Assembly (NCBI GenBank): GCA_963717505.1
Contig: OY970342.1
Location: forward strand, 1,728,001 to 1,792,000
Length of the DNA: 64,000 nt
Direction: 5' to 3'
Origin: Candidatus Eiseniibacteriota bacterium
GTDB taxonomy: Bacteria > Eisenbacteria > RBG-16-71-46
Positions 1-64,000 of this stretch are shown here, piece by piece. The position numbers were made by a program, and so were the translations under genes. A model generated the notes under the pieces. The model saw only the letters and a program-made list of their open reading frames with translations, was not told the origin of the DNA and searched no databases. The number at the start of each line of letters is the position of its first letter. Position 1 is the first letter of the stretch.

Positions 1-770
1 TCCCGGGGCTTCGTCGTGCTGGTCCGAGTCGACTCCGATCGCCAGCTTGCTCAGCTCGCGCGCGGCTTCGAACACACCGAGGCCAGTCGAGCCCGACGCG
101 TGAAAGATGATATCTGCGCCCTGGTGATACTCAGAGAGTCCGAGTTCTTTGCCTTTGGTCGGATCCTTGAACGCATTCCCCGTCGTGCCGGCGTATTTCA
201 CGAGCACTTTGGTTCCGGGCTTCCCGGCCTCGACCCCGGCGCGATAGCCGGCCTCGAACTTCTTGATCAGCGGAATCTCCATGCCGCCGACGAATCCGAC
301 CGTGCCGGTCTTCGACAACTGCGCGGCCAGCGCGCCGACCAGGAACGAGCCTTCCTCCTCGCGGAACTTGAGCGCGACCAGATTCGGCGGCAGCGACTCG
401 CCCGGCGTTACCGTGTAGTCGACGCACGCGAAGTGAACGTCGGGGAACTCCTTGGCGAGCTGCTTGATGTCGTCGGTGAACAGGAAGCCGACGCCGAACA
501 CCAGCTTGGAGCCGCCGGCGGCGAGCTGGCGCATGCCGGCCTCGCGATCGGCGCCCTCGCCGCTCTCGAGCGTGGTGAAACGAACGCCCAACTCGCGCTC
601 GGCGCGCTCGAGCCCGGCGTAGGCGGCGTCGTTGAACGACTTGTCGCCGCGCCCTCCGACGTCGAACACCAGTCCGACTGGAAACGCGTCGCTCGCGGGC
701 TCCGGGGTGCGCGCACCCGAGCCGCACCCGGCCAGCACGAAGACCAGGCCACGAGCCACAGCGATCTCAT
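1..770 (-). CDS. BMP/PnrA-family ABC transporter substrate-binding lipoprotein (nucleoside-binding type); 3' end outside window; apparent 1-nt deletion near 747
   Basis: Manual translation gives LVFVLAGC lipobox, then [23 protein letters not shown]...[15 protein letters not shown]...[19 protein letters not shown]...[20 protein letters not shown]...AIGVDSDQ, typical of the BMP family. ATG at 770 overlaps the tdk stop (ATGA) but is one base out of frame with the body. Confidence 0.88.
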
Positions 771-1426
771 CGGTGAAGTCTCCTGCCGACGCGCGCGCGC
801 GCGCGCCGCCTCGGCGGACGCGCCACCATGCCGCGCTCGCGCGCCACGGCGGAGGCTGCTCGATCGCCCAGCTCGAAACAACGGCGGCACCGCGCCTCGT
901 ACAGCTCCGAGCCGCCGACCACCACCAGGCCACCGCGCCGCACCTTGCGGTAGGTGCGGTTGGCAGGATTGCCGCACACCACGCAGATCGCGAGCGTCTT
1001 GGTGATGTACTCGGCGATCGCCAGCAGGCGCGGCATCGGTTCGAACGGCCGGCCTTTGTAGTCCTGGTCGAGCCCGGCAACGATCACCCGCTTGCCGCGG
1101 CCGGCGAGCGACTCGCACACCGTCACCAGGTCGTCGCCCAGGAACTGGCCTTCGTCGATGCCGATGACGTCGGCTTCGTCGGCGTGGCGCAGGATCTCGC
1201 GCGCGGTGCGCACCCGCCGCGACGGAATGCGCACGTCGCTGTGCGAGACGATGTGGTCTTCCGCGTAGCGGACGTCGAGCACGGGCTTGAAGATCTCGAC
1301 CGCCTGGCGCGCGATCTGAGCCCGGCGCAAGCGGCGGATCAGCTCCTCGGTCTTGCCGCTGTACATGCTGCCGACGATGACTTCGATCCAGCCCGTGCCG
1401 GGCCGCCGCGGATGAGGTTCGGTCAT
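767..1426 (-). CDS. tdk: Thymidine kinase
   Basis: [15 protein letters not shown]-loop, [19 protein letters not shown]-terminal Zn cysteines CVVC...CRRC. Confidence 0.95.
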
Positions 1427-1435
1427 GAACGATGG

Positions 1436-1464
1436 ACGCTAGCCACGCGCGGCGGGGGTGTCAA
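1436..1464 (-). promoter_or_regulatory. Sigma70-type promoter for tdk (near-leaderless)
   Basis: Minus strand TTGACA-N17-TAGCGT, ending 9 nt before the tdk ATG; no SD in between. Confidence 0.65.
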
Positions 1465-1485
1465 CGCTCGATCACCTCGTCCGAA

Positions 1486-2943
1486 CTACCTGGGACCGGG
1501 GAGCTTCACGACGCGCTCCTGTGGCAGGTGGTCGAGGATCGCGCGGATTGCGCGCATGCTGCCCACCCATTGCCCGGCCTGGACGCCGATGCGAAAGCCA
1601 TCCTCGCCGAACAGGTCGACGGATCCGTCCGGGGTGACGACCGCGGCCGCGCACGCTTCGAAGAAGATCGTGATGTCGCCCCCCGGCGGGGAACGCAGAG
1701 TGACGCCGCGCTCGCCGACCGTCAGGCGCGGACCCTTGGACCACGGGAAGCGGACCGTGGCGTGGCGGAACGTCTCGCCTTCGACCGATTCCTCGGACCA
1801 CACCGGATAGGACTTGAACGCGATCGGCTCGGCGCACTCCGGGGGTTGGATCAACAGCGCCGTCTTCATGGCCGAAGTCAGGCGGCGGCCGATCTCGGCC
1901 CCATCGAGCGCTTCGATCTCGGCCTGCATCTCGTCCCACGTCTGTTGCGGGGATCCGAGCAATTCGTTGAATGCCGCGTAACACGCCGAATTCCAGCCCG
2001 CGTCGGGGTCGATCCGCTGGCGGCGGTGGCCCTCGACCACCCGATTCATCTCCTCGGGAGTGGCGCCTTTGCGCGCCACTTCGCGAAGTGAGGCGACCAC
2101 GCCATCGCGCACCGTTTCGGCATTCTCGGGCAGACAGGTGGCCCACAGAGTTACGTGCCCGCGTTCCGCGTCCAACGGCTCGTACATGCCCCGAACGTCG
2201 TAGGTCAGACCTCGCTCGTAGCGGAGGTCCTGGCGCAGACGCGCGGCCGCGATGTCGAACCCGAGCGATAGCCAGTCCCGCCGCGGGACCGCGCACGACA
2301 GGCTGACGGCGCCGCCGCCGCCGCGAAACCAGGTGGGGAACGCGACGTCGGGTATGCCTTTCACCGTCGGTCCCGGCTGGCGCGAGCCGGACGGAAGCGT
2401 CAGGCGCACGCCTGAGAGCGCCGATTCGGACAGCACCAGCGCCGCGTTTCCGGCGGTGAACGATCGCGCCGCCCACGCACGCACCCGCTCGGGATCGGGG
2501 ACCAAGTGCGCCAGCTCGGGCATGCGACGCAATCCGTGTCCGGTGGCGCCGAAGCGCAGCCACAAGTGATCCTCGAGGAATCCGCTGGCAGTCGCCGCGG
2601 CTTCGGTCCGCAAGACCCGCGCCTCGTCCGGCACGCGCGTGTACGGCAGGTCGCCCAACGCCCGCGTCACATGGGTCAGGAATTCCGCGGCCTCCGCTGG
2701 AGTTCCGGTCATGCCGAACTCGGTGGTCAGGCCGGTGACCCGGCCGTTGTAGGAGTACGGCGTGCGCTCGCCGAGCCCGAACAGTCCGAGATGCTCGACC
2801 AGGTGGCTGATTCCGGATTCGACCAGGGTCTCGTCGGCGCGACCGACCCGGAACATCAACAACGCCGAGCAGCGCTCCGGACCGTCTGCGACGAACGTGG
2901 GGACGCCGTCGATCTCGGTTCGTTCGAACCCGTCGGCCGCCAT
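1486..2943 (-). CDS. M16 (insulinase) family metallopeptidase-like protein
   Basis: FRVGRADE...GISHLVEHL (inverted zincin HxxEH) and LRYERGLTY second-half motif; no signal peptide. Confidence 0.75.
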   Translation of the reverse strand: MAADGFERTEIDGVPTFVADGPERCSALLMFRVGRADETLVESGISHLVEHLGLFGLGERTPYSYNGRVTGLTTEFGMTGTPAEAAEFLTHVTRALGDLPYTRVPDEARVLRTEAAATASGFLEDHLWLRFGATGHGLRRMPELAHLVPDPERVRAWAARSFTAGNAALVLSESALSGVRLTLPSGSRQPGPTVKGIPDVAFPTWFRGGGGAVSLSCAVPRRDWLSLGFDIAAARLRQDLRYERGLTYDVRGMYEPLDAERGHVTLWATCLPENAETVRDGVVASLREVARKGATPEEMNRVVEGHRRQRIDPDAGWNSACYAAFNELLGSPQQTWDEMQAEIEALDGAEIGRRLTSAMKTALLIQPPECAEPIAFKSYPVWSEESVEGETFRHATVRFPWSKGPRLTVGERGVTLRSPPGGDITIFFEACAAAVVTPDGSVDLFGEDGFRIGVQAGQWVGSMRAIRAILDHLPQERVVKLPGPR

Positions 2944-2957
2944 GATTCCCCCCAGGC

Positions 2958-3608
2958 TCAGGCTCGTGCGGGGACGGGCTCGACGCCGCGCTCGCGCAAC
3001 AGCTCGCGAATCTTGGTCTTGAGGAGGTCGACCGCGACCCGGTTGTGCCCGCCTTCGGGGACGATCAGGTCGGCCCAGCGCTTCGCGGGCTCGACGAACT
3101 GCAGGTGCATCGGGCGCACGCTCTCTTCGTACTGGCGCACGATGCTGTCGACCGAACGCCCGCGCTCCATCAGGTCGCGTCGCAGGCGGCGGATGAAACG
3201 GACGTCGGGATCGGCGTCGACGTAGAGCTTGATGTCCATCATCGCGCGCAGTTCGGGGTCGGTGAAGATCAGGATGCCCTCGAGCACGATGACCGTGTGT
3301 TCGCCGACCGTGCGGGTCTCCGACAGCCGGCGGTGCTCGGCGTAGTCGTAGATCGGTTGCTCGATCGCGCGACCCTCGAGCAGCTCGCGCACGTGGTGGC
3401 GCAGGAGGTCCTGGTCGAACGCGTCGGGATGGTCGAAGTTTCGCGACTCACGGTCGCGAAACGGCACGTCCTCGAGATTCTTGTAGTAGGAGTCCTGGTC
3501 GATGATCACGACGCGGTCCGACCCGAGGTCGCGCACGATGTTTCGCGCCACCAGAGTTTTGCCCGAGCCGGAGCCGCCCGCGAGGCCGATGAGGATTCGG
3601 CGCGACAC
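2958..3608 (-). CDS. udk: Uridine kinase
   Basis: IGLAGGSGSGKT, IDQDSYYK, NFDHPDAFD, VLEGIL, RRLRRDLMERGR, VRPMHLQFVEP, ADLIVPEGG. Confidence 0.95.
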   Translation of the reverse strand: MSRRILIGLAGGSGSGKTLVARNIVRDLGSDRVVIIDQDSYYKNLEDVPFRDRESRNFDHPDAFDQDLLRHHVRELLEGRAIEQPIYDYAEHRRLSETRTVGEHTVIVLEGILIFTDPELRAMMDIKLYVDADPDVRFIRRLRRDLMERGRSVDSIVRQYEESVRPMHLQFVEPAKRWADLIVPEGGHNRVAVDLLKTKIRELLRERGVEPVPARA

Positions 3609-3614
3609 GGCGGC

Positions 3615-3644
3615 ACGCTAGCACCGGGTCTTGGCGGCGGGCAA
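3615..3644 (-). promoter_or_regulatory. Sigma70-type promoter for udk (leaderless)
   Basis: TTGCCC-N18-TAGCGT with extended -10 (TGcTAGCGT), 6 nt before the GTG start. Confidence 0.55.
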
Positions 3645-3671
3645 AGGATCCCCGGCCCACGGCCTCGCGTA

Positions 3672-5075
3672 CTACTTCCCGGCGCCCTTCTCGGCCATCC
3701 GGTACATGAGCTGCGCCATGTTCGCGGGCGTCGTGAAGTAGTCCGCCCACTGCGCCAGGTTTGGCCGCTCGATCAGGTCGTAGCGGCGCCGGTACTCCCG
3801 CCAGAAGTCTTCGCCGCCCGACAGCTCGCGGGTGGCCGCCGAGGTCGCGAGCGTCATGAGCAGGCCGCGGTCGGTGGCCATGCGCTGGCGCATGTCGCGC
3901 GTCATCGGCCCGCCGATCAGCCAGCGCACGCCGGCCTGGAGCGAGTAAAACTCTTCGGGCCGGATCTGCGACTGGGTCATCGCTAGCATGGCTTCGAGGT
4001 ACGACTCGCGAATGATGCCGATCTCGTAATCACTCGCGGTCACGATCGGATAGATGCGGACCAGTTCGGGGTCGTCGATGATCGAGTACTGGAATCTCGA
4101 AGGGATCACCTTGGTGCGCGGCCAGCGCGCCGAGAACGCCGAGCCGATCATGATCGAATGGAGGAACAGGCTGGGGTGCAAGGTGTCGGACAGCGCCGGG
4201 GTGATGATCCCAATCACGCCGATCGGCTCGTCGAGGTCCGTGCGATCGACCCAGTAGAGGGCGGAATCCGGACGAGCGGGTGAGGTCTGCGCCGGGGCTT
4301 TCCCGGCGGGAATCGCACCGAACTCGCCCTGCAGCACGCGATCGAGGTCGAGGCCGGAGGCCTTGAGGTCGCCGGCCAGGCTGAGCACGGCGTTCGCGGG
4401 CACCAACCACTCGCCCGCCACGCGTCGCAGATCCTCGATCGTGACCTTCTCGATACCGCGGCCCGATGCGTAGCGCTCGGCCCGCGCGTAGCCGCCGGGT
4501 GCCGCGATCTCGCGCACCTGGTAGTAGAGTGCCGAGGCGGGCACGTCTCGATAATTGCGAGCCAGCCGGCCACGCACGTCCGACTGCGTGGCGGCGAGCA
4601 CCTTGGGGGAGATGGTGACGCCGCGCATGCGCAACGCGACCTGGTGCAAGACGCCGGGGAATTGCTGCAGTGACGCGATCTCGGTGAACCGCGTGGCACG
4701 GCGCGTGACTTCCACGTTCCAGCCCATGGGCCGTGCGCTGTCAAGGGCTTGATCATCGCGCTCGGGGATCTCGCCGGCGGCCGCGCGGAACGCGGCATTG
4801 GCGAGCAGGGTGGTCAAACCCTCGCGGCCCTCGGCGTCGTGGTCGGTGCCCAATCCGTAGGCGACCGAGATCGCGATGGCGCCGCATCCGGGGACGTCGC
4901 GGGTGACGACGCGCAGGCCGTTGGTCAGACGGAGGTGGCGAACCACCGTGCCGTCGGGGAGCGAGTCGGGAGCCGTTTGGGCTCGGGCGGCCCGTAGTGC
5001 TTCGGGGTGCGCATGACTGGCGAGCCAGAAGGCCGCGGCCAGGACCGGAATCATTGCCAGGCGAGCGAGCGACAC
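3672..5075 (-). CDS. Exported M16-like protein, probably catalytically inactive
   Basis: GAGGAG SD before GTG 5075; signal-peptide-like N-terminus; LTNGLRVV, EGREGLTTLLANAAF (HxxEH lost), LVPANAVLSLAGD. Confidence 0.7.
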   Translation of the reverse strand: MSLARLAMIPVLAAAFWLASHAHPEALRAARAQTAPDSLPDGTVVRHLRLTNGLRVVTRDVPGCGAIAISVAYGLGTDHDAEGREGLTTLLANAAFRAAAGEIPERDDQALDSARPMGWNVEVTRRATRFTEIASLQQFPGVLHQVALRMRGVTISPKVLAATQSDVRGRLARNYRDVPASALYYQVREIAAPGGYARAERYASGRGIEKVTIEDLRRVAGEWLVPANAVLSLAGDLKASGLDLDRVLQGEFGAIPAGKAPAQTSPARPDSALYWVDRTDLDEPIGVIGIITPALSDTLHPSLFLHSIMIGSAFSARWPRTKVIPSRFQYSIIDDPELVRIYPIVTASDYEIGIIRESYLEAMLAMTQSQIRPEEFYSLQAGVRWLIGGPMTRDMRQRMATDRGLLMTLATSAATRELSGGEDFWREYRRRYDLIERPNLAQWADYFTTPANMAQLMYRMAEKGAGK

Positions 5076-5217
5076 GAATCTCCTCAAGGTCGGGTGCGCG
5101 GGGCACGTTAGGTGGGAGAGCGGGCCGTCGAGTGTACCGCGGCCGACCGGTCGGGCGACAGGGGGCCCGCTGCGGGGGACGCGCAAAGGGGTCACCCCAG
5201 CATAACCTTGCCGCTTC

Positions 5218-5247
5218 TTGACCCCTCGGTGTCGCCGTTCCTATCCT
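5218..5247 (+). promoter_or_regulatory. Sigma70-type promoter for rpiB-add
   Basis: TTGACC-N18-TATCCT, 9 nt before ATG 5257. Confidence 0.55.
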
Positions 5248-5256
5248 CCCGCACCC

Positions 5257-5850
5257 ATGTCCGGCGCCGACGAATCCGAAGTTCGCCGCCTGGTACGCGA
5301 AGCCGTCGACCGCGCGCTTGGTGGTTCCGCCTCTGGCGGCGCTGCGCCACGCCCCGGTCCTCCGCCCGAAGCGCCCTCGTCGCCTTTGCCGGCCGCCGCG
5401 CGCCGCGTCGCACTCGGCAGCGATCACGGCGGCTACGCGCTCAAGGAAGTCCTCAAGCGAGCGATCGCCGACGATACCGACTTCGAAGTGCTCGACTGCG
5501 GCACTCACTCCTCGGAAGCGGTCGACTACCCGGACTTCGCCGCCGCGGTCGCGCGCGAGGTCGCCTCAGGCCGCTGCAGCCGCGGCATCGTCATCGATGC
5601 CGCGGGCATCGGCTCGGCGATGGCGGCCAACAAAGTCGCGGGCGTGCGCTGTGCGGTCTGCCACGACGCCGACAGCGTGGTCAACGCGCGCGAGCACAAC
5701 GACGCCAACGTCATGTCGCTCGGCGCACGCTTCGTGAATCGCGGACTGGCGACGCGTATGGCGCGTCTGTTCCTGACGCTGTCGTTCGCCGGCGGGCGCC
5801 ACGAGCGGCGCGTGCTCAAGATCATGGCACTCGAGCGCGGCAACCGCTGA
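5257..5850 (+). CDS. rpiB: Ribose-5-phosphate isomerase B (RpiB/LacAB family) with N-terminal extension
   Basis: LGSDHGGYALK, VDYPDFA, GIGSAMAANKVAGVR, AREHNDANV, FAGGRHERRV. The usual catalytic Cys of ICGTG reads IDAAG here. Confidence 0.85.
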   Translation: MSGADESEVRRLVREAVDRALGGSASGGAAPRPGPPPEAPSSPLPAAARRVALGSDHGGYALKEVLKRAIADDTDFEVLDCGTHSSEAVDYPDFAAAVAREVASGRCSRGIVIDAAGIGSAMAANKVAGVRCAVCHDADSVVNAREHNDANVMSLGARFVNRGLATRMARLFLTLSFAGGRHERRVLKIMALERGNR

Positions 5851-6923
5851 TGCGCCTGACCCAACGCGTCCTGGCGCGACTGCCCAAGACCGAGCTCCAC
5901 TGCCACCTCGACGGCTGCCTACGCCCCAAGACCGTGCTCGAGCTGGCGCAGGCCCAGGGCGTGAAGCTGCCGACCAACAACCTGCCGCGCCTGACCCGCG
6001 TCCTGCAGGCTGGCCGACGCACCCGCAACCTGGGCGATTACCTCAAGATCTTCGACTACACGCTGGCGGTCATGCAGGAACGCGATGCGCTCTACCGAGT
6101 GGCGCGTGAGCTGGTCGAGGACTCGGCCGCCGAGAACATCCGTCACCTCGAAGTGCGCTACTCGCCGATCCTGCATCGCAAGCGCAAGCTGCCGTACGAG
6201 ACCATCGTCGAGACGGTCACCAAGGGGCTGTACGACGCCGGGCGCAAGCACGGCGTGTCGACCGGCGTCATCATCTGCGGCATCCGGTCGATGAATCCGC
6301 GCTACTCGCTGATGCTCGCCGAGCTGGCGGTTGCCTACAAGAGCAAGGGCGTGCTCGGTTTCGATCTCGCCGGCCAGGAGAAGGACTACCCGGCCAAGGC
6401 GCACCGTGCCGCGTTCCAGCTCGTGATCAAGAACAACGTCAACTCGACGGTGCATGGCGGCGAGGCGTTCGGCCCGGCGAGCATCGCCCAGGCGCTCCAC
6501 TACTGTGGCGCCCATCGCATCGGGCACGGCACGCGCCTGGTCGAGGATCGCGACCTGATGCGCTTCGTCAACGACCACCGGATCCCGCTCGAGGTCTGCC
6601 TGACCTCGAACGTCCAGACCCGCGTCGTACCCAGCATCCAGAAGCACCCGTTCGGTTTCTATTTCAAGGAAGGTCTCCGGGTCACCCTCAACACCGACAA
6701 CCGTCTGATGTCCGCGACCACGGTCACCGCCGAGCTGGCGCTGGCGGCCCGAGCCTTCCACCTGAGCCCCTATGAGGTGCGGCGGATCATCATCAACGGC
6801 TTCAAGAGCGCCTTCCTGCCCTACGCCCAGAAGGCCCGGATGCTGCGCGAGGTCAGTCTGGAGATCGACCGGGTCTTCATGGAGGAGTTCCCGGCCGAGT
6901 ACGACCGCCGGGTGAGCTACTAG
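5850..6923 (+). CDS. add: Adenosine deaminase
   Basis: LPKTELHCHLDG, GFDLAG, TVHGGE, RIGHG, LEVCLTSN, LNTDN; TGATG coupling to rpiB. Confidence 0.93.
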   Translation: MRLTQRVLARLPKTELHCHLDGCLRPKTVLELAQAQGVKLPTNNLPRLTRVLQAGRRTRNLGDYLKIFDYTLAVMQERDALYRVARELVEDSAAENIRHLEVRYSPILHRKRKLPYETIVETVTKGLYDAGRKHGVSTGVIICGIRSMNPRYSLMLAELAVAYKSKGVLGFDLAGQEKDYPAKAHRAAFQLVIKNNVNSTVHGGEAFGPASIAQALHYCGAHRIGHGTRLVEDRDLMRFVNDHRIPLEVCLTSNVQTRVVPSIQKHPFGFYFKEGLRVTLNTDNRLMSATTVTAELALAARAFHLSPYEVRRIIINGFKSAFLPYAQKARMLREVSLEIDRVFMEEFPAEYDRRVSY

Positions 6924-6980
6924 CCCTGCCCTCCGGCCCGCGCCCGACGGGGCGCCGAGTCGGCCCCCCTTCACTATCCC

Positions 6981-7010
6981 TTGACCCCCGGGCCGGGCCC
7001 AGCGTAGCGT
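6981..7010 (+). promoter_or_regulatory. Sigma70-type promoter for the TBDR operon
   Basis: TTGACC-N18-TAGCGT, 38 nt upstream of ATG 7049. Confidence 0.5.
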
Positions 7011-7048
7011 CGCCCATCCCATCTTTCGAGGTTCTCGCCAACACCCCC

Positions 7049-9838
7049 ATGCCCGTCCGATCGACCGCCATAGCATTTGTCATCGCGACACTTGCCGTGC
7101 TCGCCGCCGTCCCGGCGTTCGCGCAGGACCGGGGCTCGATCGCGGGCCGAGTGACCGACAAACGCACCGGGCACGCGGTGCCCTTCGCGACGGTCACGGT
7201 GGTCGGCGCGCAACGCGGTGCGCTGACCGACGCCGAGGGCGAGTTCCTGATTACCGGCGTTCCCGTAGGCACGTGGGAAGTCCGAATCCAGTTCCTCGGC
7301 TACGAGCCCGAATCACGCCCGGGCGTCGTGGTCGAGGTCGGCAAGCCGGCACGCGTGGACCTTCAGCTCAAAGAGGTCGTGGTCCAGCAGGAGAAAGTGG
7401 TCGAGGTCACCGCCGAGCGCCGGCTGGTCGAGGTGAAGCAGGGCGCGACCGTGCGCAGCGTGAGCGCGAGTGAGATCCGCAATCTACCGGTGCAGACGAT
7501 CGGGGAGGTGTTGCAGCAACAGGCGGGGATCAACACGGAAAACGACCAGATCCATGTGCGTGGTGGCCGCGCGGACGAGACGGTGTTCGTGGTCAACGGC
7601 GTCGCCAACCGCGATCTGGTCACCGGTAATTCCACCGCCGGACAACTCAACGCGCGGTCGGTCGCCGAGGTCAACGTCGCGACCGGCGCCTACGACGTCC
7701 GCTACGGCAACGCGATTTCTGGAGTGGTCGAGGTGCGGCTCAAGGAAGGCAGCGATCGTTTCATGGGTGGATTGACGCTGACCTCGGGACACTATGGGGG
7801 CCGCGCGTTCCAGGCGGTGATCGGCGGGCCCGACCCGATCTTCGGCCGGCTCGGGCGCGCGCTCGGACTCAAGGGCTCGTGGTCTTCGATCGTCGACGTT
7901 TCCGGCAACGCGTACCAGACGCGTTTCCTGAGCAGCATTCCCGGCTGGGCGCCCGGGCTGTTCGACTCGGATCCGCGCGATCGGCCCCGGTTGCGCTCGA
8001 CCTACGAGGACTCGTTCTTCGGCCAGAACTTCACCTACGGCGATTTCTTCACGCCCGCGGCCGACAATCGCTGGGCCGCGCGCTACGGATTGACCTGGAA
8101 GCCGAACGAACGCGACAAGTGGTCGTTCAACTTCTCGAAGCGAATCGCGGTCGATCAGGGATTCAGCCGCACGTTCATCAACGCCCAGGGCGATATCCAG
8201 GACCCGTCCTATCCGTGGATCTGGGACCATCGGATCCCCAACGCCGCGACCATCTTCGAGGACAACGTCCAGTCGTCGATCGAGTGGCGGCGCACGTTGT
8301 CGACCACCGGATATACCTCGGCGCAGTTGTCGCGTTACTTCTTCGCCCAGCGCCAGGACGTCGAGGCCCAGCTGTGGCCCGACTACGAGCGGCCCGACGA
8401 CATCGGATCGTATCCGGACTCCCTCGATCCGCGGCGCGACGACTACTTCTTGGACTCGGGTGACGACGACACCTGGCAGGATCGACGCACCGAAACCTGG
8501 GGCCTGCAGTGGGGTCTGACCCAGCGGATGAAGCGCCACGAGATCGAGGTCGGCTTCGAGCACCAGCTCCAGTCGGTGCAATACGTCACCATCGAGGAGC
8601 CGTGGATCGCCGATCCTGACGGTCTCGGCAACGCGCACGATTTGTGGCAGGTCCACCCCTGGGTCGGCAACCTGTATGCCCGGGACCGGCTCGAATTCGA
8701 AGGATTCACCGCCAACGTCGGGCTCCGCCTCGACTACTGGTTCCTGGGTCGCGAGGTCGAACAGGCGCTGGCCGACACCGCCAATCGCAACATTACGTCC
8801 GACACGCGCGACGAGTTCTACGCCGACACCTACTCGTTCTTCGGACGGCGCTACAAGTTCCACGTGTCGCCGCGCATCATCGTCGCGCATCCGATCACCG
8901 AGAACAGCAGCTTCTTCTTCAACTACGGCGAGTTCACGCAGATTCCGTCCTATCGCTACGTCTACTCCAAGTTGACCTCGGTCTCGAGCGAGTCGTTCCC
9001 GCTCAACGGCAATCCGAACCTGAATCCGCAGATCTCGGTCAACTACGAACTGGGCGCCAAGCACCAGTTCATGCCGACTGCCGCGGCCAATATTTCGTTC
9101 TTCGTCAAAGACGTCTACGACTACCCGACCGCGACCGAGTTCGACGTCTCGGGCGGGACTACGGGCGAGCCGGTGCCGATCTTCGCGTACCTGAACGGGC
9201 ATTACGCGCGCTCGAAGGGATTCGAGATCGAAGTCGAGAAGCGCCGCTCGAACTACTGGTCGGGCAAGGTCACGTACACGTTCCAGCAGATCAAGGGTAA
9301 GAGCAGCGATCCCAACGAGCAGAAGTTCATCCAGACCCAGGGTGGCGCTTCCGAGGAGCGGCTGACCGAGACCCTGGTGCGCTGGAACCGCCCGCACAAA
9401 GTGTCGGCATCGTTCGACCTGCGCTTCGACCACCAGACACCCTCGCGGTGGCTCCGGCAGTGGGGGCTCAACGTGTTCGTTCAGGGCCTGTCGGGACGGC
9501 CTTACACCCCGGCCAACGAGCGCGGCGATGCCTCGGCGGCCCCCAACTCGAAGAACGCGAAGTTCCAGACGACCACCGACCTTCGCATCAACCGTTGGTT
9601 CCAGCTCGGCAAGCAGAGGCTCGACCTCAGCCTGGCGGCGACCAATGTATTCAATGCCTACGTCATCTACCGCGTGGATCCGATGACCGGCCTCGGCCGG
9701 GTCTGGGGCGAAGGTTCCTACGATCCCGGCAACCCGTTCCTCGACGTCAACGACTACGTGCGCACCTCACAGGTCGACGATCCGTCGAACTACGGGCCTG
9801 GATCACAGTGGCGATTGTCGGTGGACTATGACTTCTAG
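7049..9838 (+). CDS. TonB-dependent receptor with N-terminal carboxypeptidase-regulatory-like domain
   Basis: Signal peptide (AFA-Q), GSIAGRVTD...TDAEGEF domain, plug motif IHVRGGRADETVFVVNG...YGNAISGVV, GNPNLNPQ, C-terminal aromatic YDF. Confidence 0.92.
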   Translation: MPVRSTAIAFVIATLAVLAAVPAFAQDRGSIAGRVTDKRTGHAVPFATVTVVGAQRGALTDAEGEFLITGVPVGTWEVRIQFLGYEPESRPGVVVEVGKPARVDLQLKEVVVQQEKVVEVTAERRLVEVKQGATVRSVSASEIRNLPVQTIGEVLQQQAGINTENDQIHVRGGRADETVFVVNGVANRDLVTGNSTAGQLNARSVAEVNVATGAYDVRYGNAISGVVEVRLKEGSDRFMGGLTLTSGHYGGRAFQAVIGGPDPIFGRLGRALGLKGSWSSIVDVSGNAYQTRFLSSIPGWAPGLFDSDPRDRPRLRSTYEDSFFGQNFTYGDFFTPAADNRWAARYGLTWKPNERDKWSFNFSKRIAVDQGFSRTFINAQGDIQDPSYPWIWDHRIPNAATIFEDNVQSSIEWRRTLSTTGYTSAQLSRYFFAQRQDVEAQLWPDYERPDDIGSYPDSLDPRRDDYFLDSGDDDTWQDRRTETWGLQWGLTQRMKRHEIEVGFEHQLQSVQYVTIEEPWIADPDGLGNAHDLWQVHPWVGNLYARDRLEFEGFTANVGLRLDYWFLGREVEQALADTANRNITSDTRDEFYADTYSFFGRRYKFHVSPRIIVAHPITENSSFFFNYGEFTQIPSYRYVYSKLTSVSSESFPLNGNPNLNPQISVNYELGAKHQFMPTAAANISFFVKDVYDYPTATEFDVSGGTTGEPVPIFAYLNGHYARSKGFEIEVEKRRSNYWSGKVTYTFQQIKGKSSDPNEQKFIQTQGGASEERLTETLVRWNRPHKVSASFDLRFDHQTPSRWLRQWGLNVFVQGLSGRPYTPANERGDASAAPNSKNAKFQTTTDLRINRWFQLGKQRLDLSLAATNVFNAYVIYRVDPMTGLGRVWGEGSYDPGNPFLDVNDYVRTSQVDDPSNYGPGSQWRLSVDYDF

Positions 9839-10829
9839 GAAAGCGCTCGTCGGGCTCGCGCTCCCCGTCGCGATGCTGATCACGTCACCGCCAGCGCATG
9901 CGCAGTTCTCGCTCGGCGAGCAACGCGCCGGCACCTCGTCCGGCACGTTCCTCAAGATCGGCGTCGGGGCGCGCGCCACCGGGTTCGGCGAATCGTTCGT
10001 GGCGGTGGCCAACGACCCGACCGCGATCTACTGGAACCCGGCCGGCCTGGCGTCGATGCAGCGCCAGGAAGTCTCGCTCAGCCATATCTCGTGGCCGGGC
10101 GACATCAATTTCGAGCACGTGTCCTACGTGTTGCCGGTCCAGCGCCTCGGGGGTTCGCTCGCGTTCCAACTCGGCGCGCTGAGCACCGAGATCGAGGAGA
10201 CCACCGAGTTCCAGCCGTTCGGCACCGGGCGGTCGTTCTTCTTCACCGACATCGTGGCCGGTGCCGCCTACGCGCGACGTTGGACCGACAAGCTGCTGGT
10301 CGGCGCCGGGCTCAAGTACCTGCGGGAGGACCTGGGTTCCGACGTTGGCGGACCGGTGACCGACGCGTTCCTGTTCGATCTCGGCTCCATCTACTACCTC
10401 GGCTACGGCAGCGTGCGGATCGCGGTCGCGCTGACCAACTTCGGTCCCCAGCTCCAACCGAGCGGCAACTTCGTGTCGCCGGTCAGCGGCGAGGTGCGCA
10501 GCTACGACGGCTTCGACCCGCCGATGGTGTTCCGCTACGGGGTCGCGTTCGAGCCGGTCGAGTCGGTGGAGCAGCGCCTGACCACGTCGATCGAGTTCGA
10601 CCAGCCGGCCGACAACGCGCTGCTGATGAAGGCGGGCGCCGAGTGGACCTGGCATCGCCAGTTCGCGCTGCGCACCGGCTACAACTTCGGCGCCGACGAC
10701 CTCCAGTACTCGGCCGGCGCCGGCGTGCACGTCGCGATGGGGCAGACCCAGGCGGACGTCGACTATGCCTACTCCCATGCTCGGTTCCTCGAGTCCGTGC
10801 ATCGCGTCACGTTGGGGCTTCGATTCTGA
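9828..10829 (+). CDS. PorV/PorQ-family outer-membrane beta-barrel
   Basis: FLKIGVGARATGFGESFVAVANDPTAIYWNPAGL signature; LRTGY, DYAY, C-terminal F. Confidence 0.88.
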   Translation: MTSRKALVGLALPVAMLITSPPAHAQFSLGEQRAGTSSGTFLKIGVGARATGFGESFVAVANDPTAIYWNPAGLASMQRQEVSLSHISWPGDINFEHVSYVLPVQRLGGSLAFQLGALSTEIEETTEFQPFGTGRSFFFTDIVAGAAYARRWTDKLLVGAGLKYLREDLGSDVGGPVTDAFLFDLGSIYYLGYGSVRIAVALTNFGPQLQPSGNFVSPVSGEVRSYDGFDPPMVFRYGVAFEPVESVEQRLTTSIEFDQPADNALLMKAGAEWTWHRQFALRTGYNFGADDLQYSAGAGVHVAMGQTQADVDYAYSHARFLESVHRVTLGLRF

Positions 10830-11992
10830 TGGCCACCCATCACCCGATGCCCTCGCCCGGAAAGAGTGCCTGCGCGGTGCTTGCCGTCATCGGGTTGGCG
10901 CTGCAGTCCGGCTGCGGCGCCAAGTTCGAGCTGCCGACCGAGACCCCGCAGGGCTCGATCATTCCCGGCGATGGCACCTATCAGATGGAAGCCACCTGGA
11001 CCGGAATGATCGGCGTGCGCGACCTGCTGTACACGTCGGCCGGGCAGCTCTACGTGCTGCTCAACGACGGCAGGGGCAACGTCGACCTCGATGGCTACTC
11101 GCGCTTCAAGCCCGACCCGCAGCCGCTCGGCTATCCGTTCCGGACCCTGTTCAACCCGATCCAGGTGTGCGAGGGCAAGAGCTACCTGTTCGTGCTCGAT
11201 CAGGGCGACACCTGCGCAGCGCGCACCAACGAGGACACCGGCAAGTGCCAGGCCGACTCCGCATGGAACAACAACGTCGTGGATCTATCCAAGTACTGGC
11301 GGGTCCGTGAGTACACGCTGGTCGGCGCCGGCATGGGGGGCTTCGACACGGTGAGCACGTTCACCGACACGACGTTGGCCATGGTCGAAGGCATCGCGGC
11401 CGACGATGTCGGCAACGTTTACGTGGCGGGCCTTGCGATCGTCTATGTGCCCGACTTCCTCGACCCGCGCATCAAGACCCGCACGTTCCTGTGGCAGATC
11501 CGGCGCTATCAGCGTGGCCCCGGCGACGACAACATGCCGGGCGCCAACTGGCACCGCGACATGACCTGGGTGGTTGAACAGGGGGAGGGCACCGGGTTCG
11601 TCAACGGCCCGCGCGGCATCTACTGGCGGCGGGCACTCAACGGACCCGCGCTGTTCTCGACCGAGGTCGGGACCAATCGCGCGCAGAAGCTCTACGACAA
11701 CATCAGCAACACGGCCTATTTCCAGATCACTGAAGACGATCAGGCCCAACGGCTGGCCCGCCCGCTGGACGTGGCGGCCGACGAGCTGGGCGACGTCTAT
11801 GTTGCCGACACGGAAAACCAGCGCGTCCTCCGCTACGGGCCCTCCGGCGAGTTCTTGCAGCGGGTGGACGTCGAGCCCGATGTGCAAGGACAGCTGCTCG
11901 AGGTGCCGGTGACGGTTGCTGCCGACAGCCAGTACGTGTTCGTCGGCGACTTCGACCTGGGCAAGGTGATTCGCTACCGGAGGCGTTTGTGA
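10829..11992 (+). CDS. Lipoprotein with NHL-like beta-propeller repeats
   Basis: LQSGC lipobox; PLDVAADELGDVYVADTENQRVLRY and related NHL-like blades; TGATG coupling. Confidence 0.7.
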   Translation: MATHHPMPSPGKSACAVLAVIGLALQSGCGAKFELPTETPQGSIIPGDGTYQMEATWTGMIGVRDLLYTSAGQLYVLLNDGRGNVDLDGYSRFKPDPQPLGYPFRTLFNPIQVCEGKSYLFVLDQGDTCAARTNEDTGKCQADSAWNNNVVDLSKYWRVREYTLVGAGMGGFDTVSTFTDTTLAMVEGIAADDVGNVYVAGLAIVYVPDFLDPRIKTRTFLWQIRRYQRGPGDDNMPGANWHRDMTWVVEQGEGTGFVNGPRGIYWRRALNGPALFSTEVGTNRAQKLYDNISNTAYFQITEDDQAQRLARPLDVAADELGDVYVADTENQRVLRYGPSGEFLQRVDVEPDVQGQLLEVPVTVAADSQYVFVGDFDLGKVIRYRRRL

Positions 11993-14013
11993 CCCGAATC
12001 CACGCGGTCCTTGCCGTCGTCACCCTGCTGGGGCTGGCGACCTCTCCGGCGGCCGGCGACCCCGATCACCTCGCGAGACGCGGCGTCGAGCCGGCCGCGG
12101 CGCAGCAGGTGCAGGCGGATTCGATCCGATTCTCGCTGCGCGTGACCGACAACAACCTGGTCGGGATCACGATGACCAACTACGGATTCGTCGGCAACAA
12201 CTTCGTCTCGCGAGCACCCTCGCTCGAGTACCCGCTGGGCACGGCCTTCGAGCATCTGGTGCGCGGCGGGTTGTGGATCGGCGCCCGCGCGATCGACGAC
12301 GACGGCCCATTCACCGGAGTCTCGACCGCGGCGGAAGACGGCTCCCAGGGCAACGCCAGCCAGGGCGCCACCGAGTACACGCCGGCGGGGCTCGACATTC
12401 AGATTCGCTCGAGCCTGCCCAACGACCGCTACTTCAACCCCTCGTCGGTCAGCGAGCAGGACTTCGTCAGCGAATTCAGCGATCGGCCGTCGAAGCGCGT
12501 GACGGCGACCGAACGCCACCGCTCGATGAACATCCTCGTGCGTCAGGAGAATTACCAGTGGTCGTTCTCCGAGTACGCGCACACCATCATCTTCCACTAC
12601 GTGATCACCAATCTGGGGTTGCCGCTGCAGGACGCATGGGTCGGCTTCTATACCGAGTTCGCGAGCGGTCCCAAGAACCTGTACAGCGTCTGGCCGCCGA
12701 GCAGCGCCGGCAGCACGATCGGCAGCTGGTTCAACAAGAAGTGGATCGCCTACGACGACTCGCTGCGCCTGTCGCGCGAGCACTACTGCGCCGGCCAGCC
12801 GATTCCGCAGGCGTGCAATGCCGAGCTGGTGCCGCCGTGGATCGGCGTCAAGCTGTTGGGTGTGAGCCCCGGCGACGTCAAGGACACCACCGACAAGAAA
12901 GTCACGTTCGCAGCGTGGGACTACGATCCGGGCAGCGCGGCGCGCGACGAGGATCGCGAACGCTATGCGATCCTGAGCGCAGGAACCCTGCAAGCGGTGG
13001 AGGGCGACTCATTGCTTCCCGGCACCGGGGATCCGGTGCAGCTGATCGCGGTCGGTCCGTTCCCGTTGATCAACCCAGGCGACAGCATCTACGTGGACTT
13101 CGCGGTGGTGGGCGGCCTGACCGTCGAGCGCATCCAGGAGCACTCGCGCTTCGCGCAGCGGGCGTTCGACCGCGGCTACATCGTCCCGGTGCCGCCACCG
13201 TCGCCGCGCTTCCGAGCGGTAGCGCGCAACGGAACGCTCGACCTCTATTGGGACGACTCGGCCGAGAGCTTCTCCGACCCGACCAGTCGTCCGAACCCCG
13301 TCGACTTCGAGGGCTATCGCGTTTACGCGAGCGAAGATCGACAGAACCTGAATCGGATCGCACAGTTCGACAAGGCGACCCCACCCAACGACACCACCGG
13401 ATTCAACACCGGCCTCGACGTCGTGCGCCTGCCGGTGCCCGAGGTCATCGACGGCGTCGCCTACCAGTACAAGTACACGATCGGATCGCTCAAGAACGGC
13501 TTCAAGTACTACGCGGCGGTGACCTCGTACGACCTGGGCAATAGTGAAATCAGCTCGCTCGAAAGCGGCCTCACCCAGAACAAGACCATGGCGATCCCGG
13601 CGCCGGCCCCGGGCGAGCAGGCGGGCAGCGGCGACGTCGTCGTATTCCCGAATCCCTATCGCGTCGAGGCGCGGTGGGATCAGGGGGCACTGGTCCGCGA
13701 CCACTACCTGTGGTTCGCGAACCTGCCCGAGCGCTGCACGATCCGCATCTACACGCTCTCGGGCGACCTGGTGTTCGAGACCGAGTTCGACGGCGCCACC
13801 TACCAGGGGCAGGGCACGCGCGGCATCTACGACCCGAATCGCGAACTCGACGTGGATGCGCCGACCTTGTCGGGGCGCAGCTTCGGCTGGAACCTGATCA
13901 GCCAGGAGGGGCAGGCGGTGGCGACCGGTCTCTACCTGTACTCGGTCGAAGCGAACGGGGACCGGCACGTCGGCAAGTTCCTGATCGTCAAGTCGGACCG
14001 GGAGGACTTCTGA
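11989..14013 (+). CDS. Secreted protein with FN3-like region and C-terminal T9SS type-A/FlgD-like sorting domain
   Basis: Signal peptide; LEYPLG...GGLWIGA N-domain; PPPSP...LYWD...FEGYRVY...YYAAVTSYD; VVVFPNPY...IRIYTLSGDLV...WNL...VATGLYLY. Confidence 0.75.
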   Translation: MTRIHAVLAVVTLLGLATSPAAGDPDHLARRGVEPAAAQQVQADSIRFSLRVTDNNLVGITMTNYGFVGNNFVSRAPSLEYPLGTAFEHLVRGGLWIGARAIDDDGPFTGVSTAAEDGSQGNASQGATEYTPAGLDIQIRSSLPNDRYFNPSSVSEQDFVSEFSDRPSKRVTATERHRSMNILVRQENYQWSFSEYAHTIIFHYVITNLGLPLQDAWVGFYTEFASGPKNLYSVWPPSSAGSTIGSWFNKKWIAYDDSLRLSREHYCAGQPIPQACNAELVPPWIGVKLLGVSPGDVKDTTDKKVTFAAWDYDPGSAARDEDRERYAILSAGTLQAVEGDSLLPGTGDPVQLIAVGPFPLINPGDSIYVDFAVVGGLTVERIQEHSRFAQRAFDRGYIVPVPPPSPRFRAVARNGTLDLYWDDSAESFSDPTSRPNPVDFEGYRVYASEDRQNLNRIAQFDKATPPNDTTGFNTGLDVVRLPVPEVIDGVAYQYKYTIGSLKNGFKYYAAVTSYDLGNSEISSLESGLTQNKTMAIPAPAPGEQAGSGDVVVFPNPYRVEARWDQGALVRDHYLWFANLPERCTIRIYTLSGDLVFETEFDGATYQGQGTRGIYDPNRELDVDAPTLSGRSFGWNLISQEGQAVATGLYLYSVEANGDRHVGKFLIVKSDREDF

Positions 14014-14014
14014 A

Positions 14015-15541
14015 ATGACGCTCGGTCCCTCGCGTCGACGCAGTTCCGAGCGCTCAGGAACCCGGCCCTCGCGCCCGCTCCGCCCGGCCTTGCTGGTGCT
14101 GGTGCCCATGGCATTGCTCGCGATCGCCGCCTGCTCGCCCAAGGAGACCTTCGTCCCGCAGCTGCCGCCCGAGACGACGATCTTCATCCAAGGACCGGTG
14201 GACCCAGTGCACCATCACGTCCATCTCTACTGGTTTGGCAGTGATCCCGACGGCGACGTCATGTACTACGAAATCCGCCTGCTGAATCCGGACTCGCTCG
14301 CCGATTCGGCGTGGGTCGCGACGACTGCGGCGGACAGCGAATTCTTCGTCTATACGCCCGATGGCTACACCGATCCCGTTCTCGAGGTGCGTGCGGTCGA
14401 CGACGACGGGCTGCGCGATCCGACGCCGGCGCGGCAGCTATTCCAGTTCCGCAACGACGCCCCAGTTGTGTCCATCGGGCCCTACCCGGTGCTGAGCGAC
14501 ACGACCTATGCGTCGTTGACGCTGAGCTGGGTCGGGATCGATCCCGACGGCGACGCTGGACGTCTGACCTATCGCATTTGGCTGAGCGGCAACCAGGATG
14601 ACGCGCGGACCACCACCGAGCGAACCTTCACCATTCCCAGCGCGGATTTCTTCGAAGGTCCGGCGGCCGACAGCAGCGTGCGCCGCGTGTACGTCCAGGC
14701 GATCGACGAAGGTGGCATGGCCAGCGCTCCCGCGATTCGGCAGTGGGTGGTGCGACCGCTGACGATCGGCGGTGGCCCGCCGCGGCTCCTGATCATCGAC
14801 GATGTTCCCTCCAACCATGAATCCACCCAAGCGGTCAACTTCCGCACCGACACGCTGTGGGCGAATGGCGCGGTGCGCAACCTGCCCGCGGGCACCTGGA
14901 GCATTCTGCGTCTCCAGTTCACGCAACCGTTTCGCTCGCCAAAAGACGCCGAGCAGACCTTCGCCAACTATGACGCGGTGATCTGGTACCGCGGGACCAA
15001 CACGACCTTTTCGACGGTGCTGCGCGACGTCCAGGACGGCATCGGGGCGGCCCTCGACGCCGGAACCAGCGTCTTGATCGAAGGCGTGGCCCTGGCCGGC
15101 GTAAGCGCGGCCACCGGTCCGCTGCGGGCGGACTTCCTGGCGCGCTACTTCGCCACCGACCACCTGTACAAGTACTTCGATGTAACCCCGGGAGACTCCT
15201 CGATCGCCTGGAGTGTGCAGATCGGGGGCGTGTTCCGGTCGGGGCCGGTGATTCCGATCGACAGTCTGCGGATCCAGCAGAACCGGGGGGGGCTGCACGG
15301 ATTCGCCGTGCCGGACACCGGCCTGGTCTTGCTCTGGGCACGGACGGGGGCCCTGTCGCAGCCGAACACCTTCGACATGCCGGTGGCGATCGCGGTGCCT
15401 CAGGCATCCGGCGGCACTGCGGCTATGGTTTCGCTCCCGTTGGTCGAAACGTCACCGTCAGGGCCCGGAGGCACGTTCCCCCAGCGAGCAACAGCCTTCG
15501 TAAACAATGTTTTCGTCCACGTGCTGGACCTCGTCCCCTGA
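14015..15541 (+). CDS. Hypothetical lipoprotein (Ig/FN3-like N-terminal repeats)
   Basis: IAAC lipobox; PPETTI, WFGSDPDGDV and WVGIDPDGD repeats, VRAVDDDG..DPTPA; exact start uncertain. Confidence 0.65.
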   Translation: MTLGPSRRRSSERSGTRPSRPLRPALLVLVPMALLAIAACSPKETFVPQLPPETTIFIQGPVDPVHHHVHLYWFGSDPDGDVMYYEIRLLNPDSLADSAWVATTAADSEFFVYTPDGYTDPVLEVRAVDDDGLRDPTPARQLFQFRNDAPVVSIGPYPVLSDTTYASLTLSWVGIDPDGDAGRLTYRIWLSGNQDDARTTTERTFTIPSADFFEGPAADSSVRRVYVQAIDEGGMASAPAIRQWVVRPLTIGGGPPRLLIIDDVPSNHESTQAVNFRTDTLWANGAVRNLPAGTWSILRLQFTQPFRSPKDAEQTFANYDAVIWYRGTNTTFSTVLRDVQDGIGAALDAGTSVLIEGVALAGVSAATGPLRADFLARYFATDHLYKYFDVTPGDSSIAWSVQIGGVFRSGPVIPIDSLRIQQNRGGLHGFAVPDTGLVLLWARTGALSQPNTFDMPVAIAVPQASGGTAAMVSLPLVETSPSGPGGTFPQRATAFVNNVFVHVLDLVP

Positions 15542-15740
15542 CATGACGGTCTAAACTCGTTTGCTGCGGGGCTCCTGACGCTCTGCTAGCATCGTGGCGG
15601 TTCCGAAAACTCGAAGCCCGGTAACTCAAGCCGGGGCAGCTGGGAATGTCGGTCCACGCCCCCAAGGACCTCGCTCCGTTCCCACGCCCGCCGCGACGAA
15701 CCCGGATCGCCGAACCGAACACATCGGAAGGGAAACCATC

Positions 15741-17837
15741 ATGCGCAAGACCGCCACCACTCTGTTGGCCAGCGCACTGCTTGTCGTGTGCGCCTCCATG
15801 GCCGGAGCCGCCGACCGCTACCCGCCGGGGCCCGGCGGAGTGTGTACCGACACGCTCAGCATCTTCCAGTTCCAGAATCCCGCCGCCGCGCCCTGCCACC
15901 CGGCAGCTCTCGACACGGTGTGGGGCCTGCGCGGCGTCATCACCGGATTCGACGCACGCGCGAGCGCCTACGGGTTCTACATGCAGGACACCGGCTTCGC
16001 GAATTGGGCCGGCGTCGACGTGTTCACTGCGGCGACCAACTATCTCGGGCCGGTACCGGGGTCCCCCTCGGGTGGCAACCTGGCGATCGGCGACATCGTC
16101 GTCGTCTACGGAACCAAGCAGGAGTTCCAGGGCGAAACCGAGATCGAAGGGCCGGACGTCACCCAGTCGACCGACGACATCATCATCCGCAAGATCAGCT
16201 CGGGGAACCCCGTGCCCGCGCCGATTGCCGGCACGACCGCGACGTTCGGCCACCTGCCGACCAATCCGAACGGCGAGCAGTACGAAGGCATGTTGGTTTC
16301 GATCGGCGTGCCGATGCGCGTTGCGCGTACGTCGCTGACCGGCGGCCTGCCGTTCAACTCGTTCCTGCTGGTGAATCAGGCCGGTCCGGCCACCGATAGC
16401 GTCCACGTCGACGGCCAGACCCTCACCGCCGTCGCGGTCACACCGCCGGCCGTCGGCACTACGGTCGCCAGCGTGCGCGGCATCTGGCACCAGCGCACGA
16501 ACAACGTCAGCTCGTTCCGCATACAGCTGCGCGACGGCAACGACATCAACATCCAGACGCCGCCGAATCTGGCGGACGCCTACCCGGTCGCGGACAACGT
16601 CGTGCGCGTGGTGTTCGACCGCAACGTCACCGCGGCCAGCGCCGAGAACGAGGCCAACTACTCGCTGGCTTCGTTGGGTTCCGTCGATCTGGCGACCTCG
16701 GTGTCGGCGAGTGCCGTGAACCTGACCATCAGCAACGGTCTGGCGGACGGCGACCTCGAAGGCGTCACCGTGGTCGGAGTGGTCGCGGCCGCGAGCGGCC
16801 TGGCGATGACCACGCCGCAGAACCTGGGCTTCGTGAACGGCGTGGTCGAGCCGTCGGTCATCCAGGAAGCCGATCCCTCGGCGCTGGCCGGCAGCCCGTG
16901 CGAGGACCGTTCGCGCTATGCGGGACCGGGCACCTCGTTCGGATCTCTGCGCGTGTCGATCCGCGGCATCAGCGTGGCGCAGTACGGCGCCCTCTACTAC
17001 ATAGTCGGCGAGAGCGGCGGGCTTCGTAACGGCGTGTCGGTGTTCGGACCGCCGGCGCCGCTGACCCGCGGCAACCGCTACGTGGTGGTCGGGTTCGTCC
17101 AGGAGTTCGGTTCCGGCCCGCAGAACGGCCGCGAGACCGAAATCGTCAGCTCGCCGCTGGTGGTCAACGAAGGACCGGTCGCAGAGCCTGCGCCGCTGAT
17201 CGAGGAAGTCGGGGCGCTCCAGGACACGACCTGCGACGCCACTTCGCCCCAGCTCTTCAGCCACCTGACGACCGGCGAAGATTACGAATGCACGCTGGTG
17301 CGCGTGGCGCGGGGACGGATCACCGAGAACCGGCTGTCGGGCCAGAGCTTCTTCATGACCGACGAGTTCGGAACCTCGGGCGATACGATCCTGGTCGCGA
17401 ACAATGCCAGCAGCTACACGTTCGATCCGGATTCGCTGCAGATCGTCCAGGTCACCGGCACGCTGTCGTCGAACAGCGCGAGTTCGCGTCGATTCCGGAT
17501 CCAGCCGCGGACCAACGCGGACATCCGCAAGATCACCGGCGCCGGAGTCGATCCGATCGTGCGCACGGTTTCGTTCTCGTCATCGCCGAATCCGGCGCGC
17601 GTGCCGAGGATGGTGTTCGCGCTGCCACAGGAGGCCGAGGTCGATCTCGCGGTCTACGATCTGTTCGGCCGCCGGATCCAGACGCTGGCCAAGGGCAAGC
17701 TCGAAGCCGGCACGCACACGCGTGAGTGGAACGGCCTGGGCACCGGCGGCGGCGTTGCCGGCTCGGGCATCTACTTCTACAAGCTGATGGTCGGCAAGGA
17801 CTACGTGAAGACCATCCAGGGAGTGAAGCTCAACTAG
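15741..17837 (+). CDS. Secreted protein with two OB-fold-like modules (YhcR/ExeM type), Ig-like linker and FlgD/T9SS C-terminal domain
   Basis: Signal peptide MRKTATTLL...AGA; repeats GFYMQD...GDIVVVYGTKQEFQGETEI...EQYEGMLV and GNRYVVVGFVQEF...ETEI...EDYECTLV...FRIQPRTNADI; PNPAR...VYDLFGRRI...SGIYFYKL. Confidence 0.7.
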   Translation: MRKTATTLLASALLVVCASMAGAADRYPPGPGGVCTDTLSIFQFQNPAAAPCHPAALDTVWGLRGVITGFDARASAYGFYMQDTGFANWAGVDVFTAATNYLGPVPGSPSGGNLAIGDIVVVYGTKQEFQGETEIEGPDVTQSTDDIIIRKISSGNPVPAPIAGTTATFGHLPTNPNGEQYEGMLVSIGVPMRVARTSLTGGLPFNSFLLVNQAGPATDSVHVDGQTLTAVAVTPPAVGTTVASVRGIWHQRTNNVSSFRIQLRDGNDINIQTPPNLADAYPVADNVVRVVFDRNVTAASAENEANYSLASLGSVDLATSVSASAVNLTISNGLADGDLEGVTVVGVVAAASGLAMTTPQNLGFVNGVVEPSVIQEADPSALAGSPCEDRSRYAGPGTSFGSLRVSIRGISVAQYGALYYIVGESGGLRNGVSVFGPPAPLTRGNRYVVVGFVQEFGSGPQNGRETEIVSSPLVVNEGPVAEPAPLIEEVGALQDTTCDATSPQLFSHLTTGEDYECTLVRVARGRITENRLSGQSFFMTDEFGTSGDTILVANNASSYTFDPDSLQIVQVTGTLSSNSASSRRFRIQPRTNADIRKITGAGVDPIVRTVSFSSSPNPARVPRMVFALPQEAEVDLAVYDLFGRRIQTLAKGKLEAGTHTREWNGLGTGGGVAGSGIYFYKLMVGKDYVKTIQGVKLN

Positions 17838-17873
17838 CTCTCTGCATTTCGGCGGGGCCGCACCCCGCACGCG

Positions 17874-17903
17874 CGGCCGGGTCCTGCTTTCGGGACCCGG
17901 CCG
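17874..17903 (+). terminator. GC-rich hairpin after the TBDR operon
   Basis: CGGCCGGGTCC / GGACCCGGCCG perfect 11-bp inverted repeat; no clear U tract. Confidence 0.5.
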
Positions 17904-17973
17904 ATTGCGTTACGGGAAGGCTGCGGTGTCTCCCGGCTCGGGAAACTGGTGGGGATGACCGCTCCCGGCGCGG

Positions 17974-18002
17974 TTGGAGCGGCCTGCCGCCGGGCCTATA
18001 AT
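17974..18002 (+). promoter_or_regulatory. Sigma70 promoter for the thioesterase-lipoate operon
   Basis: TTGGAG-N17-TATAAT (consensus -10). Confidence 0.65.
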
Positions 18003-18038
18003 CGCCCGGTCCTGTCGACCGTTCCGGAGGCCCTTCAC

Positions 18039-18563
18039 CTGACGCACCCTGAGACTTTCCTGGCGCCGCGTCGCGTGCGCGACTCGGTCACCGACATGAC
18101 CCAGCTGGTCCTGCCCCACGAGGCCAACGTGCACGGCAGCGTGCTGGGCGGTACGGTCATGCACTGGATCGACCTGGCGGCGGCGGTCACCGCCAACCGC
18201 CATTGCCGCCGTCCGGTGGTGACCGCGGCAATCGACGAAATGTCGTTCCTGGCGCCGATCCTGGTCGGCCAACTGGCCTGTCTGCACGCGAAGATCACGC
18301 TGGTCGATAAGAGCAGTATGGAGATTCGCGTCACCGTGGAGTCCGAGGATCTGTTGACCGGGGAGCGGCGACACACCAGCACGGCTTACGTCACGTTCGT
18401 TGCGATCGACCCGGTGACGCGCCGGCCGGTGCGGGTGCCGCCGCTGGTATTCGAGACCGACGAAGAACGGGCCGAGCACCAACAGGCGCAGGAACGACGT
18501 CGCATTCGACTCGAACGCCGCGAAGCGATGCGTTCGGGCGGCGGCGCCACCGCCAGGTCGTAG
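18039..18563 (+). CDS. Acyl-CoA thioesterase (hotdog fold, YciA-like); probable CTG start
   Basis: VLPHEANVHGSVLGGTVMHWID, VVTAAIDEMSFLAPI, SSMEIRV, AYVTFVAID; GGAGG SD 8 nt before CTG 18039. Confidence 0.88.
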   Translation: MTHPETFLAPRRVRDSVTDMTQLVLPHEANVHGSVLGGTVMHWIDLAAAVTANRHCRRPVVTAAIDEMSFLAPILVGQLACLHAKITLVDKSSMEIRVTVESEDLLTGERRHTSTAYVTFVAIDPVTRRPVRVPPLVFETDEERAEHQQAQERRRIRLERREAMRSGGGATARS

Positions 18564-18641
18564 GAGCAGAGATCGAGGCGCGGGTTTCCCGCGCATGGAC
18601 GCCCGGCCGCGGAGCGGCCGGGCCTGCAAGGAGGAGTTGAG

Positions 18642-20012
18642 ATGCCGGTTTCGATCGTCGTGCCGCAGCTCGGCGAGAGTGTGGCCGAGGGAACGGTGTC
18701 CAAGTGGCTGAAGGCGGTGGGCGACCGGGTGCGCAAGGAAGAGCCCCTGGTCGAGATCCAGACCGACAAGATCAACGTCGAGATCCCGTCGCCGGCGGAA
18801 GGCGTGCTCGAGAAGATCCTGGTCGCCGAGGGCACGACCGTGCTCGTGGGCACCGAGATCGGAACGCTGGCGGGCGCCGGTGAAGCAGCCGGCGTGGCCG
18901 CGCCCAAGGCGCCCGCGGCCGCACCGGCCAAAGCCCCGGCACTCGCGAGCGCGGTTCCGTCTTTGAGTGCCCCTTCCGCTCCGGCGCCCCGCACCGAGAC
19001 CCCGCCGCGAGCGCCGATGGTCGCCCCGGTGCACTTTGGCGGTAATGGCGCCGACGCCGATCGCAACCGCAACCTGTCGCCGGCGGTGCGCAAGATCGTC
19101 CGCGAGAACCAGGTCGCGGCCGACGAGCTGTCGCGCATCCAGGGCTCGGGCGTGGGCGGGCGCGTGACGCGCGACGATCTACTCGACTACCTCGATCGCC
19201 GCTCGGCGCCCACGGCGACCGCGACCCTGGCGCCGCCTTCGGCGCCCCGCCCGCGCGAGAGCGCGCCCGCGCCCACCTTCCTCAAGGCCACGGTGGCGCC
19301 GGCCGCGGCCGGTCCGCGCACCGAAGTCGTTCCGTTCACCAAGGTGCGCAAGCTGATCGCCGAGAACATGGTGCGCGCCAAGCACACCGCGGCGCACACC
19401 CACTGCTTCGACGAGGCCGACATGAGCGCGATCGTCGCGCTCAAAAAGGAGTGGGGACCGCGGCTCGAAGCCCAGGGCGTCAAGCTCACCTACATGCCGT
19501 TCTTCATCAAGGCGGTGGTGGTCGCGCTCAAGGAGTTCCCGTGGATCAACGGCGAAGTCCAGGGCGAGACCATGGTGCTCAAGCGCTACTACAACATCGG
19601 CATGGCGGTCGGCCGCGACGACAAGGGCCTGATCGTGCCCAACATCAAGGACTGCGACCGCAAGAACCTGGTGCAGATCGCCGCGGAAGTGAACGACCTG
19701 GCGACCCGGGCACGGACCGAGCGCCTGAAGCCCGACGACATCCAGGACGGCACGTTCAGCATCACGAATGCCGGGGTCTATGGCGTGACCAACTCCTCGC
19801 CGGTGATCAACGTCCCCGAGGTCGCGATCCTCGGCGTGCACAAGATCGTCGAGCGGGCGGTGGTGCGCGACGGGCAGATCGTCGCCCGGCCGATGATGAA
19901 TCTGGCGATCGGCTTCGACCACCGCGTGGTCGACGGCGAGCCGGCGGCCAAGTTCCTGCGCCGAGTCGCCGAGCTGCTGGAGCGGCCCGAATTGCTGTGG
20001 TTCCACGTCTGA
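18642..20012 (+). CDS. 2-oxoacid dehydrogenase E2 (dihydrolipoamide acyltransferase)
   Basis: Lipoyl domain PQLGESVAEG...TDKINVEIPSP, E3-binding SPAVRK...GSGVGGRVTRDD, catalytic GTFSITN and DHRVVDG. Substrate class not assignable. Confidence 0.93.
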   Translation: MPVSIVVPQLGESVAEGTVSKWLKAVGDRVRKEEPLVEIQTDKINVEIPSPAEGVLEKILVAEGTTVLVGTEIGTLAGAGEAAGVAAPKAPAAAPAKAPALASAVPSLSAPSAPAPRTETPPRAPMVAPVHFGGNGADADRNRNLSPAVRKIVRENQVAADELSRIQGSGVGGRVTRDDLLDYLDRRSAPTATATLAPPSAPRPRESAPAPTFLKATVAPAAAGPRTEVVPFTKVRKLIAENMVRAKHTAAHTHCFDEADMSAIVALKKEWGPRLEAQGVKLTYMPFFIKAVVVALKEFPWINGEVQGETMVLKRYYNIGMAVGRDDKGLIVPNIKDCDRKNLVQIAAEVNDLATRARTERLKPDDIQDGTFSITNAGVYGVTNSSPVINVPEVAILGVHKIVERAVVRDGQIVARPMMNLAIGFDHRVVDGEPAAKFLRRVAELLERPELLWFHV

Positions 20013-20033
20013 GAAGTTCGGAGTGAACGCAAG

Positions 20034-20732
20034 ATGATGCTCACCGCCTGCCACCTGGGCCCGACCGACTACCGCGAGGGGCTCGAGCTGCAGCGCAGCC
20101 TGGTCGAGGCCCGCGCCGCGGGCGAGACCGGCGACCTGCTGCTGTTTCCTGACCACCCGCCGGTGCTGACCGTGGGCCGAAGCGGGCGGGAAGAGAGTCT
20201 CCGGGTGGATCGCGAAACCCTGGCGCGGCAGGGCATCGAAGTGTTCGACGTCAGCCGCGGCGGCGACGTGACCTGGCACGGGCCGGGGCAGCTGGTCGGC
20301 TATACGCTGGTCGACCTGGCCGCGCGCGGGCGCGACCTGCACGTGTTCCTGCGGGGAATCGAAGACGTACTGATCCGCGTGTTGGCCGGCTACGGCATCG
20401 CCGCCGATCGCTCGGCGGGCCGCACCGGCGTCTGGGTCGGCGAGCGCAAGATCGCCTCGATCGGGATCGCCGTGCGCCGTTGGGTCAGCTACCACGGCTT
20501 CGCGCTCAACGTGTGCCCCGAACTTGCGGCGTTCGAGGTCATCCACCCATGCGGGCTCCAGGGCGTGCGGATGACCTCGGTCGCCGATCAGCTGGGCGCA
20601 TCGGCGCCCGGGATCGACGTGGTGCGCGAGCGCGCGGCGCACGAATTCGCCGAACGGTTTGGGTACGATGGCTGCACATGGATGGCAGCCCACGAAGTGC
20701 GTTCGATGGCCGCGGGAAGGACGGCGGCATGA
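20034..20732 (+). CDS. lipB: Lipoyl(octanoyl) transferase
   Basis: HPPVLTVGR, RGGDVTWHGPGQLVGY, TGVWV, KIASIG, HGFALNV, IHPCGL. Confidence 0.95.
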   Translation: MMLTACHLGPTDYREGLELQRSLVEARAAGETGDLLLFPDHPPVLTVGRSGREESLRVDRETLARQGIEVFDVSRGGDVTWHGPGQLVGYTLVDLAARGRDLHVFLRGIEDVLIRVLAGYGIAADRSAGRTGVWVGERKIASIGIAVRRWVSYHGFALNVCPELAAFEVIHPCGLQGVRMTSVADQLGASAPGIDVVRERAAHEFAERFGYDGCTWMAAHEVRSMAAGRTAA

Positions 20733-21163
20733 ACCGCAAAGGGCGACTGCAGATCACGTTGTTCACGGTGACTGAGGCGAACGCGACCGCGGCCGAGATC
20801 CGCCCCGAGCTGGAAGAGCTGATGCGGGCGCAGCGCGAGCTGAACCTGGTCCAGGCACGGATCGAGGTGCTGGATCTGGCGGCATCGGGGGCCACCGCCG
20901 AGAATCCCGACGCACGCGAGCTGAGAAGCCTCCAGACCCGGCGCATGGTGCTGGCGGCTCGGGTCCGCCGCGGCATCGCCCTGGTGCACCGCCGCGGGGC
21001 ACTGGTCAAGGATCTCGAGCGCGGCCTGGTCGACTTCTACGCCCTGTCCGGAGATCAGCTGGTGTTCCTGTGCTGGCAGGTGAGCGAACCCGAAGTGTCG
21101 CACTGGCACTCGCTCGCGGGGGGATTCGCGTCGCGGCAGCGGGTGGAGCGCGAGGTCGAGTGA
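20729..21163 (+). CDS. DUF2203 family protein
   Basis: FTVTEAN...LVKDLERGLVDF...VFLCWQVSEPEVSHWH....GFASR pattern. Confidence 0.8.
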   Translation: MNRKGRLQITLFTVTEANATAAEIRPELEELMRAQRELNLVQARIEVLDLAASGATAENPDARELRSLQTRRMVLAARVRRGIALVHRRGALVKDLERGLVDFYALSGDQLVFLCWQVSEPEVSHWHSLAGGFASRQRVEREVE

Positions 21164-22299
21164 TGCTCACCGCCGAAGCGCGGCCGTTTGCCGACTACAC
21201 CGGGCTCACGGCCGGAGAGATCCGGGAACGCACCTGGGCGGCCAAGGAGGCACTCGGCGCGCGACTGGTGATCCTGGGCCACCACTATCAGCGCGAGAGC
21301 GTGATCGAATTCGCGGACTTCCGCGGCGACTCGTTCAAGCTGGCGCAGCTGGCGGCGAGTCGCGGCGACGCCGAGTTCATCGTGTTCTGTGGTGTCCATT
21401 TCATGGCCGAATCCGCCGACGTCCTGCGCCAGCCGCATCAGACGGTGATCCTGCCCGACCTGAGGGCGGGCTGTTCGATGGCCGACATGGCCCGGATCGA
21501 AGACGTCGAGGAGGCGTGGGAGCGGTTGGTCGAGGTTCATGGCGAGACGATCGTCCCGATCACGTACATGAACTCGACCGCCGCGATCAAGGCCTTCTGC
21601 GGCGCCCGCGGCGGCGTGGTGTGCACGTCGTCGAACGCGCGCACGGTGCTCGAGTGGGCGTGGGCGCAGAAGCCCCGCGCCTTCTTCTTTCCCGACCAGC
21701 ATCTCGGGCGCAACACGGCGTTCGCGATGGGAGTGCCGCTCGCGCACATGGCCGAGTGGGACTGGCGCGCCGAGCAGCTCGACCCCGCCAACGGCGATGC
21801 CTTCCGCCCCGAAATCCGGCTCATCCTGTGGCGCGGGTTCTGTTCGGTGCACACCAAGTTCCAGAAACACATGATCGACGAACTGCGCGCCGCCGACCCC
21901 AAGGTTCGGGTGCTGGTCCACCCCGAGTGTCCGTTCGAGGTGGTGCAGAACGCGGATCTGGTCGGCTCGACCGAGTTCATCATCGATCAGGTGAAGCGGG
22001 CGCCAGCCGGAACCCACTGGGCAATCGGCACCGAAATCAATCTGGTGCACCGTCTGGGGCTCGAGCACCCGGAACAGCGCATCGAGTCGCTGCAGAAGAA
22101 CGTGTGCCCGTGCGCGACCATGAACCGCATCGATCCCGCGCACCTCCTGTGGTCGCTCGAGAATCTGGCCGACGGCCACGTCGTGAATCCGGTGCGCGTT
22201 TCCGATGACGTGCGGAACCACGCGCGCACGGCGCTCGATCGGATGCTGGCGCTCAAAGGCACCGGGCAGATCGCGGCCCGCGAGATGGCGAGGGACTAG
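21163..22299 (+). CDS. nadA: Quinolinate synthase
   Basis: LGHHYQ, FCGVHFMAE, AGCSMA, YMNS, PDQHLG, CSVH, HPEC, CPCATM. Confidence 0.95.
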   Translation: MLTAEARPFADYTGLTAGEIRERTWAAKEALGARLVILGHHYQRESVIEFADFRGDSFKLAQLAASRGDAEFIVFCGVHFMAESADVLRQPHQTVILPDLRAGCSMADMARIEDVEEAWERLVEVHGETIVPITYMNSTAAIKAFCGARGGVVCTSSNARTVLEWAWAQKPRAFFFPDQHLGRNTAFAMGVPLAHMAEWDWRAEQLDPANGDAFRPEIRLILWRGFCSVHTKFQKHMIDELRAADPKVRVLVHPECPFEVVQNADLVGSTEFIIDQVKRAPAGTHWAIGTEINLVHRLGLEHPEQRIESLQKNVCPCATMNRIDPAHLLWSLENLADGHVVNPVRVSDDVRNHARTALDRMLALKGTGQIAAREMARD

Positions 22300-23408
22300 T
22301 GAGCCTGCCGAACGATCCCAGTGTGAGCCAGCCGAAAGAACTCCGAGCGAGCTTGCCGAGCGATTCCAAAGCGAGCCCGCCTAGCGATTCCCCAATCCGC
22401 ATCTATGGTGCGCCGAGACCCGCGGTGCCCGAACGGCTCCCGGTCACGCCCCGCTTTGGCGGCTGTGCTTCGGGCGCCGGGATCGGCGTCGGCGCCGACG
22501 CCGCGGCGATCGGGCACGGCCCGGGCGGCCATCGTCGCCTGCCCGACTGGCTCAAGGTGCGTCTGCCCGGGGCCGGCGAGTACGCCGGGACCAAGGCGTT
22601 GCTGCGCGAGCGGCGCCTGCACACGGTGTGCGAGGAAGCGCGCTGCCCGAACCTCGGCCACTGCTGGGAGCGCGGTACGGCGACCATCATGATCCTCGGC
22701 GACCTGTGCACGCGGCGCTGCGGCTTCTGCGCGGTCGCGCCGGGGCGGCCCAACGGCTATGTCGACTGGGAGGAGCCGATCCGCGTCGGCGAGGCGGTCG
22801 CGGCCATGGGCCTGCGCCATACGGTGATCACCTCGGTCGCGCGCGACGACCTGTCGGACGGCGGCAGCACGATCTTCGCGCAGACGATCCGCGAGATCCG
22901 CAGTCGGTCGCGGACGGTGATCGAGGTCCTGGTGCCCGACTTCCGCGGCCACGAAGACGATCTGCAGCGCGTGATCGACGCCGGCCCGGAGGTCATCAAC
23001 CACAACATCGAGACGGTCGAGCGGCTGCATCCGGTGGTGCGGCCGAGTGCCCGCTACCCACGTTCGCTCGAGCTGCTGCGCCGGGTGAAAGAGCGCGGAC
23101 ACGGCATCAAGTCCAAGTCGGGCATCATGCTCGGCCTGGGCGAGCAACCCGACGAGGTGCTCGAAACGCTGCGCGACCTGCGCGCGCACGGCTGCGACCT
23201 GTTGACCATCGGCCAGTACCTCAGGCCCTCGCCGAACCATCTGCCGGTGGTCGAGTTCGTCCACCCCGATGCGTTCCGCAAGTGGGGGGAACAGGCGGCG
23301 GCGCTCGGATTCGAGAACGTTGCGTCGGGACCGCTGGTGCGCTCTTCGTTCCACGCCGACGAGCTGGCCGGCACCGTGCGGCCGGGGGAAAGCAGCCGAG
23401 GCGCCTGA
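22299..23408 (+). CDS. lipA: Lipoyl synthase (radical SAM) with N-terminal extension; start uncertain
   Basis: CEEARCPNLGHC (Cx4Cx5C), CTRRCGFC (Cx3Cx2C), NHNIETV, TIGQYL, LVRSSFHA. Confidence 0.95.
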   Translation: MSLPNDPSVSQPKELRASLPSDSKASPPSDSPIRIYGAPRPAVPERLPVTPRFGGCASGAGIGVGADAAAIGHGPGGHRRLPDWLKVRLPGAGEYAGTKALLRERRLHTVCEEARCPNLGHCWERGTATIMILGDLCTRRCGFCAVAPGRPNGYVDWEEPIRVGEAVAAMGLRHTVITSVARDDLSDGGSTIFAQTIREIRSRSRTVIEVLVPDFRGHEDDLQRVIDAGPEVINHNIETVERLHPVVRPSARYPRSLELLRRVKERGHGIKSKSGIMLGLGEQPDEVLETLRDLRAHGCDLLTIGQYLRPSPNHLPVVEFVHPDAFRKWGEQAAALGFENVASGPLVRSSFHADELAGTVRPGESSRGA

Positions 23409-23418
23409 CGCCGATACC

Positions 23419-23444
23419 CCTGTGAAATCGGCACTTTTCACAGG
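23419..23444. promoter_or_regulatory. Palindrome after lipA (terminator or operator)
   Basis: CCTGTGAAA-N8-TTTCACAGG perfect 9-bp inverted repeat, AT-rich for this genome. Confidence 0.45.
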
Positions 23445-23586
23445 TTCGTTCGCAGGCTATTGTCCTCCGCCGAGGTAGACCGGGACCTGATTTGGCCGCC
23501 GATTGTACGCAGTGCTCCCCTGGGGCGTTCCCCCGCTACGCGCCCTTTCCGCCGGCAAGATCGACCCCTCCGGTCGGCAATTGAAA

Positions 23587-24789
23587 ATGAAGATCGTCTG
23601 CATTGGTGGCGGGCCTGCCGGCCTCACCTTCGCCATGCTCGCTCGTCTTTGTCATCCGGAGGCGGAGGTCACGGTCCTCGAGCGCAATGCTCGCGGCGTG
23701 ACGTACGGTTGGGGCGTCGTGTTCCCGGAGGCTCTGCTCCGCGGAATGAGCCGCCACTGTCCCGACACCGCCACCGAGATCGCGCGTTCGGCGACGATGT
23801 GGATCGACCAGCACGTTCACGTTCGCGGGGCGCGCCCGGCTCATCTCGGCCGCCACGGGTACAGCATCGGCCGCGCCGAACTGCTCGAGATCCTCGGGTC
23901 GCGGGCGGAGCGTCTCGGGGTGTCGATCCAGTGCCAGGACGTCGTGGACGACCTGGGAATCCTCGAGGATGCTGACCTGGTGGTGGCCGCCGACGGTGCG
24001 AACAGCCGGTTGCGGGCGAGTCGCGCCGGGCGCTTCGGCACGCGCGTCCTGAGCGGTCAAAACCGGTACATATGGCTCGGCACCAGTCGAGAGTTCCCGG
24101 CGTTCACGTTTGGCTTCGAATCGACGCCGGCGGGATGGATCTGGTTCCACGCTTATCGCTACGCGCCGGCGGCCAGCACGTTCATTGCCGAGTGCTCGGC
24201 GGAAACCTGGCAGGGCCTGGGACTCGACCGGTTGGACGCCGCGTGCACGACCCGGCGTCTCGAGGAGATCTTCGCCGGCTACCTGGACCGCCATCGGCTC
24301 ACCGATCAGATGGGGCCGCTGGGCAAGGTCGGTTGGCAAACCTTCGGCACGATTTCGAATGAGACCTGGGTCGACGGGAACCTCGTGTTGATCGGCGACG
24401 CGGCGCACACCGCGCACTTCTCGATCGGTTCCGGAACGCTCTTGGCGGTCGGCGACGCCCTGGCCCTGGCCGATCAACTGCGCACCCGCGCGGCGCTGCC
24501 GGCCGTGCTCGCGGCCTATGAAGCGCAGCGCCGCCCTGAGGTCGAGCACTTCCAGGCCGCGGCCCGCAACAGCGCCTCGTGGTTCGAGAGGATTCCAGAG
24601 CTGATCGAGCAGCCGGCGGTGGATTTCGCCTACGGCTTGCTGCGGCGGCGCGAGGGGCCGTCGGTGCGGAGCGAGACCGGTCCGCGCTGGCGCTACCCGA
24701 TGTACCGAGCCATGCAGTGGGGTGTCTTGTCCGAAGCGCGGCGCTGGATCACGGCCACGCGACGGAGGTGGCGCCCGAAGTACCGCTAG
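23587..24789 (+). CDS. FAD-dependent monooxygenase (salicyloyl-CoA 5-hydroxylase N-domain-like)
   Basis: IGGGPAGL, TYGWGVVF, ADGANS, YIWLG, FHAY, LIGDAAHTAHFSIGSGT, NSASWFE. Confidence 0.85.
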   Translation: MKIVCIGGGPAGLTFAMLARLCHPEAEVTVLERNARGVTYGWGVVFPEALLRGMSRHCPDTATEIARSATMWIDQHVHVRGARPAHLGRHGYSIGRAELLEILGSRAERLGVSIQCQDVVDDLGILEDADLVVAADGANSRLRASRAGRFGTRVLSGQNRYIWLGTSREFPAFTFGFESTPAGWIWFHAYRYAPAASTFIAECSAETWQGLGLDRLDAACTTRRLEEIFAGYLDRHRLTDQMGPLGKVGWQTFGTISNETWVDGNLVLIGDAAHTAHFSIGSGTLLAVGDALALADQLRTRAALPAVLAAYEAQRRPEVEHFQAAARNSASWFERIPELIEQPAVDFAYGLLRRREGPSVRSETGPRWRYPMYRAMQWGVLSEARRWITATRRRWRPKYR

Positions 24790-24856
24790 GGTCCCAGGCC
24801 GAGCCGTCCTGCTCGGGGTCGGGCGGTCGCGGTGTGGCGGCGGCGCGCCCGATGCT

Positions 24857-26812
24857 CTAGCCCCGCTCGCCCTCGCCGGGGCGCAGCTCGTGGCGATCGA
24901 GCATGCGGTAGAGCGTGCTGCGCGCCACGCCCAGGGAGCGGGCGGCGCCGCTCAGATTGCCGCGCGAGTAGTTGAGCGCGCGCAACAGCGCGGCGCGCTC
25001 CGCAGACGAGCGCAGATCGCCGCGTTCGTGGGACTCGGTCGACTCCTCGATCGGCAGGTGCCAGAGCTCGATCCGCGGGGCGTCGCCGGCCAGAACCACG
25101 GCGTAGTTGAGCGCACTGCGCAATTCGCGCACGTTGCCGGGCCAGTCGTGCTTCTCGATCCACATCAGCGCATCGTGTGAAAGGGCTGGCGGCTGGCTCA
25201 GTCCGCGCGTTCGAGCGATGCCTTCGAGCAGGGCTTCGGCCAGCTCCCGGCGATCATCGCGGTCGCGCAGGGGAGGCAGCCGCAGCACGACGCCGCGCAT
25301 CCGGAAGTACAGGTCGCTGCGGAAGCGCCCCTGCTCGACCAGCGTCGGCAGCTCGCGACTGGTTGCCGCGATCAGGCGAACGTCGGCGCGACGCTCCGAG
25401 GCTTCGCCGACGCGATAGAACGTTCCGTCTTCGAGGAATCTCAACAACGCCGCCTGGGCGGGCGACGACATTTCGCCGACTTCGTCCAGGAACAGCGTTC
25501 CGCCGTCGGCTGTGGCGAGCTTCCCGGTGCGCCCGGTCGGGGCGGCGCCGGTGAACGAGCCGGGTCCATAGCCGAACAACTCGGACTCGAGCAGGGTGCC
25601 GGCGAGCGCTCCGCAGTTGACCGCGACGAACGGCGCGCGCCCGCGAGCGCTGCTGGCATGGATGGCGCGAGCGAAGATCTCCTTGCCCGCGCCGGTCTCG
25701 GCGAGCAGCAGGATCGGCAGATCGGTGCGCGCGAAGCGCGCGGCCTGGCTGCGTGCGGCGACCACCGCGGCATCGGTGCCGACGATGGTCGAGAAGGCTT
25801 CCGGTACCGAATCTCCGATGCGGGTTGCTCGCCGGCGATCGCTGCGTTGCCGCAGATGGACGATCGCCGCGAAGGGGTCGTCGGGCGGGCCGATGGGCTC
25901 GAGCTCGACGCGCAAACCGTCGGGCAGTGGGCGGCCCGCGTTGCCTCCGGTCGAACGGGATTGGACGAAACGGACGATCTCGGACGGCTGCAGTCCCGGA
26001 AGCAGGTTCCGGAAATGGGGGTTGATCCGGCGCACGTGCCCGGTCATTTCGACCAGGAGCGTCGCATGAGGGAGCCCCCCGAGCAATCGCTCCAACCCGA
26101 ACAGACCGCCCGGGTGCGCGGCGTCGTACGTGCGGGCCACGATCAGGGCCTCGATCGCCGCCGCCGTGGCGACTACGGAGGCGTGGATGAAGCTGTCCGC
26201 GGAGGCGATCGGCCCGGTGGCATCGAGGATGCCGACCAACCGTTGGCGGATGTCGCGCACGGGAGATGCATAGCAGGCCAGTCCGTGATTGCGTCGCTCG
26301 AAGTGCTCGACGCCGACCACCGACACCGGCGAATCCTCGGCCAACGTCGTTCCGATTCCGTTGGTGCCTCGGGCTTGCTCCGACCACACCGCGCCCTCGA
26401 CCACGCGGCTTTGCGTGACCATCGAACGAAACGGCTCGGAGATCCGCCGGGCGACGACCATGCCGCGGGCGTCGCAGAACAACCCGCAATAGCCGGCGCT
26501 CGCGATCGACGAAGCAAAGGCGTCGAAGGGCGCTCCAGTGGCGAGCAAGGGGGAGAATCGTTCGAGCGCCTCGGGGAGGGCGTCGAGGGCCATGCGTGGC
26601 TCGCCCGGATTGTCCGCCGACAGCCCGGTGTCCCGACACCTCTGCCACCGTCTGAGGACCAGGCTGCTTTCGATCTCATCCGGGGAACAGGCTCCGGATT
26701 GGAATCGTTCCCAGAGCTGGAGATCTGTGGCTGACTGCTGGATGGGGGTCACGTCATGAACGATATCCCCGGTTCCACAGGGCTTCAATAGCGAACCCAC
26801 CAGCGACGCCAT
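24857..26812 (-). CDS. Sigma54-dependent activator with N-terminal GAF domain (AcoR-like)
   Basis: WSEQARGTNGIGT GAF motif; ETGAGKE, SELFGY..GSFTGA, LFLDEVGEM, FRSDLYFR, WPGNVREL; Fis-type HTH AARSLGVARSTLYR. Confidence 0.92.
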   Translation of the reverse strand: MASLVGSLLKPCGTGDIVHDVTPIQQSATDLQLWERFQSGACSPDEIESSLVLRRWQRCRDTGLSADNPGEPRMALDALPEALERFSPLLATGAPFDAFASSIASAGYCGLFCDARGMVVARRISEPFRSMVTQSRVVEGAVWSEQARGTNGIGTTLAEDSPVSVVGVEHFERRNHGLACYASPVRDIRQRLVGILDATGPIASADSFIHASVVATAAAIEALIVARTYDAAHPGGLFGLERLLGGLPHATLLVEMTGHVRRINPHFRNLLPGLQPSEIVRFVQSRSTGGNAGRPLPDGLRVELEPIGPPDDPFAAIVHLRQRSDRRRATRIGDSVPEAFSTIVGTDAAVVAARSQAARFARTDLPILLLAETGAGKEIFARAIHASSARGRAPFVAVNCGALAGTLLESELFGYGPGSFTGAAPTGRTGKLATADGGTLFLDEVGEMSSPAQAALLRFLEDGTFYRVGEASERRADVRLIAATSRELPTLVEQGRFRSDLYFRMRGVVLRLPPLRDRDDRRELAEALLEGIARTRGLSQPPALSHDALMWIEKHDWPGNVRELRSALNYAVVLAGDAPRIELWHLPIEESTESHERGDLRSSAERAALLRALNYSRGNLSGAARSLGVARSTLYRMLDRHELRPGEGERG

Positions 26813-26906
26813 TTCAGTGACGATTGTCGCGCTGGGCGGGTCAGCGCGTATCGTTTCGCTACACTCAACTGGCCATTCCAGGCTCCAAGACAGCCATTTC
26901 CATGGT

Positions 26907-26922
26907 CGGCCCGGCTCTTGCT
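26907..26922 (+). promoter_or_regulatory. Sigma54 -24/-12 promoter
   Basis: CGGCCCGGCTCTTGCT: GG-N10-GC with TTGCT at -12; divergent from a sigma54 activator; imperfect palindrome CGTATCGTTTCGCTACA at 26847-26863 as possible UAS. Confidence 0.7.
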
Positions 26923-26932
26923 AGAAGATATT

Positions 26933-27020
26933 GAACAGAATCTCTCTCTGTTTAGGGAGGTGCTGTTTGCGGCCCCTTGGGTGCGGCCCCCAAGCCCGCG
27001 GCGGTGCCTCCTACTTTTTT
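26933..27020 (+). ncRNA. Candidate ~88-nt structured RNA / attenuator
   Basis: Starts at predicted sigma54 +1; hairpin AACAGA/TCTGTT, long imperfect hairpin 26953-27013, then T6 at 27015-27020. Confidence 0.4.
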
Positions 27021-27070
27021 GCGGGGACAAGCCCCCGTCGCCCGCGAGCTGGTTCGTCTAGAATCGCGTC

Positions 27071-27328
27071 ATGCCTCGATCCCCCGATGCAGTGAAGCGC
27101 GAGCTGCGGCAGCACATCGTCGGCCGCTACCTGCCGGGCGAAGACCCCGAACGGCTCACCGAAGACCTCGAGCTCCAGACCTCCGGTGTCCTGAACTCGG
27201 TCAACACCCTGGAACTGGTTCAGCACCTCGAGACCACCTACGGGATCTCCATGACCGCGCACGAGATCGCGACCCGGCTCTCCACGGTGCGAGCCATCGC
27301 TGCTCTGGTCGTCGAAAAGGCCACCTGA
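27071..27328 (+). CDS. Stand-alone peptidyl/acyl carrier protein (PltL-like)
   Basis: 85 aa; GVLNSVN phosphopantetheine Ser motif (NS rather than DS); TAGAAT 6 nt upstream suggests a leaderless start. Confidence 0.85.
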   Translation: MPRSPDAVKRELRQHIVGRYLPGEDPERLTEDLELQTSGVLNSVNTLELVQHLETTYGISMTAHEIATRLSTVRAIAALVVEKAT

Positions 27329-27334
27329 TCGACG

Positions 27335-28891
27335 ATGCTGGTCGACGGGTTCGAGCACGCCGCGAAGTCCAATCCCGGGCAGCCGGCGATCGAGGACCGC
27401 GAGGGCCGGCGACTCACCTATCGGTCGCTCGATGCGGCGGCATCGCGGATCGCGCATCGGCTTCGGATCTCGGGTGTCGCGCCCGGTGACCGTGTCGCGA
27501 TCCATCACCCCAAGTCGATCGAATCGGTCGCCGCGATTCTCGGCGTGCTCAAGGCGCGGGCCGCGTACGTTCCGCTCGACGCGAGCGCTCCGATCGAGCG
27601 CAGCCGTCACATTCTCGGCGACTGCGGGGCGAAGGTGCTGTGCACGAACCCGGACGGGGCGGCCCGGTTCGGCCCGGACGCAGGCTGCGCGATGCTCGCT
27701 CTGTCACCGATACCGGCGGACGAGGCGGATTCGTCGTGGCTCCAGGGCGCCGACCCCTCATGGCGCGCAGCCGAGCCGGTGCGCCCCGAGGATCTGAGCT
27801 ACATCCTGTACACCTCCGGGTCGACGGGCGTACCCAAGGGAGTCATGCACACCCATGCCAGCGCCGAGAGTTTCGTGAGCTGGGCGTTTCGCGCGGTCGA
27901 GCCGCGCGCCGAGGATCGCTTCAGCAGCCACGCACCGTTCCACTTCGATCTGTCCATTTTCGACCTCTACGTCTGCTTTCGTTCCGGTGGCACGCTGGTC
28001 CTGGTCGACGAGTCGCTCGGCGCTCGGCCGCTGGATCTGGCGGCATTCATCGCCGAGCGATCGATCTCGATCTGGTACTCGGTGCCTTCGATCCTGGCCC
28101 TGCTCGCGGAGCACGGAAAGCTCGCGCAACACCGTTTCGATCGCCTGCGGATCATCGTCTTCGCCGGCGAGGTGTTCCCGATTCGGCCGCTCCGGCTGCT
28201 GCAGAAGCTGCTTCCGGGGAGGACCTACTTCAATTTCTACGGCCCGACCGAGACCAACGTGTGCACCGCCTACCGCCTGCCCGGTCCGATTCCCGAGTCG
28301 CAGACGACGCCGGTGCCGATCGGGCCGGCGTGCGACAACGTCCGGGCGATGGTCCTCGATGAGGCACAGTGTCCGGTCGAGCGTGGCGGGGAGGGACTGC
28401 TCTACATCCACGCCTCGGGCCCGACCATGCTCGGCTACTGGCCGCCGAGCCCCGACGGGGAGTCGAAAGCGTTCCATCGCGCGCCTTCGGGCGAACGTTG
28501 GTATTGCACCGGCGATGTGGTCCGTGAGGATCCGGACGGCAACTATGTCTACGTCGGGCGCCGGGACCGAATGGTGAAGCGGCGGGGCTACCGCATCGAG
28601 CTGGGCGAAATCGAGAACGCCCTGAGCCAGCACGACGAAGTGCGCGAGGTGGCGGCGGTCACTGCGGACACGACCGGCCAGGGCCTCGAGATCGTCGCGT
28701 TCCTGGTTCCTGCGAGCCCGGCTGATCGCATGTCGATCATCGCGCTCAAGCAGTACTGCATGAGCCGGCTGCCCGGCTACATGTGCCCCGATCGATTCGA
28801 GTTCCTCCCAGTACTGCCGCGCACCGCCAACGACAAGGTCGACCTGCAGGCACTCGCGCGCAGCGCGCAGCGGAAGCCGGCCGGCGAATGA
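27335..28891 (+). CDS. Stand-alone adenylation domain, probable L-proline-[carrier protein] ligase (PltF/RedM-like)
   Basis: YILYTSGSTGVPKG, FHFDLS, WYSVP, FAGE, YGPTETNVC, YCTGD, GRRDRMVKRRGYRIELGEIE, NDKVD; specificity residues read by eye D-L-F-Y-V-A-F-V-C-K. Confidence 0.85.
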   Translation: MLVDGFEHAAKSNPGQPAIEDREGRRLTYRSLDAAASRIAHRLRISGVAPGDRVAIHHPKSIESVAAILGVLKARAAYVPLDASAPIERSRHILGDCGAKVLCTNPDGAARFGPDAGCAMLALSPIPADEADSSWLQGADPSWRAAEPVRPEDLSYILYTSGSTGVPKGVMHTHASAESFVSWAFRAVEPRAEDRFSSHAPFHFDLSIFDLYVCFRSGGTLVLVDESLGARPLDLAAFIAERSISIWYSVPSILALLAEHGKLAQHRFDRLRIIVFAGEVFPIRPLRLLQKLLPGRTYFNFYGPTETNVCTAYRLPGPIPESQTTPVPIGPACDNVRAMVLDEAQCPVERGGEGLLYIHASGPTMLGYWPPSPDGESKAFHRAPSGERWYCTGDVVREDPDGNYVYVGRRDRMVKRRGYRIELGEIENALSQHDEVREVAAVTADTTGQGLEIVAFLVPASPADRMSIIALKQYCMSRLPGYMCPDRFEFLPVLPRTANDKVDLQALARSAQRKPAGE

Positions 28892-30216
28892 TGGTGGCGA
28901 CCGCCATCGAGGCGAAGCCCAGCCGCGCCTTCGGCGCCTCCGACGTGCTGCAGAAGCTGGTCCTGATCGCCGAGCTGTTCCTGCTTTGCGTGGTGCTCGA
29001 GGAGACCCGAATCATCTCGCCGGCCTTCACCCGGATGTTCTGGGTCGTCGCCGCCGGCGTCCTGCTCAACGATTTCGTTCCGGCCCGGGTGCGGCCCGCC
29101 TTCTTCCTGGTCCTGTCTCTGGTCTGCACCGCCACCGTGCTCCAGGTGGTGCCGACTCTGGTTCTGGTCGGCGTCGGCCTGGCGTTGATTGGGGTCTGCC
29201 AGCTGCCGCTGCGGCTCGGCTACCGCATCGCGATCCTGGCGGCCATGGCAGCGGTGGTCGCCGTCTATCGCACCGGGGCTTCCTGGCTGCCCCAGCCATC
29301 CATGGACATCCTGGTGATCATTCCGGTGCTCGCGTCGATGTTCATGTTCCGCCTGTCGATCTACCTCTACGACAAGGAGAACACCAAGTCGCGGCTGCCC
29401 TGGACCCAGACGCTGAACTACTTCTTCATGCTGCCGAATGTCTGCTTCCTCCTGTTCCCGGTGGTCGACTACACGACGTTCCTCCAGTCCTACCGCGATC
29501 GCGAGCGCTGGCGGGTCCAGCAGATCGGCGTCCGCTGGATCCTGGTCGGCCTGGTTCAGCTGCTGCTCCTGCGTCTGGTCGAACTGCACGTGGTTCGCGA
29601 TCCCGACGAGCTGGTCACGCGCCTCGACCACTTCCTCTACGTGATCTCGGCGTACCTCATGTACCTGCGCGTGTCCGGCCAGTTCCACATGATCGTCGGC
29701 ATCCTGCATCTGTTCGGCTACGAGCTGCCGCGGACCAACAACAAGTATTTCCTGGCGTCGAGCTTCACCGACCTGTGGCGGCGCATCAACATTTACTGGA
29801 TGGAGTACATGCGCAAGATGATCTACTACCCGGTGCTGCTGCGATTCCGCGGCTGGGGCCCGGTGCGCGCTTCGGTCGCGGCCACGGTGTGCGTGTTCCT
29901 GGCCACCATCGTCCTGCACGCGTACCAGTACTTCTGGTTGTCGGGCGATTTCCGCGTGTCGGTCCGCGACCTGTTGTTCTGGGGTCTCCTGTGTGCGCTG
30001 GTGCTGGTCGACATGTATCGTGAACGCCGGATGCTGGAACGCCAGCGCGCGCGCGGCACGGGACCGCGCGCCGGTGGCTGGCGGTCGGTCCTGGGGGCGC
30101 TGCCGGGCACGGCCGCCACCCTGGTCGTGATGACGATCCTGTGGTCCCTGTGGTCGAGCGAGTCGATCAGCCTGGGGCGCTGGCTCGAGATCCTCGGGAA
30201 GGTCGTGGTGCCGTGA
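28888..30216 (+). CDS. MBOAT family membrane-bound acyltransferase (DltB/AlgI-like)
   Basis: Multiple hydrophobic segments; LFGYELP...YFLASSFTDLWRRINIYW..YM...IYYP; candidate catalytic His in IVLHAYQ. Confidence 0.82.
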   Translation: MMVATAIEAKPSRAFGASDVLQKLVLIAELFLLCVVLEETRIISPAFTRMFWVVAAGVLLNDFVPARVRPAFFLVLSLVCTATVLQVVPTLVLVGVGLALIGVCQLPLRLGYRIAILAAMAAVVAVYRTGASWLPQPSMDILVIIPVLASMFMFRLSIYLYDKENTKSRLPWTQTLNYFFMLPNVCFLLFPVVDYTTFLQSYRDRERWRVQQIGVRWILVGLVQLLLLRLVELHVVRDPDELVTRLDHFLYVISAYLMYLRVSGQFHMIVGILHLFGYELPRTNNKYFLASSFTDLWRRINIYWMEYMRKMIYYPVLLRFRGWGPVRASVAATVCVFLATIVLHAYQYFWLSGDFRVSVRDLLFWGLLCALVLVDMYRERRMLERQRARGTGPRAGGWRSVLGALPGTAATLVVMTILWSLWSSESISLGRWLEILGKVVVP

Positions 30217-31385
30217 AGGTCGCGTGGATCGCAGTGAATGTCGCGCTGCTGGCGGTGCTCGGGGTGTTCTTCAACCGGGACGTGTACTCGCGGCTGGGGC
30301 CGGCGGCGACCCTTTACGTCGATCGCCTGCGCAGCGACGCCCTGATCAAGGAGGAGAGCCGTTCCGAGCTGTCGACCTACTACGAGGACTTGCTGTTCGA
30401 GGGCGGCAGCATCAAGGGGTATCTCGCGAGGCGCTACGAGGGATACAACTATTCGCTCGACGAGTGGGATCCGTTCGACGGCGACGACTCGCCGCACTGG
30501 CAGCCGACCGACGACCTGCGGGTCCTCGGTCCCAAGCCGTCGCAGGTCGTGATGCTCGACCGGATCGCGCACACCTTCAACTCCATCGGACTGCGGGACC
30601 GCGAGTACCCGCCGGTTCCCGCCGACGACACCTACCGGATCGTGATGCTCGGCGCGTCGAACCTGATGGCGCACGGCATTCCCGACGGCAAGGGTTTCGA
30701 GGCCCAGATCGAAGACTCGCTCAACGCCGAGCCGGTCGGTCCGTGGAAGGCGTTCGAGATCCTCAATTTCGGCTACGACTCGTACACCGAGGTCAAGAAC
30801 CTGGTCCAGATCGACCAGGGCGATGTGTTCCCGCTGCGTCCCCGGCTGGTGGTCATCATCACGCACTCGATCCACGACTTCTGGGAGTGGGATTTCATCG
30901 ACCTGGTCTCGCGCGAGCAGTACGCGCAGATCGGATATCCCTACCTGATCGACCTGGGCAAGAAGCTTCGGTCCGAGCACCGTCGCCAGTTGCGCGATTC
31001 GGAGCGCGACGACGTCGTCCGCTGGGCCTACGGAGAGCTCCGCGCGCGCTGCGCGGCGGCATCGGTGAAATGCGTGGCGGTCGGCATTCCGTTGCCGAAC
31101 AGCCTTTCGGACCCCAAGCGGCTGGAGGAGCGCATGAATCTGATCCGCTCGACCGGCATGCCGGTGATCTCGCTGCACCGGAGCCTCGAGGGGCGTGATC
31201 TGGTCGAGCTGCAGCGCGAGCCGTGGGACGATCTCCACTTGAACCTGGAGGGGCACCGGATCGTCGCCCACGACCTCTATCGCGCGCTGCTCGAACACGA
31301 CGCCGAGTTCGGGCTCGGACTCAGGGTTCGGCCCTCGGAGCCGCTCGTGACCGCCGGATCCGGTGGCAGGGCCGTGCGGCCATGA
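30213..31385 (+). CDS. Membrane-anchored SGNH/GDSL-fold protein (DltD/AlgJ-like partner)
   Basis: N-terminal TM; NSIGLRDREY, RIVMLGASN (block I Ser), EILNFG, DDLHLNLEGH (DxxH); GTGA coupling to the MBOAT. Confidence 0.75.
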   Translation: MKVAWIAVNVALLAVLGVFFNRDVYSRLGPAATLYVDRLRSDALIKEESRSELSTYYEDLLFEGGSIKGYLARRYEGYNYSLDEWDPFDGDDSPHWQPTDDLRVLGPKPSQVVMLDRIAHTFNSIGLRDREYPPVPADDTYRIVMLGASNLMAHGIPDGKGFEAQIEDSLNAEPVGPWKAFEILNFGYDSYTEVKNLVQIDQGDVFPLRPRLVVIITHSIHDFWEWDFIDLVSREQYAQIGYPYLIDLGKKLRSEHRRQLRDSERDDVVRWAYGELRARCAAASVKCVAVGIPLPNSLSDPKRLEERMNLIRSTGMPVISLHRSLEGRDLVELQREPWDDLHLNLEGHRIVAHDLYRALLEHDAEFGLGLRVRPSEPLVTAGSGGRAVRP

Positions 31386-32542
31386 CGCTCGACTCGACGG
31401 CGGTTCCCCTCACTCCGGCGCAGAAGGAACTGCGCGACTCGGCCGCCGCGTTCGCCCGCAAGCATCTCGGCCCCGGGGCCGGCCACGCCGACGAGGCCGC
31501 GGCCTTCACGCGGGATGCCTGGCGGAAGTGCGCCGAGTACGGCGTCCAGGGCCTGCCGTTCCCCGAGGCCTATGGCGGCCAGGGGCAGACGGTCGAAGGC
31601 ACGATCGCGGTCATGGAAGGCCTCGGCTACGGGTGCCGGGATCATGGCCTCCTGTTCTCGATCAACGCCCACATGTGGGCGTGCGCGATGCCGATCCTCC
31701 AGTTCGGCACCCCCGATCAGAAGCAGCGCTACCTGCCGGACCTGTGCAACGGCAAGAAGATCGCGGCCAACGCAGCGAGCGAACCCGGCTCGGGATCGGA
31801 CGTGTTCAGCATGCGGACGCGGGCGGTGCGCGACGGCGACCACTACGTGCTGAATGGCTCCAAGATGTTCGTGACCAACGCGCCGGTCGCCGACCTGTTC
31901 GTGCTGTACGCGACGGTCGATCCGGAATACGGCGCCGCCGGCATCTGCTGCTTCGTGATCGAGAAGGGCACTCCCGGTCTCCAGGTCAGCCGCCCGATCG
32001 GCAAGATGGGACTCAAGAGCTCGCCGATGGCCGAAGTTCACCTCGAAGCGTGCCGGGTGCCCGCGGGCAATCTCCTGGGCCTCGAGGGCCGGGGCGTGAC
32101 CGTGTTCCACGGGTCCATGGTCTGGGAGCGCGCATGCATCCTTGCCACTTGCGTGGGCTCGATGGCGCGCCAGCTCGAGGAGTGTGTGGCCTATGCGCGC
32201 GAGCGATCGCAGTTCGGCAACCCGATCGGGAAGTTCCAGGCGGTCGCCCATCGGATCGTGGACATGAAGATCCGGCTCGACCTCTCGCAGATGCTGGTCT
32301 ACCGGGTCGGGCGGCTGATGCAGGCGGGGGAGTCGGCCGACATGGAATCCGCGATCGCCAAGCTGTACATCTCGGAGGCCCACGTCGCTTCGTCGATGGA
32401 TGCGGTGCGCATCCACGGCGGGTACGGCTACACCACGGAATATCCTTTCGAGCGCCAGCTACGCGACGCCGTGGGCGGAACCCTCTATTCCGGGACCAGC
32501 GACATCCAGCGCAACCTGATCGCCCGCAGCTTGGGTCTGTAA
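31382..32542 (+). CDS. Acyl-CoA dehydrogenase family, probable prolyl-carrier-protein dehydrogenase (PltE/RedW/AnaB-like)
   Basis: LGYGCRDHGLLFSINAHMWAC, SEPGSGSD, LNGSKMFVTNAPVAD, WERAC, RSQFG, IHGGYGY, LYSGTSDIQ. Confidence 0.85.
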   Translation: MTLDSTAVPLTPAQKELRDSAAAFARKHLGPGAGHADEAAAFTRDAWRKCAEYGVQGLPFPEAYGGQGQTVEGTIAVMEGLGYGCRDHGLLFSINAHMWACAMPILQFGTPDQKQRYLPDLCNGKKIAANAASEPGSGSDVFSMRTRAVRDGDHYVLNGSKMFVTNAPVADLFVLYATVDPEYGAAGICCFVIEKGTPGLQVSRPIGKMGLKSSPMAEVHLEACRVPAGNLLGLEGRGVTVFHGSMVWERACILATCVGSMARQLEECVAYARERSQFGNPIGKFQAVAHRIVDMKIRLDLSQMLVYRVGRLMQAGESADMESAIAKLYISEAHVASSMDAVRIHGGYGYTTEYPFERQLRDAVGGTLYSGTSDIQRNLIARSLGL

Positions 32543-32583
32543 GGGCCCTCACCCGCTGTGAGGACCCCACAGCCCCGTTTCCG

Positions 32584-33276
32584 CTACCGGCGCGAGGAGC
32601 CCGGTTGCGGCACGATCCTCAGGTACGGTCTTGGCGCGTTCCAGCCGTCGGGATAGATCTTCCGGGCTTCGTCGTCCGACACCGACCCGGCGATGATCAC
32701 GTCCTCACCCTGCTTCCAATTGACCGGAGTCGCAACCCGGTGCGCCGCGGTCAACTGCATCGAGTCGATCACCCGCAGGACCTCGGCGAAGTTGCGTCCG
32801 GTGGTCATCGGATAGACCAGGATCAGCTTGATTTTCTTGTCCGGTCCGATCACGAACACGTTGCGCACCGTCTGATTGTCGGCGGCGGTCCGCCCGTCGC
32901 AGGTGCCCTCGAGATCCGCGGGCAGCATGCCGTAGAGCTTGGAGACTTCGAGGTTCGGGTCCCCGATCATCGGGAAGTTCGGCGCCTGTCCCTGGGTCTC
33001 CGCGATGTCATCCGACCACTTCTTGTGCGATGAGACCGGGTCGACGCTCAGCCCGACGATCTTGGTGCGGCGGCGGTCGAACTCGGGCTTGAGCTTGGCC
33101 ATGGCCCCGAGCTCAGTGGTGCACACCGGCGTGAAGTCTTTGGGGTGGGAGAACAAGACCGCCCACGAGTCCCCGATCCAGTCGTGGAAGCGGATGCGGC
33201 CTTCGGTGGTCTCGGCTTCGAAATCCGGCGCCACGCTGCCGATCTGCAGCGCCGTGCTGCCCACTTGAACGCTCAC
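32584..33276 (-). CDS. 1-Cys peroxiredoxin (Prx6 type)
   Basis: FSHPKDFTPVCTTE, YPMTTGRNFAE, VATPVNW; GGAGG SD before GTG 33276. Confidence 0.93.
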   Translation of the reverse strand: MSVQVGSTALQIGSVAPDFEAETTEGRIRFHDWIGDSWAVLFSHPKDFTPVCTTELGAMAKLKPEFDRRRTKIVGLSVDPVSSHKKWSDDIAETQGQAPNFPMIGDPNLEVSKLYGMLPADLEGTCDGRTAADNQTVRNVFVIGPDKKIKLILVYPMTTGRNFAEVLRVIDSMQLTAAHRVATPVNWKQGEDVIIAGSVSDDEARKIYPDGWNAPRPYLRIVPQPGSSRR

Positions 33277-33622
33277 GGTGAGCCTCCCTGGTAACAACGT
33301 TCGCTGTGCCCGGAATGGGCGAAGTGGGTGCACTTGCACTACCGCCATTACCGTCGGGGGGACGAAAAGTTGGCCTCGGGAACCCGTGGTTCGGGGGCCG
33401 GGCGCGGTGGCGTCACGGGTTCCGGTCGCCTAGACTCCTATGACTCCTCATGCTCCGACGCACCCTGTCATTCGCCCCGGTCGTGGGCACTCTGGAGCCG
33501 GACTCGATCCGGAAGGTCGAGTTCAATCGAGGAGGGCGTGCGAGATGGCGGCGAACGGCATGTACCACTTCCGGCCTCACCGGCGGGACCGATGCGCACG
33601 TGGTCCGTGCGGTGATGATTCA

Positions 33623-34411
33623 ATGACCACGTTCGGTCGACTGACGTCGTTCACGCTCGCCGGGTGGCTCCTGCTTTCGCCGATCGCCGCGGCCGCGCAG
33701 GACGCGGCGGCGTCCGAAATGTCGCTCGATCAGGCAAAGGAACTGATCAAGAACGGGGACTACGACCGGGCGATCGAAACGCTGCGCGCGGAGCTCGGGC
33801 GTAACCAGGCTCACCCCGAGCAGCTGGGCGACACCTACCTCCAGCTGATCAAGACCTACGTGTTCCTGGGCAACGACTACAAGTTCCGACCGCAGGGACG
33901 CGAGATGTCGAACCTCAACTATCGGGCGGCGCGCGAGTTGATCGTCGAAGCGCTGGAGAAGCCCGAACTGAGGCACCTGAAGCCCGAGCCGGCTTGGGAG
34001 TTCCCGCCCGAGATGATCTCGTTCTTCAGCGAAGTGCGCGCCCAGAAGCTCGGATCGTTCCGAGTGGTGCTGCTGGAGCCGCGGAACGCGGTCGTGCTGT
34101 TCGACGGTGACACGCTGGGAACTTTCCCCGGGGATTCGACGCCCGGGGATACCGACCTGCCGATCGGGACCCATCGTGTCCAAGTGCGTGCCGCCGGTTA
34201 CGAGGAGGTGGTCGAAGACGTCACGATTTCGCCAAGCTCGACGCTCGAGCGGCCCTACGAGATGAAAAGGAAGCGCACCACCTCGTGGTACGTGACGCGC
34301 GGCGGCGCGATGGCATTGGCCGCGGGGGCACTGACCTACTTCCTGCTGCGCGGCGACGACCAGTCCTCCGGAGCCGAGCCGTTGCCGGGACCGCCGCCCC
34401 CCCCGCCCTAG
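33623..34411 (+). CDS. Exported protein with TPR-like helices, PEGA-like domain, C-terminal hydrophobic segment and poly-Pro tail
   Basis: Signal peptide AAA-Q; AKELIKNGDYDRAIETL; LPIGTHRVQVRAAGYE; GGAMALAAGALTYFLL; LPGPPPPPP end. Confidence 0.65.
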   Translation: MTTFGRLTSFTLAGWLLLSPIAAAAQDAAASEMSLDQAKELIKNGDYDRAIETLRAELGRNQAHPEQLGDTYLQLIKTYVFLGNDYKFRPQGREMSNLNYRAARELIVEALEKPELRHLKPEPAWEFPPEMISFFSEVRAQKLGSFRVVLLEPRNAVVLFDGDTLGTFPGDSTPGDTDLPIGTHRVQVRAAGYEEVVEDVTISPSSTLERPYEMKRKRTTSWYVTRGGAMALAAGALTYFLLRGDDQSSGAEPLPGPPPPPP

Positions 34412-34505
34412 AAGGCTAGGCGCGCCGACACCAACCCCCCTTGAGGGAGAGGGGCAGGTGCTTCTGCCGCGCGCCCAGGAACGTCGATGACAGTGCCGAC
34501 GTCGG

Positions 34506-36686
34506 TCATGGCGTCCGCAGAAGACGGCGGGTCATGGTGTTCCGCGTGAAGTCGTAGATCACGCGCTCCTTGGACCAGACGTCGACCTTGCGGTCGATGG
34601 CCTCGTTGTTGAGTAGGACGACTCGCACCGTGTGTTCTCCGGCGTCCAGCTCACGCACCCCCGAGTTCTGGACATTCTCCACGATCAGCCGGCCGTCGAT
34701 GTAGATCGAGGCCGGAACATCGCCTTGGATCACCAGCTCGCCCGGGGCCGAGCGTGGCAGCGAAATTCCGATTTCACGCGTTGACTCGAGCACGGTCACC
34801 GTGGTCTCTGCGGCGTCGTAGCCGGAGCGCTCGGCGATGATCTGGTGGCGGCCGAGTGCCAAGTCGTCGAGTCGCACCGGCGAACGACCGCGCGGGTCGT
34901 CGTCGACCCGGATCTCGGCGCCCGGCGGATCGGTGATCACCAGTACGTTGCCGCGCCCGACCACGAGCGTCAGGAGCGCGGGGGTCACAGTACCCGGCAC
35001 GAGCTGAAATCGGCCCTCGGCGACGCTGTAGCCGCGGAGGCTGGCGCTCACCACGTGCGGTTCGGCCACCCTCAGGTCGCGCACCAACATCGGGCTGAGC
35101 CCGACTTGCTTGCCGTCGACGCGGATCTCGGCGCCTGTCGGGTTCGTTTGTACCCTGAGGTCGGCGAGCAACGGACGCAAGGCGATCCGGGACTCCGTTG
35201 GCACGCCCGGCTCGAGTCGCAGGGTGAACTCGCTGTCGGCGTAGCCGGGCGCAGAGACCTTCATGTGTTGGTCGGGCCCGGCCGGCATCGCGTCGGTGAA
35301 CGTGCCGATCCCGATCCGGCGGCCGTTGAGCTCGATCACCGCGTGGTCCGGAATCGCGTGCAGCGCGTAGTGCGAGGTCGGCCCGCGAGGTGGTGGCTGT
35401 GGAAGCGGTTTCAACCAGACGATCGCGGCCAGCACGGCGGCCACTCCCGCCGCGAATCCGCCCACGACCAGCGCCTTCCGCTGCTTGAGCGAGGTCGGGG
35501 TGCGGATTTCGAGCCCGGCCTCACGCATGACCTGCCACACCGAGTGCTGGCGCCGGATCCAGAGCCGCCACAGATCCATGCGGAATGCGTAGCCCGGCGG
35601 GCTGTTCGAATCGTCGCGCAGCGCCATCTCGCTCTTGAACAATTTCTCGAGCGCCGTCGAGATCCGTGCGGTGTCTAGATCGAGCGGATACTCCCTGCGG
35701 CGTATCGCGCGCCGCACGTCTTCGACCGAAGCGTGCGCGCCTGGGTCGGGCAGCACCTCGGCCAGCAGAGCCAGCGTCAGCTTCTCGTCCTGCTCGAGCC
35801 CGTCCCACAGGAAGATCATCTGGGGCAGGGGATTGTTGATCAGCGTGCCGACCACGCGGTCGACCGCCCCGTGGATCGCCAGGTTGGTGTGGTTCTCGTT
35901 CAGGTGATCGACCAGGCTCTGACAGATCGCTTGGGTGTAGAACGGCTGCCCGGCCGCCAGGCGATAGATCTTCTCGACCACGCCGTCGTCGTAGCGCACG
36001 CGGCCGGCGACCGGCTGCGTGACCAGCTTGGTCGCGTCGTCGCGCTCGAGGTAGCTGATGGTCTTGAAGATCGACTTGCCGAGGATTTTCCAGTATTCGC
36101 GCCGCCGTTCTTCGAGGTGCTGGGAGCCAGTAAAGACCAGGAAGACCGATTGGTTCTCCATCAGACTCGCGAGGATGTTGAGCACGTCCCGATCCAGGGT
36201 TCCGGAATCGATCTTGTTCTCGAACAGCTCGTACTCGTCGAACAACAGGATCAGCTTCTGCCCCGGCCGGGAGCGCAGGACGGCCTGGATGAAGCTCTCG
36301 AAGGTGGCGGCGTGGCTGGTCCCGGGCGTGAACCGGGGCGGTTCCGGCCGGCCCGGTCCGGGGCCGAGCGCCTTCAGGACCTCGGCCGAGACCTTGCCGA
36401 GGAACTCGGCCTCGCTTCCGGTGGCCATGGACTGCATGTCGATCAGCACCGGGATGAAATCCGGACCCAGCCGCTGGTCGAGGATCTGGAACAGGATCGA
36501 GGTCTTGCCGCTGCGCCGCTCGCCGCAGAACACCAGCAGGGCGCCACGCGCCAGGTGCTCGAAGCGCCGGCGCACCAGCTCGAACTCGGCCTCGCGCCCG
36601 AAGAACATCGCCCGGTCGCGAACCGGGTTGCCCACGATGTACGGGTTGGGGCTGATGGGTGTGAAGCTGTCGGCGGTCGGAGGCAT
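34506..36686 (-). CDS. P-loop ATPase (STAND/AAA-like) fused to TM helix and tandem PEGA domains
   Basis: NPYIVGNPV..FFGRE, GERRSGKTS, LILLFDE, AGQPFYTQ; TM ALVVGGFAAGVAAVLAAIVWL; repeats TNPTGAEIRVDG, TDPPGAEIRVDD, PASIYIDG. Confidence 0.8.
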   Translation of the reverse strand: MPPTADSFTPISPNPYIVGNPVRDRAMFFGREAEFELVRRRFEHLARGALLVFCGERRSGKTSILFQILDQRLGPDFIPVLIDMQSMATGSEAEFLGKVSAEVLKALGPGPGRPEPPRFTPGTSHAATFESFIQAVLRSRPGQKLILLFDEYELFENKIDSGTLDRDVLNILASLMENQSVFLVFTGSQHLEERRREYWKILGKSIFKTISYLERDDATKLVTQPVAGRVRYDDGVVEKIYRLAAGQPFYTQAICQSLVDHLNENHTNLAIHGAVDRVVGTLINNPLPQMIFLWDGLEQDEKLTLALLAEVLPDPGAHASVEDVRRAIRRREYPLDLDTARISTALEKLFKSEMALRDDSNSPPGYAFRMDLWRLWIRRQHSVWQVMREAGLEIRTPTSLKQRKALVVGGFAAGVAAVLAAIVWLKPLPQPPPRGPTSHYALHAIPDHAVIELNGRRIGIGTFTDAMPAGPDQHMKVSAPGYADSEFTLRLEPGVPTESRIALRPLLADLRVQTNPTGAEIRVDGKQVGLSPMLVRDLRVAEPHVVSASLRGYSVAEGRFQLVPGTVTPALLTLVVGRGNVLVITDPPGAEIRVDDDPRGRSPVRLDDLALGRHQIIAERSGYDAAETTVTVLESTREIGISLPRSAPGELVIQGDVPASIYIDGRLIVENVQNSGVRELDAGEHTVRVVLLNNEAIDRKVDVWSKERVIYDFTRNTMTRRLLRTP

Positions 36687-36918
36687 GGAGGATCGCCCAG
36701 TCAACAGGCCGGGTCCGGGGCTGTCAACCGCTACCAGCGGTCGTTCCCCAGGACGATGCGCCCGGAGTCAATGATCCGACGCTGGTCACCGCGAGGTTCC
36801 AACGCTTGGCGGATCGGGTATGTCCTATGCCTGAGAAGTCGGTGCCCGCGCAACCCCTGGCTGGCCCCATTCGTAACCGCTGCACAGGCCGTTCGGCCGA
36901 AAGCCCTTCGAGGAACCA

Positions 36919-39186
36919 ATGCTCGACCGTCCTTGCCCCCGACGCGCCATCTTCTTGACTGCGCTGGTCCCCGCCCTTCTGGCGCCGGGGATCGTCCGGG
37001 CCGCGGCTCCCCAGCCCGGCCCCCCGCTCACCATCGTCCGCTCGAATGGACCGATCACCCTGGACGGTGCTCTCACGGATCCCGGCTGGCAGGGCATTCC
37101 CGCCGTCACCCAATGGTTCGAGACTCGCGTCGGCGACAACGTCGAGCCCGCGGTCAAGAACGTCGGCTACCTGGCCTACGACGATCGCTACCTCTACGCG
37201 GCGTTCGAGTTCGAGGATCCCGATCCCAGGACGATTCGGGCTCCGATCGCCGACCACGACCAGCTCTCGGGACTGACCGACTACGGCGGCGTCATCGTCG
37301 ACGCCAGCAACGACGGCAAGACCGCGATTCTCTTTCTCGCGAATGCCAACGGTCTGACCTACGACGCCGTCAGCAACGACGCCTCGGGCGAGGACAGCTC
37401 GCCCGACTACTACTGGGAGTCGCGCGGCCGGATCACCGAGACCGGATGGAACCTCGAGATCCGGATTCCGTTCTCGTCCCTGCGCTACAGCAAGGATCCG
37501 TCGCCGACCTGGGGCATCATGCTCTACCGCAACTATCCGCGGGACCGGCACTATCAGTTCTTCACCGCCCGCCTGCCGCGTGACGTGAGCTGCTTCATCT
37601 GCAACTCGAGCAAGCTCACCGGGCTCAACGACCTGCCTCACGGATCGCACTTCGTCGTGGCGCCGTACGCGAGTGCTCAGCGCACGGACGAGCCGAGCGC
37701 CGGTCTCGGGTCCCCGCTCGAGGACGGTGACATCGACTCCGAGTACGGCGTCGACGCCAAGTGGAGCCCGTTCGCCAACACCGCGATCGACGGAACGATC
37801 AACCCGGACTTCTCGCAGATCGAGTCCGACGTCGCCCAGATCGCCGCCAACGAGCGGTTCGCGCTGTTCTATCCCGAGAAGCGACCCTTCTTCCTCGAGG
37901 GCATCGATCTGTTCTCGACCCCGCTCCAGGCGGTCTACACGCGTAGCGTGACCGCGCCGAAAGCCGGACTGCGTGCCACGGGTCGGCCCGGCACCACGTC
38001 GTTCACCGCGCTCGGCGTGCATGATCGTGGCGGCGGTCTCGTCATCCTTCCGGGCCCTGAGGGTTCGGGTGCGGCCCCGCAAGACTTCGAATCGGACGTC
38101 GGCATCTTCCGGTTGCGCCACGACCTCGGCCAATCGTTCGTGAGCCTGTTGGGCAACGGTCGAGTCATCGACGACGGTGGCGGCTACAATGCGGTCGTCG
38201 GTCCCGACTTCCAGTGGCGGCCACACCCGACCACTGCGATCACCGGCCAGGCGTTGTGGAGCAGCACCGAGACCCCCGATCGCACCGACCTCACGTCGGA
38301 TTGGGACGGCAGGACGCTCGAAGATCACGCCGCCCTGCTCCGCGGCTCGTACAGCACGTCGACCATCGACCTGTTCGTCCAGGGGCAGGACATCGGCGAT
38401 GACTTCCGTGCCGACCAAGGGTTCATGCCTCAGGTCGGATTCCGCGAAATCTACGGCGAAGCCGGCTTCACCATGCGCCCCGAGGACCGGTTCTACTCGC
38501 GCTTGCGCACCTTCACGTTCGGCTGGTACGACACGGACCTGTCGGGTGAGCTGCTGTCGCGCAGGGCATCGGTCGGCGCCGGAATGGACGCGCGCTGGAA
38601 CAGCTTCACGCGGGTCGAAGCCAACATCGAGGAGATCCGCGTCGGGGACGAGATCCTCTCGCGCGTTCGCCCCTACGTCTACGTTCAGACCAGCCCGGGT
38701 CGCGTGGTGAACAACATATCGATCGAGGCGTTCCTGGGGGAGGAGATCGACTTCGCCAACGCCCGCGAAGGCACCGGGACGACCCTCAACGGCAACCTCA
38801 CCGTGCGGCCGGGCAATCACCTCGATTTGCAGGCCAACGTCAGCACACGGTGGCTCAATGTCGACGACCCGGCGCTCGGCTCCGGACGCCTGTTCTTCGC
38901 GCAGGTCGAGCGCCTGCGGGCCGCGTGGTCGTTCAGCTCGCGCTCGTTCATTCGTCTGATCGGCCAGTACGTGCAGACAACTCGCGACCCGGCGCTGTAC
39001 ACGTTCGCGGTTTCCGAGAAAGATGCCGACTTCGGTTTTTCGGGGCTGTTCGCCTACAAGGTGAACTGGCAGACCGTGGTCTACCTCGGCTACGGCGACG
39101 CACAGACGTACAGCGGAACCAGCGATCAGCTGGAGGCCAGCGAGCGGCAGGCGTTCATGAAGCTGTCGTATGCACTCCAACGGTAG
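36919..39186 (+). CDS. CBM9-like / DUF5916 outer-membrane protein
   Basis: Signal peptide; ITLDGAL..PGW, YDDRYLY, WNLEIRIPFSSLRY, TINPDFSQIESD, FYPEKRPFFLEG, C-terminal MKLSY. Confidence 0.82.
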   Translation: MLDRPCPRRAIFLTALVPALLAPGIVRAAAPQPGPPLTIVRSNGPITLDGALTDPGWQGIPAVTQWFETRVGDNVEPAVKNVGYLAYDDRYLYAAFEFEDPDPRTIRAPIADHDQLSGLTDYGGVIVDASNDGKTAILFLANANGLTYDAVSNDASGEDSSPDYYWESRGRITETGWNLEIRIPFSSLRYSKDPSPTWGIMLYRNYPRDRHYQFFTARLPRDVSCFICNSSKLTGLNDLPHGSHFVVAPYASAQRTDEPSAGLGSPLEDGDIDSEYGVDAKWSPFANTAIDGTINPDFSQIESDVAQIAANERFALFYPEKRPFFLEGIDLFSTPLQAVYTRSVTAPKAGLRATGRPGTTSFTALGVHDRGGGLVILPGPEGSGAAPQDFESDVGIFRLRHDLGQSFVSLLGNGRVIDDGGGYNAVVGPDFQWRPHPTTAITGQALWSSTETPDRTDLTSDWDGRTLEDHAALLRGSYSTSTIDLFVQGQDIGDDFRADQGFMPQVGFREIYGEAGFTMRPEDRFYSRLRTFTFGWYDTDLSGELLSRRASVGAGMDARWNSFTRVEANIEEIRVGDEILSRVRPYVYVQTSPGRVVNNISIEAFLGEEIDFANAREGTGTTLNGNLTVRPGNHLDLQANVSTRWLNVDDPALGSGRLFFAQVERLRAAWSFSSRSFIRLIGQYVQTTRDPALYTFAVSEKDADFGFSGLFAYKVNWQTVVYLGYGDAQTYSGTSDQLEASERQAFMKLSYALQR

Positions 39187-39219
39187 CGGGGTCTCACCCG
39201 AACTCGAGTCAGAGCCACG

Positions 39220-39573
39220 ATGAGAGTGCTTCTAGCGATCTGGATACTCAGTGGCCTTGCGGTCTGCGCCGCCGCGCCGCCACGCGTGGTGCCCTATGCG
39301 GAGAGGACAGTGGCCGACTGGGATCCGGAGAAGGCGGTCGAGGAGGCACGGCGTGACCTCGCGGCAGGCACTCCAAAGATCTACCGCCACGGCGGGATCG
39401 TGATCGTTGAACCCGGCGTCGGTCCGGACCAGTTCGTGTTGACCAAGGGATTGCCGCGTGTCAACGCTGGTGTTGGATGCGTGATCGAGGGTGGCATCGA
39501 AATGCGCACGGCACAGGGCGAGTACGCCCGTCGCTACAACGAGTACGTGGTTCGGCATCTTTCAAAACGGTAG
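39220..39573 (+). CDS. Small exported hypothetical protein
   Basis: Hydrophobic N-terminus; GC...YN..V..HL pattern loosely like FEKKY-type domains; lower-GC codons. Confidence 0.55.
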   Translation: MRVLLAIWILSGLAVCAAAPPRVVPYAERTVADWDPEKAVEEARRDLAAGTPKIYRHGGIVIVEPGVGPDQFVLTKGLPRVNAGVGCVIEGGIEMRTAQGEYARRYNEYVVRHLSKR

Positions 39574-39617
39574 TTGCGTTCGTCATTGCCGATCGAGTCT
39601 TTCGTAGGAGAATGAAC

Positions 39618-39641
39618 GGCCGGCGAGTTTCCCCGCCGGCC
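39618..39641. terminator. Hairpin between convergent genes
   Basis: GGCCGGCG / CGCCGGCC inverted repeat. Confidence 0.4.
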
Positions 39642-39685
39642 ATTTGCACATTCCGCGCTTCTAGGCGCGGAACTCCGAGCCCCGT

Positions 39686-41782
<2,097 letters not shown>

Positions 41783-41960
41783 GATTCCTCCGGGGTCGGG
41801 TTCGGACCGAGGTCCGGGCGCGGCACGCCGGGATTTCCGCTCCGGGGGCCCTGCGGACGCAGGGCTCGCCGCACGCTGGTTATTCGATGTCGAAGGTAGC
41901 CCACAGCCCTGCGTCCCTCAACCGCGCTGGTCGTGGGAACCCGGGCGACGGTCGGGTTTC

Positions 41961-42668
41961 CTAGGATTTCTTGGGCTGGCTCGGCCGCATTTCGACCCGA
42001 CTGTAGAGCGCCCGGGTCGGGGAGCGCAGCAGATCGAGGACCACGGCGGCGACATCGGTGGCTTCCAACGCCCAGCCCGACTTCTGTGTGGAGCCGCGTC
42101 CGAACTCGGTGGCAACACTGCCCGGCATCAGGTACGAGACCCGGATGCCATCGTAGCGCACCTCCATCATCAACGCTTCGCTGAAGCCGTTGAGACCGAA
42201 CTTGCTGGCGTTGTATGCGGCGCCGTTTGCGAACGGATTCTTTCCCGCCAGCGACGAGATGTTGAAGATGTAGCCGCCACCGCGGCGCTTCATGTGCGGG
42301 ATCGCCTCGCGGCAGCAATAGAACACGCCGTTCAAGTTGGTCTCGACCACCGCGCGCCAGTCCTCGGGGTCCATCTCGGAGACCGGGTTGAAGATGCCGA
42401 TGCCGGCGTTGTTGACCAGGATGTCGACGCCGCCCGCGCGCTTCTCGACTTCGCGGAAAAGACGTTGGACCATCTCGTAAGAACGAACGTCGCACGCGAC
42501 CCCGAAGGCGTTGCCGCCGATCTCGGCCGCGGCCCGATCCGCCGCCGACTGGCCGCGCGCGGTCAGCGCGACGAGCGCGCCCTCATGGACGAGCGCCTCG
42601 ACGATCGCGCGGCCGATGCCGCGATTGCCGCCGGTGACCACCGCGACCTTGCCGTCGAGGAATCCCAT
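41961..42668 (-). CDS. SDR family oxidoreductase
   Basis: TGGNRGIG, NNAGIG, NISS, YNASK. Confidence 0.92.
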   Translation of the reverse strand: MGFLDGKVAVVTGGNRGIGRAIVEALVHEGALVALTARGQSAADRAAAEIGGNAFGVACDVRSYEMVQRLFREVEKRAGGVDILVNNAGIGIFNPVSEMDPEDWRAVVETNLNGVFYCCREAIPHMKRRGGGYIFNISSLAGKNPFANGAAYNASKFGLNGFSEALMMEVRYDGIRVSYLMPGSVATEFGRGSTQKSGWALEATDVAAVVLDLLRSPTRALYSRVEMRPSQPKKS

Positions 42669-42677
42669 GGGGAGATC

Positions 42678-43148
42678 CTACGACGCGGACTGGGCGCGCG
42701 CCACAATACGGCCGCCGGAACCCGATCTTTCGTTGAACTCGACGGCGTGGAGCGAGCAGGGGGCGACCGCCACCGACTGTCCGGTCAGGAGGTCGATCAG
42801 GAGTCCCAACATTGGTTGATGTCCGACCACGACCACGTATTCCCGCTCCTGGGCCGCGGCCGCGATCGCCGCCCACACCGAGGACGCATCGTCCTCGGAG
42901 ATCAGGTCGTCCAGGATCTCGACCGCGATCGTGATCTTCTGCTCCGCCACCAGGTGCGCCGCCGTCTGGCGGGCGCGGGTCAGCGGGCTGGTGAACACGA
43001 CATCGGGGCTCCAGCCCGTGACTCTGAGGCTGCGGGCCAGCGTGCGCGCCGCCGCGATTCCCTCGGTCGACAACTCGCGGCCCGCGTCGCCCTCGGGGCT
43101 CGCGGGCAACGCGTGCGCGTGGCGGATCAGGTCGAGACGGTGGATCAC
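42678..43148 (-). CDS. sixA: SixA-like histidine phosphatase
   Basis: LIRHAHA, D..RELS..G, TSPLTRARQTA, VVGHQP. Confidence 0.8.
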   Translation of the reverse strand: MIHRLDLIRHAHALPASPEGDAGRELSTEGIAAARTLARSLRVTGWSPDVVFTSPLTRARQTAAHLVAEQKITIAVEILDDLISEDDASSVWAAIAAAAQEREYVVVVGHQPMLGLLIDLLTGQSVAVAPCSLHAVEFNERSGSGGRIVARAQSAS

Positions 43149-43208
43149 CTGGAAATCAGGAGCGGCACGAAGCGCCAGCTCCGTGCCGCCCGATGGTGTG
43201 GACTTGGT

Positions 43209-43988
43209 TCAGTGGCCGCCACCCGAGGCGGGCGGCTCGATGTCGAAGGTGATCATGAAGCCATTGGTGTTCTTGAATTCATACTGCTTGTCGCCAGCGC
43301 GATACGCCTCGATGACGTTGGGCATCATCACGAAACCATCGTTGCTGGTGGCGCCCCAATACTTGAGGTTCTTGAGCACCATCGGCGTGGCCTTGTCGTC
43401 GCGCATCAGGTTCGACGCGTCGAGCCGGACCTCGGCAGTCTTGCCGCCGTCGAGCGTTGCGTAGGCGATGTCGCCCTTGTGCGTCCACTCCATGGCGCCT
43501 TCCGAGGTGGTCATCGAGTTCCACTTCACGGGGAACAGGGCGCCGCAGATCTCGCCGATCGCCTTGCGCTGCTCGGGGGTCGTGGCCTTGTCGAAGGTGA
43601 CTACCGCCCAGTCCATCTGGCCGTGCGAGAAGTCGCCCCCGAGGTCGCCGGCGATCCAGAACATCGCGCCGTCCAGCTTCACGTCGCCGTGATGACCCTT
43701 GTTGACCTTGTAGGCGTTGTTGAAGCGGCAGAAGTGCTCGCCGCCGCCGCCGTGATCGTGACCGGCTTCAGCGTGGTCTTGCCCGGCGGTTTCGGCCTGC
43801 TCGCCATGCGCCGCGGGCTTGGTGTTGAAGTAGCACTGGCAGAACATGGGGCACGAACAGGCCTCGATCACACTGGCGTTCATCGACCAGGCCTTCTTGC
43901 TTCCCTTTTCCTTGGCCTCCGCGCCGGCCGCCAGCGTGCCGACAGCGACCAGGATTCCAAGGGCGACCCCCAGGGAACGGAACTTCAT
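43209..43988 (-). CDS. Exported DUF1326-like metal-binding protein
   Basis: GGAGGAGG SD; signal peptide; EACSCPMFCQCYF, His-rich insert, GHHGDVKLDG. Confidence 0.72.
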   Translation of the reverse strand: MKFRSLGVALGILVAVGTLAAGAEAKEKGSKKAWSMNASVIEACSCPMFCQCYFNTKPAAHGEQAETAGQDHAEAGHDHGGGGEHFCRFNNAYKVNKGHHGDVKLDGAMFWIAGDLGGDFSHGQMDWAVVTFDKATTPEQRKAIGEICGALFPVKWNSMTTSEGAMEWTHKGDIAYATLDGGKTAEVRLDASNLMRDDKATPMVLKNLKYWGATSNDGFVMMPNVIEAYRAGDKQYEFKNTNGFMITFDIEPPASGGGH

Positions 43989-44037
43989 CGGTCCTCCTCC
44001 TTGTTGGGGAACGAGAAAAAACGGTGAACGGGCAGGA

Positions 44038-44066
44038 ATGCTAGGCGCATGGCCGCCGCCAATCAA
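44038..44066 (-). promoter_or_regulatory. Sigma70-type promoter for the DUF1326-sixA-SDR unit
   Basis: TTGATT-N17-TAGCAT on the minus strand. Confidence 0.5.
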
Positions 44067-44173
44067 CGCGAATCGGCCGTCTCGGAGGACCGGCGGGGTG
44101 CCCCGGCGGCCCCGGCCCGCGCACTGCCGGCCCGGGCCCGCAAGCGGCGTCTCTGCTAACCTGTGTGGCCCAA

Positions 44174-47100
44174 ATGAGCTTTCCGTTCCTCGATTCCCTG
44201 AGACGCCAGGTGCTGGTCTTCGACGGCGCCATGGGCACCCAGCTGCAGGCCGCGAACCTGGGGCCCGACGACTTTGGTGGTGCCCGCTGGGAAGGGTGCA
44301 TCGACTACCTGTCGGTCACCCGTCCCGACGTGGTCGCCGGGGTCCACGACGCCTACTTCGAAGCCGGTGCCGACATCATCGAAACCAATTCGTTCCAGGC
44401 CTCGAGGCTCAGGCTCGATGAGTGGGACCTGGGCGAGCGCACGCGCGAGATCAACCACGCCGCGGCGTCGATCGCGCGCGCCGCCGCCGACCGCCACACC
44501 ACCGACGGGCGCCCGCGCTTCGTCGCGGGGTCGATGGGCCCTTCGGGACTCCTGCCTTCGTCGGAAGACCCGGACCTCGGGAAATTCGGCTTCGAGCAGA
44601 TCCTGGCCGGCTTCCTCGACCAGGCCCTGGGTCTGGTCGAAGGCGGCGCCGACGTTCTGATCCTCGAAACCTGCCAGGACATGCTCGAGATGAAGGCGCA
44701 GATCCTGGCGGCGCGCGAAGCGATGAAGCAGCTCGGACGACAGGTGCCGATCCAGGCGTCGGTCACGCTCGATCCGACCGGTCGCATGCTGCTCGGCACC
44801 GACATTCGTGGCGCGCTGGCGACGCTCGAGGCGATGAGCGTGGACGTGATCGGGCTCAACTGCTCGACCGGCCCCGACCTCATGCGCGACGCGATTCGAT
44901 ATCTGTCGCAGAACGCGAGCACGCCGATCCATTGCATTCCCAACGCCGGGCTGCCTATCAACGACGGCGGCCGCACGCTCTACCCGATGCGGCCGGCGCC
45001 GATGGCCGACACGTTGCGCGAGTTCGTCACCGAACTGGGCGTCAATGCGGTCGGCGGCTGCTGCGGCACGACACCCGACCACATTAGGGCAGTGGTGGCG
45101 GCGATCGGCCGCGGCCGATCGCCGTCGCCGCGCCCCGGGCGCAGCGGCTGGTTCCTGTCGAGCGGCATGACCGCGACTGCGCTCCAGCAGGAGCCGCGCC
45201 CGCTCCTGATCGGCGAGCGGCTCAACACCCAGGGCTCGCGGGCGATCAAACGGTTGGCGCTCGAAGACAAGATCGACGAGATGGTGCCGATCGCGCGTTC
45301 GCAGGTCGAGGGTGGCGCTCATGCGCTGGATATCTGTATGGCGCTCACCGAGCGAACCGACGAGGCGTCTCAGTTGCGCCGGCTGGTCAAGAAGCTGTCG
45401 CTAACCACCGAGGCGCCATTGGTCATCGATTCGACCGAGGCGCCGGCGATCGAACAGGCGCTGCTCGCCTGCCCGGGATCGGCGCTGGTGAACTCCATCA
45501 ATCTCGAGAATGGCCGCGAGCGCGTCGATGCGGTCATGCCGCTGGTGGTTCGCTACGGCGCCTCGGTGATCGCGCTGACCATCGACGAACAAGGGATGGC
45601 CAAGACCGCGGAGCGCAAGCTCGAGGTCGCGCGCCGCATCCACGACATCGTCACCGGCGAGTTCGGCCTGCCCGCCGAGCGCCTGGTGTTCGACGACCTG
45701 ACCTTTACGCTCGCCACTGGCGACGAGGAGTTCACGCGCTCAGGTATCGAGACCATCGAGGGGATTCGCGCGATCAAGAAGGGCCTGCCGGGTGTGCTCA
45801 CCAGCCTCGGCGTGTCGAACGTGTCGTTCGGCCTGGGCGTCGAAGCGCGCGCGGTGCTCAATTCGGTGTTCCTCTACCACTGCGTCCAGGCCGGACTCGA
45901 CATGGCGATCGTCAACCCCGCACACGTCTATCCGTACGCCGAGATCGCCGAGGAGGACCGCCGGCTGGCCGAGGACCTGATCTTCGCCCGCGATCCGCGT
46001 GCACTCGAGTTCTACATCGCGCACTTCGAGGGTCGCACTCCCGAGGATCGTGCGCGCGAGGAGGACGCGGCCGAGGCGGCGATGAGCCTGGAGCAGAAGA
46101 TCCACTTCCAGATCCTGCACCGAAAGCCGGCCGGGATCGAGGCCCTGATCGACGAGGCCGTGAAGCGCCAGGACCCCGTCACCGTGCTCAACACCGTGCT
46201 GTTGCCGGCAATGAAGGAGGTCGGCGACAAGTTCGGTGCCGGCGAGCTGATCCTGCCGTTCGTGCTGCAGAGCGCCGAGGTCATGAAGAAGGCGGTCAGC
46301 CAGCTCGAAAACTACCTCGAGAAGAACGCCGACGTTTCCAAAGGCAAGGTGGTGCTGGCGACCGTCTACGGCGACGTCCACGACATCGGCAAGAACCTGG
46401 TGAAGACGATTCTGTCGAACAACGGCTACACGGTGTTCGACCTGGGCAAGCAGGTGCCGGTGCAGAAGATCCTCGACAAGGCGCGCGAGGTGGATGCTTC
46501 GGCGATTGGGCTGTCGGCGCTGCTGGTCTCGACCAGCCGCCAGATGCCGATCTGCGTCGCCGAGCTGCATCGTCAGGGCATGCAGGTGCCGGTGCTGCTC
46601 GGCGGGGCGGCGATCAACCGCAATTTCGGGCGGCGCGCGGCACTGGTCGATGGCGAGGTATTCCATGCGCCCGGCGTGTTCTATTGCAAGGACGCGTTCG
46701 AGGGCCTCGACACGGTGAACGCGCTGGGGGATGCCAAGGTGCGTGCGGAGCTGGTCGAGCGCGTGAAGCGCGAAGCGTTCGAGTTCAAGACCCAGGCCGC
46801 GGCGCAGGAGTCGCGCGCGGCCGCGGCGTCCGCGCAGCAGCAGGACTTCAAGGTCAAGGTGTCGCGTGCCGTCAGCATTCCGGCGCCGCCGTTCTGGGGG
46901 CCGCGGGCGACGGCGACCTCGTCGATCCCGTTCGCCGGGATGTTCGCGGGCATGGACCTGAAAACGCTCTACCGGTTGCACTGGGGTGCGCGCGGCAGCG
47001 GCGCCGAGTTCGACAAGCTGATTCGCGAGGACTTCGAGCCGAGGCGGCTGCGTCTCCAGCAAGAAGCCGAGAGCAAAGGCTGGCTGCGCCCGCAGGCGGC

Positions 47101-47674
47101 ATATGGCTACTTCCCGGTCCAGAGCGAAGGCCAGGACCTCGTGGTCTACGATCCCGCGAGCTTCACGCCCGGTACGCTGACGCCGCGCGGCAAGCTCGAG
47201 GAAGTCGTGCGCTTCAACTTCCCGCGTCAGGCCGAGCGCGAGGGCCTGTGTTTGTCGGACTACTTCGCACCCGCCGACGCCAGCAAGTTCGACGTGCTAG
47301 CCCTGCAGGTGGTCACGGTCGGGCCCAACGCCGACGAGTACCGCGCGGCTCTCGACAAACGCGGCGAGTACGCGCAGGCGCTGTTCGTCCATGGCCTGGC
47401 GGTCTCGGCCGCGGAGGGACTGGCCGAGTGGCACCACCAGAAGATCCGTGCCGAGCTGGGTCTCGATGCCGAGCGCGGCAAGCGCTATTCGTTCGGCTAC
47501 AGCGCATGCCCGGATCTGGCCGACCAGGCCAAGCTGTTCCAACTCCTGAAGCCCGAGGACGCGATCGGCGTGACGCTGACCAGCGCCTATCAGTTGGTAC
47601 CCGAAGCTTCGACCAGTGCGGTGATCGTTCATCACCCGGAGGCGATGTACTACATGGTGCGGGAGATGTCGTGA
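44174..47674 (+). CDS. metH: Cobalamin-dependent methionine synthase
   Basis: DGAMGT, GLNCSTGP, GGCCGT, IGERLN, GDVHDIGKN (B12 binding), RYSFGYSACP activation domain; start 44165 or 44174. Confidence 0.95.
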   Translation: MSFPFLDSLRRQVLVFDGAMGTQLQAANLGPDDFGGARWEGCIDYLSVTRPDVVAGVHDAYFEAGADIIETNSFQASRLRLDEWDLGERTREINHAAASIARAAADRHTTDGRPRFVAGSMGPSGLLPSSEDPDLGKFGFEQILAGFLDQALGLVEGGADVLILETCQDMLEMKAQILAAREAMKQLGRQVPIQASVTLDPTGRMLLGTDIRGALATLEAMSVDVIGLNCSTGPDLMRDAIRYLSQNASTPIHCIPNAGLPINDGGRTLYPMRPAPMADTLREFVTELGVNAVGGCCGTTPDHIRAVVAAIGRGRSPSPRPGRSGWFLSSGMTATALQQEPRPLLIGERLNTQGSRAIKRLALEDKIDEMVPIARSQVEGGAHALDICMALTERTDEASQLRRLVKKLSLTTEAPLVIDSTEAPAIEQALLACPGSALVNSINLENGRERVDAVMPLVVRYGASVIALTIDEQGMAKTAERKLEVARRIHDIVTGEFGLPAERLVFDDLTFTLATGDEEFTRSGIETIEGIRAIKKGLPGVLTSLGVSNVSFGLGVEARAVLNSVFLYHCVQAGLDMAIVNPAHVYPYAEIAEEDRRLAEDLIFARDPRALEFYIAHFEGRTPEDRAREEDAAEAAMSLEQKIHFQILHRKPAGIEALIDEAVKRQDPVTVLNTVLLPAMKEVGDKFGAGELILPFVLQSAEVMKKAVSQLENYLEKNADVSKGKVVLATVYGDVHDIGKNLVKTILSNNGYTVFDLGKQVPVQKILDKAREVDASAIGLSALLVSTSRQMPICVAELHRQGMQVPVLLGGAAINRNFGRRAALVDGEVFHAPGVFYCKDAFEGLDTVNALGDAKVRAELVERVKREAFEFKTQAAAQESRAAAASAQQQDFKVKVSRAVSIPAPPFWGPRATATSSIPFAGMFAGMDLKTLYRLHWGARGSGAEFDKLIREDFEPRRLRLQQEAESKGWLRPQAAYGYFPVQSEGQDLVVYDPASFTPGTLTPRGKLEEVVRFNFPRQAEREGLCLSDYFAPADASKFDVLALQVVTVGPNADEYRAALDKRGEYAQALFVHGLAVSAAEGLAEWHHQKIRAELGLDAERGKRYSFGYSACPDLADQAKLFQLLKPEDAIGVTLTSAYQLVPEASTSAVIVHHPEAMYYMVREMS

Positions 47675-48303
47675 TCGACGTGACTCCGGTGATGCTCGAG
47701 GGCCGGCGCGTCCGGATGGAAACGCTGAACCTCGCGCTGCACTGGGAAGGCCTGCTGGCGATCGGACTCGACCCCGATCTCTGGCGCTGGACGCTGAACT
47801 CGATCACCTCGCCGGAAGAGCTGCGCGCCTACCTCGAGACCGCGGTCGAGGAGCATCGCAGCGCGCGCTCGCTGCCGTTCGCCACCCGCGACCTTGCGAG
47901 CGGCCGGATCGCAGGCTGCACGCGGTTCAGCTCGATCGACCACGGGAACCGGCGGGTCGAGATCGGCTGGACCTGGGTCGGCCAGTCGTACCGGCGCACC
48001 TACGTCAACACCGAGGCCAAGTACCTGATGCTCGGGCACGCGTTCGAGCGCTGGGAGTGCAAGCGAGTCGAATTGAAGACGCACGTCAACAACGAGCGCT
48101 CGCGTAATGCCATGCTGCGGATCGGCTGTACCTTCGAAGGCGTGCTGCGCAACTACCAGACCGGCGACAAAGGCACGCGCGACACCGCAATATTCAGCAT
48201 CACCGACGGCGAGTGGCCCGAGGTGAAGGCCCGGCTCGAGCGCATGATGGAGCGCGAACCGACGGCCGGCGCGTCGGTCCAGAGCGGCACACCCACGCGG
48301 TGA
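47671..48303 (+). CDS. GNAT N-acetyltransferase (RimJ/RimL type)
   Basis: VEIGWTW, VNTEAKYLML.HAFE, RVELKT...NERSRNAMLRIG..FEGVLR; GTGA coupling to metH. Confidence 0.9.
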   Translation: MIDVTPVMLEGRRVRMETLNLALHWEGLLAIGLDPDLWRWTLNSITSPEELRAYLETAVEEHRSARSLPFATRDLASGRIAGCTRFSSIDHGNRRVEIGWTWVGQSYRRTYVNTEAKYLMLGHAFERWECKRVELKTHVNNERSRNAMLRIGCTFEGVLRNYQTGDKGTRDTAIFSITDGEWPEVKARLERMMEREPTAGASVQSGTPTR

Positions 48304-48615
48304 TCGCCGTCGTCACAGGCGCCACCGGCTCGCTTCGCGCGTCTGACAGCGCCGGCGTCCGCGGAGTGAAGTGATTGGGGGCGCGCAGCCGGTTCTGCCA
48401 AGGCGAGCCTCGGCGGTCCCAGCTCCCTCAATAACGCGCCCCACGCCAGCGCTTACAGCAATGGGCGTGCCTCGTTCCGGATGTCGAATGAGAGGCGCTA
48501 TCTTGCGCATTGAGCAGCATGTAGCCCGGGTCGACTGTCCGCCGCCGAGCCCGATGCGAGCGACGGAAGATGAAGGACTGGCGGATCCACCTGACGTGAT
48601 GTCAGGCATCGAGTG

Positions 48616-49587
48616 CTACCGTTCGAGGGCGCGCGCCAACTGGAACAAGTAAGGATCGATGGCCCGAGTGCGCCCGGCGACCTCGCTGAGCGGCGTGCGC
48701 GCGATCGCGCCGCGCAGCCAGCCAATCAGCACGCCATGGGCGCCTTCGTAGAGCGCGTCCACCGCGCCGGCTCCCAGGCGGGTCGCCAACAAACGGTCGA
48801 ACGCCGTAGGCGCGCCGCCGCGCTGAACGTGGCCCAGGGTGGTTGCGCGCAGCGTGAAACCGACGTTCTCGTGGTTCTGCTTCATGTGGGCGACCAGAGC
48901 TTCCGCATTCATCTTGGCGCCCTCGGCGACCACGGCCAGCGCATGGGTCTTGCCCCGCTGGTAGGCCCGGCGCAACGTGGCGATCACTTCTTCGGCGGTG
49001 TACTCCAGCTCGGGAATCACCACCGTCTCGGCGCCACCAGCGATGCCGGCCATCAGTGCCAGCATGCCGCATTCCCTACCCATGACCTCGACCAGGAACG
49101 CGCGCTGGTGCGACGAGGCGGTGACCTTGAGCCGGTCGATCGCTTCGAGCGCGATGTTGAGCGCGGTATCGAATCCGATCGTGGTGTCGGTGCCGACCAA
49201 GTCGTTGTCGATGGTCGAGGCCACGCCGACCACCGGCACCCCCATACGTGAAAGCTCGAGGGCCCCGGTCTGGGAGCCGTTGCCGCCGATCACCACCAGC
49301 GCGTCGATACCGCGCTGTTCGATCACGCGAGCGGCGCGCTGACGGCCGGCCTCGGTCTGGAATTCCTCCGAGCGGGCGCTGTGCAGCATCGTTCCGCCGA
49401 GCTGGATGATGCCGCCGACTGCCCGGACGTCGAGCGGAACCAGGTCGTCTTCGATCAGGCCGGCGTATCCCCGCCGCACGCCGTAGACATCCCAGTCGCG
49501 ATCGATTGCGCAGCGGGTCACGGCGCGGATCGCCGCATTCATCCCCGGGGCGTCGCCCCCCGAGGTCAGAACGGCGATCTGCTTCAT
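48616..49587 (-). CDS. pfkA: ATP-dependent 6-phosphofructokinase
   Basis: LTSGGDAPGMNAAIR, GGNGS, TIDND, EVMGR, LGHVQRGG. Confidence 0.95.
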   Translation of the reverse strand: MKQIAVLTSGGDAPGMNAAIRAVTRCAIDRDWDVYGVRRGYAGLIEDDLVPLDVRAVGGIIQLGGTMLHSARSEEFQTEAGRQRAARVIEQRGIDALVVIGGNGSQTGALELSRMGVPVVGVASTIDNDLVGTDTTIGFDTALNIALEAIDRLKVTASSHQRAFLVEVMGRECGMLALMAGIAGGAETVVIPELEYTAEEVIATLRRAYQRGKTHALAVVAEGAKMNAEALVAHMKQNHENVGFTLRATTLGHVQRGGAPTAFDRLLATRLGAGAVDALYEGAHGVLIGWLRGAIARTPLSEVAGRTRAIDPYLFQLARALER

Positions 49588-49591
49588 CGGG

Positions 49592-49936
49592 TCATTGCAC
49601 TCGGATCGTGCCGTGATACATGTCCATGCCGCACGCGTAGGTCAGCTCACCCGCGTGCTCCGGCGTGAACGTGATCTCGACTTCCTCGTTGAGCGGCAGC
49701 GGTTGGTTGATGCCGTGCTCCTTGAGCACCAACTCGGTGGCGCAGGTGCGCGACTCGGTGCGCTTGACCACCAGCGTCACGGGCGAGCCAGCGTGGACGT
49801 TTACCACCGCGGGTTGGAAGCCCTTGTCGGTGACTTGGATCGACACGCGCTGCGGCCCTCCGGGCGTCGCCGATTTCGAGGCGCAACCGGCCAGCAGAAC
49901 GGCGGCGAACAGGGCGAGGGTGAGCATCGTGCGCAT
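49592..49936 (-). CDS. Cupredoxin-domain lipoprotein
   Basis: LAGC lipobox; GFQPAVV, TCATE, FTP...GELTYACGMDMYHG. Confidence 0.85.
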   Translation of the reverse strand: MRTMLTLALFAAVLLAGCASKSATPGGPQRVSIQVTDKGFQPAVVNVHAGSPVTLVVKRTESRTCATELVLKEHGINQPLPLNEEVEITFTPEHAGELTYACGMDMYHGTIRVQ

Positions 49937-49998
49937 GGGTGAATCCTCCTTGGGCGTCCTGCCAACGGCAGGAGCGAGGTGAGGGGTGGAAGCTATCA

Positions 49999-52900
49999 CT
50001 ATTGAGAACCGGGTTCAGCCCGCTGCGCGCGGGCTTGCTCACGGCGGAGCTGCGCGTAACGCCAGTAGGTGTAGATCACGGGAATGATTTCGAGCGTCAG
50101 GAACGCCGAGGTGACGAGCCCGCCGACCATGGGGGCCGCCACTCGCTTCATGACGTCGGCGCCGGCGCCCTGCGACCAGAGCAACGGCACCAGACCGATC
50201 ATCATGGTGGCCACCGTCATCAGCTTGGGGCGGACTCGCTGCACCGAGCCCTCGAGTGTCGCCGCGATGATGTCGTCGAGACCGCGAATGCGACCCTCGG
50301 CGCGCCTGCGATGGTAGGCCGAATCGCAGTAGACGAGCATGACGACTCCGGTCTGAGCCGCGAGCCCGACCAGCGCGATGATCCCGACCCACACCGCGGT
50401 CGAAAGGTTGTAGCCGAGCAGCGCCAAGAGCCAGATGCTGCCGACCAGCGCGAACGGCACCGACGCCAGCACGATCAGGGCCGCTGCCAGGTTGCCGAAG
50501 CTGAAGTAGAGCAGCATCAGAACGAGGCCGATGGTGAGCGGCACCAGCACCGCCATGCGGCGCTGCATCTGCTCCAGCAGCTCGTACTGGCCGGTCCACT
50601 TGAGCGAAGTAGCCCGGTGGCAGGCGCAGCTCGTGCGCGACCCGCTGCTTGGCGTCGTCGACGTAGCCACCGATGTCGCGTCTCGCAGCGTCGATGTCGA
50701 CGTACACGTAGCCGGCGAGCAAACCGCCTTCGTCGCGGATCATGGGCGGGCCGGTCACGATGCGCAGGTCGGCGACCTGGCCGAGCGGCACGTGTCCGCC
50801 GCCGACCGGTTCGGCCGTCCGGCGCGGGCGTCGACGCCATGCCCGTGCCGCCGGACATCTCGCCGTCGACCGCGTCGGTCGAGTGGGACCAGCACGCGCT
50901 TCAGACTGCTCCAAGTCCTGACGCAGCTCGCGCGGGTAGCGCACGTTGATGGTGTAGCGGGCGCGCCCGTCGACCGCGACCTCGAGCGGCTGGCCGCCGA
51001 TCGCCGCCTCGATGACTTCCTGAACGTCGCCCAGGCGTCAGGCCATAGCGCGCCAGCGCCTCGCGATTCGGGACGATGTCGAGGTAGAAGCCGCCGGTGT
51101 TGCGGTCGGAGTAGACGCTGCGCGTGCCGGGCGCCCGCGACACGATGCGCTCGAGATCGATCCCGATCCGCTCGATCGTGTCCAGGCTGGCGCCGAAGAT
51201 CTTGATCCCGATCGGCGTGCGAATCCCGGTCGAGAGCATGTCGATGCGGGTCTTGATCGGCATGGTCCAGGCATTGGTCCAGCCCGGAAGTCGCACGCGC
51301 TCGGTTCAGCTCGGCGACCAGCTCGTCCCAGGTGATGCGGCGGCGGTCGGGCCAGAACGGCCGAAGCACGGCCGCGAGCCAGGGCGGCGCCCAAGCCGAG
51401 TACCAGCGCGGGGTGTCGACCATGCGCCACTGCTCGCGCGGCTTGAGCTGGACCACGGTCTCGACCATCGACAGCGGCGCCGGATCGGTCGGCGTCTCGG
51501 CGCGCCCGGCCTTGCCGAACACGCGGCTCGACCTCGGGGAACCGAACGAATCAGCCGGTCCTGGACCTGAAGGTGTCGCTTGACCTCCTCGATCGAGATG
51601 TTGGGCAAGGTGGTCGGCATGTAGAGGAGGTCGCCCTCGTTGAGCGGCGGCATGAACTCGTGGCCGAGTCGGAACGCCATCGGCACCGCCGACAGCACGG
51701 CGATCAGGCCGATCGCGATCGTGGTGCTGCGGGTTCTTGAGCGCCACCCAGGCGAACGGCCGGTAGAGGCGATCAGCGCGCGCGACACCGGGTGTTCGTC
51801 CTCGTGGCGGATGCGGCCGCGCACGAACAGACGTCATCAGCGCCGGCGCCAGCGTGATCGAGACCAGCGCCGCGAACGCCATGGCGAAGGTCTTGGTGTA
51901 CGCCAGCGGCTTGAACAGCCGCCCGGCCTGGCCGTTGAGCGCGAAGATCGGCAGGAACGCGACGGTGATGATCAGCAGCGAGAAGAAGATCGGCGGCCCG
52001 ACTTCCTTCGCGGCGTCGATCAGGACGCGCCGGCGGTCGGCGCCGGCGGGCGCCGTCTCCAGGTGCTTGTGCGCGTTCTCGACCAGCACGATCGCGGCGT
52101 CGACCATGGCGCCGATCGCGATCGCGATACCGCCCAGGCTCATGATGTTCGAATTGATCCCGAGCAGCGCCATCGGCACGAACGCCAGGCCGACCGCCAC
52201 CGGCAGCGACGATCACCGGCACCAGCGTGCTCCGGAAGTGGAGCAGGAAACACGAAGATCACGAGGCTGACGACGATCATCTCCTCGATCAGCGTGTGGC
52301 GCAGGGTGTCGATCGCGCGGTGGATCAGGCTCGAGCGGTCGTAGACGATCTCGGACCTGCGACGCCCGTCGGGGAAGCGAGGGCTCGAGCTCGCGCGAGC
52401 CGCTGCTTGCACGCGGTCGATGACCCGGAGCGCGTTCTCGCCGTAGCGCATGACCACGATGCCGCCCACCGCTTCGCCGTCGCCGTCCAGCTCGCCGAGT
52501 CGCCGCGGCGGATGTCGGGGCCGAAGGCGACGGTGCCGACGTCGGCGACGCGGATCGGCGTGCCGGTGCGCGCGGTCGGCGCCGAGCGCGACCTGACGCA
52601 GGTCGTCGAGGTCGTGGACGTAGCCGCGGCCGCGCACGAAGTACTCGCGGCCCGACATCTCGATCACGCGTCCGCCGACGTCCGCGTTGCTGCGCCGGAT
52701 CGCCGCCGGTGACGTCGGCGAGCGACAGTCCGTACGCGTGCAGCCGCGCCGGGATCGACCTCGACCTGGTACTGGCGCTCGATAGCCGCCGACCGACGCC
52801 ACCTCGGCGACGCCCGGCACGCTCGCGAGCGCGTAGCGCAGGTGGAAGTCCTGGAACGTGCGCAGGTCGGCGAGGTCGTGGCGCCCGCTGCGGTCCACGA

Positions 52901-53332
52901 GCGCGTACTGGAACACCCAGCCGACCGAAGTCGCGTCGGGCCCGAGCTGCGGGCTGACGCCCTCCGGCAAGCGCGCCGCGGATCGTGCTCAGGTACTCGA
53001 GCACGCGGCTGCGCGCCCAGTAGAGGTCGGTGCCTTCCTCGAAGATCACGTAGATGAAGCTCATGCCGAACATCGACTGGCCGCGCACCGCCTCGACCTG
53101 CGGCGCGGCGAGCAGCGACGAGACGATCGGATAGGTGATCTGGTCCTCGACCAGGTCGGGGCTCCGGCCCATCCACTCGGTGAACACGATCACCTGCGGA
53201 TCGCGAGAGATCCGGGATGGCGTCGAGCGGCACGCGCCGCATCGCGACCAGCGAGCCGAGCACCGCGAACGCGGTGAAGAGGAACACCAGCGCGCGATGG
53301 GTCGCGCAGTACTCGATGATCCGGCCGATCAC
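49999..53332 (-). pseudogene. cusA: CusA/SilA-family heavy-metal RND permease, broken by many frameshifts (likely sequencing errors)
   Basis: Collinear fragments in different frames: [97 protein letters not shown]. Confidence 0.88.
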
Positions 53333-54687
53333 GGGCGCTGTCCTTCGGTCTGCGACGGCGCGCTCATTCCCGCCATCGCGGCCTTGAGCCGGCTCTCGGA
53401 GTCGATCAGGAACGAGGCGCTCGGCAACCACCGTGTCGCCCGCCGCCAGCCCCTGGCAGGATCTCGGTGCGTTCGCCTTCGCGCGCACCAGTCCCGACGC
53501 GGCGCGGCTCGAAGCGGCCGCCGGCGCGCGCCAGGAACACGTAGCTCTTCGGTCGCCGGTGCGGATCACCGCCTCGCTCGGCACGGTCAGCGATGGCGCG
53601 GCGCGGCCCTGCACCTGGACGTCGCCCGTACATGCCCGGGCGCAATGCGCCATCCCGGTTGGCCAGTTCGATCCACGCCTGCGCGGTGCGCGTCTCGCGT
53701 CGACACCATCGGCTAGACGAATTCGATCTGGGATTCGAAACGGCGGCCAGGCAGCGCGTCTGAGGTAAACACCGCGCGGTCGCCCACGCGCACCCGTCCC
53801 AAGTCCATCTCGTAGAGGTCGGCGAGCACCCACACGCGGGACAGGTCTGCCACGGTCAGCAGCGGCATGTCGGCGGCGACGAACTGGCCTTCGGTGACGT
53901 GGCGCTCGAGCACCGTGCCGGTGACTGGCGACGGCAGCGTTAGTTGCGACACTGCGCGCTGCTCGCGCTCGAGCCGAGCGATCTCGGATTCGTGGACCCC
54001 TAGCAAGCGCAACCGCTCTCGACCGGCGACAAGTTCGCCGACGTTGTGTGATGCCTTGCGACGCGGCGCGGGTGGGCCGTGCCCCCTGGCCGAGTCGTCA
54101 ACCGCACCCAGCGAGATCAGGAACTCGAGCTCACTCTGATAGAGCTCGGGACTGTAGATCGTCAGCAGCGGCTGACCCTCGAGGACCGTAGCACCGGTCC
54201 GAGTCACGTTCATCGTCTGCACCCAGCCCGAAACCCGAAGCTGCACGCGCCTAACGCGCGACTCGTCCGCTGCGACGAACGCGACCAATGGTGTCTGCGA
54301 CCCGAGTGGCGTGCGTTCGACCACCGCGGTGCGCACGCCGATCAACTGCAAACGCTCGGGGCCGATCGCGACCACCGAAAGTCCCGGCACATTGCCGCCC
54401 GAGGCGGTGGAGTCGACGGTCGGCGCTGGCTCGAGATCCATGCCGCAGATCGGACACTCGCCCGGACGGTCGGACGTGTACGAAGGATGCATCGGGCAGT
54501 AATAAGCAGAGGCGACCGCGACGCCCGAGCGTCCGGCCGAATGCGACATCCACCACGCCGCGCCGCTGCCGAGCGCCAGAACCGCGAGGCCGACCAACAA
54601 CACGCGCCGGAACACGTTCATCGCTGCCGCCCCGGGCGGCGACGCCGACTCGGGAGATTCCGGACCCAGATCACGCGGTTCGTTCAC
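53329..54687 (-). pseudogene. cusB: CusB-family RND periplasmic adaptor with heavy-metal-binding domain; in-frame TAG at 53713 and frameshifts downstream
   Basis: YYCPMHPSYTSDRPGECPICGMDL, IYSPEL, ADLSRVWV, then LRPGMYG, VPSEAVI, FLIDSESRL in shifted frames. Confidence 0.85.
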
Positions 54688-56015
54688 GGCTTCCTCCTCG
54701 ACGTCGCGTCCGGCAACGTCACGCCCAGCAGCTCCGGACGACCGGTGAGACTCAGCAGCTCGGCTTGCGCCATCGCCAACTCGCGACCCGCGTCGGCGAC
54801 TTCGAGCGCGCTGGTGTAGTGGGTGTGTGCGGCTTCGAGAGCTTCGGCGAGGTCGCTGCCGCCCGAGGAATAGGCGCTCCACGCCGCGGCCAACGAGCGT
54901 TCGCGCAACACCAGCACGGTGTCGGCAAGCAGCGTCAGCACGCGCTCACCGCCGCGCGCGCGCGCGTGCGCCGACTCGACCATCTCGAGCAGCTCTAGCT
55001 CCACTTGGGCGCGCTCGGATTCCTCGGCGTTTGCCATCGCCTCCATCGCGCGCGCTTCGGCCTGCTCGCGTCCGCCCGCGAACAGCGGCAGCGAGAACGC
55101 GACGCTCGCGCTGATCATGTTCTCCTGAACCACGCCGCCATGTGCGGCCGCAAACTCAGGATCGAGGTTGTCACGAAAGCCATACGACGCGCGCACGTCG
55201 AGATCAGGCCACTGCTCGCGCCGTGCGGCGCGGGCCGCCAGGTCGAAACGCTCTTGCGACGCGGCGCGCGCGCGTAGTCGCGGATGATCGGCGACCGCCT
55301 GCCGCCACGGTGCGAGCTCACCGACTTTCGCGTTCTCGGGTAGCGGATCGAGGGGACCAAACGCACGCCCTGTAGGGAAGCCCGACACCGTCGCCAGCCG
55401 TGCGCGCGCGGCGGACTCCATGGCTTCGAACTTCGCCATGTCTGCGGCGATCTCTGCTGCTTCTGCCTCAGCGGCTAGTGGCTCGCCCAGCCGACCGCGA
55501 CCCGCCTCGTAGCGCGCGCGCGCCGCCTCGGCCATCCGGCGCATCGCGCCCTGATGGCTGCGCGCCGCCGCGACCTTCTCGACCGCGGCCACCGCTTCGG
55601 CGTACGCGTTCCACGTCTGTCCCAGCACATCGCGGCGTGTCGCCGCCAGCTCTGCGGAGTCCGCGGCCGCCGCGCGCGCGCCCGACTGGCGCGCAAGGCC
55701 GTTGGCGCCAAAGATCGGAACACGCTGCATCACGCCGACCATCTTCTGCGTCATCGGATCCTGGTCGAAGCGCATCGTCGTCGGCAGGTCGACGATGCCG
55801 ACTTCGAGCACTGGCGCTTCCCACGCGCCGGCGCGTACCGCCTGTTCGCGCGACACGCCGATCCGCGCTTCGGCGACGCGCAGTCGCGGGCTGTTGGCGA
55901 GCGCGTCTGCTATGAAGTCCACGACCCCGGCCGCGCTCGCCGGGAATGGAATCAGCGCCAGCCACGCGGCGGCGGCGCCCAGCACCAACGCCCTGCTCGA
56001 TGTCGATGAATGCAC
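54684..56015 (-). CDS. TolC-family outer-membrane efflux protein
   Basis: AGGAG SD before GTG 56015; signal peptide; ALANSPRL, ARYEAG, WPDL, FSLPLF; Met-rich segment MRFDQDPMTQKM. Confidence 0.85.
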   Translation of the reverse strand: MHSSTSSRALVLGAAAAWLALIPFPASAAGVVDFIADALANSPRLRVAEARIGVSREQAVRAGAWEAPVLEVGIVDLPTTMRFDQDPMTQKMVGVMQRVPIFGANGLARQSGARAAAADSAELAATRRDVLGQTWNAYAEAVAAVEKVAAARSHQGAMRRMAEAARARYEAGRGRLGEPLAAEAEAAEIAADMAKFEAMESAARARLATVSGFPTGRAFGPLDPLPENAKVGELAPWRQAVADHPRLRARAASQERFDLAARAARREQWPDLDVRASYGFRDNLDPEFAAAHGGVVQENMISASVAFSLPLFAGGREQAEARAMEAMANAEESERAQVELELLEMVESAHARARGGERVLTLLADTVLVLRERSLAAAWSAYSSGGSDLAEALEAAHTHYTSALEVADAGRELAMAQAELLSLTGRPELLGVTLPDATSRRKP

Positions 56016-56137
56016 TGCACACGCTCCTGTGCCTGAAGTTCCATGTAACGCAGGCTTCGCCAACGCGAAGTGCGACGGTGGAACGACGGATCCGAACGGA
56101 CGCCGTCCGGCCATCGGACGACGTCAGTGACCGAGGA

Positions 56138-56569
56138 TCAGGAGCGAGGCGGGGCTCGGTCGGAGGAGGGACTGCCCGCGTGACGTGCGGTCGGTGGCGG
56201 ACTGTCGTCGAGCGTGAAGACTTCGGAAGGAAGGTCGGTGACCGAGGTGATGAGTGCGACGTCGATGATCGCAGGCATCGGCACCGAAGGTGCGAGCTTG
56301 TCGAGTGCGACCGCCGACACCGAGGTCAGCAACATGCAGCACGGGGATCCACCGGACGGACTCGGCGCTGGCGTGTCGTCGGCAACCGGATGACAGCAGG
56401 AGCCGCCGCTCTCCGCCGCGGGCGTACGCGCGTGACAGTCGACACCCGAGCGCTCGGAAGTCGGAGTCGCGAACGCGCTCACCAGGCAGTAGTTGCTGCC
56501 GAACAGGAACAGCGCGAGCGTCGCCGTGAGGGCCGTGCGCCACGAAGTATGGGTATGGGGCGTCAACAT
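56138..56569 (-). CDS. Cys/His-rich exported leader protein ending in RAPP (DUF2946/CruR/CutF-like)
   Basis: AAGGAG SD; hydrophobic N-terminal segment; DCH, SCCH, PCCM; C-terminus DRAPPRS-stop; first gene of the efflux operon. Confidence 0.75.
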   Translation of the reverse strand: MLTPHTHTSWRTALTATLALFLFGSNYCLVSAFATPTSERSGVDCHARTPAAESGGSCCHPVADDTPAPSPSGGSPCCMLLTSVSAVALDKLAPSVPMPAIIDVALITSVTDLPSEVFTLDDSPPPTARHAGSPSSDRAPPRS

Positions 56570-56788
56570 GAGTGCTCCTTCGGCGATCAAAGGCTCGGAC
56601 TTGAGCGTGGTCGCGGTTCGCCGACCGGCCGGGATTGTGCCAGAACCGGCCGGTGGCCCCAACCAAGCCCAGCGACTGCAAGCCGAAACCAAGGCGGCCC
56701 TGGCGGTTCGCGCAGGCCAAACTGCCTGGCCCGTCGCACCGGCCGGCCCGTCTGCAACGTCCTCGACCCGGGGCGGGCTGAGTGGTCT

Positions 56789-56812
56789 ACAAACCCCTTG
56801 ACCGGGGTTTGT
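56789..56812. promoter_or_regulatory. Candidate operator palindrome
   Basis: ACAAACCCC-TTGACC-GGGGTTTGT perfect 9-bp arms around a -35-like hexamer in the divergent intergenic region. Confidence 0.5.
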
Positions 56813-56897
56813 CGGCAGGCGTCTCCTTATAGACCTGCGGGCCCTCGAGCCTGCCATGAATGTCCCTCGGGCATTAGACCCCTACCGGAGGTGATTC

Positions 56898-59800
56898 ATG
56901 CCGCCGCACGTGAACTCAATTCGTGCTTTTCGAACGCCTTCTCTTCTTCTGATTCCAAGTCTGATCCTGGCGGCAGTCGCTGTAGCCATGCCTGCCGGCG
57001 CCAGCGACTACAACGTCAAGGGTCGGTGGCAATGGGTGACGGAGAGCAAATGGGATGTGATGAATGGCTCGAACCTCGAGAAAGGCGGCGGCACGCACAT
57101 GGCGTTGTTACGGGGAGCCAGCGACGAGCACTGGGTGTTGCACTGGCATCTGGGCGAACAGGCACGGCTGTGGCGGCCGACCTCTGCGACGGACGTCGAT
57201 GGCGTGGCGGAAGACGTGCCGTTCCTATCCTTCGAGACCTTTTGCTCGGGGCACGCAACGCTGGGCAACGGCAAGTTGCTGGTCGTGGGCGGCACGATAG
57301 GTGTGACGACCGGTGAGCGGCGTTGCGTGACGTTTGACCCGACGGAATACACGCTAGCCAGCAAGGGCTGGACCCAGGTCAACTCGAGCGCGGCCGGGCA
57401 CTGGTACCCGACGGTGACGACCCTCGGGGACGGAAAGGTGTTGGCGGTGGCCGGGGCGCAGCACGAGAACATCGTTATGTTCGGCGGCGCCGTCGGGAGC
57501 AGCGACACGGTCACGAACGAAGCTGGATTCCTGAACATGGCAGAGGACGAGAACTGGAACCGGGATCCGACCACAAGCGGCAGGCCCGCGAAAAGACAGG
57601 GCCACAGCGCCGTCTACTGGAACGGCTTTGCCGTGGTGTTCGGCGGCGAAAGCATGAACAACGACATCCACAGGCTGTGGGGGCCGGATAAGGACCCAGG
57701 GCGTCGACGGCAGTGGGAAGCGGCCCTGACCCCCTCGAACCCTCCGTCTGCGCGTAGTTGGCACTCGGCGGTGGTGTTGGGTGACACGCTGTACGTCTTT
57801 GGAGGAAAGGACAACACCAGCGGCAGTGCGCTGAACGAGCTGTGGTGGATCAACCTCAAGAGCCCAAGTGCGTGGAACCAAGTGTCCGTACAGGGAACGT
57901 GGCCCGAGGCTCGATGGGACCATACGGCAGTGCTCGCCAAGGACGATCGAGCGCAGCCCGTGATGATCGTCTACGGTGGGCGAAAGAACGCGACCGAGCT
58001 TGCTGACGACGATGTCTGGGTGCTGACGATCCCCCGATATGTGAATCAGGGAGGGGGTGGCGCGGCCACGTCATTCGCTTGGCGTGGGCTAGAACTATCG
58101 TCGCCGGAGCCCGGGCCCCTGGAAGGACACAGTGCGGTGCTGGTGGCTCGCGGGTATCCGAACCCTCGTACCCATCGAATTCAAGTCTTCGGTGGGCGGA
58201 AAGCGAACGGAGACCTGACCAACTCACTTTGGGAGTTGAGGCAGGTCGAGGTTGCAGATTCTTCTGCCATTTGGACGTTCTTCGATCCGGGCCTCGGCGA
58301 CACGATCCCGCGGCGGATGCGGCACGCTGCAGTCTATGACAAGGAGTGGACCCGGATGATTGTCCACGGCGGCGACACGACACCGACTGCGGCTGGCGGC
58401 AACCTAGGAGATCTTTGGGAGCTGGACTTGGAGAACGCCGACTGGTCGCCGATTACGATCACGCCGACGGACTCGGTGCCCCTGGCGCGCTCCGGCCACA
58501 AGATGGTAATCGACTCTAGACCGATCCAGGTGCACGTGCCGGAGATCTACGATCCGGACAATGGCGCGTCCGGCACGTGGACGTCGAAGCCTGATGGGCC
58601 CAAGTACCAGCCCTACTACCCGTTCATGTTCACGCTGCCGGATGGCAACGTGTTCTTCGCTGGCAATGGGCCAGAGCACAGCGTTCCGCCGACGACCGAG
58701 AGTTACATCTACAACCCGGCCGCGCAGGAGTGGACAAACCAGAAGACCAGCGGGTCCCTGGGTGGCTCGGCGGTGTATTGGCCCGACCTCAACAAGGTGA
58801 TGAAGTGCGGTGGGGATGATGACGTTACGAATTCGGATGAGCAAGAAACCCGTGTGCTGACGATTGGATCGGGAAACTGGATCGAAGCTGCTGACATGCC
58901 GGAGTCGCGCACATTTCACAACCTTACACAGCTTCCGGATGGTCGTGTGCTCTTGTCCGGTGGAAAGACTCGGTCTTATGGAGGAGCATTCAACAATGTC
59001 GCCCGCATGTGGGATCCGACGCAGTCGGTTCCAGAGTGGGGCCCGTCGCTCGCGTCCGATCCTGCAAACCGCGGTTATCATTCCAGTGCGCTACTCTTGC
59101 CTGACGCGCGAATTCTGTGCGCCGGGGGACCAGGCGGCGCAGATAGGGAGGGTACGTGGCGAGCGACGATCTACTCACCGCCGTACCTCTACAAGAGCAA
59201 CGGAGTCGACTTGGCTGACCGCCCGACGATCACGAGTTCTCCAAACTACACGGTGCACTACAACGAACCGTTCTACGTGAATGTCGATGTCGATCCTGGG
59301 ACCACGCCGATTGACTCGATCAAGATCTTCTGCCTGATTCGTCCTGGGGCCCCCACCCACGGGTTCGACCAGAACCAAAGATACGTGTCGCTCGCGCCAT
59401 ACACCATGACGCACGGCATGCTCCGAACGGTGCTGACCGACAACCCCAACAAGGTTCCGCCCGGTGACTACCTGCTGTTCGCTGTACGAACTGGCGTGGC
59501 TGGTGTGCCCTCGGTGGCGAAATGGATAAAGATCCAAAATGAGGCCGGCGGGGTCGACAATACTGCACCAGCATCCGCGGGGCTGACCTACTCCGACGTC
59601 CAGTCCAATTCCGTAGTCCTCAAGTGGAATGCCCCCGGGGACGATGGCACGACAGGCACGGCGACCCAATACAGCTTGCGCAAGCGGCTGAGCACGGCCG
59701 GAGCGATCACCGACGCGAACTTCTTCGAGAACCCAGCCGTGGGCTTCAGCGGCCTCCCACGCCCTGCAGGGGCGCAGGAGCAAGCGTTGGCTGAGACTCT

Positions 59801-60977
59801 ATCGACCTGCACCACCTACTTCTTCGGGCTCAAGACGCGCGATGAGCGAACCAACGGCTGGTCAGCGGTGAGCGTCGTGACTGTCGGCACGAGCGGCTGT
59901 GGCGGTGGTGGAGGAGGCGAGCTTCCAGAATCCGCGCGTCCGGTCGGAGGCGGGCCGGTAGTAGCCCGAGAGCAGATTCTGCGGCTGGGGTCGTCGACCG
60001 GCGGTACAGCGGGCCTGACCATCGCGCATTCGGGGCCGACCGCGCAGGTGGACTCAGCGGCGATCCTACTGGCGCCGCGATCTGGGAACTCGATGACATT
60101 GGTGTCGGGAAACCAGCTGGAGGTTGTCGCGCGTCGTGAAGCCGAGCAGCTATTGCTGAATGGCACGGAGGTCAGCCTGTCGAACCTCGAGACGGCTCCG
60201 GGAGATCGTCTCATCGCCCGTTTCACCGACTCCGACGCGGTGCGAGGGATTGTGGTCGAGACTGGGGCGTCGGACTCGGACAACACGCCCGAGCGTCGTG
60301 GGTTCCGCGTACTCGTTCCCAATTCGCAAGGACAGTGGGTTCTGTCTACCGAGGTGGTGCCCGACTTCGACTGGGACGAGCTCGTGCTGCGGACGACAAC
60401 CGACAGTGTCTGCGTGGAGCTGGTCGGTGGGCACACGATCCTTGCCATCGATCGCCTGGTCGCGTCGGCCATGGAGCCATCCGTAGTCTCGATGGTTGGG
60501 ACTGAGGCGCGCCATTCCGAAGCGGGCAACCTCGCAGGCTTAGCCGAGTCAGTGGAACTGGCGGATGGGCAGTCTTTAGAAATCCACGCTGGCCTGCCTG
60601 CGACGGGCCAGCGCGCCGACGTGTTTCTCTACCTGAAGACGTCGGCGGCGAGCGGCCAGGGCCTGCGCAGTGAGCTTGATGCTGGTCGGAAGCTGCCGGC
60701 CGCATTCACACTGTCTCAGAACGAGCCCAACCCGTTCGGCGAAGGAACGCTCATCCGCTTCGCGGTGCCTATCAAGACCCAAGTAATGCTCGAGGTATTC
60801 GACATCCACGGCCGCAGGGTCAGGACTTTGAGTCAAAGCGAGTGGCCTGCTGGAGAACACACCCTTGAATGGAACGGACGAGACGAGCAGGGCCAGCGCG
60901 TCGCCCCCGGCGTCTATCTCTACCGCATGGAGGCGGGATCGTTCCGGGCCAGCCGCAAACTCGTCATGTCGCCTTGA
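56898..60977 (+). CDS. Large secreted galactose/glyoxal-oxidase-like copper radical oxidase with inserted Kelch propeller, FN3 and FlgD/T9SS C-terminal domain
   Basis: Signal peptide; FCSGH, WYPT, RGYHSSALLLPDARIL, YSPPYL, THGFDQNQR, PPGDYLLF; six extra Kelch GG blades; WNAPGDDG FN3; QNEPNPF...PGVYLYR. Confidence 0.85.
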   Translation: MPPHVNSIRAFRTPSLLLIPSLILAAVAVAMPAGASDYNVKGRWQWVTESKWDVMNGSNLEKGGGTHMALLRGASDEHWVLHWHLGEQARLWRPTSATDVDGVAEDVPFLSFETFCSGHATLGNGKLLVVGGTIGVTTGERRCVTFDPTEYTLASKGWTQVNSSAAGHWYPTVTTLGDGKVLAVAGAQHENIVMFGGAVGSSDTVTNEAGFLNMAEDENWNRDPTTSGRPAKRQGHSAVYWNGFAVVFGGESMNNDIHRLWGPDKDPGRRRQWEAALTPSNPPSARSWHSAVVLGDTLYVFGGKDNTSGSALNELWWINLKSPSAWNQVSVQGTWPEARWDHTAVLAKDDRAQPVMIVYGGRKNATELADDDVWVLTIPRYVNQGGGGAATSFAWRGLELSSPEPGPLEGHSAVLVARGYPNPRTHRIQVFGGRKANGDLTNSLWELRQVEVADSSAIWTFFDPGLGDTIPRRMRHAAVYDKEWTRMIVHGGDTTPTAAGGNLGDLWELDLENADWSPITITPTDSVPLARSGHKMVIDSRPIQVHVPEIYDPDNGASGTWTSKPDGPKYQPYYPFMFTLPDGNVFFAGNGPEHSVPPTTESYIYNPAAQEWTNQKTSGSLGGSAVYWPDLNKVMKCGGDDDVTNSDEQETRVLTIGSGNWIEAADMPESRTFHNLTQLPDGRVLLSGGKTRSYGGAFNNVARMWDPTQSVPEWGPSLASDPANRGYHSSALLLPDARILCAGGPGGADREGTWRATIYSPPYLYKSNGVDLADRPTITSSPNYTVHYNEPFYVNVDVDPGTTPIDSIKIFCLIRPGAPTHGFDQNQRYVSLAPYTMTHGMLRTVLTDNPNKVPPGDYLLFAVRTGVAGVPSVAKWIKIQNEAGGVDNTAPASAGLTYSDVQSNSVVLKWNAPGDDGTTGTATQYSLRKRLSTAGAITDANFFENPAVGFSGLPRPAGAQEQALAETLSTCTTYFFGLKTRDERTNGWSAVSVVTVGTSGCGGGGGGELPESARPVGGGPVVAREQILRLGSSTGGTAGLTIAHSGPTAQVDSAAILLAPRSGNSMTLVSGNQLEVVARREAEQLLLNGTEVSLSNLETAPGDRLIARFTDSDAVRGIVVETGASDSDNTPERRGFRVLVPNSQGQWVLSTEVVPDFDWDELVLRTTTDSVCVELVGGHTILAIDRLVASAMEPSVVSMVGTEARHSEAGNLAGLAESVELADGQSLEIHAGLPATGQRADVFLYLKTSAASGQGLRSELDAGRKLPAAFTLSQNEPNPFGEGTLIRFAVPIKTQVMLEVFDIHGRRVRTLSQSEWPAGEHTLEWNGRDEQGQRVAPGVYLYRMEAGSFRASRKLVMSP

Positions 60978-63900
60978 ACTTGCCGATCGGGCGGCGCGGC
61001 CCCAACAAGCACAGTATACGACGCGCATCACTTGTGGCCGTGCTCTTTGTTGGGTGCCACTTGGTTACCGCACCTTCCGATGGATCGGCGCAGATCGTGG
61101 GTTCCATCATCGACATTTCCGGCGGCGTCAATCCGGAACTCGACCACTCACCCTCGATCGCGACAAGTGGTCGGAACGTGGTCGCGGTCTGGTATGACAA
61201 GGGTCGCGAGAACCTTCGTGGCTCGGTTTCTCGTGACGGCGGTGTCACATGGTCGGCTTCGATCATTGGCCCAGGCCGCCTGAGCCGGCCATCGACATGC
61301 ATCGACAGCAGACAGTCAGCATTCTGTGCGGTGGACGGAGTGGATGTTGGCGGATATACGATCCTGATTTTCAAGGCGTCGTTTCAGGATCCTGTCTGGC
61401 AATGGCAACGACAACAAAACGCCGTGCCTCCGATCTCGTTTGGTGCCGATGTGCCGGAAGGTGTACGCATCCTGAGCGACCACACAAACGATGTGCTCTA
61501 CCTGGTCTATACGCTCAGACCCGAGCGCTACCAGGGTCGCATCCAGTTCGTGCGCTCCACCAATGGAGGGGCGAGCTGGTCCCCTCCCGTTGAACTGAGC
61601 GGCAGCCAATGCAACACCGCGCAGTTCGCGCTCGGTCCCAATGGTGAGCTGTACGTGGTGTGGGAGGACTATGCTCAGGGAGCCATCGTCGGTCGAAAGT
61701 CCACGGATCAAGGCGTAAGCTTCAACGTTCCCTTTACGCTAGGGGCAATCCGCGACAACGTCAGCTTCGGGCCGCCGGGGTGGCAGGATGGTTCCCGCAG
61801 CGCGATGTTGGACAACGTCGAGTGCATGGACTTCCCGGCGTTCCTCGGGGTGGCAGTCGACACCGGCGCCGGGCCACGGCGCGGAGCGATCTACGGGGTA
61901 TGGAGCGAGTACGCCCTCGGCACGGTGGACCCCGACCCGATTCGCACCGTGGTTGAGACCGAGCCGAACGGCGATTTTGCCAGCGCCACGCCGATTCAGA
62001 TCGGTGACGATGTCAGTGGCGGGATGGTGGGAACTGACACCTCGGGCGACTGCGATGTGTTTACGTTCGGAGCCACGGCCGGTACGACGATTCAGATTAC
62101 CGGTGGAGCCACTTACTGTCACCCAGTAGGCGGGTGCACGAATCCGTCGTTCGGCATCTCGCTACTATGCGGAGATGATCCCTCGAACCTGACTCAGGTC
62201 GGGTGTGGTTCGCTCTACAACAGAACCTCGATCCCCCCGGTGGTCTACACGCTGCCGGCCACCGGACGCTACTATCTGGACCTATGCGGGGGCGTGGGGA
62301 CGTTCGTCTACGAACTCCAGTTCCGCGAGTACGTGATAACTCCCGGGCAGGGAGCTCTCGACCACCGCGATGTTGTACTAGTGCGTTCGACCGACGGCGG
62401 CGCGACGTGGTCGGACAAGGTGCGGGTCAACGATGATGCGCCGAGTTACGACAACGCGATGCCGGCGGTGGCGGTGGACGCCTCGGGCCGGGTGTACGTG
62501 GCGTGGTATGACCGGCGTGAGGATCCGGAGTGCGGAGCACAGGTGCACACACGTTGGACCTACTCTGAGGATGGCGGTGCGACATTCGCCTCTTCGCTGA
62601 GAGCGAGCGAACAGCCAAGCGGGGGTGGTCGTCACTACGACGGCCGGGGGCTGCAGAACACCTGGCAAGTGGGGGACCACCTCGCGCTACGTGCCGAAGG
62701 AGAGCGGGCTTACCTGCTGTGGACCCACATTCCGATTGGAGCTGCCTGTCCCCAATTGCCCTGCGACGGGGACATCTTCGGGTCGGTGATCGGCTTCGAG
62801 ACTGATCGGCCCGAGATCCTGGACGTGGAGCCGGATGTTGGGGCTCCCGGAATCGGCGTCGAGATCCGCGGGCGCAATCTGTCGGACGCGACGGCGGTTC
62901 TGTTTCGAGACCAGTCGGTTTCCTTCACGGTGGTCTCGGACTCGCTGATCACCACCGAGGTTCCGGTCGACGGGCGCACCGGGTATGTGACGGTGGTGAA
63001 CCCCCCGCTGGCCGGCGTGAGTGCGGGGCTGTTCTACGTGACGCCGCGGATTGGCTCGGTGCTGCCGTCGCGGGGGCTGGTGGGACAAGCAGTCAAGCTC
63101 GTCGGGGCCAACTTCACCGGTGCAAGCCAGGTGCGCTTCAATGGCGTGCCGTCATCGTTCACCGTGGTCTCTGACACCTTGATCACGACCATGGTGCCGG
63201 GGGGAGCAAACGAGGGTCCGATCGAGGTCGTGGCCCCAGGTGGAACCGTCGCGTCGGACCCGTTCCTGATCGGGCACCTCAACAGCGGGATTAACCTGGC
63301 GTGGGACGACTGCGGAGCCAACGGGGTGACACTGAAGCGGTTTGCGTGCGACACGAATCTGGGGCCGATGTTCACGCTGGTCGGCTCGTTCACACCGCCC
63401 GTGGGAGTCGATCGGTTCACTGGGATCACCGCCGATCTCCGGGTGATCAACCCCTCCGGCCAGCCGCTGCCGGACTGGTGGCGGGTCTCGACCGGCGGAT
63501 GCCGTCCTGACGCGCTAGGGACGAGCTATGACTTCACTGCTGGTCCCACCACGTGCCGTGACTTCTACCAGGGGCCTCTGAGCAACAGCATTTCATACGA
63601 GCCCGCGTACGGAGGGCCCGCACATGCCCGCCTACTGATGAGCGCGACAATCCCTACCGAGGGTGTCGGGCCGCTCGATGCGGGGACCGAGTACTACGCA
63701 TTCAAGGTCCATGTCGCGCGGGTACAGAGCATCGGCAAGGAGAGCTGTGCGGGCTGTAGCTCGACGATGCGCCTCGAGCTTCGATCAATCCAATTGCACC
63801 AGCCGGTCGAGAGCGGTTTCGCCCCAGTGCTGACCACGCCGCTGATTCGGCAAGTCGCCTACTGGCAGAACTCTGGGCCCGACATTGTGAGCTTCCTGCC

Positions 63901-64000
63901 CCGACAGGCACCAGCTGGCGCGCAGGTGGGTCTTCGTGGCCTGGGTTTCACTGGCGCAACCATGGTGACGTTGAGCGGTATCAACGCACCTTTCACTGTA
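60974..64000 (+). CDS. Large secreted Asp-box (BNR/sialidase-like) propeller protein with PPC-like insert, IPT/TIG repeats and a Cys-containing module; 3' end outside window
   Basis: Absent from the ORF track (no stop in window). Manual translation from TTG 60974 shows a signal-like region, Asp boxes SRDGGVTW, STNGGASW, STDQGVSF, STDGGATW, SEDGGATF, ETEPNGDFASA, FTVVSD.LITT.VP twice, NLAWDDCG...FACDTN...LPDWW. Confidence 0.8.
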   Translation, partial: MNLPIGRRGPNKHSIRRASLVAVLFVGCHLVTAPSDGSAQIVGSIIDISGGVNPELDHSPSIATSGRNVVAVWYDKGRENLRGSVSRDGGVTWSASIIGPGRLSRPSTCIDSRQSAFCAVDGVDVGGYTILIFKASFQDPVWQWQRQQNAVPPISFGADVPEGVRILSDHTNDVLYLVYTLRPERYQGRIQFVRSTNGGASWSPPVELSGSQCNTAQFALGPNGELYVVWEDYAQGAIVGRKSTDQGVSFNVPFTLGAIRDNVSFGPPGWQDGSRSAMLDNVECMDFPAFLGVAVDTGAGPRRGAIYGVWSEYALGTVDPDPIRTVVETEPNGDFASATPIQIGDDVSGGMVGTDTSGDCDVFTFGATAGTTIQITGGATYCHPVGGCTNPSFGISLLCGDDPSNLTQVGCGSLYNRTSIPPVVYTLPATGRYYLDLCGGVGTFVYELQFREYVITPGQGALDHRDVVLVRSTDGGATWSDKVRVNDDAPSYDNAMPAVAVDASGRVYVAWYDRREDPECGAQVHTRWTYSEDGGATFASSLRASEQPSGGGRHYDGRGLQNTWQVGDHLALRAEGERAYLLWTHIPIGAACPQLPCDGDIFGSVIGFETDRPEILDVEPDVGAPGIGVEIRGRNLSDATAVLFRDQSVSFTVVSDSLITTEVPVDGRTGYVTVVNPPLAGVSAGLFYVTPRIGSVLPSRGLVGQAVKLVGANFTGASQVRFNGVPSSFTVVSDTLITTMVPGGANEGPIEVVAPGGTVASDPFLIGHLNSGINLAWDDCGANGVTLKRFACDTNLGPMFTLVGSFTPPVGVDRFTGITADLRVINPSGQPLPDWWRVSTGGCRPDALGTSYDFTAGPTTCRDFYQGPLSNSISYEPAYGGPAHARLLMSATIPTEGVGPLDAGTEYYAFKVHVARVQSIGKESCAGCSSTMRLELRSIQLHQPVESGFAPVLTTPLIRQVAYWQNSGPDIVSFLPRQAPAGAQVGLRGLGFTGATMVTLSGINAPFTV

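Follow-up and report, generated by a model that had tools for sequence, protein, structure and literature searches.

A five-gene cassette combining a putative proline-to-pyrrole trio with an MBOAT/SGNH pair: a candidate cell-envelope modification module

INTRODUCTION

The Dlt pathway (DltA, DltC, DltB, DltX, and DltD) carries out the D-alanylation of teichoic acids, and MBOAT/SGNH pairs of this kind decorate cell walls. The trio enzymes that turn carrier-bound proline into a pyrrole, on the other hand, usually serve antibiotic biosynthesis, to which they contribute the pyrrole unit. In aminocoumarin biosynthesis, CouN1/CouN7 (and CloN1/CloN7) move a pyrrolyl-2-carboxyl group from its carrier protein to a sugar hydroxyl, which sets a chemical precedent for a path from a carrier-bound pyrrolyl thioester over a Ser acyl-enzyme to a sugar hydroxyl. 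The Dlt route leads from DltC over DltB and an acyl-Tyr on DltX to DltD; Dlt alone among the characterized MBOAT/SGNH pathways relies on a carrier protein, and the other known pairs work without one (PMC12148441).

Here, we describe a locus in which both kinds of enzymes lie side by side. The window, that is, the whole stretch of DNA analyzed, comprises 64,000 nucleotides of a Candidatus Eiseniibacteriota genome (contig OY970342.1). With a probability of roughly 60%, we read five of its genes as one module, in which a type II NRPS proline-to-pyrrole trio, in place of DltA/DltC, supplies a carrier-protein-dependent MBOAT/SGNH acyl transfer built like Dlt.

RESULTS

Layout and surroundings of the cassette. 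Positions 27071-32542 are filled by five translationally coupled genes (Table 1), joined by three 4-nt overlaps and one 6-nt gap; the tight five-gene coupling claimed in the preliminary description was found exactly within these limits. A mechanically listed ORF at 30224-31198 was rejected as a gene, being an Arg/Gly/Pro-rich shadow frame of the true SGNH frame. The RNA fold of 26955-27040, which covers the stem-loop of the leader, has −46.6 kcal/mol (z = −2.61; 2 of 200 shuffles fold equally well). An Rfam search of the stem-loop gave no match; it may be an attenuator.

TABLE 1 Features of the cassette and its leader (positions in the window)
Feature	Position	Strand	Length or remark
Stem-loop then U-run, 5' leader	26955-27021	+	~50 nt upstream of carrier-protein start
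Stand-alone carrier protein	27071-27328	+	85 aa
Stand-alone adenylation enzyme	27335-28891	+	518 aa
MBOAT	28888-30216	+	442 aa; ATGA overlap with stop of adenylation gene
SGNH protein	30213-31385	+	390 aa; GTGA overlap with MBOAT stop
ACAD-family flavoenzyme	31382-32542	+	386 aa; ATGA overlap

The 20 flanking ORFs scanned (9687-47674) are mostly of housekeeping type or of unknown function, and no PKS or NRPS is among them. Furthermore, in a search of the whole genome for Condensation and ketoacyl-synthase domains, every match lay outside the window (1728001-1792000 on its contig), which bears out the claim that the window holds no PKS/NRPS. The ketoacyl-synthase search found no PKS in the host genome, and its only NRPS is a small system 340 kb away that has its own A-T loading protein/module.

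Adenylation enzyme and carrier protein. The adenylation enzyme matched both Pfam AMP-binding domains and passed TIGR01733 (356.4 bits; cut-off, 317.4). The best single-domain PDB match of the whole enzyme was the L-proline ligase PltF (6o6e_B) with 341.9 bits, followed by single domains at ~240, and its specificity core scored 132 bits with PltF versus 78 with DltA. The ten specificity positions, which we presume to be rightly placed with GrsA numbering and the core motifs as guides, read DLFYVAFVCK, the code already assigned to the enzyme; the corresponding codes are DLLYLALVCK in PltF and DLFYIAWVCK in 7thn_B, another proline ligase of solved structure, and the code of DltA differs at six positions. 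Across the window and 38 cassette homologues, PltF's exact code was present in 26 of the 39 enzymes, and the natural-product trios included in the comparison carry DLFYLALVCK or DLLYLALVCK. An enzyme for Ala/Ser/Gly or fatty acids does not fit this picture, in which PltF is nearest and the family code is mostly that of PltF. By its sequence, the adenylation enzyme thus appears to be PltF-like and proline-specific.

The carrier protein passed Pfam PP-binding (27.9 bits; cut-off, 20.8) and has the GVLNSVN motif described before, with Ser43, invariant in 28 cassette carriers, as the phosphopantetheine-attachment site. Bmp1 (6cxt_A; E = 0.0025) and PltL (E = 0.0099), both type II prolyl carriers, are among its PDB matches; the best NCBIfam match, ACP_for_OlsHI, missed its cut-off (72.4 bits versus 130). 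PltL indeed shares the NS motif, as stated in the preliminary description: the PDB alignment sets GILNSMN of PltL against GVLNSVN (common LNSxN). LNS as a trait of the cassette family was rejected: it is peculiar to the window and PltL, and at least 90% of the family's carriers have LDS.

Flavin dehydrogenase. The ACAD-family enzyme matched all three Pfam ACAD domains and carries a WER motif as well as LGYGCRDHGLLFSINAH, in agreement with the preliminary description. Its top NCBIfam models were PigA (451.5 bits) and RedW (440.6 bits), both below the curated cut-offs (500 and 650), and the next family reached 315. The top three PDB matches were AnaB (424.5 bits), Bmp3 (333.6 bits; identified through PMC8857579), and PigA (318.2 bits), with ordinary ACADs at 286 or less. 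All three are prolyl-carrier-protein dehydrogenases whose LGYGC.D.GL and WE(R/K) motifs align with the window enzyme. In a tree built without AnaB, the enzyme interleaves with natural-product trios, those of Mycetohabitans and S. microflavus nesting with it (SH-aLRT, 99), and the generic ACADs of the host genome form a distant outgroup (99). PDB, NCBIfam, and tree thus all place the enzyme on the prolyl-carrier/natural-product side and not among catabolic ACADs, and we assign it, from these relationships, to the FAD-dependent prolyl-carrier-protein dehydrogenase subfamily.

The closest solved relative, AnaB, reportedly carries out only a two-electron oxidation, and the product may therefore be something other than a pyrrole. 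With the same architecture, the flavoenzyme would then stop after one two-electron oxidation, and a dehydroprolyl (pyrroline-carboxyl) ester would be exported. The wide margin by which AnaB leads the solved matches is consistent with such a stop, as are the scores below the PigA and RedW cut-offs. However, the trios with which the enzyme groups have NRPS/PKS or KSIII genes as neighbors, a setting typical of pyrrole starter units, and its top profiles are the pyrrole-forming PigA and RedW. We therefore regard an early stop as possible but rather unlikely.

MBOAT and SGNH proteins. The MBOAT had no match in Pfam and only a weak one to TIGR04091 (DltB; 20.6 bits; cut-off, 375). Its AF2 model (mean pLDDT, 85) is polytopic, and the top Foldseek matches were DltB (8jem_B and 6bug_C; target TM, 0.63 to 0.66), followed by HHAT and PORCN. 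Residues H267, N301 (in WRRINIYW), and H344 are invariant in an alignment of 22 sequences. As modeled, the protein has a membrane acyltransferase fold that is nearest to DltB in structure. In the MBOAT tree, it sits on a long branch (0.97).

The SGNH protein consists of an N-terminal membrane anchor, a flexible segment with an invariant Y56-Y57-E58 (GYYE in relatives), and a catalytic domain in which G147/S149, N185, D339, and H342 are invariant (25-sequence alignment). It matched Pfam Lipase_GDSL_2 weakly (18 bits, below the cut-off), and its AF2 model has a pLDDT of 81 (<50 for residues 47-66). GDSL esterases were the top Foldseek matches and PatB ranked 49 to 50, a kind of rank that does not tell transferases from hydrolases.

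The model is thus nearer to esterases and hydrolases than to PatB, and the protein may hydrolyze instead of transfer. It would then free a proline-derived acid (e.g., pyrrole-2-carboxylate) outside the cytoplasm, maybe as a signal or metabolite, and no polymer would be modified. Esterases, thioesterases, and acetylxylan esterases are indeed what the model best resembles, genes for acceptor synthesis are not conserved in the neighborhood, and the module is patchy and accessory. However, every characterized bacterial MBOAT/SGNH pair covered by PMC12148441 acylates an envelope polymer, a membrane-tethered or fused SGNH protein is costly compared with a cytoplasmic thioesterase, which could release the same acid, and Foldseek rank has no power to decide the matter. 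Export and release is, in our view, improbable.

In most other loci (64 of 72), a single polypeptide unites MBOAT and SGNH. The fused forms have two extra transmembrane helices after the MBOAT core, by which an invariant segment with a Tyr reaches the outer face. Every one of the 64 fused homologues contains G[YF]YE, as do 110 of the 121 long representatives. In these 121, the linker had no match to the canonical shuttle motif FXYXXF, and 56 of the 64 fused proteins had none anywhere in the sequence. The invariant GYYE occupies a comparable place, but with FXYXXF absent, its role as a shuttle is a conjecture.

Conservation and spread. Of 79 loci of other species that have a homologous MBOAT, 39 contained the complete set of five genes; among the 40 well-flanked ones (5.5 kb or more on either side), the set is complete in 28, which come from many phyla and show several gene orders. 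The 39 complete loci span at least 10 named phyla, and their hosts are mostly diderm environmental phyla. Aromatoleum aromaticum EbN1 is one host available in culture. Conservation of the MBOAT/SGNH pair beside the trio is thus confirmed, usually with the two fused, and the five-gene arrangement is more than chance. No sixth gene was conserved among the 40 well-flanked loci, where no other family occurred in more than 4. A search of the 40 closest relatives, 26 of them with a completeness of 90% or more, did not find the cassette in a single genome with the query used (E ≤ 1e-30). The cassette is therefore accessory, and its acceptor does not have to occur universally. The phylogenies of ACAD and MBOAT are discordant: the nine loci of the window's ACAD clade need nine changes on the MBOAT tree, as do shuffled labels, and therefore, parts of the cassette have been exchanged. 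Within the family, the window copy is divergent: its MBOAT and SGNH proteins are split, its carrier motif is LNS, and its code is unique. RefSeq names for the cassette proteins are generic only, and a full-text literature search combining the cassette terms found no paper that holds them together.

This distribution also bears on whether trio and MBOAT-SGNH pair work together at all, or whether the trio feeds a distant NRPS/PKS and the MBOAT uses acetyl-CoA like PatA and AlgI. The small NRPS elsewhere in the genome, the discordant phylogenies, and 3 of the 40 well-flanked loci, in which an MBOAT-SGNH has no trio gene nearby, could be read as signs of independence. Against this stand the translational coupling in the window and the recurrence of the complete set in different gene orders and phyla. 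Furthermore, MBOATs without a nearby trio form no clade of their own, the distant NRPS is supplied by its own loading protein in a genome without PKS, and acetyl-CoA-using MBOATs have a canonical C-terminal FXYXXF that the cassette lacks. Functional independence is, therefore, very improbable.

DISCUSSION

In sum, ligase, dehydrogenase, and conserved neighborhood all support the earlier interpretation as a pyrrole trio joined to an MBOAT-SGNH pair. In our model of a single module, the PltF-like ligase would adenylate L-proline and load the 85-aa carrier, as its specificity code and nearest relatives suggest. The flavoenzyme would, by its family membership, oxidize the prolyl-S-carrier, most likely with four electrons to pyrrolyl-2-carboxyl-S-carrier or else to an AnaB-like two-electron product. 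More speculatively, the DltB-like MBOAT could unload the carrier on the cytoplasmic side and hand the acyl group outward, maybe with the invariant GYYE, located in the flexible stretch that links membrane anchor and SGNH domain, as the site of an acyl-Tyr ester. By analogy to DltD and PatB, Ser149 of the SGNH protein would then accept the acyl group and esterify an extracytoplasmic acceptor. The transferred group would thus be proline-derived, most likely pyrrolyl, possibly dehydroprolyl. Because there is no sixth conserved gene and the hosts belong to many phyla, a ubiquitous envelope component (peptidoglycan, a common glycan, or a membrane lipid) is a reasonable guess for the acceptor. The same uncharacterized gene set in at least 10 phyla points to an undescribed cell-envelope modification.

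CouN1/CouN7 differ from the cassette in being soluble cytoplasmic alpha/beta hydrolases that act on a small molecule, with no membrane passage, and to our knowledge, they have no homology to the cassette MBOAT or SGNH proteins. Dlt is alike in its stand-alone adenylation enzyme that loads a small carrier protein, in its MBOAT, DltB being the closest solved fold match, and in its membrane-anchored SGNH protein with a Ser-Asp-His triad. Unlike Dlt, the cassette has a ligase with a proline code, not that of DltA, and a flavin dehydrogenase as a fifth component; it lacks DltX and FXYXXF, its MBOAT and SGNH proteins are usually one polypeptide, it occurs mostly in diderm environmental phyla, and its proteins miss the DltB and DltA equivalog cut-offs by far.

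The PatA/PatB and AlgI/AlgJ-type systems, which are acetyl-CoA-dependent O-acetyltransferases, likewise pair an MBOAT with an extracytoplasmic SGNH transferase, and according to PMC12148441, they share with the fused cassette forms the two extra transmembrane helices after the MBOAT core that bring an invariant Tyr segment to the outer face. However, they lack a carrier and end in FXYXXF, whereas the cassette has a dedicated carrier, ligase, and dehydrogenase, and a GYYExL upstream of the SGNH domain replaces FXYXXF.

The type II NRPS trios (PltF/PltL/PltE, Bmp4/Bmp1/Bmp3, PigI/PigG/PigA, and RedM/RedO/RedW), together with AnaC/AnaD/AnaB, provide the best solved or profile relatives of all three cassette trio proteins. 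They share the PltF code with most cassette members and the dehydrogenase motifs, and their dehydrogenases interleave with those of the cassette, although the window enzyme stays below the curated PigA and RedW cut-offs. The cassette departs from them in its setting: in place of an adjacent PKS, NRPS, halogenase, or KSIII, its conserved neighbor is the MBOAT-SGNH pair.

Gene organization of the cassette

Our data point toward a putative carrier-dependent acylation system of the cell envelope, encoded by five genes, of which the last four have starts that overlap or nearly abut the preceding stops (in gene order, a 6-nt gap, ATGA, GTGA, and ATGA). In our model, proline would be loaded onto the carrier protein and oxidized in the carrier-bound state; the acyl group would then pass through the MBOAT protein to the outer face, and Ser149 of the SGNH protein would hand it to an acceptor for which the cassette has no gene. 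The preliminary description of this region had proposed a Dlt-style export of an oxidized prolyl unit, and every motif that it quoted was found in the cassette proteins. The ORF at 30224-31198 in a mechanical ORF list is a shadow frame and was rejected as a gene.

Features of the cassette and its upstream region (window positions)
Feature	Position	Strand	Remarks
Sigma-54-dependent activator	24857-26812	-	Divergent from the cassette
GC-rich long stem-loop, then U-run	26955-27021	+	About 50 nt 5' of the carrier start; -46.6 kcal/mol, z -2.61
Carrier protein	27071-27328	+	85 aa
Adenylation enzyme	27335-28891	+	518 aa
MBOAT-like membrane protein	28888-30216	+	442 aa
SGNH-like protein	30213-31385	+	390 aa
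Acyl-CoA-dehydrogenase-family protein (ACAD)	31382-32542	+	386 aa

The flanks consist chiefly of genes of housekeeping type or of unassigned function, among them genes for lipoate synthesis, a 2-oxoacid dehydrogenase E2, NadA, the sigma-54 activator, a peroxiredoxin, and PEGA-domain proteins. Upstream of the stem-loop there is no plus-strand gene for it to terminate, and the element may be an operon leader or attenuator; Rfam gave nothing credible in 26700-27200, stem-loop included, and a scan of 26700-32800 for sigma-70 promoters and terminators gave nothing above shuffles. Control of the cassette by sigma-54 was considered and rejected. The loose -24/-12 pattern TGG-N9-TGC, which we take to represent the sigma-54 consensus, occurs 38 times in the window, compared to 33.7 expected, and never in 26813-27070, and because the intergenic region shared by activator and cassette has no such pattern, a link between the two is unsupported. 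Elsewhere in the window, the only Pfam match to three large consecutive plus-strand ORFs (11734-17837; 759, 518, and 752 aa) is an FlgD_ig domain at the C terminus of the third, and a PorV/FadL-like outer-membrane protein is encoded 5' of them at 9687-10829.

In trios of the PltF/L/E type, the pyrrolyl unit is taken over by a downstream PKS, NRPS, or tailoring partner. The absence of a PKS or NRPS acceptor from the window, as described before, held in a search of the whole 4.16-Mb genome, whose Condensation and PKS-type ketosynthase matches all lie outside the window. No PKS was found in the host genome by the ketosynthase search, and a PKS, NRPS, or tailoring partner that takes the pyrrolyl unit was absent from the scanned window flanks and not conserved in the 40 loci compared. 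A single NRPS system is present in the genome, 340 kb away (C1:2096000-2110000) and equipped with a loading module of its own. Its genes encode an A-T protein of 647 aa and a C-A-T protein of 1113 aa, along with two alpha/beta hydrolases and a group-1 glycosyltransferase.

Predicted activation and oxidation of proline

The adenylation enzyme passes TIGR01733 (amino-acid adenylation) with 356 bits, and its best single-domain match in the PDB is the L-proline ligase PltF (341.9 bits), followed by other single domains at about 240 bits; the 415 bits of LgrA are the sum of two domains. The ten-residue code, read off the specificity-core alignment at positions that we assume to follow the GrsA numbering, is DLFYVAFVCK in the window, DLLYLALVCK in PltF, and DLFYIAWVCK in 7thn_B. 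It agrees with the PltF code at seven of ten positions, and the other three are hydrophobic substitutions. Among 39 cassette enzymes, 26 have the code of PltF itself, and the remainder have DLLYFALVCK (4), DLLYNALVCK (3), DLFYLALVCK (2), DLLYHALVCK (2), DLHYLALVCK (1), or the code of the window (1). The trios of Mycetohabitans, Streptomyces microflavus, and Brasilonema, which adjoin NRPS/PKS or KSIII genes, have DLFYLALVCK or DLLYLALVCK. The closest single-domain match and the code thus support a proline-type enzyme and not one for Ala/Ser/Gly or fatty acids. D-Alanine, the group transferred by Dlt, is likewise not supported: the specificity core alone matched PltF with 132 bits, compared to 89 for a second proline ligase and 78 for DltA, and the code is unlike that of DltA at six positions. 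The enzyme also misses the DltA equivalog cutoff (258.5 compared to 559.85 bits).

The match of the carrier protein to PP-binding (Pfam) exceeds the cutoff, and its Ser43 is invariant in cassette carriers. Bmp1 and PltL are among its PDB matches, and PltL indeed has the same LNSxN motif around the serine, as the preliminary description had stated. The DltC equivalog cutoff was missed (17.7 compared to 68 bits). The top NCBIfam match was ACP_for_OlsHI with 72.4 bits, all other ACP models scoring about 20 bits. This possible lead to ornithine lipids is under the cutoff of 130, and the available text of the OlsH/OlsI paper mentions neither an ACP nor an MBOAT protein (PMC12493201).

The dehydrogenase has its highest NCBIfam scores with PigA (451.5 bits) and RedW (440.6 bits), followed by the next family at 315, although the curated equivalog cutoffs of 500 and 650, respectively, are not reached. 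Its top three PDB matches are AnaB (424.5 bits), 6cxt_B (333.6 bits), and PigA (318.2 bits), and ordinary acyl-CoA dehydrogenases score at most 286; a review assigns 6cxt_B to Bmp3, a prolyl-carrier dehydrogenase that is complexed there with its carrier, Bmp1 (PMC8857579). Alignments revealed LGYGC.D.GL...NAH and WE(R/K) motifs common to the enzyme and its solved relatives. A maximum likelihood tree was calculated from 45 of 46 rows (one had too few filled columns and was left out) with LG+G4, a quick search, and SH-aLRT support only; annotated plasmid loci took the place of the AnaB, Bmp3, PigA, and PltF sequences in our trees. With the genome's two generic acyl-CoA dehydrogenases as the outgroup (SH-aLRT 99), the enzymes of Mycetohabitans and S. 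microflavus are nested in the small clade of the window's enzyme (SH-aLRT 99), and a 26-member clade of cassette enzymes is sister to a PigA orthologue plus the Brasilonema enzyme (SH-aLRT 100). This placement among natural-product trios identifies the cassette dehydrogenases as ordinary members of the prolyl-carrier dehydrogenase family, and, together with the PDB ranking, it sets them apart from catabolic acyl-CoA dehydrogenases, as the preliminary description had assumed. The tree neighbors and top profiles are pyrrole forming, while the nearest solved enzyme is AnaB, which stops at the two-electron oxidation product. As these point in different directions, the transferred group may be pyrrolyl or dehydroprolyl.

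Predicted transfer across the membrane

The MBOAT protein has no Pfam match and scores 20.6 bits with the DltB model of NCBIfam (cutoff, 375), and its nearest neighbors in a protein atlas are clusters labeled "hypothetical protein" first and MBOAT clusters thereafter. The closest structure to its AlphaFold2 model (mean pLDDT, 85) is DltB (target TM, 0.63 to 0.66), followed by HHAT and PORCN. In an alignment of 22 sequences, H267, N301 (within WRRINIYW), and H344 are invariant, and H267 and H344 presumably correspond to the histidines of DltB. A predicted complex of carrier and MBOAT scored 0.15 against a mark of 0.32 in a run without controls, and it counts neither for nor against an interaction of the two proteins.

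According to alignment and model, the SGNH protein is membrane anchored and has an SGNH fold with a Ser-Asp-His triad; G147/S149, N185, D339, and H342 are invariant. The model has an N-terminal helix followed by a poorly ordered stretch (residues 47 to 66), and it best matches GDSL esterases, with PatB at ranks 49 and 50. In 64 of 72 loci that have both parts, MBOAT and SGNH form one uninterrupted reading frame, and an exhaustive search (579 clusters at E <= 1e-30) gave a length of at least 780 aa for 121 of the best 150 representatives. A sequencing error as the reason for the separate genes in the window is ruled out, since the split MBOAT (441 to 442 aa) recurs in the closest relatives, with 63 to 82% identity.

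The fused proteins also provide a candidate for the acyl shuttle. In the published model of the Dlt route, the acyl group is passed from DltC via DltB to a tyrosine in the FXYXXF motif of DltX and from there via the serine of DltD to the polymer; PatA carries the same motif at its C terminus, after two extra helices, and its acyl-enzyme intermediate at Tyr445 has been trapped (PMC12148441). Of 64 fused proteins, 56 have no FXYXXF, nor does the motif occur in the linker of any of the 121 long representatives; the window's MBOAT ends with LGKVVVP. In the fused members, the conserved LWSLWS end of the MBOAT part is followed by two helices and then by a G-Y-Y-E-x-L segment that is invariant (64 of 64). 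This segment, located between membrane anchor and SGNH domain, takes a topological place similar to that of FXYXXF; in the window it corresponds to Y56, Y57, and E58, where the SGNH model is of low confidence. It is imaginable that one of the two tyrosines is the acyl shuttle, and we offer this as a conjecture.

Distribution and evolution

A pattern scan with one genome per species detected at least 583 MBOAT relatives, and 79 loci, many of them on short MAG contigs, were kept. Using tblastn with the window's five proteins and bit-score thresholds of our own choice (carrier, 45; adenylation enzyme, 250; MBOAT, 200; SGNH, 45; dehydrogenase, 250), all five genes were detected in 39 of the 79. 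In 40 loci, the flanking sequence reaches at least 5.5 kb in both directions; of these, 28 are complete, 9 lack one or two genes, and 3 have MBOAT and SGNH only, and the expected conservation of the pair beside the trio in other genomes was therefore observed. The nine incomplete loci comprise three CMSD, three CMS, two CAMD, and one CAMS (C, carrier; A, adenylation; M, MBOAT; S, SGNH; D, dehydrogenase), and some of the missing genes score under the thresholds because they are fragmented. The order MBOAT-SGNH-carrier-adenylation-dehydrogenase prevails (27 of 39), and two other loci are arranged like the window. When ORFs of at least 50 aa from the 39 full loci and the window were clustered all against all, in a search for a DltX, a PPTase, or a glycosyltransferase, no sixth family turned up in more than 4 of the 40 sources; the larger clusters consisted of the cassette genes themselves or of frames shadowing them.

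The phyla represented among the 39 full loci are Pseudomonadota, Acidobacteriota, Gemmatimonadota, Chloroflexota, Myxococcota, Planctomycetota, Rhodothermota, Hydrogenedentota, Binatota, and Krumholzibacteriota. A Microvirga megaplasmid also has the five-gene set, and cultured species with the module include the nonpathogenic Aromatoleum aromaticum EbN1, Rhodoferax ferrireducens, and Mesorhizobium ventifaucium, as well as A. anaerobium; in Aromatoleum and Rhodoferax, RefSeq names the products only "acyl-CoA dehydrogenase family protein," "amino acid adenylation domain-containing protein," "acyl carrier protein," and "hypothetical protein." The MBOAT query found nothing at E <= 1e-30 in the 40 nearest relatives searched, and the distribution of the module is patchy. 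In an MBOAT tree of 80 rows (quick search, SH-aLRT support only), MBOATs without a nearby trio form no clade of their own, and the nine loci of the window's dehydrogenase clade are scattered, with nine changes, as many as with shuffled labels. Hence, trio and transferase recombined during evolution. The discordance of the two trees and the presence of natural-product trios inside cassette clades suggest repeated exchange of the trio between secondary-metabolite clusters and the envelope cassette. The window's MBOAT has a long branch (0.97) in this tree, and position 42 of its carrier is N, compared to D in at least 90% of cassette carriers; the window's cassette is therefore a divergent member of the family.

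Some genomes have two MBOAT-SGNH copies, namely a Hydrogenedentota MAG (L030 and L049) and a Rhodothermales MAG (L040 and L051). In the former, a trio lies beside one copy and none beside the other, and one trio may serve two transferases. A different module, on plasmid NZ_CP049039.1 of Pseudohalocynthiibacter aestuariivivens, adjoins yjbF/yjbH and polysaccharide-export genes and consists of a HupE/UreJ protein, a carrier, an acyl-CoA dehydrogenase, a methyltransferase, and an adenylation enzyme whose code, DIFFIGSMCK, is not proline-like; it may be another carrier-dependent system for tailoring surface polymers.

Proposed function and comparison with known systems

In the most far-reaching reading of the data, a pyrrole-2-carboxyl (or dehydroprolyl) ester on a widespread envelope acceptor (for example, a membrane lipid, peptidoglycan, or some other common glycan) would be an unrecognized covalent modification, made by the second known carrier-dependent MBOAT-SGNH pathway after Dlt with a noncanonical GYYE tyrosine shuttle and recruited natural-product enzymes and spread horizontally through at least 10 phyla. 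We give this reading, taken as a whole, a probability of about 0.45, slightly short of even odds. If true, an aromatic heterocycle or cyclic imine instead of acetyl or D-alanyl would be new envelope chemistry, in hosts that are mostly diderm environmental bacteria, and the proline-to-pyrrole trio, usually a marker of secondary-metabolite clusters, would also serve cell-surface tailoring. Furthermore, the cassette would offer a natural system in which to ask whether an acyl-tyrosine shuttle can also work with another motif, and about 580 protein clusters (50% identity), now "hypothetical protein" in RefSeq, would gain a function. Dlt is a drug target in Gram-positive pathogens. The existence of cultured hosts makes the model directly testable.

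According to the available text of a 2025 mechanistic paper (PMC12148441), in which the cassette is not described, no MBOAT/SGNH pathway for envelope acylation other than Dlt is known to employ a carrier protein. Targeted searches of full-text literature, with subscription journals and supplements outside their scope, and of curated NCBIfam names did not find the combination, and since its parts belong to known families, we rate the cassette as a probable second carrier-dependent MBOAT/SGNH system with a putatively proline-derived acyl group. It resembles Dlt in the MBOAT fold, with DltB as the top Foldseek match, in the invariant histidines, and in the anchored SGNH partner. Unlike in Dlt, the equivalog cutoffs for DltB, DltA, and DltC are all missed, the code of the ligase is proline-like, and GYYE is found instead of FXYXXF in a DltX or at the MBOAT C terminus. 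From the PatA/AlgI type, which also differs by its C-terminal FXYXXF, the cassette is distinguished by the carrier, ligase, and dehydrogenase conserved beside the MBOAT. In contrast to the PltF/L/E trios, it has no PKS, NRPS, or tailoring partner for the pyrrolyl unit in the window or conserved in the 40 loci, but it shares with them a stand-alone adenylation enzyme, a small stand-alone carrier with a conserved serine, and a dehydrogenase of the prolyl-carrier subfamily.
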